DNA of 63,282 bases, filler included, from Craspedostauros australis (lineage: Eukaryota): NCBI GenBank assembly GCA_030167865.1. It is 5 parts of 5 records of this genome, joined end to end, with 100 filler letters (N's around TTAATTAATTAA, not from the genome) between each part and the next. Parts side by side here need not be neighbours in the genome. Positions count along the whole stretch, not along the records: positions 1 to 24,555 come from JALAGF010006353.1; 4 more parts are not named here. One strand, written 5' to 3'. The position numbers were made by a program, and so were the translations under genes. How positions within the stretch are numbered: the first letter of the stretch is position 1; every line of letters begins with the position of its first letter. This document shows positions 1 to 63,282 of this stretch, one piece after another. Below the pieces are notes generated by a model. That model was not told where the DNA came from, did no database searches, and worked only from the letters and a program-made list of their open reading frames with translations.

Positions 1-1762
1 AAATCGGAACAAGCTCTCAGCCTCATCCACACTACCTCATCCGTTAGTATGGCACTATTGTTTCATTGCTCAGAACATCCCATCTATCTGCCCCGACGCT
101 TTCCGTACAGATGATCACCACCAGCTTCTCGTCTATCACTCATCCAACAACCGCTGGGGGAGACAGCATATCGCATCCGCCTGTGCAACAGCGTTCACCA
201 ATCATCAACCGCCAGTGCCATTCATGGTTGGCGCTGGCTGTTGCTTGCTCTGTGACTATCCAGACTGCCACNAACGGCCCCAGCAGACAACGGAGAATGA
301 TGACGATCAGCGAGAGCGAGTGATGATACCAAATCCATGGGCGCAAAAAAAAAAAGACACACGATGGTATCGCTGTCGTCGCCTGGAGCAAAATTGGAGC
401 TGTGTTTCCACAGCACCAAGAGGAATTGTTGTTCTATGCAACGGTGCTGTCAACCAAATACAGTTACCCTAAACTCAATCCACAATATAGCGTCCAAACG
501 GTCAGCACGTTGTTGTTCCTTGTCTTTGATCCACAACAACTCTGGAGACGATAACGCACCATGGAACTGATCGTCATACCTNNNNNNNNNNNNNNNNNNN
601 NNNNNNNNNNNNNNNNCTCCAAGTCTGCCTGCGCCGCTGACCACCAAGCGCGCCTTGTGGATGCAACACCATCGTTGACGGTTGGAATTGACGGTGGAAT
701 GTTGATTCTGCGGAAGTTAGCCGATCCATCACAAGATCGAACGTGATCAGCCTCCGATGTGCGAATAATACAAATGTGGGCATGTACAATAAAAAACAGA
801 TTCATTATATGATATACTGCTGTACTCCCCTTCTTGTGTTCAGTGCGGTACATCATTCTGTTGTCGCAGAGCCGCTCCGCAGTTTTGTGGCGCGCCAGAA
901 ACGATTCTCTGAGGAATGTGTGTTGGCACACACAAAACACTCCGGAATCCGTGAGCGCAACGGTGTTGTTCCACACAGGTTTCTACCAAAACACCACATC
1001 TCACGTCTGGCTGTCCACCGAAATCAGAAGTAGAACAGAGCAATTCTTTGGGTGTGACATGAAACAGAACCAGGAAAAGGAATGAAACATGATCAAGAAA
1101 AGAGCAAAATGAACTCACAAACTTCCACAACAACAACAAGACACCGAAATCCTGTCTGAGAGGCGCAACGCGCGGCGACTCGGCAACTCGAGAAGAGCAG
1201 AGCAGAGCACAGCACAGCAGCGTACATCAGGAATGTGCCGTAGTCGCCAGCTGACTTTATTTTGCAGAACGGGACCCTTANCCTCCTGCACCTATCTTGT
1301 CACAGAGTCTCGTGCCCCTTGTATGAAATGAGAGACCACACGTGGAACGCGCGAGATCATTTTACACCGAACCTGCCATTGATCACAGTTGCCGCGCTCA
1401 CGAAGTACTAGCAGCATCAGCAAAAGCAAAAGTAGCATCTCACTATACCTGGTAGAATATGCTGATAGCTCTGCACCTCCATCCCACCCTAATGTCGTAT
1501 GGTACGGCGCAGTGCACGCACGTACCATCGCATTCTGATGCAGTTTTGCTCCTCCACACCTGTTCCAAGTCCACCGCGAGAAACTGCGTGCAATCAATTG
1601 GGGCCAAAAACAGCCGAAATGTATGCCCGTTCGCACGACTGTAGGCACGTCTGAGTTCAGCTTCGAGTGCCTTGCTGTGAGTCCGTCTGAGAGAGGAAAA
1701 AAGAACATTTTCGCCGCTCGCCAACATCCAATTTGGAGTCAGTGATGAGTCGCATCCATGTC
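1..1762. repeat. Dispersed repeat, copy A (runs off the window start); unclassified
   Basis: 1-1762 aligns by eye with 50500-52262, ending at the shared ...GAGTCGCATCCATGTC. 1-271 also matches 49953-50222 (identical predicted ORF peptides). No transposase or RT motif recognised. Confidence 0.9.
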
Positions 1763-2369
1763 GCATCCCAAAAACTGAATCTAATGCACGATACAACACG
1801 ACAGAATAGGTACCTTCATGACCTCCTAACCCATCCAATATACGTTTTAAGAATGTAGTTCTTCTACATATATCTAAAGGAAGTATATGGTAAGGCCTCT
1901 TAAAGTTTATATCAGGATCGCAGATGCGACGCCGACCTGGGCGTAACATTTTCGCTGCAGCGGGTCATAATAGGATGATCTAAGTGATTATCTTAAAAAT
2001 CCGCAAAAACGTACGTTTCTATCCTGAACGAAATCATACATGATTTCGTTGGAACGATGGGAATGTTGGGGAGTTCTTGGATGCGTCTGCCAGTCGACCG
2101 ACGGTATCTTTCCTATTTAACGCCAATGTAACGCACATCTGTCGTTCTCTCTCGTTCATCCATTTTTTGCGTTGGTGGTGCGACCTCGCGGACACGAACA
2201 ACACCCACGTTTGCCACCACCACCATCAGCACCATCATCGCAATCTTCAACCCCAGCTGTTTCGCTCCCCGCACGCTCTGGGAAGCATTGAACCATGCCA
2301 TCGGAGGATCATAGTACAAGTGGATGCTGATCACATGCTCCATAGCTGTTCAACTAGGTGTCGACAGAC

Positions 2370-5285
2370 ATGAAAATGACGGCAGACGAGGTGCTTTCCT
2401 TTCGGTCCATCTTGCCGCATGAACCCGTCCCGAGCGATGGGCTGGGCTATCTGATCCTGCAGGGTGCCTTCGAACCGAAGAATGCCGCAGCAAGCAAGCG
2501 GAAACACAAGAAGAAAGCTTCCGACGCAGGCAGCGACGCTGACCTCAGCCCTGATACCGACAAGCAACAGCATCAGCAACAGCATCAGCAACAGCATCAG
2601 GGATACCACTGGGAATCGCCAGATGATCTTTCCGCTGAGATTCTGCAACGCCTGAAGGAGCACAACCAAACGCGCCTCATTCATCTCACTCGTCTCGCGA
2701 GCACGGACGATGTGGAACCGCAGAGTGTCACAGTTCTCGACTCCAAGCAGCCTTTCACCAAGCTCCGCATAACGCTTCCAACTCCGCAGATTGCCTTGGA
2801 CTTGATGCTTCGGTACCGCAGCACCGGTCTATCGCCATCCGCCTTGTTCCGATCCATCCCGATACCCGAAGGCTTTGCGTTTGGCAATCAGACGTTCCAA
2901 ATCACGCCGGTGACGACGGCGCCGTTACCTGACAAGTGCTGCTGGCCGCGATCCAACCCTCCCAAATTCAGACGCTTGTTGGGTCGACCAGATGACGACA
3001 ACGTTGCAGCGCTGGAGATGGAACGTTCGCAAACGCGCTTCGTCTTCGTCACGGGTCTGCTTCAAACCAAGGTCGTGCCAGACGATTCACCATGGAAGCA
3101 AACGCACACCGTTATCAATGCCATCCGGCAATGGGCCAACACCTACGATTCATCGGGACTGGGGGTGGAAGTCTTCGTGACGCCCAAGAAGATGAAACAG
3201 TCCTGTCATCTGGGCATGCGCTCGTCGGAGGACGCGAAGCGGATGGTGGAATCATGCCAAGGCATCCGTGTGGATTGGAACGTCCAGGAGCATGCCAGCG
3301 GCAATCTCTTCTTGGACTACGCCGCCGTCACACAACGTTCGTTGATGAAATCACAGGCACGCCAGTTAGGTGCAGATGGCAACGATGTGCGTGGCGAGCC
3401 GTCACGGCCCGAATGCACGTCCACAACGAGTGGCGTTCACGTGCCAGGTTTGGTGGTGATCGATGATTACGTGTCGGTCGAAGAGGAAGCAGCCTTGATG
3501 GCCGTCCTGACAGGTCCACAAGCACCCTGGGCACCGGATCAGATCAACAAGAGCAACACCGGCTCGGTCAAGCGCAAGGTGCAGCATTATGGATACGTCT
3601 TTGATTATGAGACGGCCGATGTGCTGCGAGATCGGTCTGCGAAGGGTGCCGATTGTCCTGCGATGCCGTCGGTTCGTTCTCCTGCGCGCGCAAAAGAGGC
3701 AGGAGATGTAGACGAAAACGCTCAGACTAGTAACGGCACTGGTGATCAGCACGGATTAAGCCTGGAACAGCTGTCACAATCCTACGCCAAGGAGGGATAC
3801 GGCTGGGATGTGCTGGGTTGCGTGGTGCAGAAGACTCGACGGTATCCATTCCATCCAAGGCAGGCTTCAGCTTCTGATCCCGAAAGCGAACCCACCACCA
3901 CCACAGATGCGCAAGATGTCCAGCGGTATCCGAATATCAACCAACTCACTGTCAACCACTACAAATCTGGGGAGGGTATTGGATCGCACGTTGACACGCC
4001 GCCAGCATTTGCGGATGGATTGATCAGCATCTCATTGAACGGCGGCATCGTCATGGAATTCCGCAGGGTCGGCGCCGACGTGAAGAAGCTGGTCCATTTG
4101 CCAGCCAGATCGCTGGTGCTGATGTCCGGTCCCGCCCGGTACGAATGGGAGCACATGATCGTCACGAGACGGACGGACACGGTGGATGGCAATGTCATCC
4201 CGCGCAAGCTGCGCGTGAGCCTCACGTTGCGAACAGCCATCTCATTGCAAGGTCAACCAATGCCACTTGTCGAAAGAGACTTCACAACGCCGCCTGTCTG
4301 GGGCAGTGGCAGTGTCAACGGCAGTCGCAGCGACGGTAGGAAGGATGGCGGGACGTCGACCGAGGGCGCAGCCAACGCTCTGGTCACACCATCCACGGAA
4401 CGAGATCACGTGCATGCCGTGTACGACGCGATCGCAACGCAGTGGCACCACACGAGAGGTAAACGCGGGGTGCTGTGGCCAGGCGCGACGCAGTTTCTGA
4501 AAAGGCTCCCAAAGGGATCGGTCGTTGCAGATGTTGGATGCGGCGATGGCAAGTACTTCCCGGCCGTTTGGAACGCTGGGTCCTTCGTGATCGGATCTGA
4601 CATCAGCCGACCGCTGCTGGTGGAAGCGATGAATGCGCCGATGGCGCAGCAGGATGTGACCGAAAATCGACGCGTCCCGCAGCAGTACCAGCAGCTGCAG
4701 CGACGACCGGCCGTGGCTGTGGCAGATTGCATGTCGGTTCCCATCCGCAGCAAGAGCGTGGATGCCGCGATCTGCATCGCAGTCATGCACCATCTCAGCA
4801 CGGAGGCCAGGCGCATCCGATGCATCGAGGAGCTGACGAGGATCGTGCGTCCCAACGGACTGATCAACATCCAGGCATGGGCGATGGAGCAGGCAACCTC
4901 TAGCCGACGCAAGTTTGCTGCGCCCGACGTCTTCGTTCCGTTCAACGCGCAACCGAAGTACTTGGACAGGGTGGAGAAGTCCACCAAACCCAAGGACCAG
5001 CCAAAGTCCACATCCCAACCGAATGCTCCATCATCTGCAACAATGCCACAGGGCGAGAATAACGATGCGCACATATCAACAAGGAAGAGCGTGGCGCAGT
5101 CCTACTCTGAGGCATACACCAACGCGGATTACGACGAGAACAAGGGTCTGGTGGTGTTCCAACGGTACTGCCACATGTACCGCACCGGCGAATTGGAGCA
5201 ACTGGTCGCCAAGGTGCCGGGCGTGCGGTTGCTGGAGAGTGGGTACGAAACTGGCAACCACTTCGTCATCCTGGAGGTGATCTGA
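2370..5285 (+). CDS. ALKBH8: ALKBH8/Trm9-like tRNA wobble-uridine enzyme: RRM-like N-terminus + AlkB 2OG-Fe(II) dioxygenase + SAM methyltransferase
   Basis: AlkB motifs RKVQHYGYVFDY, NQLTVNHYKSGEGIGSHVD (HxD), YEWEHMI, RVSLTLR. Trm9 motifs HVHAVYDAIATQWHHTR, VADVGCGDGKY, DAAICIAVMHHLST, FQRYCHMYRTGELEQL. First in-frame ATG is at 2370; the ORF track starts at GTG 2358, so a short upstream exon is possible. Confidence 0.9.
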   Translation: MKMTADEVLSFRSILPHEPVPSDGLGYLILQGAFEPKNAAASKRKHKKKASDAGSDADLSPDTDKQQHQQQHQQQHQGYHWESPDDLSAEILQRLKEHNQTRLIHLTRLASTDDVEPQSVTVLDSKQPFTKLRITLPTPQIALDLMLRYRSTGLSPSALFRSIPIPEGFAFGNQTFQITPVTTAPLPDKCCWPRSNPPKFRRLLGRPDDDNVAALEMERSQTRFVFVTGLLQTKVVPDDSPWKQTHTVINAIRQWANTYDSSGLGVEVFVTPKKMKQSCHLGMRSSEDAKRMVESCQGIRVDWNVQEHASGNLFLDYAAVTQRSLMKSQARQLGADGNDVRGEPSRPECTSTTSGVHVPGLVVIDDYVSVEEEAALMAVLTGPQAPWAPDQINKSNTGSVKRKVQHYGYVFDYETADVLRDRSAKGADCPAMPSVRSPARAKEAGDVDENAQTSNGTGDQHGLSLEQLSQSYAKEGYGWDVLGCVVQKTRRYPFHPRQASASDPESEPTTTTDAQDVQRYPNINQLTVNHYKSGEGIGSHVDTPPAFADGLISISLNGGIVMEFRRVGADVKKLVHLPARSLVLMSGPARYEWEHMIVTRRTDTVDGNVIPRKLRVSLTLRTAISLQGQPMPLVERDFTTPPVWGSGSVNGSRSDGRKDGGTSTEGAANALVTPSTERDHVHAVYDAIATQWHHTRGKRGVLWPGATQFLKRLPKGSVVADVGCGDGKYFPAVWNAGSFVIGSDISRPLLVEAMNAPMAQQDVTENRRVPQQYQQLQRRPAVAVADCMSVPIRSKSVDAAICIAVMHHLSTEARRIRCIEELTRIVRPNGLINIQAWAMEQATSSRRKFAAPDVFVPFNAQPKYLDRVEKSTKPKDQPKSTSQPNAPSSATMPQGENNDAHISTRKSVAQSYSEAYTNADYDENKGLVVFQRYCHMYRTGELEQLVAKVPGVRLLESGYETGNHFVILEVI

Positions 5286-5750
5286 GGCATGACATTGGTC
5301 TGGTTTGGGGTTGGGTTGAGTTGGGTAGTCGCTGCGAATGTACGTAGACATAATGTGCGTCACAGAGGACCTCATTTCAGCCCTTCAGCGTAAATGTTGC
5401 GTTGATAGTTGTGAAGCTGCATCATGGTTTGTTGTCATCTGGAGTTGAGAGTGCGCTCCTCTACTCTACGACCTGCTCTACACTTGTTTGCCTATCGCCG
5501 CTATTGGAAATTGCGCTTATTGGTCCAACCACCGCAACCCCCAAAAGATCCGAGGCGAAGGCAAAAGCGGGGCATGATGCAACGAAAGGGGTCATTGGTG
5601 ATCCACGGGATCCGCCAGCTTCGTCAAAGCCGATTGGAAGTGAAATCAGTTTCGCGCACAGTCCCAATCGACACGCAGTGCAGAATCAAATCGAGCAGCA
5701 ATCTGTCAGAAGCAGAAGCAGAAGCGATATTAGTCTACGAGGAGTCCAAC

Positions 5751-8700
5751 ATGACAGAGGATTCCGTTAGATACCAGATCACCGGCCGGGTGGCGCACTC
5801 GCGGATCGCACCGCTGCTGCCATCGGACTGGATTGACTGCAGCCCCACTGCTGGAGATGCGACGGCTCCAAATTCAGAGCAATCGCTGCAAGAGGAGGAC
5901 GATGGTGGTGACCGGCAGAGCATCGACTTCCTGTGGGAGAATGCTCCTCGTCACGAGACGAGAGGATACCGGGACAATGTGAAGGTGTACTCTCACCTTC
6001 CCAACGGAACTTCCATCTTGGACAGCAAATGGGTGCTGGGCCGTTTGCTGGGTCGCGATGTTTGCGATGGCACTGACGATCCTTGCTTGGCAACTCTGTC
6101 CACCCACTGCGTGCAGGGACTGGCAGGCTTTCGATCATTCTGCCATGAAGTTGGTCTCGTGCCAATCGACAGCAGCAACCGCAACGCTGGGACTGTCGCT
6201 GACAACGATGTTGCTGGGGTTGGCGGCACTGAAGCACAAAGGCCAACTCAAGCCAACGACTTTTCTGTTGCAGCTTTTGCAGATTTGTGCGACAAGGAGG
6301 ACGCATCTGCGTCTGCGAAAGGCGAGGCATCCCCTCCTCCGGCTCCCACCAATTTCTGGGTGCTCAAGGACTCCAGCAGCAACGGTGCTGGCGGGATTTG
6401 GATCGTCGGCCCAGAAAACGTCCACAGATTCTTGGATGCATCCACATCGCCACTCTTCGAGACGCATCGGTACGTTCTTCAGGAGTACGTTTGGCCGCCG
6501 ATTCTGTATCAACAGAGGAAGTGCCATGTTCGCGTCTATGGACTCGTGACTTCAGATGGCAGGTCATTCTGCCATCAGCGTTGCTTCCTGCATGTCGCCA
6601 ACGACATCTTCCAATACACGTCGCCGACAGTATCATCATCTGCAGCAGCAGCGGCAGCGACAACAGAATCGGTTCGTGCAAGCGGCGATACTGAGTCCAT
6701 GTCCCGAGAGTCATCCAAACAGATCTTTCATGATTCCGTGCACATCACCAACTGCTGTGCCAACAGCCACGATCAGCACAAGTTTGCAGGTGAAATCTTG
6801 GCGGACCTGCAATCCGACCAGTGGGGCGTGGATCCAAACGGAGAGACCATCGTCCTGCTCAAGCAGTTCTACCCATCCATCAAGTCCACCCTCAGCGCCC
6901 TCACCGAGCGCTCATGGCCCTTCTGTGGCAACGGAGGCAGAGCCAACAACGGCTTCGAATACCTGGGAATGGATTTCATCCTTTCCTTCAAACAAGATGA
7001 AGACGATCCCACCCGAACGCATCCCGTAGCGTACCTTTTGGAGGTCAACGCCCCGCCTTCGCAGGACACAGCGACTGGCTTGCCCCACGCGGAGGACCTG
7101 CACAACGACGTTCTGAGGGATCTTCTTCATCTCTGGGTGATTCCGAACATCATGCCTGGAATTCCGGAACGACCAGGTGGTTGGATGTGCGTCTACCAAC
7201 ATCAGGACGAATCGGAAGCGGAACGGCGCCAGCAAAACGAGAACACGAAGACTAGCGACATCGTACCGTCCAAGGCCGTCATCCTCAACAAAATCCGATG
7301 GACGCTCTATGAAAAGAAGCTGATCAAGTCGGCTGCATCCAAGCGATCTTCCGTTGCCGCAGCGTCTCATTCTGCTATCAAAGGCAACGACAACGACAAA
7401 CAACAGACTGCCCCGGCATCAGCGAAAACGGCAACGGTATCAAAGACAGAATCAACGTCGAACACAACCGGTACGCAGCCCTGTGAGAAGTGCAAGATTG
7501 ACACAGCTGCGCATGATGATACCAACGAGATGGACCAAGACATGAAACACCGTGCGTTCTGCCACAATGTCGCAAGCTACGCTCAATCTCAATCCCCGTT
7601 CTTTGGTTATCATGATCAACATACCACAACCACTGCATCCAATCCATCCAAACCACCCAATCGACAGCCGCTGTTCTTTGAGAGTGCTGGGGGCGCGCAA
7701 GTTCCAGAATCAGTGCGAGCCTCGATGATGAAGGTGCTGCAATTCCGACATCGTGACATTGTTGGCAAGCGCTGCAAGGAGGCTGCGCGTGATACCATCC
7801 GGCGCATGCTTGGTGCCTCCGAGGATCGGTATTCCATCTTTCTAGGACAGAATGCAACGACCCTGCTTTCGCTGTTAGCATTCGCGTACTTGCAATGCGG
7901 ATTGTTGACGTGCGCCGATGAGGTCATTATTTGCACGGAAAATCATCTCGCCAACGTCGATCCGTGGCTCAAGGTCTCCGCAATCTCTGGATGTCAAATC
8001 AAGTGGTGGAATCCATTTCGATCGCGCAACAACACCAGCAGCGAAGGTGATACCGATGCAAGAGACAGCCGCGGGGGTAATGGTTCAGATGATCGAAAAC
8101 GAATTTGGTCAAATGACCTCAACGATTTGGTTTCACCCCGGACACGCATCGTCGCCATCTCTCATGCATCCAATTTGTTGGGAGAAGTTCGTGATATTCA
8201 ACAGATTCAGGGCATTGTCAGGAAACAATCCGACGGCCGTGCTCACTGTGTCGTCGATGGTGTCGCTGTGGCACCTCACATCTATCCCAACATCGACACC
8301 AACACTGTGGACTGGTACGTAATTTCGTGCCACAAACTATTCGGCCCTCACATCGGTGCGCTGGCAGGATCCAACAACGTTGTGCAATCCATGTCCGAGG
8401 ACCCAACCGCTGTGTTCAAGTCGCTGGAACTCGGCACCATCAGCTACGAAGCATGCGCGGGCATTGTGGGTTTGGGTCAGTACTTCAGCAACCTGGTGGA
8501 TCGCTGTTGCGAGGGCAGTCGGGTGCCACTGATGGACAAAACTCAGCTGCACGGATATGATCAAGAACCGGGACAGCAGGGAGCGCTCGGAGACAGCGTC
8601 GGTGGGAAACACCGTATTGTCTCCGTGAGTTCCATCTTGTCCTCGCAGGGTTTTCCACATACTCAACAACAGACGCACTCCGAACCAACGCAAGAACAGG

Positions 8701-9155
8701 GGAAGCAACAGCATCCTGAGCAAGCAGATCCATTTCGCGTTGTTCCGAAAGCACACATCGTGGATGCGTATCGACATGTTTTGGAAACTGTCGAGCCAAT
8801 ACTGTATCAGCACCTCGTGGCGATGTTGCAAAAGTCCACAGACAAGATCCGGCTGTTGCAATCTTCGTCGTCGTCATCCTCGTTGCACGTCACCTGCAAT
8901 ATTCCATCCACGCATCAACGACTTCCGATCGTGGCATTCGTCCATCGGACGCTGGCTCCGGCCGAGATTGTGCAATTCTGCCAATCGAATGACATCCTTT
9001 GCCGTGCCAGTACGTTCCTTGCCACGCAGTGGATGTCGGATGACTTTGAGTTCGATTGCAACGAGGGAGTCGTGCGGTTCTCCATGGCACATTACAACGG
9101 AATCAATGAAATCGAGCGTGCCGTGACTGTCCTTGGTACGATGGAAGGTTGGTGA
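5751..9155 (+). CDS. Fusion of a tubulin-tyrosine-ligase-like (TTL) ATP-grasp domain and an aminotransferase class V / cysteine desulfurase-like PLP domain
   Basis: Uninterrupted ORF (open from 5424; likely ATG 5751). TTL motifs WVLKDSSSNGAGGIWIV, YVLQEYVWPPILYQQRKCHVRVY, HITN, FEYLGMDFIL, LLEVNAPP at about 6355-7060. Class V motifs FFESAGGAQVP, ENHLANVDPW, SHASNLLGEV, VVDGVAVAPH, SCHKLFGPHIG (PLP Lys at 8334), ELGT, VRFSMAHYN at about 7670-9150. Confidence 0.85.
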   Translation: MTEDSVRYQITGRVAHSRIAPLLPSDWIDCSPTAGDATAPNSEQSLQEEDDGGDRQSIDFLWENAPRHETRGYRDNVKVYSHLPNGTSILDSKWVLGRLLGRDVCDGTDDPCLATLSTHCVQGLAGFRSFCHEVGLVPIDSSNRNAGTVADNDVAGVGGTEAQRPTQANDFSVAAFADLCDKEDASASAKGEASPPPAPTNFWVLKDSSSNGAGGIWIVGPENVHRFLDASTSPLFETHRYVLQEYVWPPILYQQRKCHVRVYGLVTSDGRSFCHQRCFLHVANDIFQYTSPTVSSSAAAAAATTESVRASGDTESMSRESSKQIFHDSVHITNCCANSHDQHKFAGEILADLQSDQWGVDPNGETIVLLKQFYPSIKSTLSALTERSWPFCGNGGRANNGFEYLGMDFILSFKQDEDDPTRTHPVAYLLEVNAPPSQDTATGLPHAEDLHNDVLRDLLHLWVIPNIMPGIPERPGGWMCVYQHQDESEAERRQQNENTKTSDIVPSKAVILNKIRWTLYEKKLIKSAASKRSSVAAASHSAIKGNDNDKQQTAPASAKTATVSKTESTSNTTGTQPCEKCKIDTAAHDDTNEMDQDMKHRAFCHNVASYAQSQSPFFGYHDQHTTTTASNPSKPPNRQPLFFESAGGAQVPESVRASMMKVLQFRHRDIVGKRCKEAARDTIRRMLGASEDRYSIFLGQNATTLLSLLAFAYLQCGLLTCADEVIICTENHLANVDPWLKVSAISGCQIKWWNPFRSRNNTSSEGDTDARDSRGGNGSDDRKRIWSNDLNDLVSPRTRIVAISHASNLLGEVRDIQQIQGIVRKQSDGRAHCVVDGVAVAPHIYPNIDTNTVDWYVISCHKLFGPHIGALAGSNNVVQSMSEDPTAVFKSLELGTISYEACAGIVGLGQYFSNLVDRCCEGSRVPLMDKTQLHGYDQEPGQQGALGDSVGGKHRIVSVSSILSSQGFPHTQQQTHSEPTQEQGKQQHPEQADPFRVVPKAHIVDAYRHVLETVEPILYQHLVAMLQKSTDKIRLLQSSSSSSSLHVTCNIPSTHQRLPIVAFVHRTLAPAEIVQFCQSNDILCRASTFLATQWMSDDFEFDCNEGVVRFSMAHYNGINEIERAVTVLGTMEGW

Positions 9156-9379
9156 CGTACCTATGGTAGTCGTAACGGCAGACTGACAAAAGTCAGTGCT
9201 TGCTCGGAGTACAGTATTCCACAGTACGAGTATTGTTTTGCTTGTGCACAACATGGCAGCTGTCATCGCGTGCATACTATTAAAACGAGGTACCAAAGGA
9301 CACTCTGGAAGGGACGGACGCATTCTTGTCATTACACTACTTTGTATCATGTGGAGCACCTCCAATTACACGAGCTTGA

Positions 9380-12300
9380 TCATACTCTGTCAAAGACCCA
9401 AGTGGTGTACCCAGGTCTCTGGTTGTAGTCGGTGCCGCTCTTCTTGCCACCACAGGCCTGTTTGATGATGGATTTGAGGCGCTTCCATGCTGACTTGTTG
9501 TCCTGCTGCGCGATGTTCACAGCCTGCTGGATGAAGTTCTGCCGCGCTCCGTCGCTCATCGTATCGAAGTAGCGGCCCGCCAGCAACGACGGGCGGGCGT
9601 GGGCGGCATCCACACGGAATTGCACCCTCATGGACATGTCGTAAATCGTGCCGAAGGTTGCCGTGTCCCGGGCCAACGCCTGAAAGAAGGCGGCGTACAC
9701 GAATGGAATGTACTCGACAGCCCAAGGCGGGAGCCCGCCCTGTGCTGCCCGAAACAAGGCGCCACCGATGATCGCAAGGCCCTGCATTCTTGGATCTTGT
9801 TGGGCGCCGTCGCCTTCCATTGGTTGGATGGGCACCTTTTCCATCATTGCGAGAGCAACGTGCTCCATCATGCCACCGTTGCCGCTGATCAAGAAGAAGT
9901 TATCGAGGAATTCCATCAATGCCAAGGTCTGTGGACCATCCATGCTCATGCCAGGGTCGTTCTGGCGGTCCTTCTGCAGCTTCCCCAAAGATGGGTAGAG
10001 CAGGAGGCAGACACAAGATACCAGCGAATTGACGAGCAGGCCTTGGATACTGTCCATGTTCACATCCCAATGCAGCTCACGCACCGCAGCGCAGATGCGG
10101 GTCATAATTGTGATCCATGTCTCCAGAATATGCGGCCGCGGATCTTCAAAAGATCCTTTGGCAGTGGGACTTGGACATGGCGACAGCACCACCGATAGGA
10201 CAGCCTCCTGAACTTGCGTTAGGAGATGGAATGTGGTGGATGTTGCGGATTGAGGGCTCCTCGTCCTCGCCGCGCGGTCAATGATTTCGTACGAAGCACG
10301 AAGCAAGAGCCCGGAAGGTATGGATTCGCCGGACACAACCTCTTCATGGAACAGTATGCTTGAAGATGCCGGTCCCTGTCCGCACTGGAAGGTGATTGCG
10401 TAGCATTCTGCCTGGATCAAGCTGACGGTGGACTGGGCGAATGCAGCCGGAATCGCGGTATCCTGCAGGCATTGCACCAGCGTGAATGAAGCTGCACGTA
10501 CTCGGTTCCACTGTTGCAGCTCCTCAAGGGAGAGCTGACGAGCATTGCCAACAAGGCTCTTGAAACCCAGTTGGACTGCGTTGTGCAGCACTTCCAAGCA
10601 GCGATGCGGCAGCTCATTCTGAGGTGCCTGCAGTTGAAACACGTCGCGGAGCTTCGCTGGTGTGAACGAAGCGAGGTCAAGTGCGCACTCTGCAATGTCG
10701 CACAGCTGAACAATCGTGAAGTCGTTCTGTTCGTTGTGACAAGCTGCAATCGATGTCAGGCATTCGTTCAGGATGCTATCTGTGACGCCGACCAAGGGCT
10801 GTGCGTTGCCATGCTGGCGGGCCAGTTCCATGTCGCAGATGACGCCCAACAAGATGCGCCTTGATTTGGGGAACACGCCCCGTCCATGAAACACGCCATA
10901 ACCGCGGTTCTTCTCGACCTGCTTCAAGTCGACATACAGCCGAGACAGCTCGTGGACGAAGTTGCCGTCGCTGAGCCTTGACATGAATTGCAGCAGCGCC
11001 TTGCTTTCCTTGACGAAACGCATCAGCACCAAGCAGCCCACATGATCCTCGCCTCCTGGGCTGCGCATGGCTCCTCTGATGTCGTATCGCGTGCTGGAAA
11101 GGGTTGACGGAGCAACCAGCTCGGGTAATTTGGAAAGCGAGACTGCTGCTGCGCGGACTACAATTTGTACGGTGTTGGCGATGCTGTCGTTGCCATCCGT
11201 CGATGTGACGAGGTTGTGAAGCATTGGGGTCATGGATCCCATCGCTAGGTTGTACAGGCGGCTGGTCGGGAGCACGGCTTGCATTGGTGCATTAGCAGCG
11301 AACAGGGACAGCAACCGTTGACCGATGGTAGCCGCAATGCTCAGCGCCGTTTGGATGATGTGCTGTACCTGGCCGTTAAATTCGCTCCCAAACACCAGAG
11401 ACAGCTGCTGCTGCTGCTGACCTGTCATGACCATCTTCGTGAGCTGATTCAATGGCTTGGCCAATGCGGAGAAGGCATGCAATGCAGGTTCGTCGATCGC
11501 GTCATGCTGAGCATTCAAAATTGCAACAGAGCACACTTGCATGATCTGCGATATGATGGCCAGAGCAACGTTTGCTCGCAGAACGATGCTCTCTGTCTCA
11601 TCGCCGCTGTTGCTGATGTTGTTCATGCCTGGCGGTAGCGCAATGACGGCCCGCAGAACGTCGCGGACTTCGTTGCGTTCTATTTCCAGCGAATCTTCGT
11701 TGTCAATCGTGAGATCATCGAAGTAGCGCGGCGGATACGCGCATTTGCGCGCCAAAGTCATCGTTAACGTGGAGAAGCATTTGCATAGTGCGTCCATGAA
11801 CTCTGGACGCAGCAATTGCGGGGAACTGCCTGGTTTGGACAATTGTTCAACGACGGCGGCATGCAAGGAGTAGAGGATCTCCATGGCAAAGGCGCGCACG
11901 CTGCGACAGTTGGAATTGCAAATGGAGCCAACTGCGGATGCGACGGCATCGAACAGCGGTTGTGCGCTGTGTGGTGGGTTCGGCTCTGCCAAACGCCGAA
12001 ACAATGCCGGGAGCGCAGCGTTGGCGGCTGCTGCCATGCATCCGACGGGGCTTTCACCGAAGGATTCGCCGTCGTCAGCCACGGATCCAAGTTCGTGTTG
12101 GAAGAGCGCGTTGAGTGGCTCCCAAACTTGCGCCAGCAGCTCGCACGCAGCATCGCAACGATATCGCACTTCAGTTTGCGCCATCGTCATGATGGAATCG
12201 GTGGTGCGCTCCCTAAGAACCGCTTGCTGTCGCTTCTTGGCTCGGCTGGATGTTCGCCTTTTGTTCGGTTGCGACGATGATTCCTGGGACTGGATCAGAG

Positions 12301-13597
12301 ATGCCGATAGAACTTTCTCCAATGACCACGTCCCTCCCTCGAAGACGGCGATCATGAATGCGATCGAAGCTCTCGTGGCGGCCGGATGCTTCTGCGCTAC
12401 TTCCAATTGCAGCGCACTCGACAGCACGAGCACGCACTGACGGATAACGTCGAGTGGGATGGATGCATACTTTGCCCATTGTTGCAGGGTGGTCAACGTG
12501 AGCACGAACAAGTCCGACTGGGAGTACGCCATCTGATCGGTGGCAGATGACAGCACGGCCTGCGCCACCAACTCGACGCCCTGCGCTCTGAGCTCGGTGT
12601 TGATTGCCTGAAAACAGCGCGAATCTACGGACAGCCGACCAAGGGCACCGCTGCTTCCACCCTCGCTGCCCGCGAGCAGAGCGTCGGGTATGGCGGACAG
12701 ACACGCGTGCTTGGCCTGCATTGCTATTTGATTGAGCTCCTGCGGATTGTGCACCGCAACATGGGATTTGGAGCATGCCAACGACTGCGTGCTGGAGAGC
12801 ATTTGAAGGATCATGGAGATGATGGGCTGGTCCGTGCTTGGCTGCGGGATCGATATCGGTGAATACCGCAACCTCGCAGCGAGGACGGCAAGCACGGATC
12901 CCAATGTTGCCGTTAGCGGTCGGATGGACGCGGTCGTTTTGCTGTTGTGATGCGAAGCGATGGTCAAGAATTGCACAGTCGATAAAACGATCATGGACAT
13001 GTTGCCCTTGACGGCGCCTTCGGTCGTTTCAGAAGCGTTGTAGGTGTACTGCGCGAAGATATCGGCGAAGATGGGATGAAATGAGCACAGCCAGTGTTGG
13101 TAGAGCGGTCCCATCTGTTCAGAAGGGAATTGAAGCGGGTGGATGCCCTGCTGTTCGATTTCCACGTCGATGGCCTCCTCCAACTTCAACCGTCTCGTCC
13201 GATGGACAAGGGTCTGTGCAGCAAACAAGGCCTCTGCATAATGAACCTGCTGGGTCGATGAATCTCCCGACATGAAATCGCAAAGCAACCGTATGCAAGC
13301 CAACCATGTGGAACCGACATCAGCGGGATCGTGTGGACATATGTGTTGCTGCTGTTGCTGCTGATGATGATGTGATTCTGCTTGGGTAGCCGTATCTCGT
13401 TGGCGCTTGACCTGAGAAGAGAGCTTGCGGCGGATGTTCCTGCTCTGAAATGACATCAGGTAGTCATGCGCTTGCTTCGGTGTCGGTCGGTTGCCATTTT
13501 GGAATGACGCATCGACATGAGGCAGCGAGTACAGACAACCCAAGGCCAACCTCAAGTCAGACCAGCGGGCCGGCATGGCCTGCTGCTGCTGCTGCAT
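9380..13597 (-). CDS. Large helical (HEAT/ARM-like) protein, probably importin-13/transportin-3-like
   Basis: 1405-aa ORF with helical Leu/Ala-rich composition. N-terminal LYSLP...KQAHDYLMSFQ...STW...LFAAQTLV resembles the importin-beta N-terminal domain of TNPO3/IPO13. Confidence 0.6.
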   Translation of the reverse strand: MQQQQQAMPARWSDLRLALGCLYSLPHVDASFQNGNRPTPKQAHDYLMSFQSRNIRRKLSSQVKRQRDTATQAESHHHQQQQQQHICPHDPADVGSTWLACIRLLCDFMSGDSSTQQVHYAEALFAAQTLVHRTRRLKLEEAIDVEIEQQGIHPLQFPSEQMGPLYQHWLCSFHPIFADIFAQYTYNASETTEGAVKGNMSMIVLSTVQFLTIASHHNSKTTASIRPLTATLGSVLAVLAARLRYSPISIPQPSTDQPIISMILQMLSSTQSLACSKSHVAVHNPQELNQIAMQAKHACLSAIPDALLAGSEGGSSGALGRLSVDSRCFQAINTELRAQGVELVAQAVLSSATDQMAYSQSDLFVLTLTTLQQWAKYASIPLDVIRQCVLVLSSALQLEVAQKHPAATRASIAFMIAVFEGGTWSLEKVLSASLIQSQESSSQPNKRRTSSRAKKRQQAVLRERTTDSIMTMAQTEVRYRCDAACELLAQVWEPLNALFQHELGSVADDGESFGESPVGCMAAAANAALPALFRRLAEPNPPHSAQPLFDAVASAVGSICNSNCRSVRAFAMEILYSLHAAVVEQLSKPGSSPQLLRPEFMDALCKCFSTLTMTLARKCAYPPRYFDDLTIDNEDSLEIERNEVRDVLRAVIALPPGMNNISNSGDETESIVLRANVALAIISQIMQVCSVAILNAQHDAIDEPALHAFSALAKPLNQLTKMVMTGQQQQQLSLVFGSEFNGQVQHIIQTALSIAATIGQRLLSLFAANAPMQAVLPTSRLYNLAMGSMTPMLHNLVTSTDGNDSIANTVQIVVRAAAVSLSKLPELVAPSTLSSTRYDIRGAMRSPGGEDHVGCLVLMRFVKESKALLQFMSRLSDGNFVHELSRLYVDLKQVEKNRGYGVFHGRGVFPKSRRILLGVICDMELARQHGNAQPLVGVTDSILNECLTSIAACHNEQNDFTIVQLCDIAECALDLASFTPAKLRDVFQLQAPQNELPHRCLEVLHNAVQLGFKSLVGNARQLSLEELQQWNRVRAASFTLVQCLQDTAIPAAFAQSTVSLIQAECYAITFQCGQGPASSSILFHEEVVSGESIPSGLLLRASYEIIDRAARTRSPQSATSTTFHLLTQVQEAVLSVVLSPCPSPTAKGSFEDPRPHILETWITIMTRICAAVRELHWDVNMDSIQGLLVNSLVSCVCLLLYPSLGKLQKDRQNDPGMSMDGPQTLALMEFLDNFFLISGNGGMMEHVALAMMEKVPIQPMEGDGAQQDPRMQGLAIIGGALFRAAQGGLPPWAVEYIPFVYAAFFQALARDTATFGTIYDMSMRVQFRVDAAHARPSLLAGRYFDTMSDGARQNFIQQAVNIAQQDNKSAWKRLKSIIKQACGGKKSGTDYNQRPGYTTWVFDRV

Positions 13598-14153
13598 TTT
13601 ATCCTATCGATCAACACTCAACGACACTATGGGTGGTGCCTGTTGGATGGTTGGGTGCGGCAGATTCAAGGCCGGCTATCGATGTGATTCGGGAGAAGAC
13701 GCACAAGTTTGTGAAGTGGATTGTGGGTACGCAAATCATCCAACGATGGTGCTGAGATGTGAGATTTTCGTGTTTCATTTTCTTTCCCGAAAAAAAAAAA
13801 AACATCGATTGGCCACAAACAAGACGCACCGAATCTGTTGATGCGCTCTCTCTAGACTTCCCTCGATGACTAGATCGTATCCGGAAGGCGATATTGCATA
13901 CCCTAATCTAGAGAGATAGAGATAGAAGCATGTACTATGAGAGATACATGCCCCAATCGAGGCCAGTAGCCCTGCCGTAGAATAAATGCGTATTTGCCAC
14001 TCTCGTTGGTGGAGTTGCATTGTTAACCGATTCTGAGGTACTCTGGAACTTGGTTAAGTTCGTCGTTGCAAACCTACTGCACTGCTGGCTATTCTGTACC
14101 TACGATCTACGTCATGCTGTACCCTGTCGCGTTGCTTCTCTCTCTCTCTCTCT

Positions 14154-14903
14154 TTAGGCACCTCGGAAACGCTCCAATTGAACATCGAACAAGAGGGCAC
14201 CGTCGCGTCTTGAATTCTTCACGACCGAGTCCAGCGCGCGTTGGTCGTTCGCGTTCATTGGCCTGGGCTCCAATTCCTGCGATTTGGTGGTGTATCCCAG
14301 CTCTTGTGGCACGATGATGCGACGAATGCCGCCCTTCTTCATGCCCACGAGGCCCTGCTCGAGCCCGGGCACGGCCTGGCCCTTGCCGAGGTCGATAATC
14401 AAGGGAAGTGCGCCGAAGCCATCGGGGTTATTGTTCTTGGTGTTGTAGAAGATGATGCCGTTGAGGTTCAGCAAGCGGCCGGAGCATTGGATGTTGACCC
14501 GCGCCGAATCGGGCTGGATCATCGCGTCTCCCGTGCCTTCCTTGATGTCCTTGATCTTCACGCCGCTGGGGAGCGTCACGAACGGCGCTTGGCCGTCTGG
14601 AGCAGGTGCCTGCGTCCCCACGTTCTTGAATTCTTCCGGTTTCGATGCGTCGGCCGCGTTGGCGCGTAGAGTCGGAGGTGCCTGCCAACCTGTGATGCCT
14701 GCGATTGCAACAGAAAGCGCCGCTCCAACGAAGCTGCGTCGGGGGAGTTGTTGGTGTGGAGTGGTTGTCGCACGATCAACCATTTTAAGGTTGCCGGCGC
14801 CTGTGTTCCAAGCACAGGCCTGCATCGCGCAAGCGCTTGCGAGTAGCATCAACATCAATGATGTATTCCATCTGGTGGAAGACAATCGCGCATCAAACAT
14901 CAT
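14154..14903 (-). CDS. FKBP-type peptidyl-prolyl isomerase, predicted thylakoid lumen
   Basis: FKBP motifs GVKIKDIKEGTG, LGKGQAVPGLEQGLVGMKKGGIRRIIVPQELGY, LLFDVQL. Signal peptide ending ACA-W, then twin-arginine RRSFVGAAL and an ANA-A cleavage site. Start chosen at MMFDARL (14903). Confidence 0.88.
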   Translation of the reverse strand: MMFDARLSSTRWNTSLMLMLLASACAMQACAWNTGAGNLKMVDRATTTPHQQLPRRSFVGAALSVAIAGITGWQAPPTLRANAADASKPEEFKNVGTQAPAPDGQAPFVTLPSGVKIKDIKEGTGDAMIQPDSARVNIQCSGRLLNLNGIIFYNTKNNNPDGFGALPLIIDLGKGQAVPGLEQGLVGMKKGGIRRIIVPQELGYTTKSQELEPRPMNANDQRALDSVVKNSRRDGALLFDVQLERFRGA

Positions 14904-15355
14904 GTCCTGACTGGTGGTTGTGGTTGCAGTTGCAGCTACAGTTGCAGTTGTTGTAGTGATGTCACAGCGTGGATTGCAAGTGTGGACGATCGGATGGTTG
15001 GATGGTTGGATGGCTGAATCTGCCATGATGTGAGTGACGCACACCGATCAACGATCTTGTTTCTGAAGATCGAGCCACCAACGGCAACAATTTGGCGCCA
15101 GTTGACTCAACCGAACGAAACCAGTTTCGAAAGCACTCACGAGCTCTGCGTTGTCTTGTTGTTGGAGGCAACCACCCCAAACGCGAACAAGTCCACAACA
15201 GAACACAAGAACGTCCACGAAGGCCATACGATCATACCATACTGCATTGAGTATAGTAGAATAGATCGTATTCGTAGAGAGAGAGATGGAGCAATCTCCT
15301 GTCAACAGACGCACGCAACACAAATACAAACACAGCAGAGACAAAACAACACAAA

Positions 15356-15784
15356 ATGCCAGCTGACGACTACGAATACGTGTCGTACAAAGGCCCACGA
15401 ACGATCGTCGCGGAGACGGTCTACTGCTTCTTGCGTGGCAGCTTGTACGGCGCGGCCTTTGGTTTGGTCACGCCCTTCCATGCACCTGGATCGCCAGGGG
15501 CGCTGAAGGAGCTGCAGACGGGGAGATTCACACCGGCGCCTGTGTTCGGGTCGCTACGCTCGGTGCCCTCGAACGCCATCGTCTTTGGCTCGTTGCTCGC
15601 ATCGCAACGATTCGGTTCCAAGACGTGCGAGTGGATGCGGGGGCAGCAGGATTGGTGGAACGAAGCTGCGGGGTGCCTCGTGGCGTATCCGTACTACCAG
15701 TTCTGCTTGGTCCGCAATCTGCGAACGCACAATCGAGTTGTGGGGACTATCCTGGCTTGTAGCCTCGTCTACGCCAATCTGTGA
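15356..15784 (+). CDS. Tim17/Tim22/Tim23-family membrane protein
   Basis: 142 aa. GSLYGAAFG helix, NAIVFGSLL, and MRGQQDWWNEAAG matching the family RxKxDxWN motif. Confidence 0.75.
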   Translation: MPADDYEYVSYKGPRTIVAETVYCFLRGSLYGAAFGLVTPFHAPGSPGALKELQTGRFTPAPVFGSLRSVPSNAIVFGSLLASQRFGSKTCEWMRGQQDWWNEAAGCLVAYPYYQFCLVRNLRTHNRVVGTILACSLVYANL

Positions 15785-16554
15785 CGATGGTCTTGCGTTC
15801 CGCCGGCCCCGTGATGGGCCTGCATAGATACAACTCTTTGTGGTAGGGGATTATCCACCACGGGTGACTAGCAAGTCTTAGCGACTCAACTCTACGGATA
15901 CTCTTTGCTGCTCGTCCTTGCTGGTCGAGGATCGCAGTTGCGCATCCCTGCGATGCTTCGTCATCATTCCGATCGCTGGTCTAACTGCACGTACTGCTCA
16001 AATGGCGAGGAGCATTGCGCAACCCAAGGATCAGCCATGCCTGTTGGACATCATGTGTACGGACAGCAGTCGAACAGGCGGGGCACGACCGACCGGCCCG
16101 TGTAGACACTCGACATACGCGTTCGTGTGCGCAACACTCTCATTAGAGTACACACTCGTCTAGTACCATATCATGAGTAGTATGAAGGTGCTGGACAATT
16201 GATTCGCAAGGCACATTTCATAACATCATAGTGTTTACAACGTGTTATGAACACAAAAACGTCGGTATCACTTTTCGAAGCAGCTTGAGAGTGTCATACC
16301 CGGTGCAACAAAACACTGTGACGTGGACCACAGTGGAATCGCATGAAGTCATGTCACAGCCGGTCGAGATAGAGCGAGGCGTCGGCTGCCGATTGCGACT
16401 GACACATCTTCCAAATTGTATACAGTTGCTCAAATGGTCATCATGCACCACCGTGCCCGCAAAGAAGAGTACAGCTCACCATAGAGCAGACTGGTTCGTC
16501 TACTCGTCTGTTCCACAAAGTGCCCATCGTCGTGATGTTGCGAAATACTGACAT

Positions 16555-19500
16555 TCAACCTTCCGGCGAGCTGTCGCCGTCGGCGGGTGGCTCTTGTTTG
16601 TGGTGCACGGCTTGGCGTTTCAGCTCCCATTCTCGCTGGAGCTGTTCAAGACGACGATTCTGTTCAATCTCTTCTTGTTGGATCCGTTTCTCGAATTCAA
16701 CGCGGTCCTTCTGGTGCTTCTCCACGCTCTTCTTGTGCTGTGCCTCTCTTTGGGACTGGGTGCGTTGCAGATTGTCCATGCGATTGTCGAAGACCTTCTT
16801 GGTCCTCATCATCATCTTTTTCATCTCAGCATCTAACCGTTTCAGTTCTGCAACATCCTCCGTCGCCATACCATCGTAGTTGACACTGGCGCGCCTCAGT
16901 TCAGCAGCCGCTGCGTTTGCGCTTATCGTGTTCTCGCTTTCGTGGCTGGGCGCTGGTTGGCCACCACCAACTGCTTGCGTCTTATTGGCTGAATTTGCCA
17001 TGCCGGCGCCATTCCTTCCTGGTTGCGGTGGACGATGCTGCGCAGGCACGGTGGTGTGTACCTGACTTGCTGGCTCCACGCGAGAGCCAGCAGGGCCGTT
17101 GGCTTTGGGGGCACGTTGCATTGGAGTTCCCGACGTCCCGTTCAACAAGGCGTCTCGTGCAGAGTTTGATGGGTTTTGAGACATCAAGCCTTCCCCATTC
17201 AATGGCACGCTCGATGAGGATTGGAGTGATGGCAGCGGTTGCTGCTGCTTCTGCTGCAAGGGCACCTGTTGATGGACCATGCTCTGGTTGTTCTTGGCTA
17301 AGTGAGGAGCATGCTGCTGCGATGGTGCTGCTGAGTTTGCAAGAGGCTGCGTGTTCGGCTGTTGCCGCACTCCCCCCATTTGGGGTTGGGTTCGCACATG
17401 CTGCTGCGGTGGATGCTGCTGTGGTGGACTGGGGTACTCGCCGTTGGGCGGTTGCGCCGCCACAGAAGGAGTGGCTGCGCCCTGGCCCGCAGTTTGCTGG
17501 GCATACACTGTAGGGCCAGCATGGGCACGGTGCAAGTTGGCGTCGATGTCACCATTGAGTTGCGGTGCTTGAGGAGAGGGTTGCTGCTGTGGCTGCTGCT
17601 GCTGGGAGATAGGGGGCCCTGTCATGGTCTGTGATTGCGACTGCAGCTGTTGATGGGCCTGCGCCTGCGCCTGTGGCTGTTTGTGCTGTGGAGCAGCTGC
17701 CATTCGCGGCGCATACTGATTCGGTGCTGGTTGAGTCTGGCTTGGTTGGTTCTGTCCCATGGATTGAGGTTGATGTTGGATCTGTGAGGCCATCATCTGA
17801 GGTTGATGTTGTTGCTGCTGCTGTTGTTGGTGTTGTTGATGGGGTGGATGACGGTGATGAGGGTGTTGCTGCTGGGCTGATTGCAAGGTATGTCCGTTGT
17901 GATGATTTTGATCGAGTGATTTGCCGAGCTGTGGGTCTGCTTGATGCTGTCTTGGCGCATTGAGCGACGTTGGCAGCTGTTGTGGCTGCGTCTGGGTCTG
18001 CGGCTGCATGCGCTGAGTTTGCACTGAGGTTAACTGTGTTGTGTGCAATCCATTGGAGTGTTGTGCGTTGTGCTGTTGGTGAGATGGTGGTAGCGGCGGC
18101 AGTGATGGTGGTTGATGTTGCTGCTGCTGCTGCTGCTGCAATGCTGGCTGATCAATCGATGGAGATCCTTGGGTTTGCATCTCCAGCTGCGTTTGCGCAT
18201 TTGGCTGACGCTGCTGCTGCTGCTGCTGCGGCTGCATTCCTCCTGACTGTTGCCTTGGACGTGATTGCAATGGTTGCATTGGGGGAGGCGCTTGGACTGA
18301 AGATGATGGAATGCTTCTGTAATCTTGGATGGACTGGTGGGAGACGGACGGGGTCATGCCCTGGGTTGGGAATTCCGGAAGGCTCCCTGTGTGCTGATGC
18401 ATCACGGCTCCGGGCTGCAGTGGGGGCAGCTGTTGCTGTTGCTGCTGCGGTTGGGGAGGAAGAGGAGGTGGCATCTGAACTTGTTGCTGTTGCGGCTGGT
18501 GATGATCTTGCGGCGGCGCCAGTGGCGCTGGCAAGGGTTGGCGTTGGTTTACTGGTTGAGATCCGTTGGTGGGAGCGTTGCCAACACTGTTCGTGCCAAC
18601 GTACGTTTGTTGGGGTGCTTCCGAGACCCTTACTGGCTGCTGCTGCTGCTGCGGCTGTGGTTGTACTTGGACCTGCGGCTGCAATGGAGGCTGCGTGGAT
18701 TGTTGTTGCTGTTGTTGCTGCTGTTGTTGCTGCTGTTGTTGCTGCTGTTGTTGCTGCTGTTGTTGCTGCTGTTGTTGCTGCTCGTTTTGCCGTGTCTGGT
18801 ATCTGTCTTGTGCCATTCTCGCGCTGCAGGCGAGTGCACTGATCGTCTCGCTGATTTCCAGGACGGCATCTTGCGGGATGCCAAGCTCTGTCACCATTTC
18901 CTTGGCGACCTTGACGGGATCGTCTGTTACAAGATGAAACTCAAATTGGACATTCTGCGTTTGGCCGTCAACGGGTAACGTGATGACGAGCTTCAAGATG
19001 CCATCGGCGTAGGGCCGCGACTCGGCATGTTCGTGCTCCAGGACGACAGCAGCGACCAGATATTGGAGTTGAGAGGGTTGGTCGCCTGCGGCCTGGCCAT
19101 CTTTCGTTTGGGTTTGAAGTGGTGCCGCTTCGGCCCTGTTGATGATGTCAGGGGCACCTGCCCTTGGGATCACGTTGCTTGGCGCCGCGGATGCAGCTGC
19201 AGATGCCTGTCCTTGTATGACCGTCGAATTCGCTGTCGAGGCCACGGTGTCGTCTCTTGCGCGAGAATGATCCTGCTGCACTTGTCCTTCTTGGCTTACC
19301 GTCTGAATGCCTGTGGCCTGTACCATCCTACTGCCATTGTTTGGTGCAGCTGAAGTGAGAGCTGCACTGGCGGTCGTAGAATTGAGGCTCGTGCCAGCGC
19401 TTACGGTTCCACCGTTGCCTGCCAGAGCACCAACATCCTTCGCTTGGCTGACGTTGGCGCTTGTGATCGGCCTTGTTGTGGCGTGACCGTCACTGACACC

Positions 19501-21978
19501 AGTGTTTGCTGATGCGTTTGTATTTGTATTCGTGCTTGTGCTTGTGGTACCGTTGCCGCCATGCTCGTCCTCGTCATCATCCTCTTTCAGTTCTTGCCCA
19601 CGTCCCATCATGACCTTCACCTTCTTCATGTTCACCTCGCTGTCGGGCATTTCGTCGAACCGATCTGACTCATCTTCCTCCAAAGAAGTTGAGCGTGGTT
19701 CGTGCATAGGCATTCTGGACGGAGACGCACCCCCGATTTCTGAACCAGAGTTCCTGGCCTTCGCTGCTCCTGCTGCTGTTGTTGCTGTCTGTGGCGCGGT
19801 TGTGGATGCAGCTGCCGTTTTGGTTGCGTTTGAAGTTGACGCTGCTGCTTGATCATTGTGCTGTTGTTGGTGTTGCTGTGATTGCAGTTGGCCGTCTGAC
19901 CGTTGCTTGTCTTGCGACTTGTGGCTTTCGTGAAGCTTCCTGGATTGCTTCGTGAATGAAGACGATTCGTTAGAGGCTTCACCTATTGTGCGTTGTCTCA
20001 ACGCAGGCTTGACCTCGACCTCGTCCTCATCGCTGGGGCGTTTGAACAAGAACTCGTGAGCGAGGAGCTCTTTGGCTGTTGGGCGGACGTAGTCGCCGTC
20101 ATCGTTCTTGTGCCCCAAGCAGTACTTGATGAATTCGCGAGCGTGCCTCGATTCCAGCCGGTGGAGGACCTCCGGCGGTTCGCCCCTGGTGACCCGTTTG
20201 TAGATCTGGGCTGGGTTGGTGCACTCGCTGTACGGTATTTCTTTCGTGAAGATTTCCAGTAGACACATTCCAAATGCGTATATATCGACCTTCTCGTCGT
20301 ATGAGTTCTCTTCGTACATGTCGGGGGCCATGAACTCCGGCGTGCCGAGCACGCTCAAGACCTTGCCGTTGCGATGGACCGTGGACAGGCCAAGATCCCC
20401 GATCCGCAAATCACCGCTGGTGCCGTTGATGAAGATGTTCTCGCACTTGAGATCGCGATGGATGACGGGTGGGTCCTGGGCGTGCAGGTATTCCAACCCC
20501 TTGAGTATTTGAACAGCCCATCGCTTCGCGATCTTCCACCGGATGACCTGCACTTTGTTGATGAAGGACTTGAGCGTGCCAGAAGAGAGTATTTCTGTGA
20601 CGAAGTTGACCTCCTGCCGCTCCCTGTTGACCCACGATCCGTGGAAGCTGATGATGTTGGAGTGGTGGAGTCTCTCGAGCAGCCTCACCTCATTAACGAT
20701 GCGGTTCCTTTCGGTCTTGGGAACGCCTGCAAGATTGACGACGTTCCATGCCACCTCGATTCCCTCCTGCGTGTCGTAGGCGCGGTAGACATCCTTCGAG
20801 GCTCCGCTCCCAAGCTTCTCCATGAACCGAATGTAGCGACCGCCGGGTGATCGCTCTGCTATCGAAGAGTTCTGCCCCGATCCCATGATATCATCCAATC
20901 CATCTAGATCCAGCGATTCCGCGTTGGTGGCCTGAACGACGACTGGAGGGGCTGTGGCCGCAGATGCGTCCGAGTTCTCCGAAAGCGCTCTCGTTGTGTC
21001 GTGGCCAGGCCGCGATACTGACGATGGCAACAAGGCAGAAGACGATACGGCAGCGCCCGAGGCCAAAGTGCTCGCGTGCTGCACATGCTGCATGTTGGAG
21101 TCGCTGTTGGCCGATATGGACATGGTGGGCATGGACATGACAGACGGATCATCTCGGGCCTCGCCTGTTCCAGTTTCTCGAATCACTACAAGCGGCACTT
21201 CTGCGTCTGCGATCGTGGTGCTATTGCTGTCTTCCGCCGCTGCCGTTGAATTCGCGATCGTAGTTGTAGTTGCAGTGCCAGGTACAGTTGTAGTCACAGC
21301 CGGGGTATCGGACCCAGTTGCAGGTGCATTGATAGGTGCACTGACTGGTGCATTGACAGGTGCAGGTGTCGTAGTGGTGGCAAATACCACCTCTCCATCT
21401 CCAATGTTCCCATCTACGGTCTCTGTTGCTTTCAAATCATCAGATTCTACCTCGTGTTGCTGCTTCTGCTGCTGTTCCTGCTGATCCTGTGGCTTGGTAA
21501 TCCGTTGTTGTTGTTGTTGCTGCTGCTGCTGTTGCTGCTGCTGCTGTTGCTGCTGTTGTTCTGCCGCGGCATTCGGTGCTCCTGCCACAGCTCTGTTTGT
21601 CGCCGCTGCTTCCGCATATGTCGCTGCAAGCCCGGCCTTGGTGACACCGGTAGCATGAGTTCCAGCAGTTGTACTCGTGCTGTCAGGGGGAACAACTGCA
21701 TGATCGTCACCGTCATTGTGGGCATCCGCGTGCGAATGATTGTGAGCGTGAGTGTGAGCATCATGGTGAGCATCATTGTGAGCATCATTGTGACCATCGC
21801 CACCAGGCTGTGGCTGCTTGGGAGTCGCTGTGGGTATTTGTCCGTGCGTTGAGACAGAGACGAGAGCCGAGGCAGGTGCGGGGACAGAAGATGAGCCAGG
21901 CAATGCCTCATCCGCTGCGTTTCCTCCCGCAACCACCGACGCCGACTTGTCGCTGTTCTGCGCAGTCTGCGATGCCAT
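16555..21978 (-). CDS. WNK: WNK-family Ser/Thr kinase with long Q/P-rich disordered regions
   Basis: GRYIRFMEKLGSGASKDVYRAYDTQEGIEVAWN (Lys in the G-loop, VAWN in place of VAxK), HRDLKCENIFING, IGDLGLS, GTPEFMAP. Downstream VQFEFHLVTDDPVKVAKEMV resembles the CCT-like domain; C-terminal coiled coil. Likely ATG at 21978 (MASQTAQ). Confidence 0.93.
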   Translation of the reverse strand: MASQTAQNSDKSASVVAGGNAADEALPGSSSVPAPASALVSVSTHGQIPTATPKQPQPGGDGHNDAHNDAHHDAHTHAHNHSHADAHNDGDDHAVVPPDSTSTTAGTHATGVTKAGLAATYAEAAATNRAVAGAPNAAAEQQQQQQQQQQQQQQQQQQRITKPQDQQEQQQKQQHEVESDDLKATETVDGNIGDGEVVFATTTTPAPVNAPVSAPINAPATGSDTPAVTTTVPGTATTTTIANSTAAAEDSNSTTIADAEVPLVVIRETGTGEARDDPSVMSMPTMSISANSDSNMQHVQHASTLASGAAVSSSALLPSSVSRPGHDTTRALSENSDASAATAPPVVVQATNAESLDLDGLDDIMGSGQNSSIAERSPGGRYIRFMEKLGSGASKDVYRAYDTQEGIEVAWNVVNLAGVPKTERNRIVNEVRLLERLHHSNIISFHGSWVNRERQEVNFVTEILSSGTLKSFINKVQVIRWKIAKRWAVQILKGLEYLHAQDPPVIHRDLKCENIFINGTSGDLRIGDLGLSTVHRNGKVLSVLGTPEFMAPDMYEENSYDEKVDIYAFGMCLLEIFTKEIPYSECTNPAQIYKRVTRGEPPEVLHRLESRHAREFIKYCLGHKNDDGDYVRPTAKELLAHEFLFKRPSDEDEVEVKPALRQRTIGEASNESSSFTKQSRKLHESHKSQDKQRSDGQLQSQQHQQQHNDQAAASTSNATKTAAASTTAPQTATTAAGAAKARNSGSEIGGASPSRMPMHEPRSTSLEEDESDRFDEMPDSEVNMKKVKVMMGRGQELKEDDDEDEHGGNGTTSTSTNTNTNASANTGVSDGHATTRPITSANVSQAKDVGALAGNGGTVSAGTSLNSTTASAALTSAAPNNGSRMVQATGIQTVSQEGQVQQDHSRARDDTVASTANSTVIQGQASAAASAAPSNVIPRAGAPDIINRAEAAPLQTQTKDGQAAGDQPSQLQYLVAAVVLEHEHAESRPYADGILKLVITLPVDGQTQNVQFEFHLVTDDPVKVAKEMVTELGIPQDAVLEISETISALACSARMAQDRYQTRQNEQQQQQQQQQQQQQQQQQQQQQQQQQQQSTQPPLQPQVQVQPQPQQQQQPVRVSEAPQQTYVGTNSVGNAPTNGSQPVNQRQPLPAPLAPPQDHHQPQQQQVQMPPPLPPQPQQQQQQLPPLQPGAVMHQHTGSLPEFPTQGMTPSVSHQSIQDYRSIPSSSVQAPPPMQPLQSRPRQQSGGMQPQQQQQQRQPNAQTQLEMQTQGSPSIDQPALQQQQQQQHQPPSLPPLPPSHQQHNAQHSNGLHTTQLTSVQTQRMQPQTQTQPQQLPTSLNAPRQHQADPQLGKSLDQNHHNGHTLQSAQQQHPHHRHPPHQQHQQQQQQQHQPQMMASQIQHQPQSMGQNQPSQTQPAPNQYAPRMAAAPQHKQPQAQAQAHQQLQSQSQTMTGPPISQQQQPQQQPSPQAPQLNGDIDANLHRAHAGPTVYAQQTAGQGAATPSVAAQPPNGEYPSPPQQHPPQQHVRTQPQMGGVRQQPNTQPLANSAAPSQQHAPHLAKNNQSMVHQQVPLQQKQQQPLPSLQSSSSVPLNGEGLMSQNPSNSARDALLNGTSGTPMQRAPKANGPAGSRVEPASQVHTTVPAQHRPPQPGRNGAGMANSANKTQAVGGGQPAPSHESENTISANAAAAELRRASVNYDGMATEDVAELKRLDAEMKKMMMRTKKVFDNRMDNLQRTQSQREAQHKKSVEKHQKDRVEFEKRIQQEEIEQNRRLEQLQREWELKRQAVHHKQEPPADGDSSPEG

Positions 21979-23273
21979 GGTCTTCCAGTCCTTTGGCGCG
22001 CACAGCACCTTCAAACGAACAGCACGGCAAGATCGATGGGAAGTGACCAACGCTCTCCTTGCGCCACGCGTGCTGGCAACGAGACACAGCAGCAAAAGCC
22101 AGTGTCAGACGGAGCCTCTGTCTCAAGTTCTGTCCAGCTCGCTCTCCCGAAGAGAGAGAGAGGAAGGGTGGAGGGTCTCGTGGTGGAACGACAGCCTGCG
22201 AGCTTGCTTGAGGCGCGTTGCGGTCGATCCCTCGTCAAGTGGATCTCCCCACGCCGGACCTGTTGCGTCTACGGTCCTTCCAGATTGCTTTGCGTTGTGA
22301 TTTTAGATCCCAATCGAGGGTATGGTGACCACCTTGTCGATCGCCATGGACGGCCGTCTCTTCTCTTGTTGGGGTCCTTGCTTTGCCTTTTTCCCTCGCA
22401 TTGTATTGCGTCGATCGTTTTCGTCGCCTTTCATGTAGCGTTGCATCGCGTTGGGCCTCCAAGGGAACCAACACACCTGGGATCAACGACGCGAAAGGGC
22501 AGAAGAAGGCAAGGGAGCAGAAGACGCAAAACAGCAACCGCGGCAGCGCACGAAGACCGTCACGCGCAGCACGACACAGACAGACACACAGACACAGACA
22601 CAGACAAGCACACATCCTCTCTCTCTCTGTCATCGAGCGGCGTCCAACCCGCAGCAGCGGATCCTGTCGTACCGCGTACTGTATCGTGTCGTATGATTCG
22701 TCTGCCAACACGACAGAACGCGAGACCCCTGTGACGCGGCGCACAACCCCGAACACCAAAACCCTTGCCCTCCCTCTGACCAAGCCCACCGCCACAACGT
22801 CGACTCACGCTTTGTGTCGTCATTTGAAGTTCTGCGCGCGGAGGGCTGGCTTTGGTTCTCGTGTTCTCACGAGAAGTTCTGTACTCCAGACGATACCACG
22901 CGGTACCTCGAAGTACTACAATAAAACACGATTTGTTTGTTGTCACACAAATACGGCAGGAATCTTCTATAATATCCGGGTTACTGTTTGATACCGTGTT
23001 GGGAGGACCTCGTCTTGTCCCCACGAAGCAATTGTGTTTGTGTCGAGAGCGTGTCGTTCGGATGTCTCACCATTGTGCTTTAAAAATATGTGTTGTGCGA
23101 AGCGAAGGGCAGACGAGAGATAAGCTGGGTCCAACGAATTCTCAACCGCCCCAAACGAAAAACCTGAAGAACGGCAACACGAAACACGACCACAAAAGAA
23201 ACGAAGAGAGAGAGAGGCTGCGACATGACCGGGGAGTTGTCGGAAAAGGAGAAAAGCTTACTTTTTATGTCGG

Positions 23274-23780
23274 AATTGGCAAGACTAGGTACTTGATTAG
23301 ACATAAATATGTGATGTGCACCCATCATGGTACTTTGTTTGTTCCTACTACTATTGAGTNCTTAGTTNGTGCTCTCCTTTGTGTTTCTGTTTCTGTTGTT
23401 TTCGTTGTTTTTTGGTGTTTGTTTTGGTTTTGTTCGTACTGTTGTCGTGATTCTGTGTGATCTACTCTGGGGAGTAGTGCTCTCTGTCTGTGATTTCTGT
23501 GTGNNNNNNNNNNNNNNNNNNNNNNNNNNNNNNNNNNNNNNNNNNNNNNNNNNTTGGCAAGACTAGGTACTTGATTAGACATAAATATGTGATGTGCACC
23601 CATCATGGTACTTTGTTTGTTCCTACTACTATTGAGTGCTTAGTTTGTGCTCTCCTTTGTGTTTCTGTTTCTGTTGTTTTCGTTGTTTTTTGGTGTTTGT
23701 TTTGGTTTTGTTCGTACTGTTGTCGTGATTCTGTGTGATCTACTCTGGGGAGTAGTGCTCTCTGTCTGTGATTTCTGTGT
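23274..23780. repeat. Tandem duplicate of about 230 bp split by an N gap
   Basis: 23274-23503 is repeated from 23554 onward on the other side of a 50-N gap. Probably an unresolved assembly overlap. Confidence 0.75.
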
Positions 23781-23910
23781 GTTTTGCTGCTTCTCGTGTG
23801 ATGTTTCTGGTGTTGACGCATTCACGCTGATGCGGTGATTTTGTTGTTGTTGTTGTTGTTGTTGTTGTTGACGCATCCAGGCTGATGCGGTGTGCTGCGT
23901 TCCGCTGCAC

Positions 23911-24555
23911 TTAGGCGTTCACAGTGTGCCCTGTTGCATCGGCAGACACAACACTGCCATTCACTCCATCAGGCATTCCTGCCGCAGCTCCGCCTGATAC
24001 CTCATCCACTTTCAGGCGGAGCACATCATCACGACGTGGGGCGTCCTCACCGTTGCGGGGGCGCACAGAGCCAGTCAGAGCTGTCATCTCCATCTCGACA
24101 GTGGGGATGGAGCTCCCAGTACTGCTGGATTGAGAGGAGCTCCAGACTGGGTCGGGAACNNNNNNNNNNNNNNNNNNNNNNNNNNNNNNNNNNNNNNNNN
24201 NNNNNNNNNNNNNNNNNNNNNNNNNNNNNNNNNNNNNNNNNNNNNNNNNNNNNNNNNNNNNNNNNNNNNNNNNNNNNNNNNNNNNNNNNNNNNNNNNNNN
24301 NNNNNNNNNNNNNNNNNNNNNNNNNNNNNNNNNNNNNNNNNNNNNNAGCTGGGAGCGCTCTTTTGCCGCACGCAAGAGAGCCTCGCATTCGGCCCGTTCC
24401 TTGCGAGCTAGCTCTTGCGCTCGAGCAACTTGGGCCGCGGCCTCGCGTTCCATCTGCTGGCGGATCGCAGTAGTCTGCGCAGCATTCTGATTGGTTGCAG
24501 GAGGGCTGGCAAACCCGGCACCAGCATTGGGAATTGGAGATCCGAATGAAGCAGG
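23911..24555 (-). CDS. Partial ORF of unknown function (coiled coil, gapped, 5' truncated at scaffold end); possibly TE-derived
   Basis: Open from the scaffold edge: PASFGSPIPNAG...QQMEREAAAQVARAQELARKERAECEALLRAAKE, continuing after the N gap to a stop at 23911. The frame across the gap cannot be verified. Confidence 0.3.
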   Translation of the reverse strand, partial: PASFGSPIPNAGAGFASPPATNQNAAQTTAIRQQMEREAAAQVARAQELARKERAECEALLRAAKERSQXXXXXXXXXXXXXXXXXXXXXXXXXXXXXXXXXXXXXXXXXXXXXXXXXXXXXXXXXXXXXXXVPDPVWSSSQSSSTGSSIPTVEMEMTALTGSVRPRNGEDAPRRDDVLRLKVDEVSGGAAAGMPDGVNGSVVSADATGHTVNA

Positions 24556-24655
24556 NNNNNNNNNNNNNNNNNNNNNNNNNNNNNNNNNNNNNNNNNNNNT
24601 TAATTAATTAANNNNNNNNNNNNNNNNNNNNNNNNNNNNNNNNNNNNNNNNNNNN
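24556..24655. other. Artificial scaffold linker
   Basis: 44 N + TTAATTAATTAA (stops in all six frames) + 44 N. Confidence 0.95.
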
Positions 24656-26109
24656 CGATCCGCCGCCACCTTCTGTCGCGATTGCGCACAAAAGTCGATG
24701 ACTGTGGTGTAGGTGTAGATGTCGGGTTTCATGGAATGGTGCAGCGCGTTCTTTTGCTTCTTGCTGCGGTACAATTCCTGCAGCTCTTTGAGGATGAGCT
24801 CGGCACGTCTGGGAGCGTCCTTGCTGGGCGCGTGATCTGTGCCACGACGCGCCGACGGCTTCACCATGGATCGTGACCAGGCTGAGAGGACGGTGTTGTA
24901 GCTGATGAGACATGGCTGCACGCCGCACTCTTCGGTCTTCATGCGCTGCAGCAGGGCATCGGCACGTTCGCCGGCATCCAACCGTCCCGACTTGGCCCAA
25001 CAGCTCAGCACACTGTTATAGGTGACGATATCGGGTTTCACCTCGGGGCTGGGATGATTTTCCATCAGCGTCAGCAACGCCTGTGCTCGTTCCGGTATTC
25101 TAGACGACGGTGAAGAGCTTTCGGCTTGCGGGCTGTTGGAGAATGCGCTGATAACGGCGTTGTACGTGATCGGATCCGGTTGGACGGTGGCTTCGTCGCC
25201 ATCGCCGTTGCGAGTGCCAGCACTATCGCCCAGCGGTTTGGATTCCTGAATCATGTCGTCCAGAATGGCCTCTGCCGTATCATAGTCCCCAATCTGCGCC
25301 AAACAGTGAATGACGGAGTTGTACGTGACGACGCTGGGCTTCATGTGCGTTGCGGTCGACGTCGCCGAGAAGAATTGCATCTCATGCAGCAGTTCCATGA
25401 CGCGCTTGATGGACGGCTTGCCATCTTTGTAGAACGTCGGTATCATCATGGCACCACTGTTGGAGAGCGGAGTCGCCTGTGCCGTTGCCAACGCTTCATC
25501 GTTGGCATTGTCCACAGCCTCGTTATTCTGCGCATCGTCATCGCCACGCGCAATCCGCCCACCCGCTCTCTGGTATTCATACGTCTCGCGCTGCTGCAGC
25601 GCTTCGGCGTCGCCAAATTGATGGTTGCGCCGCAAGAAGAGCAGCTGCTTGGCATGCGCATTGATGACGGAATTGTAGGCAAACTCCGTCGGCGGTCCGT
25701 CCATCAAGATGCCAGCCTTGTAATCCAACCACATGCGCCGCAGCAGGGATTCGGAGCGCTTGACAATGTCGGGACTCGCCGACTTCGCGTAGGCCTGGAA
25801 CGTCATGGTGTAGGCCTTGAGGTTGGGTCGCTGATCGGGCGATGCGCGCATTGCATTCAGAATGGACTCAGCTTGCTGCGGATCGCCATTTTGGCTGGCC
25901 TGGAACAGTTCGCTCCAGCACGAGGATTCGTCCTCCTGCGACGATGCCATAGAAGCCTCGGCGGTTGCCTTGGGTTGCACGGAGAACGACACGAGAGAGC
26001 TGCGCGATGAAATCTTGGAACCAGCATCATTGAGGAATCCAAATGCCGATGCTACGAACAGCAACTGAACGACGCACGCGATGCTCGTTTTACTGGTCAT
26101 TGTGCTCAT
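24656..26109 (-). CDS. Plastid-targeted pentatricopeptide repeat (PPR) protein, 3' truncated
   Basis: Signal peptide ending VASA-F (ASAF motif). Repeated PPR motifs PTEFAYNSVINAHAK, PSVVTYNSVIHCLA, PDPITYNAVISAFS, PDIVTYNSVLSCWAK, PCLISYNTVLSAWS, PDIYTYTTVID. The ORF runs into the linker. Confidence 0.9.
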
Positions 26110-26155
26110 GCGGAGGCTCCCTTTCAGCGCGCCTGCGATTGATCTGTTCTGTCAG

Positions 26156-26265
26156 CTGAACTGAACTGAACTGAACTGAACTGAGTTGAGTTGAGTTGAG
26201 TTGAGTTGAGTTGAGTTGAGTTGAGTTGAGTTGAGTTGAGTTGAGTTGGATTGGATTGGATTGGA
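26156..26265 (+). repeat. Compound pentanucleotide microsatellite (CTGAA)n(GAGTT)n(GGATT)n
   Basis: Directly visible just upstream of the PPR gene start. Confidence 0.9.
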
Positions 26266-26405
26266 TAAAGCCGAGCCGAGCTGAGTTCAGGTTTGATCGA
26301 GATGAATCAACGAGCCAAGGGTGTTGGACGAAGGGGGACAATGAATGTGTGCTCTCCTCAGATTGGTGTTGTTGGGAGTTGTGGTTGAAGTTGTTGTCGT
26401 GTGGT

Positions 26406-26463
26406 GGGAGTTGTGGCGGGAGTTGTGGCGGGAGTTGTGGCGGGAGTTGTGGCGGGAGTTGCG
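26406..26463 (+). repeat. 12-bp tandem repeat GGGAGTTGTGGC, about 5 copies
   Basis: Directly visible. Confidence 0.85.
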
Positions 26464-27146
26464 GTCGGAGGATCCAGTCGACACGGAGGTGTGTTGGTGG
26501 TGGCGATCTCCATCGTTGTGTTCCACTCGTGACGTCAATAGTTGATCAAACCAGTCGAACACATGAGTCCACGACAGTCGTGCATAGTTTGCATCGCGTT
26601 GCTTTTTTCGCGAGCGCCTCACAAAATGCGGCGCCAACATCAACACATGACCGCCATCGACGACTTGTCATCCGGAAGTACGAGCATGGTACCACACTAT
26701 GCATACACGTACTTGAATACGTTGCAGAAGGCGGGGATAGACATCCCACAAAAGGCTCCACTGGATACCAATAGTGGCATGCAATAGCCAGTGCTTGGTT
26801 AGCAAGCGAACAAGCAAGCACCAACGTCAACGAGGTGGTACTCTCTCAGAGATCATAACATACTCGTACAATAGATTGCTGAGGATGAACTTCACGGCTG
26901 CCGACAGCCATCCGGAATCTTCAGCTTGCATCCCTACTTATGATTCTATTGATCTATCTTATTCATTACATTTTTACAATGTATTCAACTCTATTCTCTA
27001 ATGCGTTGCTCTTGTGCAACCGGAAAATTCCAAAATCCGTGCTGATCGTGATTGCTGAGCAACGCTGCACGTACGCGCGCCCTATCTCTACTTCGTCCTC
27101 CTGTGTGCCATCATCTGCATCATGGTACCAACAGCAGTCGCTCGTC

Positions 27147-30100
27147 TCACGGCTGTTGCAACGATGCCAGGTACTCTGCCAACTCGGTGTGTCCTTGCAT
27201 TGCAGCATCATCCTGCGGTCTCATACCAAACCGATTGCGGATGCTCGTGTCCACTTCGACATCAGGTGTGTCGAGCCAATCACGTACCGCCTTTAGACAC
27301 CCGTACCAGCACAAAACGTGCAAAGGCGTATTGCCATCCACATCGGCAATGTTCACATCTGCGTGAGCTCTTTCCAACAATTCGTCGATGACGGACTCGT
27401 AAGCGCCATTGCCGGCCGCGGACATTGTGCACGCGATGAACAGCGGAGTTTCGCGCCTCATGTTGGTCAGGTTGGGATTGGTCTGTTCCATCTCGAACAA
27501 GATTTCGAGAATATCCCAGTGCCCGCTCTGGCCGTCGCCGTAGTATTGGACCGTAAGATGCAATGGGGAGTTTCCTTCACTGTTTTGGACATTCACGTCC
27601 ACGCCTGCGATCTCGGTCAAATGACCCGCCACATCATCGTGTCCGCCAGCGCACGCAAAGTGCAGCGGGGTGTGTCCGAGCGCATCTTGCAAGTTGACGT
27701 TGGCATTTGGCAGCGTGAGCAGGCCTCTCACCACGTCAACGTGCCCACCAGCGGCGGCAGCGTGTATGAGTGTGCTTGCGTTACTGTACCGAGCATCAAT
27801 TTGGAGGTTGGGTTGTGCGATGAGATATTCGATCACAGAAAGACGTCCGTAGGTGTAGGCAAGGAGCAGCGGTGTGTAGCCTTGTTGGTCTTGGATGTTG
27901 ATATCAGCCTGTGCCTCTTCAACCAGATGTTTCACCACTTCAAAGCGTCCACCTGCGCACGCAAAGTGCAGCGGAGTTTGGCCAGCGGTGTTGAGGATGT
28001 TGACGCCGGTATTGGTCTGTCCACTCAAGTATTGCACCACCTCAAGATGCCCTTTCATGCTCGCGAAATGCAATGGGGTTTGGCCAGCGCTGTTGGGAGT
28101 GTCGGCACGGGCTCTCCACACGTCCACCAGATACCGAATGCCATCAGCATGCGTGCAATCTGCAGCGCACATGAGATGCAGTGGCGTATTGCCCTCGTTG
28201 TCCTGCTGATTGACGTCGAGTTGCTCTTCCGTCAGAAGGTGCTGGATGATGGCATGATGTTGCGCATCTCCATCATCCGAGAATGTTTGTTTGCTGCAGG
28301 CAATGTGCAACAGCGTTTGGCCAGCATTATTCCGAACATGCATTCGGATGCCCTCCCTATCAGCCAGGTACTTGAACATCTCGAAGTGTCCGTCCTTGAT
28401 GATGATGTGCAATGGGGTGTTGCCGTCATTGTCCGCGACATTGACATCCGCGTATGCTTCCACGAGTCCTTTGACGAGAACGTTGTATCCGCTCTCAGAT
28501 GTGTACTGTTTGCATGCTTCGATCAGCGGCGTTTGATGATGGTGATTGGGGAGGTTGACTTTGATTTGTGGCTGTTGCAAGAGTATGTTGAATACCTCCC
28601 AATGGCCGTCGACGAATCCCGGATCATACTCTCGGCAGGCAAGATACAAGGGGGTATTCCCATCATTGTCTTGAGCGTTGATGTTGATGTTGATGCCGAT
28701 CAAGTACTGTACGGTCTCGTGTCGTCCAAATCGTGCGGCGCAATGGAGTCCAGTTCTGCCATCCTCGGTCGTGAGACCAGGATTGAAGCCAACAGACTCG
28801 ATGAGATGCTGAACGGTCTCTAATTGGCGACGGCAACACGCATGGTGCAGCGGCGTGTTCTCATATTGTAGGTTGATGCCGTCACCAAGCGGACCTGTCA
28901 AGTACTCGACCACGTCCTTGTGTCTGTGTTGGCAAGCGAGGCCAAGGGGAGTATGACCAAGCTCAGATTGACTGTTGATGAGGGTGTTGCCAGCCTCCGG
29001 GTTGGATTCCACGAGGAGTTTGACCACACGCATGTGACCTTGCTGACATGCAATGTGCAATGGCGTGCGTCCATCGTCGTTGGAGATGGTCATGTCAACC
29101 GTAGCGCCCAATCCCATCAAATATTGAATCACCTGGATGTTTCCAAACCAACAGGCGCGGTACAGTCCTGTCTCGCCTTTATTGTTGCGGGCGTTGACAT
29201 CGATGTTGGTGTTCTCTGATTCCACCAAACATTGAACGACGTTGCCTTGTGTAGAACTACACGCATCATGGAATGGTGTGTTTCCATTGCTAGCGTTTCT
29301 GACGTTGACGCTTGCATGGACGTTTGCCTGCCTTGATTGCACAAAACATTGAACCGCTTTGGCGTGTTGGTGTTGGCAAGCAACATGGAGTGCTGTGTCG
29401 CCATCTGAGTTACGAGCGGTGGCATCAAGGTTGATCCGATTGGACTTCACCAAGTACTCTACCACTCCCTCCTGGCCAAAGCGGCACGCCAGATGAAGTG
29501 GAGAGTCTCCATCGTGGTCTTGCAAGTTTGGATCTACGTCGTTGCGATCCGATTCCATGAGGCACTTCAGCACAGCTTGACGACCATTGCCACAGGCAAG
29601 ATGGATTGGTGTGCATCCGCTGTTGTTGAGGATGCTGAAATTGATTCTGCCGTCCAGATCCGACTGAATCATGCATTCAACGACGCGGAGTTTGCCGTGT
29701 CGACATGCCAGATGGAGTGGCGAATCACCGTTGGTGTTTCTGACGTTGAACTTGATGACGTCCTCACCAAATCCAACCATGAATGCGACGATGTCGTTTT
29801 GGCCGTACTGGCACGCATAATGGAGTGGTGCGCAACCAGTTTCGTCTTGCTTGTTGATGTCGATGTGAATCTGCTTGGATGGTATGAAACGATATACGAT
29901 GTTCGTCTGCCCATGTCGGCAGGCCACATGCAGAGGTTTGTTTTGCTCGAAATCAATCCCGGCTCTATCCGATGTAACGAGATACTCGGCAAGATCCGCG
30001 TCCCCGTTCTTGCAAACAGTCTCGAGCGGCATGTAACCCTGATAGTTTCTGATGTTGAGATCAACGTTGGCCTGATCGGATTCCACCATGTATTCAACAA

Positions 30101-31844
30101 CGTCCCTTTTGCGCTTGCCGCAAGCAAGGTGAATTGGCGTGTCACCGTTTTCGTCTTGGATGTTGACGTCAACGTCGGCTTGATCTGATTCGATGAGATG
30201 TTTGACAACGTCGATGTGACCGTATCGACAGGCGTAATGAAGTGGTGTGTATCCCTTGTTGTTTTGGGTATTGACATCAACAGGTTGTCTGTCGTTGCAT
30301 TCGAACATGTATTGGATCAAGTCCTGGACCACATTCACCTGTCCGTGGCGACAGGCGACGTGCAACGGCGTGTTCCCGTCGTTGTTTGCGGCGTTGACGT
30401 CCACCTTCTCTTGATGATTCTTCAGCATGCGATAGATCACATGTCTCCTGCCACGACGACAAGCGACATGCAACAGCGTATTTCCGTTGCTGTTGGGTGC
30501 CTTGCCGCCACCATCGCCGTTGCCTTGATCGAGCCCAAGCAAGAAGTCGGCAACGCCATCGTGCCCACGACGACTGGCACTGTGAAGCGGCGTATTATTG
30601 TTCTTGTTCCTTGCTTTGGTGTCAACGTTGAGGTGTTGCGAATTCGCCAAATACTTGGCGAGATCTTCATGTCCGGATACGCAGGCGACATGGAATGGTG
30701 TGTTTCCGAATCTGTTGCGGACCTCGAGGTTCACTTTGGCTATCTGTGACTTTGTCATGTATTCCACCGCGTCTTTGTGCCCACGCCGGCAAGCGAGATG
30801 AAGCGGCGTGTCTAGATAGTAGTTTTGGATATTTGCATTGATCTTGGTTGGTTCTGATTCGACCAGTCGCTTCAGCACACCCGTTTGCCCACGCCAACAA
30901 GCGTCATGCAAAGGCGTATTGCCTCTGTTGTTGGTGACGTTGACATCAACGTCAGTTCGTTGTCGCTTCCTTGCCAACAGGAGTTCGATGTTGCCTTCGT
31001 CCCCGTGCCTGCAACCCAGATGGAGGGGCGTATCTCCATCCGTGTTCTTGATGGAAAGATCCATCTTGTTGCCCACACTGTTGCATTGCAGCATGTATTG
31101 GATCACATCTGTGTGCCCCTTCTGGCAGGCGTAGTGAAACGCGGTGAATCCCTTGTTATTCTTGGCGTTGACATCAACCGAGATGTTGGTGGATTTGGCG
31201 AGGGCGCGCACCACGTCCAGAAGCCCCGATAGACAGGCAAGGTGGAGCGCGGTGTTTGTCCTATCTTTGCCAGCGAACGACTTGTGTCCTTCCTGGTTGA
31301 CCAGGTAGGATGCGACCAAAGAACGGATCCACTCATCGTCGCGTTCTGCTGAAACGTGACCAAGCGGCGTCTTGCCAAGGTGGTCCTTGGTGTCGAAATC
31401 GGCATGGATATGGCTGTCGCTGCGATTGAGGTGCAGGAAGTACTCAACCACATCCGTGTGTCGCTTTCGACACGCGTAATGCAGCGGCGTCCAACCGTTG
31501 TTGTTCTGCAGATTGATGTCGATGCTGGTGGCTGCGTTGGTTGTGCTGTTGTTGTGGATGGAATGAATCAATGTATTGACCACGTCCCTGTAGCCCTTGC
31601 GGCAGGCCAGGTGGAGGGGTGTGTTGCCGTCGATATTTTGGATGTTGATGCATACATTGCCTGCGTCCACCCCCAGCAAACGCCAGATGATGTCTCTGCG
31701 CCCAAATTCGCAAGCCACATGCAGTGGTGTGTTGCCCCTTTCGTCTTGAGCGCTGATCTGCTCGATGGTATCATCGGCTGCGATGAGTTCCTGCACTTTG
31801 GATACGTTGCCGTGACGGCAAGCCTTGTGGAGCTCATAGTCCAT
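27147..31844 (-). CDS. Giant ankyrin-repeat protein (about 1565 aa, roughly 40 repeats)
   Basis: Continuous GxTPLHxAC..G/H...V..L repeats from MDYELHKAC to the C-terminus; no other domain seen. First ATG at 31844. Confidence 0.92.
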   Translation of the reverse strand: MDYELHKACRHGNVSKVQELIAADDTIEQISAQDERGNTPLHVACEFGRRDIIWRLLGVDAGNVCINIQNIDGNTPLHLACRKGYRDVVNTLIHSIHNNSTTNAATSIDINLQNNNGWTPLHYACRKRHTDVVEYFLHLNRSDSHIHADFDTKDHLGKTPLGHVSAERDDEWIRSLVASYLVNQEGHKSFAGKDRTNTALHLACLSGLLDVVRALAKSTNISVDVNAKNNKGFTAFHYACQKGHTDVIQYMLQCNSVGNKMDLSIKNTDGDTPLHLGCRHGDEGNIELLLARKRQRTDVDVNVTNNRGNTPLHDACWRGQTGVLKRLVESEPTKINANIQNYYLDTPLHLACRRGHKDAVEYMTKSQIAKVNLEVRNRFGNTPFHVACVSGHEDLAKYLANSQHLNVDTKARNKNNNTPLHSASRRGHDGVADFLLGLDQGNGDGGGKAPNSNGNTLLHVACRRGRRHVIYRMLKNHQEKVDVNAANNDGNTPLHVACRHGQVNVVQDLIQYMFECNDRQPVDVNTQNNKGYTPLHYACRYGHIDVVKHLIESDQADVDVNIQDENGDTPIHLACGKRKRDVVEYMVESDQANVDLNIRNYQGYMPLETVCKNGDADLAEYLVTSDRAGIDFEQNKPLHVACRHGQTNIVYRFIPSKQIHIDINKQDETGCAPLHYACQYGQNDIVAFMVGFGEDVIKFNVRNTNGDSPLHLACRHGKLRVVECMIQSDLDGRINFSILNNSGCTPIHLACGNGRQAVLKCLMESDRNDVDPNLQDHDGDSPLHLACRFGQEGVVEYLVKSNRINLDATARNSDGDTALHVACQHQHAKAVQCFVQSRQANVHASVNVRNASNGNTPFHDACSSTQGNVVQCLVESENTNIDVNARNNKGETGLYRACWFGNIQVIQYLMGLGATVDMTISNDDGRTPLHIACQQGHMRVVKLLVESNPEAGNTLINSQSELGHTPLGLACQHRHKDVVEYLTGPLGDGINLQYENTPLHHACCRRQLETVQHLIESVGFNPGLTTEDGRTGLHCAARFGRHETVQYLIGINININAQDNDGNTPLYLACREYDPGFVDGHWEVFNILLQQPQIKVNLPNHHHQTPLIEACKQYTSESGYNVLVKGLVEAYADVNVADNDGNTPLHIIIKDGHFEMFKYLADREGIRMHVRNNAGQTLLHIACSKQTFSDDGDAQHHAIIQHLLTEEQLDVNQQDNEGNTPLHLMCAADCTHADGIRYLVDVWRARADTPNSAGQTPLHFASMKGHLEVVQYLSGQTNTGVNILNTAGQTPLHFACAGGRFEVVKHLVEEAQADINIQDQQGYTPLLLAYTYGRLSVIEYLIAQPNLQIDARYSNASTLIHAAAAGGHVDVVRGLLTLPNANVNLQDALGHTPLHFACAGGHDDVAGHLTEIAGVDVNVQNSEGNSPLHLTVQYYGDGQSGHWDILEILFEMEQTNPNLTNMRRETPLFIACTMSAAGNGAYESVIDELLERAHADVNIADVDGNTPLHVLCWYGCLKAVRDWLDTPDVEVDTSIRNRFGMRPQDDAAMQGHTELAEYLASLQQP

Positions 31845-32475
31845 GTTGGATCCAGTTTGTTGCTGTGAATGTGTGAGTGTGGAGGAGCGGCATTGTTGGT
31901 GTTGGTATTCGGTCCCGTGACTGCGAACCTTTGGGCAGACGAACAAAGGACGCACAAGCAAATGGGAGTAAGCAGGAGTCTACTCCTGCCGAGTGGGTCG
32001 ACCACTCGTTTGAAACGGGCATTCTAACTTTTCATCTTCGATATCCAAACCAAGCACATATTCGTAATCCTTATAATCTTCTTACAAATAATTAACCAAT
32101 AGATTTTTGATTTATATCCTGTTTTAAGTTTTATGGATCGATCTATATGTTCATTCTAGTCGCGTGGATCCAACAGCACAAAACCCGTTGTTTTTCGCCG
32201 AAGGTTCTATGCTGTTCTCATGCATTTATCACTAGGTGATCAGTCACGGACTTGCTTCCGAAGGTGTCAGTCGTTTGGTACGCGTTAATTACACGTTAGC
32301 ATGTGGCACCTGATTCCACATTCTGCTCGTCACAAAACACATGACACAAAACACATCACACAAAACACATCATCGCCATAATTTTACAAATTTGCGCCAC
32401 GCTTTGGCTCCATTCACAACTTTCCTCACCAATGCCCTGCACACTCGCCCTTTCGCTCCATGCCCGTTCTCGTCA

Positions 32476-32476
<1 letters not shown>

Positions 32477-32520
<44 letters not shown>

Positions 32521-32584
32521 CAGTAGCAGTAGCAGTAGCAGTAGCAGTAGCAGTAGCAGTAACAGTAGCAGTAGCAGTAGCAGC

Positions 32585-32666
<82 letters not shown>

Positions 32667-32667
32667 G
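32477..32667 (+). repeat. Compound trinucleotide microsatellite (AGT)n/(AGCAGT)n/(GTT)n
   Basis: About 190 bp, directly visible at the 5' side of the decayed transposase. Confidence 0.95.
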
Positions 32668-32679
32668 CAAGCTGGTTTG

Positions 32680-35600
32680 CCTTTCATCGGATGCTCTCCT
32701 TCCTCACTTCGTCTCAGACCAGTGCAGTTCATCACCGACAACCAGCCAACGACTACTCTCTCCAGCACCAATTCAACCATGCTCCCCTCTACGACTGCCA
32801 AGGCCCTCTCCAAGGATGGCAACCCCTCCCCCAGTAAGAAACCACATGCTCACCCTGTGTCTGCTCCTCCTGTCGATTCGAAGGGATTCCTGTTGCCGAC
32901 TGCAGAGCAACTGTTGCCTGACAAGCTGTCCGCTGCGTTGAGGAAGCCAACCACCATCACGCAAGTGATCGATGTGAAGCCAATGCATGCAGCGGATGGC
33001 AGCCTCGTCCCGAACAGTACGCATGCGCATGCTTGCGAGCTGCACGTGTTCGTACACATCCTCGATGACAACGGAGGTGTCTATGACAACTCCAACATCA
33101 GGGTGCGCTCGGAAGGACGAGGTGTCGGGGATGGCACATTGGTGAGCGTTATCGTGAACGCGCCACCCCCTGCTGTGCCTGATGTTGCACCACCTGTCGA
33201 GCCTGCCCCGCCAGCGAGGCTCCCTCGCTGCTGCAATGCTGTTGTTGCTGGTGGATACGCAGACACCTCCAACAACAGCGACACCACCTAGGAGGACAAC
33301 AACAGGGGGAAACGAACGCGCGCCAGCAGGAACAGGAGAGGAGGTCAGTTCGGGTATGACCCGGAAGAGGGGGAAATTGGAGGCGCCCTGCTGTGATTCG
33401 TGTGATGGAGGAACTCACGGATCACTTCGATGTGAACGTGTTCAATTCCATGCCTCCCACAGGATTCGTGCTAGGTGGCAATTGCGACAGGCGCACATGG
33501 TGGAATGTAACACGTGTGTGGGTCACTGTGGCAACTGCGCTCTGGGGTGTCTTGCTCCCTCAGGAGGCTCTGCCAACTCGCCAGATGCAACAGGTGGTGG
33601 CGTTTGTCCATGCTCGTGTGGACCTCCTGCCTCCTACACTTGGTGCGAACCTGTACACCCTATGTGTGAGGGGAGAAAAGACACTTGCTAACGCTGCCAG
33701 AGCTGTACTCGCTGCATCTATGTCATTCACTAACAGCTCCGCAATCCTGTCTCGTCATGTAGAGAATCTTCCGGAGGAACAACGCAATTGCATCGAGCCC
33801 ACGCGTGCCACTATTACTAGGAGTCAGCTAACAACATTGTGGTGTGGGTTTGATATGTTTAGCCGTTGCGAAACCATCCCAGTGCCAGTTCTTCAGTATC
33901 GTGTGCATACTTGCGACCTGTCTGGCGTAGTGTCCTTCCTCATGACAACAACAACATACAAACCAGGGTTGAGTCACATGGTACAGTATGGTGGAGTTGA
34001 ATTCGAGAATGTCCTGGTGTTCGATCGTGGTAGCACCACCATCAAACAACTATTGGACATGTACTCATCTACAACTAACAACCCAGTGGGAAGGCCTGCG
34101 TTTACCCTCATGACTAACCTGCTCACACAAAAAAGCAAGATCAAGACAGGGCTTTCTTCCTTTGAGAGTTACTTCTGGATGGCCACAGAGAAACTCAAAC
34201 AGGCAATTTCGCGCCTAGTAGACCTGTTGGGGGCTAAGTATGATGCGGACGGGGAGGAAAAAACGATGCCAATGACGAGGGCGACAACAACAACGAGCCG
34301 GATGACGTCATTACGCAGCATGTGCGCACTGCCGATTCTCTGTTGCATGCACTCGAACTGCTTGTCGTGTTTGTCAAATGGGAATTCACCGCATCGCACA
34401 TGTCGAAATGTGTGACATCAGTAATTCCCGATTGTACGGGACTAAACCAGAATAGAGTACAGAAACAACAAATTCCCCCCCCCNNNNNNNNNNNNNNNNN
34501 NNNNNNNNNNNNNNNNNNNNNNNNNNNNNNNNNCGTCAACGTGGCAAGCGCATGATCGATCACTCCTGAGCGTTACAGGAGCACGTTACTTTTGGGACTA
34601 CGGGGAATTTCGACAGCACATGCAGCTTTGATGTGACGACCCCATGCATTCGGCCGCGTTCGCACTCACCACCAAAAAGGACAAGAAGAAGGGAACAGTC
34701 ACATCAACCAACCAACGCAAACCACGCACCAACAAGCACAAGAGCAAGAAGAACATCACCATCACAAATGACATTTCTCCCACCACCTCAAACAAACAAC
34801 CACGTAAAGTATGCAACCAATGTGGTGCAGCAATGCGATTTGTGGATGATCGTTTTGTCCCTTTTGTCACCGTGCTGAAGGACAACGAACTCACAGAACA
34901 CAAGGACGAGTTGCAGTCAATGCTTGTGGCAGCACCGGGATTCGCTGATGAAATTGTTAACTACATGGCTCACAAAGTGCGTGCCAAAGGTTCAATTCAG
35001 ACAAATCGCCTTTCATCAATCCGATATCAACGACAAGCCTGAAAGAGCCTATGTGGTGCTCGACCATAAGCAATAAATTCTACCGACAGGCCAAGGTGAA
35101 GCCCAACAAGAATATTGGGGGAAGAAGGGAATGTCACTGCTTGGGGCGATGGTCATCACGTGTCACAATGATATTTTTGCTTATCAGTTCATTGACATTG
35201 TGGTCAGTGGAAGACCCACACAAGACACTCTTCAAGTTGGTGGACTAGTTGACATTGTGCAAAAAAGGTCAAAGACATTCTCCCATCCGTGACTGAAATC
35301 ATCCTACAGAGCAATAACGCATGTTGCTTTGCCAGTCACGAGTATATCCCACTGATCACATCGGTACTCAACAAGAACCTCAGGCAACGAAACGCGGCCA
35401 AAATCATCGCGTGGATTTACACGGAGGCCCAAACCGGTAAGAGCATGCTGGACACCCACTTCGCGTTCATCACCCGTGTACTGCGAAAATACGTGCAAAG
35501 TGGACGTGACATCAAGACCGCCTGCCAACTGTACGAAGCACTGAAAGCCGGTAGCATCGCGGGGACAACAACGGTACTGGTCAATGCACGAAACCTTGAA

Positions 35601-36515
35601 GGCCACATCACGACATTGCCAGGCGCACCAAAAAGACAATTCCGCACGTCTGGACAACAGGTACGTCAGACTCACAAGGTGAAGTATGATGATGCCCAGG
35701 CATGGCTGGTGGCTGCATCTGGCATCACGGAAGACGGCGTGGTGAAGACCACCGAATGGGATGGCTGGATTGTCAATGAGGTGGGTGTCATCGATTGTAG
35801 AACGTTCACGTCCGATAATCCAGCAATTACGTCCGAATCATTCAGGAAGACGGACAAGACGAAAAAACTCGGTCGCACAGCAGCAGAGAGCAAGGGGCTG
35901 GTGTTCGGCAAAGCCCTCGAAGACGGACATGAACACCTTCCGTGTGATCACACCACAGCGCTACAAGACCAGACCGCGGAAACACAACACCCACCACTCG
36001 CTGTGCCAGGCTGGGCTAGCAAAACCACACGCAAACCAGCGAAACTACCAGACTACATCGCGGCGAAATTGAAAGACATCAGCGAAGCGTCCGCAAAGGA
36101 CCCAAAAAAAAACAGACCGTCCGAGCACGAAGCACACAAGCAGTTGATGGACGACAACAGGACCAAAACTGACTGGTACGTACAACTGCACGCAAATCCC
36201 ATGCGGGTGAAAGCATCGCTGCCGGAAGCGTACAACGCCAAACAACGCAAACAAAAGAAGGAGGCTGCCCTCATCAAGATGGAAACTACCACAACACTGA
36301 CCACCACCACCAACACAACAAGCAAAGCAACAGCACCTGCACCTGCAATCGTGGCGACCCACAATGCGCCAGCTGCAACAGAGGAGGAACGAAGAGAAGA
36401 AGAGTTGCAGAGAGAGGAAGAGGAATGGGAGAATCAGAGGTGGTGTGATGCTCACACAGTGAAGGTGAATGCAGAAAGTGAGGCTGTGTTGGATGATGGG
36501 ATGGAAATTTTGTGA
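32680..36515 (+). mobile_element. Decayed DDD transposase, Sola3-like DNA transposon (pseudogene)
   Basis: Stitched frames read ...YMAHKVRA / VVLDHKQ*ILPTGQGEAQQEYWGKKGMSLLG (35041-35145, TAA at 35074) ...QDTLQV... / IILQSNNACCF...YTEAQTGKSMLDTHFA. This resembles the Sola3-type motifs as recalled (DxxxKxLP..RE.Q..WFGKRG, SDNAGCY, EAQxGK..CD). Frameshifts near 34990 and 35265. No TIRs located. Confidence 0.65.
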
Positions 36516-38758
36516 TGGGTGTGCATCGCTGCGATAACACGAGTTGTGGAGTTTTGTGGGTGGCAGACCATGCTACTAAAACGAGTCTAGAGTCCATCCA
36601 AAAACACATCCAATATCTGCATATCCTGCTATATCTCAACAACACATCGCTTAAAATTGAATATAAACATCGCATTCAGACGCATGACTATCGTTTAATC
36701 ATAATATCGAAGTTAAATGAGTATAGAAAATATGTTGGCAGTCATGTTGGTTTGCTGTGTTTTGTGTGGTGGATTCGAGAAAAAAATTGTTGATGCCACA
36801 ATGTTGCCCTCCAATGAGCACACATGATCATCATGATCATCCTTGTATTTCAGCAAACTGTGCATACCATTCGCTCTGCATACCTCCCAGCTATCCGCTC
36901 CATGAAGCATGGCCACAGACATTTGCTCTGCATGCAGCAATGCAGCCACACACTGAAACAGAGCGTTTTCGAAAAATCAGTTTCGATGTGGATGCAGTTC
37001 AGATATGGATCCATATCTCATCCATACAATCCTTTCAGCCCCTCCAAGCGCTCCTCGTGCATTCCCACACTCCATGGCGACACGCGGATGCATCCAGAAT
37101 GGGCTGGGAGTGCATGGCCAATGTGATACACCTCCATATGATGATGTGGTGGTGCATTTATTGCTCCCACCAAACATGACCATTCCGCAGATATGGTCAG
37201 CTGCAGCCTCTTCCAGACAACTTGAGCAGAGCATACTTCACGACGTGCATCTTCAATTGATGTCGCACGCATCTTGTATGGGTGGCTTGGCGATTGAGGG
37301 GCGTTGTCCCATCGCTCCTTGCAGCCAAAGCCATGTGACCAGTGCCACGCAAGCCCCAACCAAAACTCCTGAAAACCACCTTTCTCTCCACGCGGACACC
37401 TTCCCAGTGCTCCGCGAGCCTCGAACTTCGAGGGGGCCTTCTTCTTGCCCTTCCTGAGGCGTCTTGCCCATCCGTAGGCGCTGATATGACCTGTGTGTGC
37501 CATACACAGGCCAAAACCAACCAGCCGATTTGGAGCCAATTTGTGATCGTATTTCTGAGGCCTACGACGGCCCCAAATCAACCCCTCTTCCTGTTCGTCC
37601 ACCCACCAAAGGTTACGTGGCGGTGACGGCGACGTTCTTGGATCTCGAATTGGCCGGCTGGTTGTTGCGGTGTCAAGCATACCGTTGGACGGCCATTGTG
37701 GATGCTTTTTGGGTGTGGCTTCATTTTCATGTTGGTGTGTCGAGTTTGCCACTCTCGACCAGCCTCACATGTTGGGGGATGTGGAGATTTACCTCCAATT
37801 GTACCGACTGTCCAAAAAGACCACGACACAAAACACTCGAGGAGTACCAACCCCACTCAACCACTTCGCCACAACGAAGCAGACCTGATGATGTTGCGCA
37901 TCGTGATATCATTGGTGTTTGATGACGAAGTATCCAATTTCGTGACGTCGATGACGGATTGGACAAGCACATGGTGTAAGTAACATAAACACGCATTCGC
38001 CGCTACCCCCAACATTCTACAACTAGTGCTATCGTGGATGGACTGTTGGATGGCCTCATCCGAACACCTGAAAAAGAGACTAAACAATTCAAAATCGGAA
38101 CAAAGTTGCTGAAACAAAGAACAGCAAAGGGTTAAATTGGATCGATGTAGTCGGAAGCAAGAGGCCGAAACACGAAAGAGATCGAAAATTGCGCATATCC
38201 ATCGGTCCATAAAACTTAAAATAGGATCTAATTCAAAAATGTAATGGTTAATTATTTGTATTAGACCTACAAGGATTACGAATATGTGGTTGGTTAGTAT
38301 GTAGGAGAGAAAATTACTGGAGGTCCGTTTCGAACGAGTGGTCGGCTCACTCGGGGGGCTCATAATGTCATACTATTTCAAATTATTAGTCATATATTCT
38401 AGAATAGAATGTTACGTATGCCAGTCTAGGACAACAATACAACTCACAAGAGAAGAATGCGAGCGTATCGTAAGTCGGTACGGTACATCCACATTTGTGT
38501 CCAATCTGCTGGGTTGCCGATGAAGTTCGTCGATGTTCGTGTGACGCGGGAACGCAGAGCATCAAAACTGATGGCAACAACGGCAACAACAGAAGCAGAA
38601 GTTGATGCCACCAACACAACACATGCACAAACGAAGCAAGACCAAGATCCAAAACAATCGACCAAGAAAGGCATCGCGCCATCAAAACGCGCGCTCTCCA
38701 CGATATTCGGCCATTGTCGAACGACTCTCCAGAGCAATCTATTCTACTCTATTGTACC

Positions 38759-40036
38759 ATGATGATGGCTTGCCCTGCTCAGCTGTTGCGGATACTATCA
38801 TTGACTGCGACAGTCGCAATCGCGGAATCCCTCGTGACAACGCTACAATCAAACCAAGATTTATCGCATCATGCCCAGTCGCACGCACACTCCTTTTCGC
38901 TGACGGCGTCAGATCCATTTGGTCACCACCAACACAGAAAGCGCCGGCGATGGCCGCTGTCGTTGCCTTCAGCGGCATCTGACGACTTGCAGATGGACCC
39001 ATCGGATGACCCTGGTTCTGCGCAGCACCACTTCTTTCAGGATCGAGAGCCGTACCAGTCTTCCCTCTTCGCAACCCATTCAGCCGCAGCATCATCCGGC
39101 ACTGACACTGACACTGACAATGACACTGGCAATGATAAAGACAACTCAGCATGGAACGACTTCCTCCAACAGCTCTATGACAAGGAACAGGCGACGGGCA
39201 CTGCCCAGGACCCCGTGTGGGAACAGCTGAAGCTGGAAGCGCTGGACGCCTTGAGCCACGAACCAGAGGCCGGGCCCCAGATCTACCAGAACGTCCTCTC
39301 GCAACCATCGCTGCTGGATGCCATCATCGCCGTCGTCAGCAACGCCATAGAGACGGAGCTCATCCCGGCCACGGCCGTGCGCGACCTCTGCTTCAATCTA
39401 CTCACGAAGGAAGACGAGCACATGATCCGCTGGGATCTGCAGGCGGCCGCCATGAGATCGCCCAGCGTCGGCAACCTCGTCACGGCCATGCTCTTCCACG
39501 GCGGTCTCCACGCCCTCGTGTGCTACCGCGTCGGACACCGCCTCTGGCAGCTCAACAGAACGGGTCTGGCCTACTACCTCCAGTCCACGGTCAGCAGACA
39601 CTACTCCGCCGACATCCACCCGGCCGCCAAGCTGGGATGCGCCATCTACCTCTGCAGCTCCGCCGGCGTCGTCATCGGCGAGACGGCCGTCTGCGGCGAC
39701 GACGTCAGCATCCTGCAGGGCGTCACGCTGGGCGGCACGGGCAAGGAGCGCGGCGATCGACATCCCAAGGTCCACAACGGCGTCGTGTTGCAGGACGGGG
39801 CCACCGTGCTGGGCAACATACCCGTCGGGGACGGCGCCGTCGTCATGGCCAAGTCCATCGTCACCAAGCCGGTGCCGCCCTTGGCGCAGGTCAACGGCGT
39901 GCCGGCCAAGATCGTGTCCTACCGCACCCTGGATGCGTCCGCCTTCACGGATGATCTCGAGCATCATCTCGTGCGCAAGTACCTGCCAGATTGGAAGGCG
40001 CTGTCGTCAGATGCGGCGGCCGTCACTGCGAAGTAG
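38759..40036 (+). CDS. cysE: Serine O-acetyltransferase with N-terminal targeting extension
   Basis: LFHGGLHALVCYRVGHRLW, ADIHPAAKLG, GVVIGETAVCGDDVSILQGVTLGGTGKERGDRHPK, VLGNIPVGDGA, GVPAKIV. Hydrophobic N-terminus followed by a Ser/His-rich transit-like region. Confidence 0.93.
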   Translation: MMMACPAQLLRILSLTATVAIAESLVTTLQSNQDLSHHAQSHAHSFSLTASDPFGHHQHRKRRRWPLSLPSAASDDLQMDPSDDPGSAQHHFFQDREPYQSSLFATHSAAASSGTDTDTDNDTGNDKDNSAWNDFLQQLYDKEQATGTAQDPVWEQLKLEALDALSHEPEAGPQIYQNVLSQPSLLDAIIAVVSNAIETELIPATAVRDLCFNLLTKEDEHMIRWDLQAAAMRSPSVGNLVTAMLFHGGLHALVCYRVGHRLWQLNRTGLAYYLQSTVSRHYSADIHPAAKLGCAIYLCSSAGVVIGETAVCGDDVSILQGVTLGGTGKERGDRHPKVHNGVVLQDGATVLGNIPVGDGAVVMAKSIVTKPVPPLAQVNGVPAKIVSYRTLDASAFTDDLEHHLVRKYLPDWKALSSDAAAVTAK

Positions 40037-40241
40037 ACGTGCGTGCGTGCGATGCTCTCAACCGTAGATACATGTGGTAGTACGTTTCATCATCAACGAC
40101 GACTTCGCACAACTATCACAAAGTGAAATGCTCCTACTTGTGTGCTTTACTGCCTTTTGTGCTGCGCAACGGATGCAATGTTCCAAATCACAATCATGCT
40201 TCTTTGCCTATAGTATATCAATGCCTGCTTCCATGCATTCG

Positions 40242-41794
40242 TCAATTCGAATCAGACTGGCTCGAGTACGCATCGATGACTTCCTGCACATCGCGTTTGG
40301 ATCCCATGATGATGGGAACGCGCTGATGCACAATCTCGGGCACGATCTCCATCACGCGCTGCGTTCCCGTCGTCGACAACCCGCCGGCCTGCTCCATAAT
40401 GAAGGACATGGGCGCGCCTTCGTACAGCAACCGCAGCTTCCCGTTCGGATTCTTCGTGTCGCCTGGATATCCGAACACGCCGCCGTACAACAACGTGCGA
40501 TGCACGTCGCCCACCATGCTGCCAATGTACCGTGACGAGAAGGTGGTGCTGCTTGCGCCAGTACCGTCGCGCCATTTGTCGACGACGTCCTTCAGCGGTT
40601 TGTCCCATCTCTGGCAGTTGGCCTCGTTGAAGGAGTAGATCGAGGATCGTTCCGGGATCTTGATGTTGGGCTTCGACAGGACGAACTCGCCGATCTGTTC
40701 GTCAAGGGTGAACATGTAGACGCCGTTGCCCAACGTCAGCGTGAGGAAGGTGCTGGACGAGTACAGGCAGTACGCGGACGCGACGAGGTTGGTGCCTGGT
40801 TGCAACGTGTTGGCCAAGCACAGCGCTTCCTGCTCGGTGCATTCGTCTCCGATGCAATCCGGGTCGAAGAAGCAGCTGTCGTCATGCTGGTAGATGCCGA
40901 TGATGGTGCCCGTTGGAATGCCAGCGTCCACGTTGCTGCTGCCATCCAGCGGATCGAAGACGGCGACGTATTTTTCGCCCTCTTCGATTATGATCCCGCT
41001 GGTTGTCGGCTCTGCGCCGCCCAGCAAGTCAACCTGTGTGATTGCAATCAGGTAGAGGTCAAGAGATTGGTCAGGTGCGATGTGAGGAGAGTTCAACATG
41101 TCTGTGCGAGACCACAGGATGCCTCCAGTGCCAGTGCCGGTGCCACTGCACGAGAATGAACACATTGGCAGATGGACATGGTGACAGCCAAGCAACTTTG
41201 CACGTGCAAAAAGAAACCAAATGAACGACTGCCACAGGGCACAATCTTAGTATGGCACAGCACACCTTGGACACTCACCGGCTCATCTTCCTCTTCGGAT
41301 GCCAGGACTCCCAGACGGCCGGTAAATCGAAGCGCGCGCTTGAGGAGGTCGTTGGTGATGACATCGAGCTTCTTCTGATCCTCCCCCTGGATGTTGACGT
41401 TGCCTTCGTAGCCAAGAGTCTCGCTGGATGGCAGTTGCGAACGCTTCACCAGATTGGACATGGCCTTGCATGCCGTGTTGATGGCGCCGAAGAGGATTGT
41501 GAGCTCCTGCAGCTCAGGATTGAGAATGGCGACCTCCGTCATGAAGCGCGTGAGCGTGACACCGGTTGTTTCGCAAACCTCATCAAAGACAGGAATCTCC
41601 GTCTTTCGTGTTTCTGCCGCTTCCATCACATCGTCGGCGGTGGCTGATTGCACATGGAATGGAGCAGATCTGGCGGAGCTCCTTCCATTGTTCCTGTTGG
41701 CGACGTTGGGATGGCACGGCGTTGCTGTGAAAGCATCCGCATCTTGAATGGCAGCGATGACGGCCACTGTTGTGGCAACGATGGCAAGCTTCAT
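40242..41794 (-). CDS. FBP: Plastid fructose-1,6-bisphosphatase, 2 exons (41794-41279, 41033-40242), about 435 aa
   Basis: Signal peptide ...[26 protein letters not shown] | [46 protein letters not shown]. Phase-0 GT-AG intron at 41278-41034. Confidence 0.93.
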
Positions 41795-42615
41795 CTTGTC
41801 TTGCCTTCTTCTTCTCTGTCACTCTCTACCCGTACGTGTGGCTCTCTGGACTCTTGGATCCAATTGCCCCAGAACAGTCGCAATCAATTCCCTTCAGCTC
41901 ACTCTCTTGGATCGTGGACTTCGTCGACTTGAAGACCTCAATGCTCATCAATACTAAGGAGCCGATCTGGCCTCTTTGATCAACCAGCAGCGTAGTGTAC
42001 TATTGTGTGGAGACTTGGAGCGTCGCAACCATCAACGTGTCTTGCAATGGAGTTGGCACAAGGCTCATTGAGCATTGGAGACAAGTGCTCGCATGTCGCC
42101 ATCGATGGTTGCTCAAAGACGCCAGGACCGTGGAAGGAACCGTCCAGCTTGGCTTCAGATCGTGTCGCTGCAGAACGCAAAAGATACCTCCTCTCTGTTC
42201 TTCGATTCATTCGATCAAATCCTTGACGTCAAGGCGTCTGTCTGACGTACGATGCCATCTTGGTCTTGTTGGAAAATTTGGATCACGTTTTGTGGACGCA
42301 AACACGTTCGCAAAGTCACGAAAGTGTCAACACGCACACATTCAGCAACAACAAGGGCAAGTTGAAGTGCCAATCAGAGCGGCATCCGTCATCACCGACA
42401 TGATTTTGAAGTGTGTGGCAGCGGTGGTCTGTTGCTCTTCAACTCAATCACCTCAACCGACAGGTCATCTTGCATCTTGCATCATCATCTCTACTCTTCC
42501 ACCAAGCTCGTCCGGATACGCTCCTCCATCTCCAGCAAGTCACCCAGACTAGGTCGCATCACCGCCACTCACACACAAGCACTCACACCGGCACTCCATT
42601 GAAAGGCAGGCAATC

Positions 42616-43509
42616 ATGTTCGCGAAGATGATGGAGAAGTTCGTGGGAGCCACAGGCTTCCTTGCGGCGCTGGATCAATCGGGCGGCAGCACGCCGCGTG
42701 CGCTGGAGCTGTACGGCGTGCCTCCCTCCGCGTACTCCGTTGGCGATGCCTCCATGTTCGATGCGGTCCACGAGATGAGGAAACGCATCGTGACGAGCCC
42801 GTCGTTCGATGGCGATCGCATCCTGGGGGCCATCCTGTTCGAGGACACCATGAACCGCACCATCGTCGATGACCAAAAGACCGCCGAATACCTGTGGAAG
42901 ACGAAGCAGATCATCCCCTTCCTCAAAGTCGATCGCGGTCTCGAGGCGCAGCAGGACGGCGTGCAGATCATGAAGCCGATCCCGGACCTGGACCTGCTGC
43001 TGCAGCAGGCCAAGGATTGCGGCGTGTTCGGCACCAAAATGAGATCCGTCATTCACTGCCCCAATGAGGTGGGCATCCAGGCGGTGGTGCAGCAGCAGTT
43101 CGACGTGGCCAAGCGCATACTGAACAGCGGATTGGTCCCCATCGTGGAGCCGGAGGTCAGCATCAAGAGCGACGACAAGGAGGCCTGCGAGCGCCTCCTC
43201 AAGGACCAGCTCCTGCAGCATCTCGATCAGCTCGGCGACGACCAGAACATTGTCCTCAAGCTCTCGTTGCCGTGCGTCGATAACTTCTATCAGGAATGCA
43301 TTCGCCATGCGCGTTGCCTGCGCGTCGTCGCCCTGTCCGGTGGCTACTCGCAGCAGGAGTCCATCGATCGGCTGGCGCGTCAGAATGGCATGATCGCCAG
43401 CTTTTCGCGCTCGCTTACGGAGGGGTTGAAGTACGAGATGTCCGACGAGGAGTTCAACGATATGCTGCGCGAATCGATCTCCACCATCCTGGCCGCCTCC
43501 ACGACATGA
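42616..43509 (+). CDS. FBA: Class I fructose-bisphosphate aldolase, short bacterial type, no presequence seen
   Basis: 297 aa; GFLAALDQSGGSTPRAL, GAILFEDTM, PFLKVDRGL, GTKMRSVI, PIVEPEV, LKLSLP (Schiff-base Lys), VVALSGGYS, IASFSRSL. Confidence 0.92.
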   Translation: MFAKMMEKFVGATGFLAALDQSGGSTPRALELYGVPPSAYSVGDASMFDAVHEMRKRIVTSPSFDGDRILGAILFEDTMNRTIVDDQKTAEYLWKTKQIIPFLKVDRGLEAQQDGVQIMKPIPDLDLLLQQAKDCGVFGTKMRSVIHCPNEVGIQAVVQQQFDVAKRILNSGLVPIVEPEVSIKSDDKEACERLLKDQLLQHLDQLGDDQNIVLKLSLPCVDNFYQECIRHARCLRVVALSGGYSQQESIDRLARQNGMIASFSRSLTEGLKYEMSDEEFNDMLRESISTILAASTT

Positions 43510-45309
43510 TGGGGGCATCGCGACCGCCATTTGTAGTTGCGTCGTGTGCAAAGGCGAAGTGAGACAATGAGTGAGGCTGGTCCGCACTACTCGTCCACAC
43601 TCTGTCTCGCAATACGAGAACCAACACTCGTATGCACGGCAACCGCAAGAACCTGAGTCTTGGCACAGCATCGTCAATGCCCGGCTAAGATGCGGCGGTG
43701 CAGTCCGAGAGCGACAAGTCGAGGCGGACTTATATCACCGAGCGAGCATGATGCAGATGACTTGAGCTGTGTCGGGGTGGAGTGGGAGAATGCCAATACG
43801 AAATGTGACATCGAAGAAGAGCAACAGCAATGACGTGACAAGGACAACGCCGGCATCCGGAGATGAGCATTGGCAGCGCGGGAGTTTGGATTTTGATGAT
43901 TTTCTAGGCATGAATATGGATGTGGACGCGGATGTGGATGGAAAAAGGAATGGAGAAGGGATGATTAACTGCACCAACAGGAAAGATTCGATGCAATTGC
44001 AAGTGGTCGTCTTGATACTGGTACAAGCGACAACAGAAAGACGAATGGATGAGTGGACGAGTGAATGGATGAACGGATCATCCACTCTTGGTGTAATTTT
44101 GGACTCGCACTGATGGGCAACTCCTTCTGTTGCTATCCTTTGGGGTGCTTGACAAAAGACCCGAGAGGAGTCCAAGGGAACAGGATAGTTGTTGTCCTAC
44201 GACATCCAGTGACACAAGGGAAAGACACTAACGTGCTCTCTAGAGAGAGAGAGAGTAATGCGTGCAAGCACGTTGATGAAAGAATATGCACATTACGTAA
44301 ACCGTACCTGCCATACATAGCACCATCTATTCGAACATCATCTCCTCCGCAAGACGATTCAAGCGACTCGTCCCAGGATTGCGATGAGCAATATGGAGAT
44401 ACAGTACTGGTAACACTTGAGCCTGATGCACTCTACTCGGATTCAAGATCTGCGATTGTCTTCAGCCCGTTCCCTCTCTGCCCAATCTGCTCACTCTACC
44501 ATACGTACAATCCTTCCCATCCAATCATGATCACCTTTCTAAGTGGATCACGTGTGCTTGGCCTGCAGATCATGTACATGTCGAGACCTTGCGGGAGGTC
44601 TTGGGCGAAACCTTGCACGTGATATTTCATCTCTCTCTCCCTTCTTGTCTGTGTTGGTGGCCTTCACACCCATGCCTGTGATGTATCCGTCAGGGAGGTT
44701 GCTTCATGCATTCTCCATTCATTCTTCATTCTCTGTTCATCATTCAGGCTCATTTCGCCGCCTTGGAAGAACATTCCAACAAGAGCGAATGTGGATGGAG
44801 AAGAGATGAGAATGACATGTTCGAGACCGTCCCAAGCCTCTCAGACATGATCCTTGGTGCTGCGCTTGCGATTGTGATCGCGATTGTGGCTGTGCTTGAC
44901 AGGGGGATTGGGATGGTACATTCTGCGATGGACCGCCGATCTTCGCGGCGCCCTTCTCTGCCATCGTAGCTGTTGGTGATGTGCCGAGGGTGTCCTTCAG
45001 AATGGACTGGATGATCTTGTGGTCTTCCAGTACCCCCGTTGTGGCCGTTGCAATGGCGCAACTGACGACTTGTGTTGACAGCGCCTCGTGGGCATATGGT
45101 GATATGCCAAGGAAGGCATCGCCTCCCTTCTGGCTCTTTCCTCCTCCAATCGTACTCCAATCGTACACCTCATCATACTGGAGGAGTACGCGTGAGTCAG
45201 CGAGTGAGTGAATGAGTGAATGAGAGAAGAAGGAAGGACGGGAGGAAGGAAGGAAGGAAGGCGGCACTCTGCATCCAAGAATACGTCATCATACTCGTAT
45301 CAAAGACCA

Positions 45310-46647
45310 TCATGGATGAGCCCTGATTCCCTTACCACCATGGCCTTTCTCATCAACCTCATCAACCTCAACCGCCGCCCTTCCAACTTCTACCTTCTGC
45401 GTGATGTGTTTGTTCTGCAAAGCGTTGCGATCGAATGAAGTCAGATTGTTGTTGATGCCCACCATCTGACGCTTCACATTCAAAGCATCCATGCTGAGGT
45501 ATTCCGTCTTCCAATTCAATCGCAGGAAGTCAAACACACCACTCATCACCACATCCGGATTGCTGTACAGCTCCGTCGCGTTCACGATCAGGATCCTCCC
45601 GGATGATCCATGACGGTCCATCGCACGCTTCAAGCTCACCCTCGCTCGTTCGACCGCTACCCTGGCACGCCTCCGCTTCTTCTTCGGCGACATGTCCTTG
45701 AAGAAGTCGTTCGTGTCCATGTGCTTCACGATGGACCGGATCTGATCCAGGGCGTTCTTGCGCGTCACGATGACGGGAACACCGGGTGTCATGCTCATCA
45801 CCTCGTCCAGCATGCGAATGTACCGCGGTGTCTTGTCCACGATCCAGCTGGTCTGCTGCGAAGGATGCGGCGACTGGCCGAAGAAGGTGGAGTGCTGACG
45901 GATGCGCTGATACATCTGCGCTGGACATGAGGCGGACAGCAGGATCTCATCCCTGATTTCCGGCGTGAGGCCGAAGTGTGTGGTGCGTCCCATCCAGTCG
46001 TAGAATGGCACGGAGGTGTTGAATTCTGCGGGTGTTGGCATGGTGAGCAGTCCGCACTCCAAGCCACCGAATAGGTTGGGTGGCGATGTGAGGAACTGCA
46101 CCATGATGGTGGTCCCCGAGTGTTCCATCCCTGTGACGATGCAGAAGAGACCGCTGGCGGCTGTGAAGTTGTGCTTTGCCAGTTCGCACACGTCCTCGTC
46201 CGCGATCTGTGGAGGTGGGGGCAGAGACAGATCTGCATGGGAGTTGATTGGATCTGATTGTGATTGCGATTGTGACTGCGATTGCAACTGCGACTGTTGA
46301 TCGCCAGTGAATTGGGCAGATTGAGTGGTCATGAAGGTGGCGTAACTGGCGTAACTGGCCTGGCTGACCTGATGGAGCTGAGGGAAGATCCATCCGAAGA
46401 GCAGCATGAGGGACTGGATGAGGAAGAGGAGACTCCACAGCCTGTGATTGATGTGAGGACATCTTATGCATGCTGTGAATGATGTGAATGCTGTGAATGC
46501 TGTAGTTGAGGCATTGTCAGTGCCCATGTCAGTGTTCATGTCAGTGTTGATGTCTGCCTTGGAGTTGCCCCTTGCTTCAACTTCAACTTGAACATTGTTG
46601 GTGTCTACCGTCCCATGATTCGCAGATGGCAATCGCCTTGCGAACAT
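45310..46647 (-). CDS. Sulfotransferase-family type II membrane protein (start uncertain)
   Basis: TM anchor LWSLLFLIQSLMLLFGWIF and Q/S-rich stem. PAPS-loop-like IVTGMEHSGTT, WIVDKTPRY, and ELYSNPDVVMSGVFDFLRLNW resembling the YEDL..P....I..FLGL motif. Confidence 0.7.
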   Translation of the reverse strand: MFARRLPSANHGTVDTNNVQVEVEARGNSKADINTDMNTDMGTDNASTTAFTAFTSFTACIRCPHINHRLWSLLFLIQSLMLLFGWIFPQLHQVSQASYASYATFMTTQSAQFTGDQQSQLQSQSQSQSQSDPINSHADLSLPPPPQIADEDVCELAKHNFTAASGLFCIVTGMEHSGTTIMVQFLTSPPNLFGGLECGLLTMPTPAEFNTSVPFYDWMGRTTHFGLTPEIRDEILLSASCPAQMYQRIRQHSTFFGQSPHPSQQTSWIVDKTPRYIRMLDEVMSMTPGVPVIVTRKNALDQIRSIVKHMDTNDFFKDMSPKKKRRRARVAVERARVSLKRAMDRHGSSGRILIVNATELYSNPDVVMSGVFDFLRLNWKTEYLSMDALNVKRQMVGINNNLTSFDRNALQNKHITQKVEVGRAAVEVDEVDEKGHGGKGIRAHP

Positions 46648-46805
46648 CTGATGCCAACAGAGCTGGGCCTGCGTCTCGACTTGATTCACTCAATGCATGA
46701 ACGTGGGCAGAGGCATGGAGACAAACAGAGATGAACGGAGTTGTTTTCAGATTGAAGATGAGCGAGATGAGCGAGATGGCCATGATGCTGATGGTCATGG
46801 TGGTG

Positions 46806-46905
46806 NNNNNNNNNNNNNNNNNNNNNNNNNNNNNNNNNNNNNNNNNNNNTTAATTAATTAANNNNNNNNNNNNNNNNNNNNNNNNNNNNNNNNNNNNNNN
46901 NNNNN
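46806..46905. other. Artificial scaffold linker
   Basis: 44 N + TTAATTAATTAA + 44 N. Confidence 0.95.
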
Positions 46906-49102
46906 AGCCGACTGCAGGAAGAAAAAGTTCAACGAAAAGAGAAAGCAGGAAGAGCAAGGAAGCACGGCGCAAGACGGCAACGATGACAGATTCGAGATGG
47001 TGATGACCATGCTCGACACGCCCACACAAACTCACACCGCCTATGCCGTCGATGATTCATTCTTTGATACCTTTCAACACTTCCCAGGAACGGACGAGGT
47101 CCACGACGACGTGAGCATCCCAGCGTGGCTCAACGACGGACCGATCATCCACGAGGTGACGCTCAACAACNAGCCTCGTTTTGATCTCGATTTCGATTAC
47201 TGCCTCAACACGCACGANNTGCCGAGCAACNGCAACCNAGAAGAAGATCCNNAGGAGGANATCGATATCCTCGCCATGGAGGAAGCCGGGGAGCCCCCGA
47301 TTGAGCAAGACATGCTCCTGGACGACAATCTCTTCGAAGAAGCGTCAGCCGCTGGCTCCGCCGAAGAAGAGATCGCTCAAGATGACGGAGATGACGACAG
47401 CGATGCAACTCGTCCACTATACGTCCGGNNNNNNNNNNNNNNNNNNNNNNNNNNNNNNNNNNNNNNNNNNNNNNNNNNAGGAGGCTACAACAACAGAGGC
47501 AACAGAAGAGATCAGCGCGGCAATCAAGGCAACCGCGGCAACAGAGGAAGAGGTCGTGGCAGTGGCTTCAGTGGGAAGTGCCATTACTGTGGCATCCCAG
47601 GACACCGAGAAGCCGACTGCAGGAAGAAAAAGTTCAACGAAAAGAGAAAGCAGGAAGAGCAAGGAAGCACGGCGCAAGACGGCAACGATGACAGNTTCGA
47701 GATGGTGATGACCATGCTCGACACNCCCACACAAACTCACACNGCCTANGCCGTCGATGATTCATTCTTTGATACCTTNCAACACTTCCCAGGAACGGAC
47801 GANGTCCACGACGACGTGAGCATCCCAGCNTGGCTCAACGACGGACCGATCATCCACGAGGTGACGCTCAACAACGAGCCTCGTTTTGATCTCGATTTCG
47901 ATTACTGCCTCAACACGCACGATCTGCCGAGCAACGGCAACCGAGAAGAAGATCCCAAGGAGGACATCGATATCCTCGCCATGGAGGAAGCCGGGGAGCC
48001 CCCGATTGAGCAAGACATGCTCCTGGACGACAATCTCTTCGAAGAAGCGTCAGCNNNNNNNNNNNNNNNNNNNNNNNNNGCTCAAGATGACGGAGATGAC
48101 GACAGCGATGCAACTCGTCCACTATACGTCCGGAACAGATTCCGTCCTCCCAGACCAGAAGGTCAACGAGTCATGAACCACCACGAGGACGTGATCTTCC
48201 CAACCAGCCTACGCTTCGGGCCCACGGACTTCTTCAACCAACGAGGGGCACACGGCAGGCATGACACTGCGCCGTACCCAACATTCACGGCCGAGATCAG
48301 GCAACGCGAAATCATCAGCAACGCCATCTTCTGCGGGGCCCGCAACCTGTTCCCTGACAATCGACGCATCCAGATGGCATTCGTCGGACGAGTGTCGGCA
48401 ATGTTCATCATGGCAGAGCTTCTGTCAATCGAGGAGATCCTGGCAAACAGCATGATTCTCAACAGNATCCTCGAGCGTCACGGCCAACCACCACTGAGCA
48501 TCATGGAGNGGCACTTCATCCTCGGAGGATGCATGGCGGCACTNCTTCACCACCGACCACAGGAAAGGCGACCTGAGCCACCGCGACAGGCAAGACCGGA
48601 GCCGCCACAGCAAGCAGAACCAATGCGCCCTCCAATCGATTGGAACGATTCCAGCACGGGTGAGTCATCCTACCACGACGACTCCTCCGACGACGACGAG
48701 TTGGCAATCATGGTCGTGGATCGCACGCGCTTCCGTGCATCCGACCACCACACCGACACACCAAATGAACACACATGGCTCGCCGACAGTGGAGCCTCAT
48801 GCCACATTGTGAATTCGGATAAGGGGATGTTCAACATCCGCCACATCCAGTCCTTTGTGAAGGTCGGCGACAACACNCAACTCAACTCACCNAAGATGGG
48901 NTCCATCTATCTCCGAGTGAANCAACGCGACAACACACAGCGCACCATCAGACTGAACGACGTCAAGTTCGCACCCAAGATGTGGGTGAACCTGTTCTCA
49001 ACGAACAAGGCGCTGGAAAATGGATACCAGATCGGAAACAACGGTATCATCATGGACATCGCAAACGGCAACGGGAACAAGATCGTGTTCGATCGAGTGT
49101 TC
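46906..49102 (+). mobile_element. Ty1/copia LTR retrotransposon fragment: gag zinc knuckle + aspartic protease
   Basis: RG-rich segment then CHYCGIPGHREADC (CX2CX4HX4C). Protease WLADSGASCHI...VKVGDN...LNDVKFAPKMWVNLFS...LENGY. Internal duplicate 46906-47428 matches 47611-48133. Fills the whole small scaffold; no LTR seen. Confidence 0.9.
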
Positions 49103-49202
49103 NNNNNNNNNNNNNNNNNNNNNNNNNNNNNNNNNNNNNNNNNNNNTTAATTAATTAANNNNNNNNNNNNNNNNNNNNNNNNNNNNNNNNNNNNNNNNNN
49201 NN
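49103..49202. other. Artificial scaffold linker
   Basis: 44 N + TTAATTAATTAA + 44 N. Confidence 0.95.
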
Positions 49203-49734
49203 GGGTATGATGGTGCTGTCATACACTGTCTAGTGTACGAACATACCTATCGTTCAATGATAAGAATCTAATCAGTGGATTGCTAGAGTAGGCACAAGGT
49301 GGGCACCTGCGGCATAGACACAGAATGCTACCTGGACACCATCGCCGCCGACACCAAGCAGCATGCCGAATGGAATGAGATTCTTGAATGATCGATCCCA
49401 AATGCTCTGCTCCAAGTACAACGCAATCTCCATGATGCTGGTAACATTGTCTGGTACAAATGGACTGACTCCAAGGCAAAAGTGCTGACTTCTGCCCATG
49501 AGCTAATCAGTGACTTGTGCCATTCCCTTTCACAGTTGTGTGTAGCAATTTGTGGCTGCACGTACCAGCGTTTGCTCCACCCATCTGCACCATGTCCTGC
49601 GATGGTACCAATGCTTGGACTATGGTTCGTCGCCAAGTGTGTCGATACGGTATCCTTGGGATGATCACAGCTCGCTCCATCCATCCATTCATCAATCTAT
49701 CCAATACGTATGGTACTGGTATCAGTAGCATGGC

Positions 49735-52262
49735 ATGTCGTGTCGTGTCGTATCGGAAAGTCACGAATGTATTGTGGAGTGTGCGCGATTTGTCGCTCGG
49801 CTTGTGAATCGGGATGCGCAGTTCTCTTGCAAATGGACACCAGTTCTCGGCGCGGAGCAGTGGCTCACATTTTGCTCTCACGCGAACACAAGTCAATCGT
49901 GACGAGAGGACGAGCACGCGCCATCAATTCGAAAATGTTTGTGCTTGCGAGGAAATCGGAACAAGCTCTCAGCCTCATCCACACTACCTCATCCGTTAGT
50001 ATGGCACTATTGTTTCATTGCTCAGAACATCCCATCTATCTGCCCCGACGCTTTCCGTACAGATGATCACCACCAGCTTCTCGTCTATCACTCATCCAAC
50101 AACCGCTGGGGGAGACAGCATATCGCATCCGCCTGTGCAACAGCGTTCACCAATCATCAACCGCCAGTGCCATTCATGGTTGGCGCTGGCTGTTGCTTGC
50201 TCTGTGACTATCCAGACTGCCANNNNNNNNNNNNNNNNNNNNNNNNNNNNNNNNNNNNNNNNNNNNNNNNNNTAGCATGTCGTGTCGTGTCGTGTCGTAT
50301 CGGAAAGTCACGAATGTAGTTTGGAGTGTGCGCGATTTGTCGCTCGACTTGTGAATCGGGATGCGCAGTTCTCTTGCAAATGGACACCAGTTTCCGGCGT
50401 GAAGCAGTGGCTCACATTTTGCTCTCACGCGAACACAAGTCAATCGCGGCGAGAGGACGAGCATACGCCATCAATTCGAATATGTTTGTGCTTGCGAGGA
50501 AATCGGAACAAGCTCTCAGCCTCATCCACACTACCTCATCCATTAGTATGGCACTATTGTTTCATTGCTCAGAACATCCCACCCATCTGCCCTGACGCTT
50601 TCCGTACAGATGATCACCACCAGCTTCTCGTCTATCGCTNATCCAACAACCGCTGGGGGAGACAACAAATCGCATCCGCCTGTGGAACAGCGTTCACCAA
50701 TCATCAACCGCCGGTGCCATTCATGGTTGGCGCCGGCTGTTGCTTGCTCTGTGACTATCCAGACTGCCACGAACGGCCCCAGCAGACAACAGAGAATAAC
50801 GACGATCAGCGAGAGCGAGTGATGTTACCAAATCCATGGGCGCAAAAAAAAACGCATGATGGTATCGATGTCTTCGCCTGGAGCAAAATTGTCGTCGTAT
50901 TGCCGCAGCGCCAAGAAGAATTGTTATTCTATGCATCGCTGCTGTCAAATCAATACAATTACCCTAAACTCAATCCACAATATGGCGTCCAGATGGTCAG
51001 CACATCGTTGTTCTTCGTCTTTGATCCACAACAACTCTGGAGACGATAANNNNNNNNNNNNNNNNNNNNNNNNNNNNNNNNNNNNNNNNNNNNNNNNNNN
51101 NNNNNNNNNNNNNNNNNNNNNNNNNNNNNNNNNNNNNNNNNNNNNNNNNNNNNNNNNNNNNNNNNNNNNNNNNNNNNNNNNNTTGACGGTGGAATGTTGA
51201 TTCTGCGGAAGTCAACCGATCCATCACAAGATCTAACCTGATCAGCCTCCGATGTGCAAATAATACAAACGTGGGCATGTATTCTACGATAAAACAGATG
51301 TATTATATGCGATACTGCTGTACTCCCCTTCTTGTGTTCAGTGCGGTACATCATTCTGTTCTCGCAGAGCCACTCCGCAGTTTTGTGGCGCACCAGAACC
51401 GATTCTTCTGGGAATGTGTATCAACAGGCACAAAGCAGTCCAGAATTCGCGAGCGCAGTATCTGATTGGTTTTGTTCCACGCATGTTTCTACCAAAACAC
51501 CACATCTCACGTCTGTCTGTCCACCGACATCTGAAAAAGTACGGAGCGATTCTTTGGGTGCGACATCGAAAAGAACCAGGAAAAGGAATGAAACGTGATC
51601 AAGAAAAGAGCAAAATGAACTCACAAACTTCCACAACAACAACAACGAAACACCGAAATCCTGAGAGGCGCAACGCGCGGCGACTCGGCGACTCAGCAAC
51701 TCGAGAAGAGCACAGCAGCGTACATCAGGAATGTGCCTAGTTGCCACCGGTCGACTTTGATTCGCAGGATGGGAACGTTATCCTCCTGCACCTATCTTGT
51801 CACAGAGTCTCGTGCCCCTTGTATGAAATGAGAGGCCACACGTGGAACGCCCAAGATCATGGTGCGACGAACCCGGCAGTGATCACAGTTCCCGCGCTCA
51901 CGAAGTACTACCAGCATCAGCAAAGGCAAAAGTAGCATCCCACTATACCTGGTGGAATATGCTGATAGCTCTGCACCTTCATCCCATCCTAATGTCGTAT
52001 GGTACAGCGCAGTGCGCGTACGTTCCATCGCATTCTGATGCAGTTTTGCTCCTCCACGCCTGTTCCAAGTCCACCGCGAGAAACTGCGTGCAATCAATTG
52101 GGGCCAAAAACAGTCGAAGTGTTGATCCGTTCGCACGACTGTAGACACGTCTGAGTTCAGCTTCGAGTGCCTTGCTGTGAGTCCGTCTGAGAGAGGAAAA
52201 AAGAACATTTTCGCCGCTCGCCGACGTCCAACTTGAAGACAATGACGAGTCGCATCCATGTC
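49735..52262. repeat. Dispersed repeat, copy B, with tandem partial copy (49735-50222 vs about 50275-50770)
   Basis: 50500-52262 is homologous to 1-1762; the partial copies are separated by an N gap. Confidence 0.9.
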
Positions 52263-53358
52263 CGATCGAAAGCTAAAAACCTAAAGCACGGGCTACTGCG
52301 GGGAATTTCTCAACTCAAGCCCTCATAACTTATAAAATATAAAGTGTAACAATTCTAGGAAAGTCAATCCGTCACTTCCTCATATAGAGGAACATCGTAT
52401 TGAATTTATAGGGAAATCTGAGAGGACTTCCCGAGAAAGGTGTACTATTTTCACATACCGGGGTCATAATCAATCAGTTTCCCTTCGATTCTATGCCTTT
52501 CCCCGCAAATAGAGTTTGCAAGAACAACAGAGAGAAGCAGGAAGAGGGCAAGATGTCATCAACAACAACATCGCCGCACGCACATCACCACACACACATC
52601 GCCATCATGCTCGGGTCAACTCCGATTCTCCCTCTTGACCATCGTGATCATCATGGCTGCGGTGGTTGCACCATGAATCATCGATGAACGAGAGGACCAA
52701 TACCTGTGGATACTTCGAAGACCGCAAAGATCCCTCCGCCAAGGGGAAACGGTGATTTGAGAACCCGCGACATTCCTGAAGATGCCGAACAAAGCCGATC
52801 CCTCTTGTCGAATGCCTGCGCAGTATCAAAAACGATCGTGCCAAGGTGCTCCCATGAACATATAATGCGATCTATCATACATATACAGATACATCATGCA
52901 CATGTGCATCATGCTTCACATGCATCAGGAGCATCTTGTGTCTTGGATTGTGAATGGTGCATGGTGCGTTGTTCCTTGCTGATCCTTGGTCGACTACCGT
53001 AACATACTCGTACAACTACGAGTGCGAGAGATTGCAGCACCCACTCTCTACTTGCAAGAGGGTGCCACTCTCTGCATTGACAATGAATCCTCATTCATCT
53101 TGTGGCATCTCCATCGTGTGAGATTCTCAAGTGTCTTCGTATCTGCCACTCCTCATCTCACAAATCAGCAACAGCAACAACTAAAAAGCAAGCAACTCAG
53201 CAACTAGCAAAGCAAAGCAACGGATATCATCATCGATAACACCACCACCAGCAACATGAACAAAAGCAATACCAACAACAACAGCAGCAACAACATGATC
53301 GGCCAAGAACGATTCAAGAGCGACAAGCGTCAGCTCGGCGGACTCCTCATGCTCCACC

Positions 53359-54300
53359 ATGGCCAACCTCGCCACCCTCGTCGGTCCCGATGGCACCACG
53401 GCCTCCGAAGGCATCCCCCTCTCCTCCTTGGTCGGTTCCGTCTTCACCATCCTCATGGGAGTCATGGGGGTCACCCTCGGATATCTCCAAACGGTCCACG
53501 ACTTTGGCCACAAGTACCTCACAGGATTCTGCATCCTCTTCATCCAGCTGGCCTACGTGCCCTTCATCACTGATCTGACGGCCGTGGGACGCGATGCTCG
53601 CAGCGGCGATGCCTTCTTCCCTCCAAGCTACGACCATAATGAAGGGGATGTTCGCTTCGTCGGTGCGATGGGCATGATGGGTGTCTTGGGTTACGGCACG
53701 GCGCTCCTTGGCAGTCTGGCATTCATCGCGTTTGCGTTGTACAGCTTCCAATCCGGTCAGCCGCAGGCCCGACCAGGCAGCTACTACAGAGGCAGACTGC
53801 ACTTCTACTCCTTCACCATCCTGCTGGCAGGGTTGAGCCAGCTGCTGCTGGGATCGTTCCTGCTGGATCGCTTCGGAAGCGGACCTCTTGAGAATGGCCC
53901 AGTCGCTGTCGCCATGTACTTCATCAACTTCCCAGAGATTGCCATCGCCGTCGGGTTGGTGCAGGTGCTCAATGCCATCTTCGGTTTTGCCCGTGGATTT
54001 GGATTGTGGAACGGCAAGGACAACCACACGTTCCAGGCAACGCTGTTCGTCCAATGGCTGATGGTCATCACGTTCCAGATCATGGTCCAGGTGGCGTACG
54101 CACCTGCGGGCATGGCTGCTCCACGCGCCCCATCCGCGACGATGCTGACGTTGGGATTGAACTTCTTGCCTGCGTACTTGGACTTCAAGATGCGCAGCAC
54201 TCCGGAGAGCGTCCCGGCGGACTACTACGGTTTGGATCAGACCGATCCATCGAAGGACGATCGCAACGATTCCATGGATGAGGAGCAGGAGCAGGTGTGA
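53359..54300 (+). CDS. Polytopic membrane protein of unknown function; true N-terminus may lie in another frame from 53256
   Basis: 313 aa with about 7 hydrophobic Gly-rich helices, coding-like GC3 bias and an acidic C-terminal tail. Confidence 0.75.
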   Translation: MANLATLVGPDGTTASEGIPLSSLVGSVFTILMGVMGVTLGYLQTVHDFGHKYLTGFCILFIQLAYVPFITDLTAVGRDARSGDAFFPPSYDHNEGDVRFVGAMGMMGVLGYGTALLGSLAFIAFALYSFQSGQPQARPGSYYRGRLHFYSFTILLAGLSQLLLGSFLLDRFGSGPLENGPVAVAMYFINFPEIAIAVGLVQVLNAIFGFARGFGLWNGKDNHTFQATLFVQWLMVITFQIMVQVAYAPAGMAAPRAPSATMLTLGLNFLPAYLDFKMRSTPESVPADYYGLDQTDPSKDDRNDSMDEEQEQV

Positions 54301-54709
54301 GCTCTTCTGCGAGCGAATGAGGCCATACCTGCTGTCCAAGCGGCTGCGACTGCCGAGTTGGATAGAATACACATCATCCTCAAGAGTTTGGTGGCGATGG
54401 CGGAACAACATAAATCACAACGACCACTCACGCACTCTCTCATCCATCAGTCCAACCATAGATAGATACCGCACTTGCATAACATAGATCCTCGCACATT
54501 ACGATAGATCGAAAGACACGAAAAAACAGTCCTCCAGTATTGTATGCAGGCAAGGGACAACCACGCGCTTGGGCTCACGAGAGTATCCTTGGCAAGCATA
54601 CTCGAAGTATGACAGTGTCATGATGGACGGACACTTTAACTCTTATAGTATGGTAGAATAGAATACAGTAAAGGTACTAGTACACTGCTGATTGGTGGCC
54701 CCACACTCA

Positions 54710-57646
54710 TCAGATCTTCATGACAGTCCCTTCGCTCACCATCACTTTATCATCTTGCTCCATCCGTTCGACTATCTGCTCTATCTGGTCTCGGTCTTGG
54801 ATGTCGCTGCAGAGTTCTGACAGCTCCATCTGACCATCATTGTCGTCCAGCTCCTGGCTGATTCTCGCGATGAGTTCCGCATCTGTTGCGCTGTTCGATG
54901 CGACCTTGCGCCGCTTCGGTGCCGATTCTTCAGCTTCGGCGTCAGAAGCTTCTCCGTCGTCGGAAACCTCCGCGGAGGGCTTCTCCCTCTGCGGCAACGG
55001 ACTTTGGTTGGCATTGTACAGGGCGAAGCTGAGGATCTCCATCGCGATCTCGCAATCCGGAGTCGGTTCCACGATGTGGCTCAGGCGGAGCTTGGCGTGC
55101 GCCGTCGCCAATCGGATCACCGTCTCCAACGTACGCGCGGTGACTGGCAACGTGCGTTCATCCTGCCGACATCGCATCTCCGCGTACTCGTTGGCAATGA
55201 ACTCCGTGGCCTCTTCGGAAAGCTCCGGCTCCAAGCGCTTCGCGAAGTGCAGGTACTTCCGCAGGAAATCGTGCTGCAGGGTGTCATGCGCTGTGGATGA
55301 TCTGTGACTGTCATCACCGGCAAGCCGGCCCTTTTGCCAAATCGATTGGTTGCGTTGAGCGCCATCCTCGAATTCATCGTCGGAGTCGTCCATGTCATCA
55401 TCGCTGTCATTCTTGTCGTCGCCGCGACCAGGTCGGTATTGATGGCTGCGAATTACGTGGTTGGCAATCATCCTGTCTGTCTCTGGATCCACGAGATCCA
55501 AGACGATGAAGAGAAGGTCGAATCGACTCAGGAGTGAGTCCGGCAGGCCGATGTTCTCCTGCACTCGCTTGTTCTTGTCGTACTGCCCGAACACAGGATT
55601 GGCAGCCGCAAGCACGGAGCATCGGGCATTCAGGCTGGCGTGCATGCCCGCCTTCGCGATGGTCACCGTCTGCTGCTCCATGGCCTCGTGGATGGCAACT
55701 CTGTCATTCTCTCCCATCTTGTCGAATTCGTCCACGCATACAATCCCTCTGTCCGCAAGGACCATGGCACCGGCCTCCAGACGGCGTTCCCTCGTCTCTG
55801 CGTCCGAAGTGACGGCTGCTGTGAGACCGACACCAGAGGATCCTTTGCCTGTGGTGGAGACGGCTAAAGGCGCGATCATCATGACGGATCGAAGCAGCTG
55901 GCTCTTCGCCGTGGATGGATCGCCAACCATGAGCACGTTGATGTCACCGCGCAAATGCGTGCCGTTTTTCAGATTCTTCTCGCAGCCGGAAAGTAGCTGC
56001 AGTACCAACGCCTTCTTGATCATTTCGTGGCCATGGATGGATGGTGCCAGACTCCTGCCGAGGATGGACAGGATGCCGTCCTCCTTGCCGAGTGCTTTGA
56101 TGGTTCGCACATCTTGCGGTGAGAATGTGAGCCGGGTGGTGTCGCGGCCCAGGATGTGGACGTTGTTGACCAGGACCACCGTCTTGAACACTCCCGATGT
56201 TGATTGCGTGGCGGCAGTCGCCAACGCTCTGTACACTCCCACGATCATGACTCTGTCGCCTGGCTTAATTTTGTCCACCAAGTCGTGATCCAGCACGAGC
56301 TCCACCGACCTTGGAAGCTGGCCCATGGGGGCCCGTTCTGGCATCTCCTGCAACGTGATCGTCTGGTGATCCTTGTACTGTGACAGACCGTATTCAGTTT
56401 CGAGCGGGTTTCCATCTTTGTCCTTCGTGGGATACACGGTTTCTGTGATATTGATCATGCGATCCATCTCGCGCCCGTCATTGTCCACCTGCTGCAGGCC
56501 AAGCTGCGGGTCCGTGGCGTCGATGTAATTCCGGCTGGAATGCTGTTTGGTTTTGGCACAGTAGTGCACGGATTTGATGACCTTTGGTTTGATGGCAGAC
56601 ACTTTCGTGGCGACGCCCTCCACACATACCAGTTGTCTGAGAGCCGAGGAGGTCAGGTCACGTGGGCTGGATGGTGCTGCACCGACAGGCCCGGAGAGAG
56701 CAACCTTCACCCGGGTGCCTGAAAGATAGGAGAAGTGCAAGACATAGTTGTAGACATATGGCAATGTGGTAAAGTGTTGGCGTGGCGTGATGTGTTGATA
56801 TCCGTTCGTTGTACGAGAACGGTGAGACAGAAGTCAACGGCGGATCCCCATGCCTCAAAACTTCCAAGGCCCCATCATTGAGCAGGCACATCGCAGGCAT
56901 GTACACGTGAACTGTACGATACGATACGGTACAGGATGGCACCATGGTATTGTAGTGTGTTCACACATCCAGTTCGCCTGAAGCATACGTAAATAGTTGA
57001 CATTCTCGAAAGAAGTCGATGACCTACAGCAAGTTGCACGTACCTTCCTTGTCGTATCCCGGTCGTTCTTCCGATGCGATGCTGTGACATGCCGCCTCCA
57101 GGGCCCGCAGATGACGCAAAGGGTCCATTCTCAAGCTCTGACTGAGTGTCCCGCCGTCTCTCGACCGCAGCTCCGACATGCCAATCTCCACTCTGGGACA
57201 GCCCCATCCTGCCACAGATCTGCCCTTCGAGGAATGCGCAAAGTCATCGATCGCCGTCGCTATCCTATCCACGTGGTTGAATCTCTGCAGTTGCGGCGGC
57301 GGTGGTGGTGGCCATTGAATGAGTGAACGAGTTAATGGATGAATGAATGGCAAGGCAAGGTCACATGGCGATTTGGTGAGCTGTACTGCTATGTCACAAT
57401 GTCGTTGAACACCAACTGAGTGCAATCCATAGGTCTTGACTGCATGACCAGCATCGTCATCGTCATGGTCATCCAACGAACAACACGCAACACACAACAG
57501 CCGCCGTGTCTTCGGAGCTCATTCCGATCCCGATACTGATACTGTTGTCGCAAGTAGATCCCGCACAGTCGATCTGTTGGAATGGAACATACCTCCGACC
57601 GAAGAAAGGCATCGTAATCCTCCTTGAGCTCATTGAAGGACATCAT
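54710..57646 (-). CDS. MCM3: DNA replication licensing factor MCM3, 3 exons (57646-57593, 57284-57044, 56718-54710), about 767 aa
   Basis: KSVHYC, LETEYGLSQYKDHQ, QEMPERAPMGQLPRS, LRGDINVLMVGDPSTAKSQLLR (MCM3-type Walker A), CVDEFDKM, SLLSRFDL, TARTLETVIRLATAHAK. Both introns are GT-AG with compatible phases (0 and 1). Confidence 0.93.
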
Positions 57647-58605
57647 GGTTGCTGTGCTTGCTACCCCCACTCAACGAGAGAGAGAGGAAGAATGAAGAAC
57701 CGCCGTTCACGAGCACCCAACCCAACACACTCCGAAGCCGTCACGTTGCGCCACGTTGCGTTCTGTCTTGTGCTGTCCGATGCCTTCTTCTCAAGTTGCC
57801 CGGTATCGACGTCCACACGGCTGTTCCTCCACGCAACGATGAGGAAGAGAGAGAGGAGGCTGGAGTCGAGTGGAGTAAATGGTTCTGTCGCTGGTCTGAT
57901 GCACTGTCTCGGTGGAGTATTACGAGACCTCCGGTGTATCTGAGACAAACTCCGTCAAGTTGCCAATGGTTGGTTCTTTCACTGTGGTGTTTGGTTTAGT
58001 GGGACGCCTCACCTGGGTACAGATCCTCGCCTGGGTGGTTCCTCGCCTGTGCACAGTTGCGCGCAACGCCTCGCTTGCAACCAACACTTCGTTTCGCTAC
58101 GGTGGTCGCTGAGGCCAACCTCTCCAAACTGGCGTTTGTGCTTGAAACTCGCTGGTGTCGAATGATGAGTTCTGATTGGCTCATTTCCATCCAGTACGGT
58201 TTCACACGTAGGATGCTCGTAGAAAAAGTGGCGCGGATTGCAAATTGGTCATTTTTTCGTTCCACCCACGAAAACTCATTTTCCTTCTCTTCTTCCACGA
58301 CCATTTTGCGAGTCGCCACATGACACGACAACGTCGGTTGAACGGCCTCACCGAAGTCCCTTTTGCGATGTGAGCATCACTGACGCCATTCACACGAACG
58401 AAGAGAAGAGTGGAGAATGTACTATTATTTTACAAGTGTACTACATGGAACAGAACGATCTGAACGAAGCCCTCTTCTTATACCATATAATACGATATAC
58501 ATTATTGAGAAGATAGCACCAGAGCATTGGTGGACAATGATTGTGTCACCTGCTACGGATGGTGGATAAATAGTATTTCTATTGTGGTCTCCAGCATGCC
58601 TTTTC

Positions 58606-58640
<35 letters not shown>

Positions 58641-58708
58641 AGAGAGAAGAGTTGTAGCAAGATCAATCAAGCCATGAGTATGAGTACCCGTTTGCGTGAT
58701 ATGAAATC

Positions 58709-59845
58709 CTACAAGGGAATCTCCTTCGGAAACACAACGCCCTCCTTCTTGAACAACGCTCTTGCCGTCTTGCGGTTGACGCTGTTCATCGCGCCCTTCA
58801 GCTGCAACGTCTTGTGCTCGCGTTCCGTCAGATCGCCGGGTCGCAACGGCCCTTGCCCGTCCTTGTTGCTCGCCGCCGATAGATGCGCGCAAGTGATGGC
58901 GGTGGCGGCGCCCAAGTTAAAGGACTCGGCAAAGCCGGACATGGGCAGGTAGATGTATTCATCCGCCATGGCCTTGGCCTCGTCGGAAACGCCGCGGTCC
59001 TCGTTCCCCATCACGATGCAGATCTTCTTGCCGGACGCATCCCAATCGACCTCCCGGATGTCCTTCGAACTCGGATTCACGTCCGTGCAGATGATGTGGT
59101 ACTCCTCTCTCGACACCTCCAGCGCGTTCTCGATGGACAGGTGGTTCTTCAGCGTCAGCCATTGGGCCGATCCCATCGCCGTGCGCATGCCGCGCTTCTG
59201 CGACAACGCCGCCTTGCCTTTGAACATGCCGCTCTGAATCACGACGTCCACATCCTGGATGCCGAACGAGTCCAGCGTCCTCAGGCAGGCCCACACGTTG
59301 GAAGGGTTCGATGGATTCTCAAACAGGAACTTCACGTTCGATGTGCGCTGCCGCAATATGGAGTCCACGCGCTCCCACCGTTCGTCGCTGATGAAGGGAC
59401 GCAGCACGTCGATGGCGCGTTGCACGAGCTGCATGTCGAGACCATCCCACGCGCTGTGCGTCTTGGCGAACCTGTCGTGCAATGCCTTGTCTTGCTGCGT
59501 CTCGTGCTTCTCGATCTCCTTCCAATCGCCGTGGCTCGATGCGAGGTGGATGCCATCCTCGAATCGCTTGTCCCATTTGGGGGATGTGCTGAAATCGAAC
59601 GTCTCCCATTCCAACGTGGGGGCTGAGATCGCCTCCGATTCTTTGATCTCCTTCGTGATCTTGCGGCGTTGGCGTGCCTTGGGTTTGGATGTGTTGTAGA
59701 GCCTCGTGCTGGCACCACCGCACGCATATTCACACGACAGCCACGCCTTTGGCAGTGCCGACCTGGCTGCGGGGGAGAAAGCAGATATCAACCTCCTCCC
59801 GTTCATCATGATGATCAACATCGTCGGAAGCACTCGGTCTTTCAT
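58709..59845 (-). CDS. SpoU/TrmH-family tRNA 2'-O-methyltransferase, probably organelle-targeted
   Basis: FENPSNPSNVWACLRTLDSFG, AMGSAQWL, IVMGNEDRGVS, YLPMSGFAESFNLGAA; N-terminal extension containing ISA-F. Confidence 0.88.
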   Translation of the reverse strand: MKDRVLPTMLIIMMNGRRLISAFSPAARSALPKAWLSCEYACGGASTRLYNTSKPKARQRRKITKEIKESEAISAPTLEWETFDFSTSPKWDKRFEDGIHLASSHGDWKEIEKHETQQDKALHDRFAKTHSAWDGLDMQLVQRAIDVLRPFISDERWERVDSILRQRTSNVKFLFENPSNPSNVWACLRTLDSFGIQDVDVVIQSGMFKGKAALSQKRGMRTAMGSAQWLTLKNHLSIENALEVSREEYHIICTDVNPSSKDIREVDWDASGKKICIVMGNEDRGVSDEAKAMADEYIYLPMSGFAESFNLGAATAITCAHLSAASNKDGQGPLRPGDLTEREHKTLQLKGAMNSVNRKTARALFKKEGVVFPKEIPL

Positions 59846-60437
59846 CGCATGCACTGTTGTCTTGGTCTTTGCGGTGGTCTCTGCTGTTGTCTCTGCTGTT
59901 GTCTTTGTCCGGAATAGTGGCTTGTTTGCAGATCTTCGACGTTTCTTGAACGTTCGATGCGAGTCACCGTGGAATGAATGATCAATCTCGTTTGCTTGGG
60001 GTATTGCAATCCAGCATCATTGGCATCAGTCACCATGCGCCGACGCGCCGATGGGTTGATGGGTTGATGGGTTGTTTGTTCTTCTTCGAGGAAATTCATT
60101 AACCAGCCCTTTTGAAGTGCCGATTTGCATCAACCAGCCTGTTTTTACAACACTTAGTGGCACAAAACGTCCAANNNNNNNNNNNNNNNNNNNNGGACAC
60201 AGGGATTTCGCATCGACTGCCATGGTTAGTGTATAAATATAGACTACCTGTACCACACAGGAAAAGTTCAAGCCACATCATATTATACATGTTCATCATC
60301 ATCTTCATATTGCCAGTATAGTCCACACGAATGTACACCATCCAATGAGGGGGATACGTGACTACTTTAGTTGTAGATATGTACATCATCCATCTGTTTG
60401 CTCCAATTTCTTGCGTTGTGGATTGTATTCTGACGAC

Positions 60438-60537
60438 NNNNNNNNNNNNNNNNNNNNNNNNNNNNNNNNNNNNNNNNNNNNTTAATTAATTAANNNNNNN
60501 NNNNNNNNNNNNNNNNNNNNNNNNNNNNNNNNNNNNN
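60438..60537. other. Artificial scaffold linker
   Basis: 44 N + TTAATTAATTAA + 44 N. Confidence 0.95.
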
Positions 60538-62087
60538 CACGCTCCAATCTTCCAAATCTCCACGATGATGACAACGTCGACGTTGCGACAAGTGCTGCTG
60601 CAACGAATGGTGGGAGAAGCTCTGTGGCCCCTGTCACACCTGGAGGTCGGAGTGCGGCATCTACACCAGCCCCCTTCAACCGCACACATGAAGAAAGACA
60701 ACAGTCTTTGTCGTTGAACAAGCGCAGGTCAACGTTGGCAAGCATCCTCAAGGCCAAACGATCATCATTACGTGAAGTATCGTCGACCAATCTTCCCAAA
60801 TCGAAGCAATGACCATCTCTCGAATCTCGACCATCGCAATTGGCCGATCTTGCCTTGACTGAAGCATCCGCAAAGGCGCCATCATCGCCATCATCATCGC
60901 CGTCGCCACCGTCATCATCATCATCGCAGTCCAAATCCAAACTCAATCTTCAACAGTTCGAACGCAACCACGAACATGGAGGTGTCTCGGCCACAACCCC
61001 AAGCCCCATCCAGTCCTGGAGCCTTGAGTTTGGGAATCGAATGGCAATCGAGCAAGAAGGAACGAGGGGCTCCTTCTCACAACAGATCTGCATGCAGTTC
61101 GTTGCGCCCAAGTGAAGACTCAAGGCAACGACGTTCACGCGAATGAAGCACGGATGCTCTGCGCGATGAGATCAAGGAAAGGATCTCCAAGGTGCTTGGC
61201 AATGGGCCCCGACGTCACCACTCCAGCAAAACAAGAGACTCGTCATCACCATTGATAGTACCATCGAGATCACCGTCGCCACGACATCGGCGGAGAAGCG
61301 CACAGCACACCAGTGGCAAGCCTCACTCGACATCGTCAAAATTACAGAGTGTGGAGCGTTCGACATCATTGTGCCATCGTCGTGACGGAGCAATTCACAC
61401 TTGCTCCTCTGGAAGAAGCCGCCGCTCGCCATCGGCGCGGAGTCGTCGAAGTCCGTCCGATCGCGATCACAGAAGACTGCGCAACTATCGATGGACTCAT
61501 CGCCATCATCACGGCGACAACGAGCATCTGGCAGTTCGGACGATGTGAACGCAGCCTCACGTTCACGCCAATCCAACTCAAATGCGCACTCCACTGGTAC
61601 TGGTTTGCACCAACGCAAGGGCTCACCTTCACGAAATCATGTCCGAGGAAGTTCGCGAACACCAAATCAACGTGACCGTAGCCAATCGACACCACGTGGC
61701 GAAGATCAGCGAAGGAAGTCCTCCCATGAACGATCACCATCGGCGCGACAACGAAGCAGATCAAGAGGATATCGAAATTACAGCGTCGAACAGCACAGCG
61801 ATGAGCGAGNNNNNNNNNNNNNNNNNNNNNNNNNNNNNNNNNNNNNNNNNNNNNNNNNNCGAGATGAAGATGGACGGCATGGCAAGGAGCGACATGCCAA
61901 CAACAACATGGCGACAAACGTTCGTCATCACGCGGGGCCCTTCCATCGAATCGTCGTGGACGAAACAGATCGTCGACTCGCGATGCTGTCTACCATGAGA
62001 AGATATCTGGTACAAAGCCACTGCAACTCACACCAAAGAAAGCAGTCAGGAGCAAGAACGCGTCTCAGTACCGCCATCGCTCGATGA
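60538..62087 (+). pseudogene. Disrupted Ser/Arg-rich low-complexity coding remnant
   Basis: Protein-like S/R-rich segments are interrupted by TGA stops (60810, 61113). Similar RSPSAR...RNY peptides recur in different frames, which implies frameshifts. Confidence 0.35.
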
Positions 62088-63282
62088 ATGGCACCAAAAC
62101 TCCCACCCTGTGATGCATCACGATACGATGGGATGGAATGAGATGGAGGGGCGGCTCCGTATTCGTATCATACTCATAGAGGTATGGTAGATCCACATCC
62201 CTGTATGTAATACACCTACGAATAAACTGTACTTCTCTACGTATGCTTGGAACAGTACCGCATGCACTATATCTGCTTGTGCAATAGAACACTGTGATGA
62301 AGTCACCGGATGTTTCAAGAGATTGAAGGGCTGGATACTGCTCCCGCGCTGCCTCTGCCTCGTCTACGACGAGTCTGGTCTGCTCTCTACGATACATACG
62401 CACAGACGAATGTTGCCGATGTCATTCATGAGCAGATTGGACATCCGTGGTTCCATCCACACTCTACCATCAACATCGTTGTTGGTTCATTGCGCAGACA
62501 AAGGACACATGGCAGCAGCATTATCACAAGCCGTGCGGTCGTCACCATGCCACCGGATTCGCACACAGAGCAATCTACTCCAAGTTACACTACCAAGCAG
62601 ATTGAAAACGACAGTGCCGATGCCAGTCGATTCAAGTTGCTGGAAGAGACGATCTACGAAGAACACATAGCAAACAAGGCAGAGAGAAATGATGAGAAGC
62701 CATGAGGAGCATGGTTGCTGTGCGTCTCCATCGACCGTCCCGTATCGCGCTATTGTCCTCATCTCTCCATGAGTTACACTCCGCCATTGTGCCAGAACCG
62801 CAGTCGAGACCCTTATCAAGTCCCAGGAGGAGCAATCACTCACCGTTGTAGCAACACATGCCAGGGTCACTAATTGCTACGGGCAAGTGTGTGAGTGCGT
62901 GTGTGTGTGTGTGCTAAAGTTGAGTTGTGCCCATTTAGAGGGCCCATGGAAGGTCCCATGGAATTGTGAGCTTATTCTACTGTGGTCTTGACTTTGCGTC
63001 AAGTTCGCTAAATGTTGCGTGCGTCGCGGGCGCTCCTAATCGTGGCGTTGCTGACGCAGCGGCGTGCTGGTTCGGGTTTGGTGTCGTATCGATCAGCTGG
63101 ACTAATTCATGATAACACTCGCCCTCAGGTGTTGAATGCGTTACCAACCCATGATCAGCTTTCGGGCTGCCACGAATTTGGCTCGCGCCAATGGCTTCGT
63201 CATGATGTCGGCTTTCTGAAGAGTTGAATCGATGTACTTGATTTCGAAGGATCCTTTCTTGAGGTGAGATCGAAACCAATGG

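Follow-up and report, generated by a model that had tools for sequence, protein, structure and literature searches.

Which chemistry is carried out by a diatom protein that joins a ligase of the tubulin tyrosine ligase (TTL) family to a class-V PLP enzyme? The question is raised by an open reading frame in a 63,282-nucleotide stretch of Craspedostauros australis DNA, here called the window. The original prediction saw in it one stop-free ORF with two domains, and read the product as a bifunctional enzyme that ligates an amino acid first and tailors it afterwards.

Results

The ORF at 5751-9155 of the window lies on the + strand, as do all features described below, and consists of 1134 codons plus a stop, with no intron required. 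Translation and Pfam agree on the single frame and its two domains, and each motif named in the original prediction is present at verified coordinates. The open frame extends upstream, being stop-free from 5424; the start is likely at 5751, since 98 of 120 aligned homologues begin at the Met encoded there. At the other end, a 539-nt contig from run X1 (guessed to be RNA, possibly DNA) matches 8670-9207, a stretch that includes the stop, without a single difference. Judged by its sequence, the locus is a genuine single gene of the diatom nuclear genome.

Both PF03133 (TTL) and PF00266 (Aminotran_5) were found in all 120 full-length relatives listed out of 172 matches, and those of the 120 that are named are all diatoms. 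An Atlas cluster of 71 members carries both domains too, and the class-V domain occurs in 54 of the 59 representatives of at least 700 aa drawn from the best 150 matches to the ligase profile. Both motifs were found at 31 of 47 metagenome loci, in one uninterrupted ORF at 28 of the 31. Diatom-type ligase-only and PLP-only proteins also occur, many of them on short contigs. Because the fusion is conserved in the listed relatives and the metagenome loci, it is real and common in diatoms. The architecture is thus standard there and not rare, and the case of homologues always encoded as separate genes does not hold, all 120 listed relatives being fused. As to whether the architecture is already common and characterised, it is common, within diatoms, whereas a literature search for the TTL and class-V PLP pair found no paper, in line with the prediction that the pair is not known as characterised. 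The fusion appears unstudied, and public records label it 'cysteine desulfurase', 'selenocysteine lyase' or 'hypothetical protein'.

The first domain, a Pby1-like TTL-family ATP-grasp domain, spans residues 5-523 (5763..7319; PF03133 E 2e-16, 60.5 bits against a curated cut-off of 20.1). The second matches PF00266 at 7656..9152 (E 4.4e-29, 102 bits against a curated cut-off of 21.5). The Pfam scan that had been proposed thus returned both families above their cut-offs, and by so wide a margin that the matches are far beyond chance. In a profile comparison with PDB sequences, the top match of the ligase half is the C-terminal ATP-grasp domain of Pby1 (S. cerevisiae, K. lactis; PDB 6y3z, 6y3p) with E values of 4.5e-17 and 1.7e-15. 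The TTL/TTLL glutamylases and glycylases share its fold and catalytic residues and match far more weakly in sequence, at 3.6e-8 (TTL) and worse. By sequence the ligase half is Pby1-like, as had been predicted, and it is probably no tubulin tyrosine ligase. The AF2 model of this half (pLDDT 77, pTM 0.80) was compared by VIA with six TTL-family entries, TTLL11 (Z 25.2), TTLL7 (22.9), TTL (22.5), Pby1 (22.5), TTLL6 (21.7) and TTLL3 (19.7). With Z of 19.7-25.2 over 287-337 aligned residues it has the three-domain ATP-grasp fold, while the near-tied Z of 22.5-25.2 makes Pby1, TTLL11, TTLL7 and TTL inseparable by structure alone. With sequence and structure taken together, the ligase half is a complete three-domain TTL-family ATP-grasp ligase, most like yeast Pby1.

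Its motifs were followed through an alignment of 121 fusion proteins. The segment KDSSSNGAGGIW (6366..6401) holds the ATP-binding Lys206 and the glycine-rich loop; K206, D207, N211, G212 and G214 are each found in 120 of the 121 proteins, the remaining row being a gap. QEY follows at 6480-6488 and RKCHVRVY at 6516..6539, where the TTL counterparts of K257 and R261 are the K and R of RKFDIR and where K257, H259 and R261 are present in 121/121. His259 is common to Pby1 (RKFHIR), in contrast to the Asp of TTL. R261 aligns with TTL Arg202 and KlPby1 Arg533, the residue that binds the substrate carboxylate according to the 2020 Pby1 structural paper (PMC7293026). HITNCCAN (6741..6764) combines the TTL HxTN motif with an invariant Cys-Cys (H331, N334, C335 and C336, 121/121); the Cys-Cys is confined to clade A, with VC, VS or LA at its place in other clades. 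Asp408 of GMDF (6966..6977) is likewise universal (121/121), and its equivalent KlPby1 D647 is described as a Mg2+ ligand in the same paper (PMC7293026). The catalytic Glu431 and Asn433 lie in LLEVNAPPSQDTATG (7035..7079), Glu431 corresponding to TTL Glu331 and KlPby1 Glu660 in the alignment (Pby1 LLEINAFP, TTL LIEVNGAP), and are followed by the clade-specific signature PPSQDTATG; E431, N433, P435, P436 and Q438 are found in 121/121. The core is followed by a conserved helix beginning PSKAVILNKIRW (7266..7376; predicted helix 506-542 in the AF2 model), in which P506, S507, K508 and A509 are invariant in alignment A3, and the VIA alignments to TTLL11, TTLL7 and TTLL6 reach model residues 520-523. 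The ligase half thus keeps every putative ATP-, Mg2+- and carboxylate-binding residue.

The likeness to Pby1 extends to the common motifs RK(F/C)H(I/V)R and LLE(I/V)NA, to the catalytic set (KlPby1 D647, E660, N662, R533) and to a two-part build with an enzyme-like partner domain. The partner differs, being N-terminal and SurE-like in Pby1 and a C-terminal class-V PLP domain in the diatom fusion, whose N-terminus is the ligase domain and in which no SurE family was found among Pfam matches with E up to 1. The Pby1 paper reports Dcp2 binding and P-body localisation, judges Pby1 to be no tubulin tyrosine ligase, and could not say which acid and which nucleophile it joins (PMC7293026).

The two halves are joined by a low-complexity, Ala/Ser/Thr/Lys-rich linker (7377..7655), predicted to be disordered (both models drop below a pLDDT of 50 at their ends). 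Measured between residues 525 and 640 of the query, it is 115 aa long in the window; lengths in the 121 fusions run from 25 to 158 aa, with a median of 52.

The PLP half is a class-V (fold-type I) domain of the Cys-less 'desulfurase-like' branch, as proposed originally. Its best PDB sequence matches are Fgm3 (1.3e-25), UstD (1.1e-19) and SufS (3e-17), Fgm3 and UstD being the best solved sequence relatives at about 24% identity. The top NCBIfam model is TIGR01976, 'cysteine desulfurase-like protein', a family itself without established function; the match is split by inserts into three stretches and, at 173.6 bits, falls under the cut-off of 352.35, so the placement is one of rank and not of membership. 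The AF2 model of this half (pLDDT 80.6, pTM 0.82) completes the structure prediction suggested earlier for both halves, and by VIA it is closest to M. tuberculosis Rv3778c (PDB 3cai, Z 43.6), which is grouped here with TIGR01976, SufS (40.8) and UstD (39.8), followed among lyases by C-DES (36.7), selenocysteine lyase (34.1), carbon-sulfoxide lyase (33.1) and Egt2 (27.1).

The domain opens with the branch signature FESAGGAQ (7677..7700; E644, G647, G648 and Q650 in 121/121), related to the AGG-type signature of bacterial TIGR01976-type rows, which have (A/P)GG(S/T/A) there, many followed by Q. His732 in ENHLAN (7938..7955), which we take to stack on the PLP ring, and Asp836 in VDGVA (8253..8267), presumably the partner of the pyridine nitrogen, are each present in 121/121 fusions and do not vary across the 30 rows of alignment A2. 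SCHK (8325..8336) supplies the Schiff-base lysine Lys862, aligned with that of the Fgm3, UstD and SufS chains (S859, H861 and K862, 121/121). Arg1109 (VVRFS; 9075..9077), which we assume to be the conserved fold-type I Arg that binds the alpha-carboxylate of a free substrate, is invariant in A2 (as segment R490) and present in 119 of the 121 fusions, with 2 gaps. SufS and CsdA share this fold and these PLP-binding residues and differ in their catalytic Cys: at RASTFLA (9003..9023), which aligns with the persulfide-Cys loop RTGHHCA of SufS-type rows, the diatom protein has Leu1090 opposite the Cys. Of the 121 fusions, 117 have Leu at this position, one has Lys, three are gapped and none has Cys. 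Moreover, the sufS (97.8 bits, cut-off 475.1) and IscS (21.4 bits, cut-off 643.2) models stay below their cut-offs, and the identity of an Fe-S cysteine desulfurase was rejected on these grounds. Two low-complexity inserts interrupt the domain, one at 8013..8120, where most homologues are gapped (pLDDT <50 at model residues 152-162), and one at 8493..8750 (pLDDT <50 at 317-339 and 346-360), a site at which diatom-type rows of A2 have variable inserts and bacterial rows have none.

Among the characterised relatives, Fgm3 is a retro-aldolase and UstD a decarboxylating aldol enzyme that forms an enamine from aspartate. KpbH, an aspartate-decarboxylating, Mannich-type enzyme, is grouped with them as a UstD homologue (47% identity) and set beside the window via UstD alone. 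All three use free amino acids. Like the diatom domain, they lack the SufS cysteine, and UstD shares with it the K-L-F that follows the Schiff-base Lys. In contrast to the fused diatom domain with its two long inserts, UstD, KpbH and Fgm3 act as separate proteins in fungal secondary metabolism. The PLP half is thus a class-V enzyme that retains the Lys, Asp, His and Arg described above, in the UstD/KpbH/Fgm3/TIGR01976 branch. Both halves are predicted to be catalytically competent, and the gene product is very probably a real bifunctional enzyme.

Other partners were found within the Pby1-type ligase group. P0266 and P0276 join the ligase to a class I aminotransferase of the aminoadipate/kynurenine type with the SFSK lysine kept; the P0276 cluster includes six members of 850 aa, each listed on a contig of its own. 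In a 42-row tree (quick search, hand-chosen rows, midpoint root), class-V and class-I/II fusions fall in different clades with SH-aLRT of 96 and 100. The two kinds of fusion suggest a link between the ligase group and amino-acid chemistry. P0306 pairs the ligase with an LRR. In P0329, a clade-A relative known from a single contig that may be a merged gene call, a SIR2 domain replaces the PLP half, which points to protein over small-molecule substrates.

Discussion

We favour, at a probability of roughly 55%, a coupled bifunctional enzyme in which the product of the PLP half is most likely used by the ligase. The PLP half would take a free alpha-amino acid, as the near-invariance of the anchor R1109 argues, and would cleave or form a bond at the beta-carbon via a PLP-bound alanine enamine or ketimine, as in UstD, KpbH and Fgm3. 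The ligase half would convert a carboxylate to an acyl phosphate and join it to an amine. Together, the one would make or trim a free amino acid and the other attach it to a protein tail or small acid. That both activities serve one pathway seems to us somewhat better than an even bet; that the PLP step comes first is put forward tentatively, at a little short of even, and this order would be the more economical one.

The sequence of events proposed originally appears unlikely to us: ligation of an amino acid, onto a protein or a small molecule, would come first, after which the PLP half, in the role of C-S lyase, decarboxylase or epimerase, would modify the attached residue. This proposal draws on two intact, tethered domains and on the structural neighbours, which include C-S lyases sharing this fold (C-DES, carbon-sulfoxide lyase and Egt2), and would be workable if the amino acid were joined via a side-chain amine or carboxylate. 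In TTL-type ligases, however, a free amino acid acts as the nucleophile through its alpha-amine, and ligation followed by tailoring fits poorly because the PLP half needs that amine free. The invariant alpha-carboxylate anchor R1109 and the use of free amino acids by all nearest characterised relatives speak against it as well, as does the sister fusion, whose aminotransferase is a maker of free amino acids. Of the original prediction, the single gene with two intact catalytic domains stands, and the order of its steps is poorly supported.

We consider it equally improbable that the halves are chemically uncoupled, the PLP domain being a dimerisation, sensing or regulatory module or the two activities being unrelated. 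Class-V enzymes are dimers, Pby1-type ligases have many partners (SurE-like in yeast, LRR, SIR2), and the linker is long, variable and predicted to be disordered. Nevertheless, K862, D836, H732, H843 and R1109 are invariant or nearly so in the 121 proteins, and since these active-site residues are kept, a purely structural module is unlikely; furthermore, a second PLP family was fused independently to the sister clade and kept its own Lys.

Less probable still is a Cys-independent sulfur or selenium enzyme (cysteine sulfinate desulfinase, selenocysteine lyase or cystine lyase) releasing alanine, sulfite or selenide. The public names and the close structures of SufS, C-DES and selenocysteine lyase recommend it, against which stand the absence of Cys at the SufS position in all 121 fusions, the sufS score of 97.8 bits against 475, and the higher sequence ranking of Fgm3 and UstD. 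Finally, an artefact in which two adjoining genes are read through as one ORF is very improbable: the halves do lie in different, overlapping frames at 3 of the 31 metagenome loci, but in these three cases the halves adjoin each other in the same orientation, which is what an intron or a frameshift error would produce, whereas 28 independent loci have a single frame, all 120 listed relatives are fused and the linker stays in frame despite its varying length.

Beyond the favoured coupled enzyme lies a more speculative extension, to which we assign a low probability: diatoms may form a non-standard amino acid in cis, with the PLP half making or breaking a C-C bond at the beta-carbon, and may then couple it with ATP to proteins, at acidic tails or at side chains, a new diatom-specific post-translational modification. 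Pby1-type ligases may then generally be amino-acid ligases that use a nucleophile prepared by their fused domain, be it class-V PLP, class-I aminotransferase, SurE-like or SIR2. If true, yeast Pby1 would thereby gain its first functional lead.

Much of the primary production in the sea is due to diatoms, and the gene is found repeatedly in records of both pennate and centric species, with two predicted intact active sites. Its PLP half would take chemistry of the UstD/Fgm3 type, prized in biocatalysis, beyond fungal secondary metabolism and into a conserved algal gene. With two clades of the Pby1 group fused to two different PLP amino-acid enzymes, the fusion hints at what Pby1-type ligases act on, and these PLP fusions are apparently the first clue that the group uses free amino acids made on site.

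Results and discussion

A single stop-free frame on the forward strand of the window (5424-9155) encodes a ligase of the tubulin tyrosine ligase (TTL) family followed by a class-V PLP-dependent enzyme. Translation from the ATG at 5751 yields 1134 residues before the stop codon, and it verified the coordinates of the motifs quoted in the original prediction, all of which are present. A search for relatives, with proteins of 623-1985 residues, gave 172 matches, of which 120 were listed. Since 98 of these 120 begin at the position of the 5751 methionine when aligned with the window protein, and in 103 no more than 10 residues precede it, sequence comparison makes 5751 the likely start codon; the in-frame codons upstream (5424-5750) probably represent leader. 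The Pfam check proposed earlier found both domains in the window protein, PF03133 (TTL) with E 2e-16 and 60.5 bits against a cut-off of 20.1, and PF00266 (Aminotran_5) with E 4.4e-29 and 102 bits against a cut-off of 21.5. These results bear out the original prediction of one ORF with both domains.

The comparative evidence that the two halves form one gene is strong. PF03133 and PF00266 occur together in 120 of 120 relatives among the matches listed, so the possibility that homologues are always separate genes, raised with the original prediction, does not hold. Species names are attached to nine of the 120 (Mayamaea, Cylindrotheca, Seminavis, Amphora, Nitzschia, Cyclotella, Fragilaria, Stephanocyclus and Conticribra), genera that we take to be all diatoms, pennate and centric alike. 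The one Atlas cluster with both families has 71 members, all from Eukaryota, and its commonest phylum is Bacillariophyta (phylum known for 10). Raw metagenome DNA provided 47 related loci, 31 of which hold both the ligase motif and the PLP-lysine motif, in 28 cases within a single uninterrupted frame. At the remaining three (L015, L021 and L030) the halves lie in adjacent, overlapping frames on the same strand, an arrangement that points to an intron, or to a frameshift from sequencing, within the linker of some diatoms. Loci L041-L047 match the ligase part only, with 26-27% identity; Pfam searches of ORFs from L044 and L041 detected no PLP domain and, besides TTL, gave just an unrelated hydrolase (DUF900) downstream. 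A DNA scan for P0164, a PLP protein that looks stand-alone, returned 69 pattern matches and none was confirmed. Within 5300-9300 around the gene, contigs of sequencing run X1, whose kind was guessed as RNA and may be DNA, cover 5300-5365 and 8670-9207 only, the latter spanning the stop codon of the fusion ORF with no differences.

Between query residues 525 and 640 the 121 fusions (the window protein and its 120 listed relatives) have 25-158 residues, with a median of 52 and 115 in the window. The linker has a high content of Ala, Ser, Thr and Lys. Its origin as a repeat expansion was rejected, as a tandem-repeat scan of 5300-9400 gave only five short arrays, each scoring at most 40.

To place the ligase half, a profile of residues 1-560 of the window protein and 17 ligase-only fragments was searched against all PDB sequences. 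The top matches were Pby1 of S. cerevisiae (E 4.5e-17) and K. lactis (1.7e-15), with tubulin tyrosine ligase (3.6e-8) and TTLL6 (4.5e-8) far weaker, and the earlier description of this half as Pby1-like is thereby supported. In the alignments, RKCHVRVY of the window corresponds to RKFHIRCY in Pby1 and RKFDIRSW in TTL, HITN to HLTN, GMDF to G(V/F)DF, and LLEVNAPP to LLE(I/V)NAFP and LIEVNGAP. According to a Pby1 study, Glu331 of TTL, equivalent to Glu660 of K. lactis Pby1, binds Mg2+ and is essential, D647 and N662 of the latter are the remaining metal ligands, and the substrate carboxylate is held by TTL Arg202, equivalent to Arg533 (PMC7293026). The window equivalents K257, R261, D408, E431 and N433 occur in every one of the 121 fusions, and K206 in 120. 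Pby1 has a SurE-like domain, whereas Pfam identified none in the window protein. The AF2 model of the ligase half (pLDDT 77.4, pTM 0.80) has the full TTL fold. In the VIA structure comparison it matched TTLL11 (Z 25.2), TTLL7 (22.9), TTL (22.5), Pby1 (22.5), TTLL6 (21.7) and TTLL3 (19.7), followed by further ATP-grasp ligases with Z values of 16 or less, and in a Foldseek search of the PDB the list was taken up by TTL chains from tubulin complexes, which left no rank for Pby1. The predicted structure thus confirms the TTL family and does not choose within it; because VIA ties Pby1 with TTL and the TTLLs, the Pby1 assignment derives from sequence. Directly after HITN, the pair Cys335-Cys336 (6753-6758) is kept in all 121 class-V fusions, and other clades have VC, VS or LA at this place.

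For the PLP half, the best NCBIfam model was TIGR01976, "cysteine desulfurase-like protein" (173.6 bits, under its cut-off of 352.35), and the sufS model gave 97.8 bits against a cut-off of 475.1. Among solved structures, its best matches by sequence are Fgm3 (1.3e-25) and UstD (1.1e-19), followed by SufS (3e-17) and Rv3778c (4.7e-16). The AF2 model (pLDDT 80.6, pTM 0.82) matched Rv3778c (Z 43.6), SufS (40.8), UstD (39.8) and the cystine lyase C-DES (36.7). In a 30-row alignment that combined SufS-type, TIGR01976-type and diatom-type proteins, RASTFLA of the window protein lies opposite RTGHHCA in the SufS rows, which places Leu1090 against the catalytic Cys. Across the 121 fusions this position holds Leu in 117, Lys in one, a gap in three and Cys in none, so that the predicted loss of the SufS catalytic Cys was borne out. 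Public records name the fusion "cysteine desulfurase", "selenocysteine lyase" or "hypothetical"; judging from the residues, the absence of the catalytic Cys leaves the first two of these labels without support. All 121 fusions retain the Schiff-base Lys862, Asp836, His732 and His843. Arg1109, presumably the binder of the substrate alpha-carboxylate in this fold, is invariant in the 30-row alignment and present in 119 fusions, with two gaps. In published work on the characterised enzymes of this Cys-less branch, UstD converts L-aspartate to an enamine nucleophile that is added to an aldehyde (PMC11976203, PMC13741828), KpbH, 47% identical to UstD, performs a Mannich version with pyrroline-5-carboxylate, and Fgm3 catalyzes retro-aldol cleavage of gamma-hydroxy-arginine (bioRxiv 10.1101/2023.03.21.533663). 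In these accounts the three enzymes have in common free amino acid substrates and a beta-carbon bond that is made or broken.

The ligase profile was also searched against 1.84 billion representatives, yielding 3498 proteins at E <=0.001, 552 at <=1e-10 and 163 at <=1e-30. Of the 59 proteins with at least 700 residues among the best 150 matches, 54 contain the class-V domain. In two of the other five (P0266 and P0276) the ligase precedes a class I/II aminotransferase (PF00155); the rest are P0306, with LRR and ligase and a cluster in which one member bears the label MAST-4 stramenopile, P0297, with an N-terminal part without assigned family, and P0287, with a listerin-like part and possibly a merged gene call. 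Of the 15 members in the P0276 cluster, six are proteins of 850 residues, each listed on a contig of its own. Pby1 is the first match of the P0276 ligase part, and its PLP part, which keeps the SFSK lysine, is closest to aminoadipate, kynurenine and aromatic aminotransferases. A quick IQ-TREE analysis (midpoint root, SH-aLRT support only) included 42 ligase domains, 14 from class-V fusions, of which 12 belong to the 121-protein set, and 28 from the 38 more distant proteins scanned; P0251, P0254, P0261, P0268, P0270, P0284, P0287 and P0303 were among those omitted. All 14 class-V fusions fell in one clade of 18 rows (clade A, support 96). The two class-I/II fusions grouped in a separate 8-row clade (support 100), and a brown-alga-type and a MAST-type clade lay between these two clades. 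The motifs split in agreement with the tree, HITNCCAN and PPSQDTATG versus HITNV(C/S)RN and CPPNN. By these clades and motifs, two separate Pby1-like ligase lineages are joined to two different predicted PLP-dependent amino-acid enzymes. P0329, a 754-residue cluster mate of P0249 in clade A, has a diatom-type ligase followed by a SIR2 domain; it is represented by a single contig and could be a merged gene call.

The conserved residues show two complete predicted active sites in one polypeptide, constant across diatoms. The PLP half requires a free alpha-amine and has retained the Arg that binds a carboxylate; its substrate would therefore be a free amino acid or one held by its side chain only. 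In TTL-type ligases the alpha-amine of a free amino acid is the nucleophile on an acyl phosphate. Given these two demands on the amine, we infer that the simplest coupling is one in which the PLP half acts first: it would make an amino acid, for example by aspartate-dependent C-C bond formation or beta-carbon cleavage, and the ligase half would join this product to a carboxylate, borne either by a protein tail or by a small acid. By analogy, the same reasoning accommodates the sister fusion, since aminotransferases produce amino acids from keto acids. The order of the original prediction, ligation first and then tailoring by the PLP half, would require linkage through the side chain and be less economical, though it may still hold. 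Docking of residues 1-500 against 636-1134 scored 0.00 ("no answer") and carries no weight in either direction.

The neighbours of the fusion gene suggest nothing that points to a gene cluster. Upstream on the same strand lies a gene for an AlkB-like 2OG-Fe(II) oxygenase with a methyltransferase (2370-5285), which we take to be an ALKBH8-like layout; the first X1 contig ends at 5365, 80 nt beyond the stop of this gene. Convergent with the fusion ORF is a 1405-codon ORF on the reverse strand (9380-13597), in which no Pfam family was found at E up to 1e-5. A cluster with the serine acetyltransferase (N-terminal domain; 38759-40033, forward) and the sulfotransferase (45313-46647, reverse) was dropped, the two being about 30-37 kb off and not adjacent, in a eukaryotic host. 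The window also encodes a 1565-residue protein with ankyrin repeats nearly throughout (27150-31844, reverse; Ank_2 in 22 stretches) and, in a stretch of lower G+C (0.45-0.50), an ORF with the retroelement Pol beta-barrel domain PF22936 (46997-49147, forward).

A full-text literature search found no paper on the TTL-ligase/class-V PLP domain pair. The one diatom paper mentioning a tubulin-tyrosine ligase handles that gene, which may differ from the fusion gene, as cytoskeletal (PMC7335047). Both domain families are already known; what is new is their conserved pairing and its bearing on the orphan Pby1 group.
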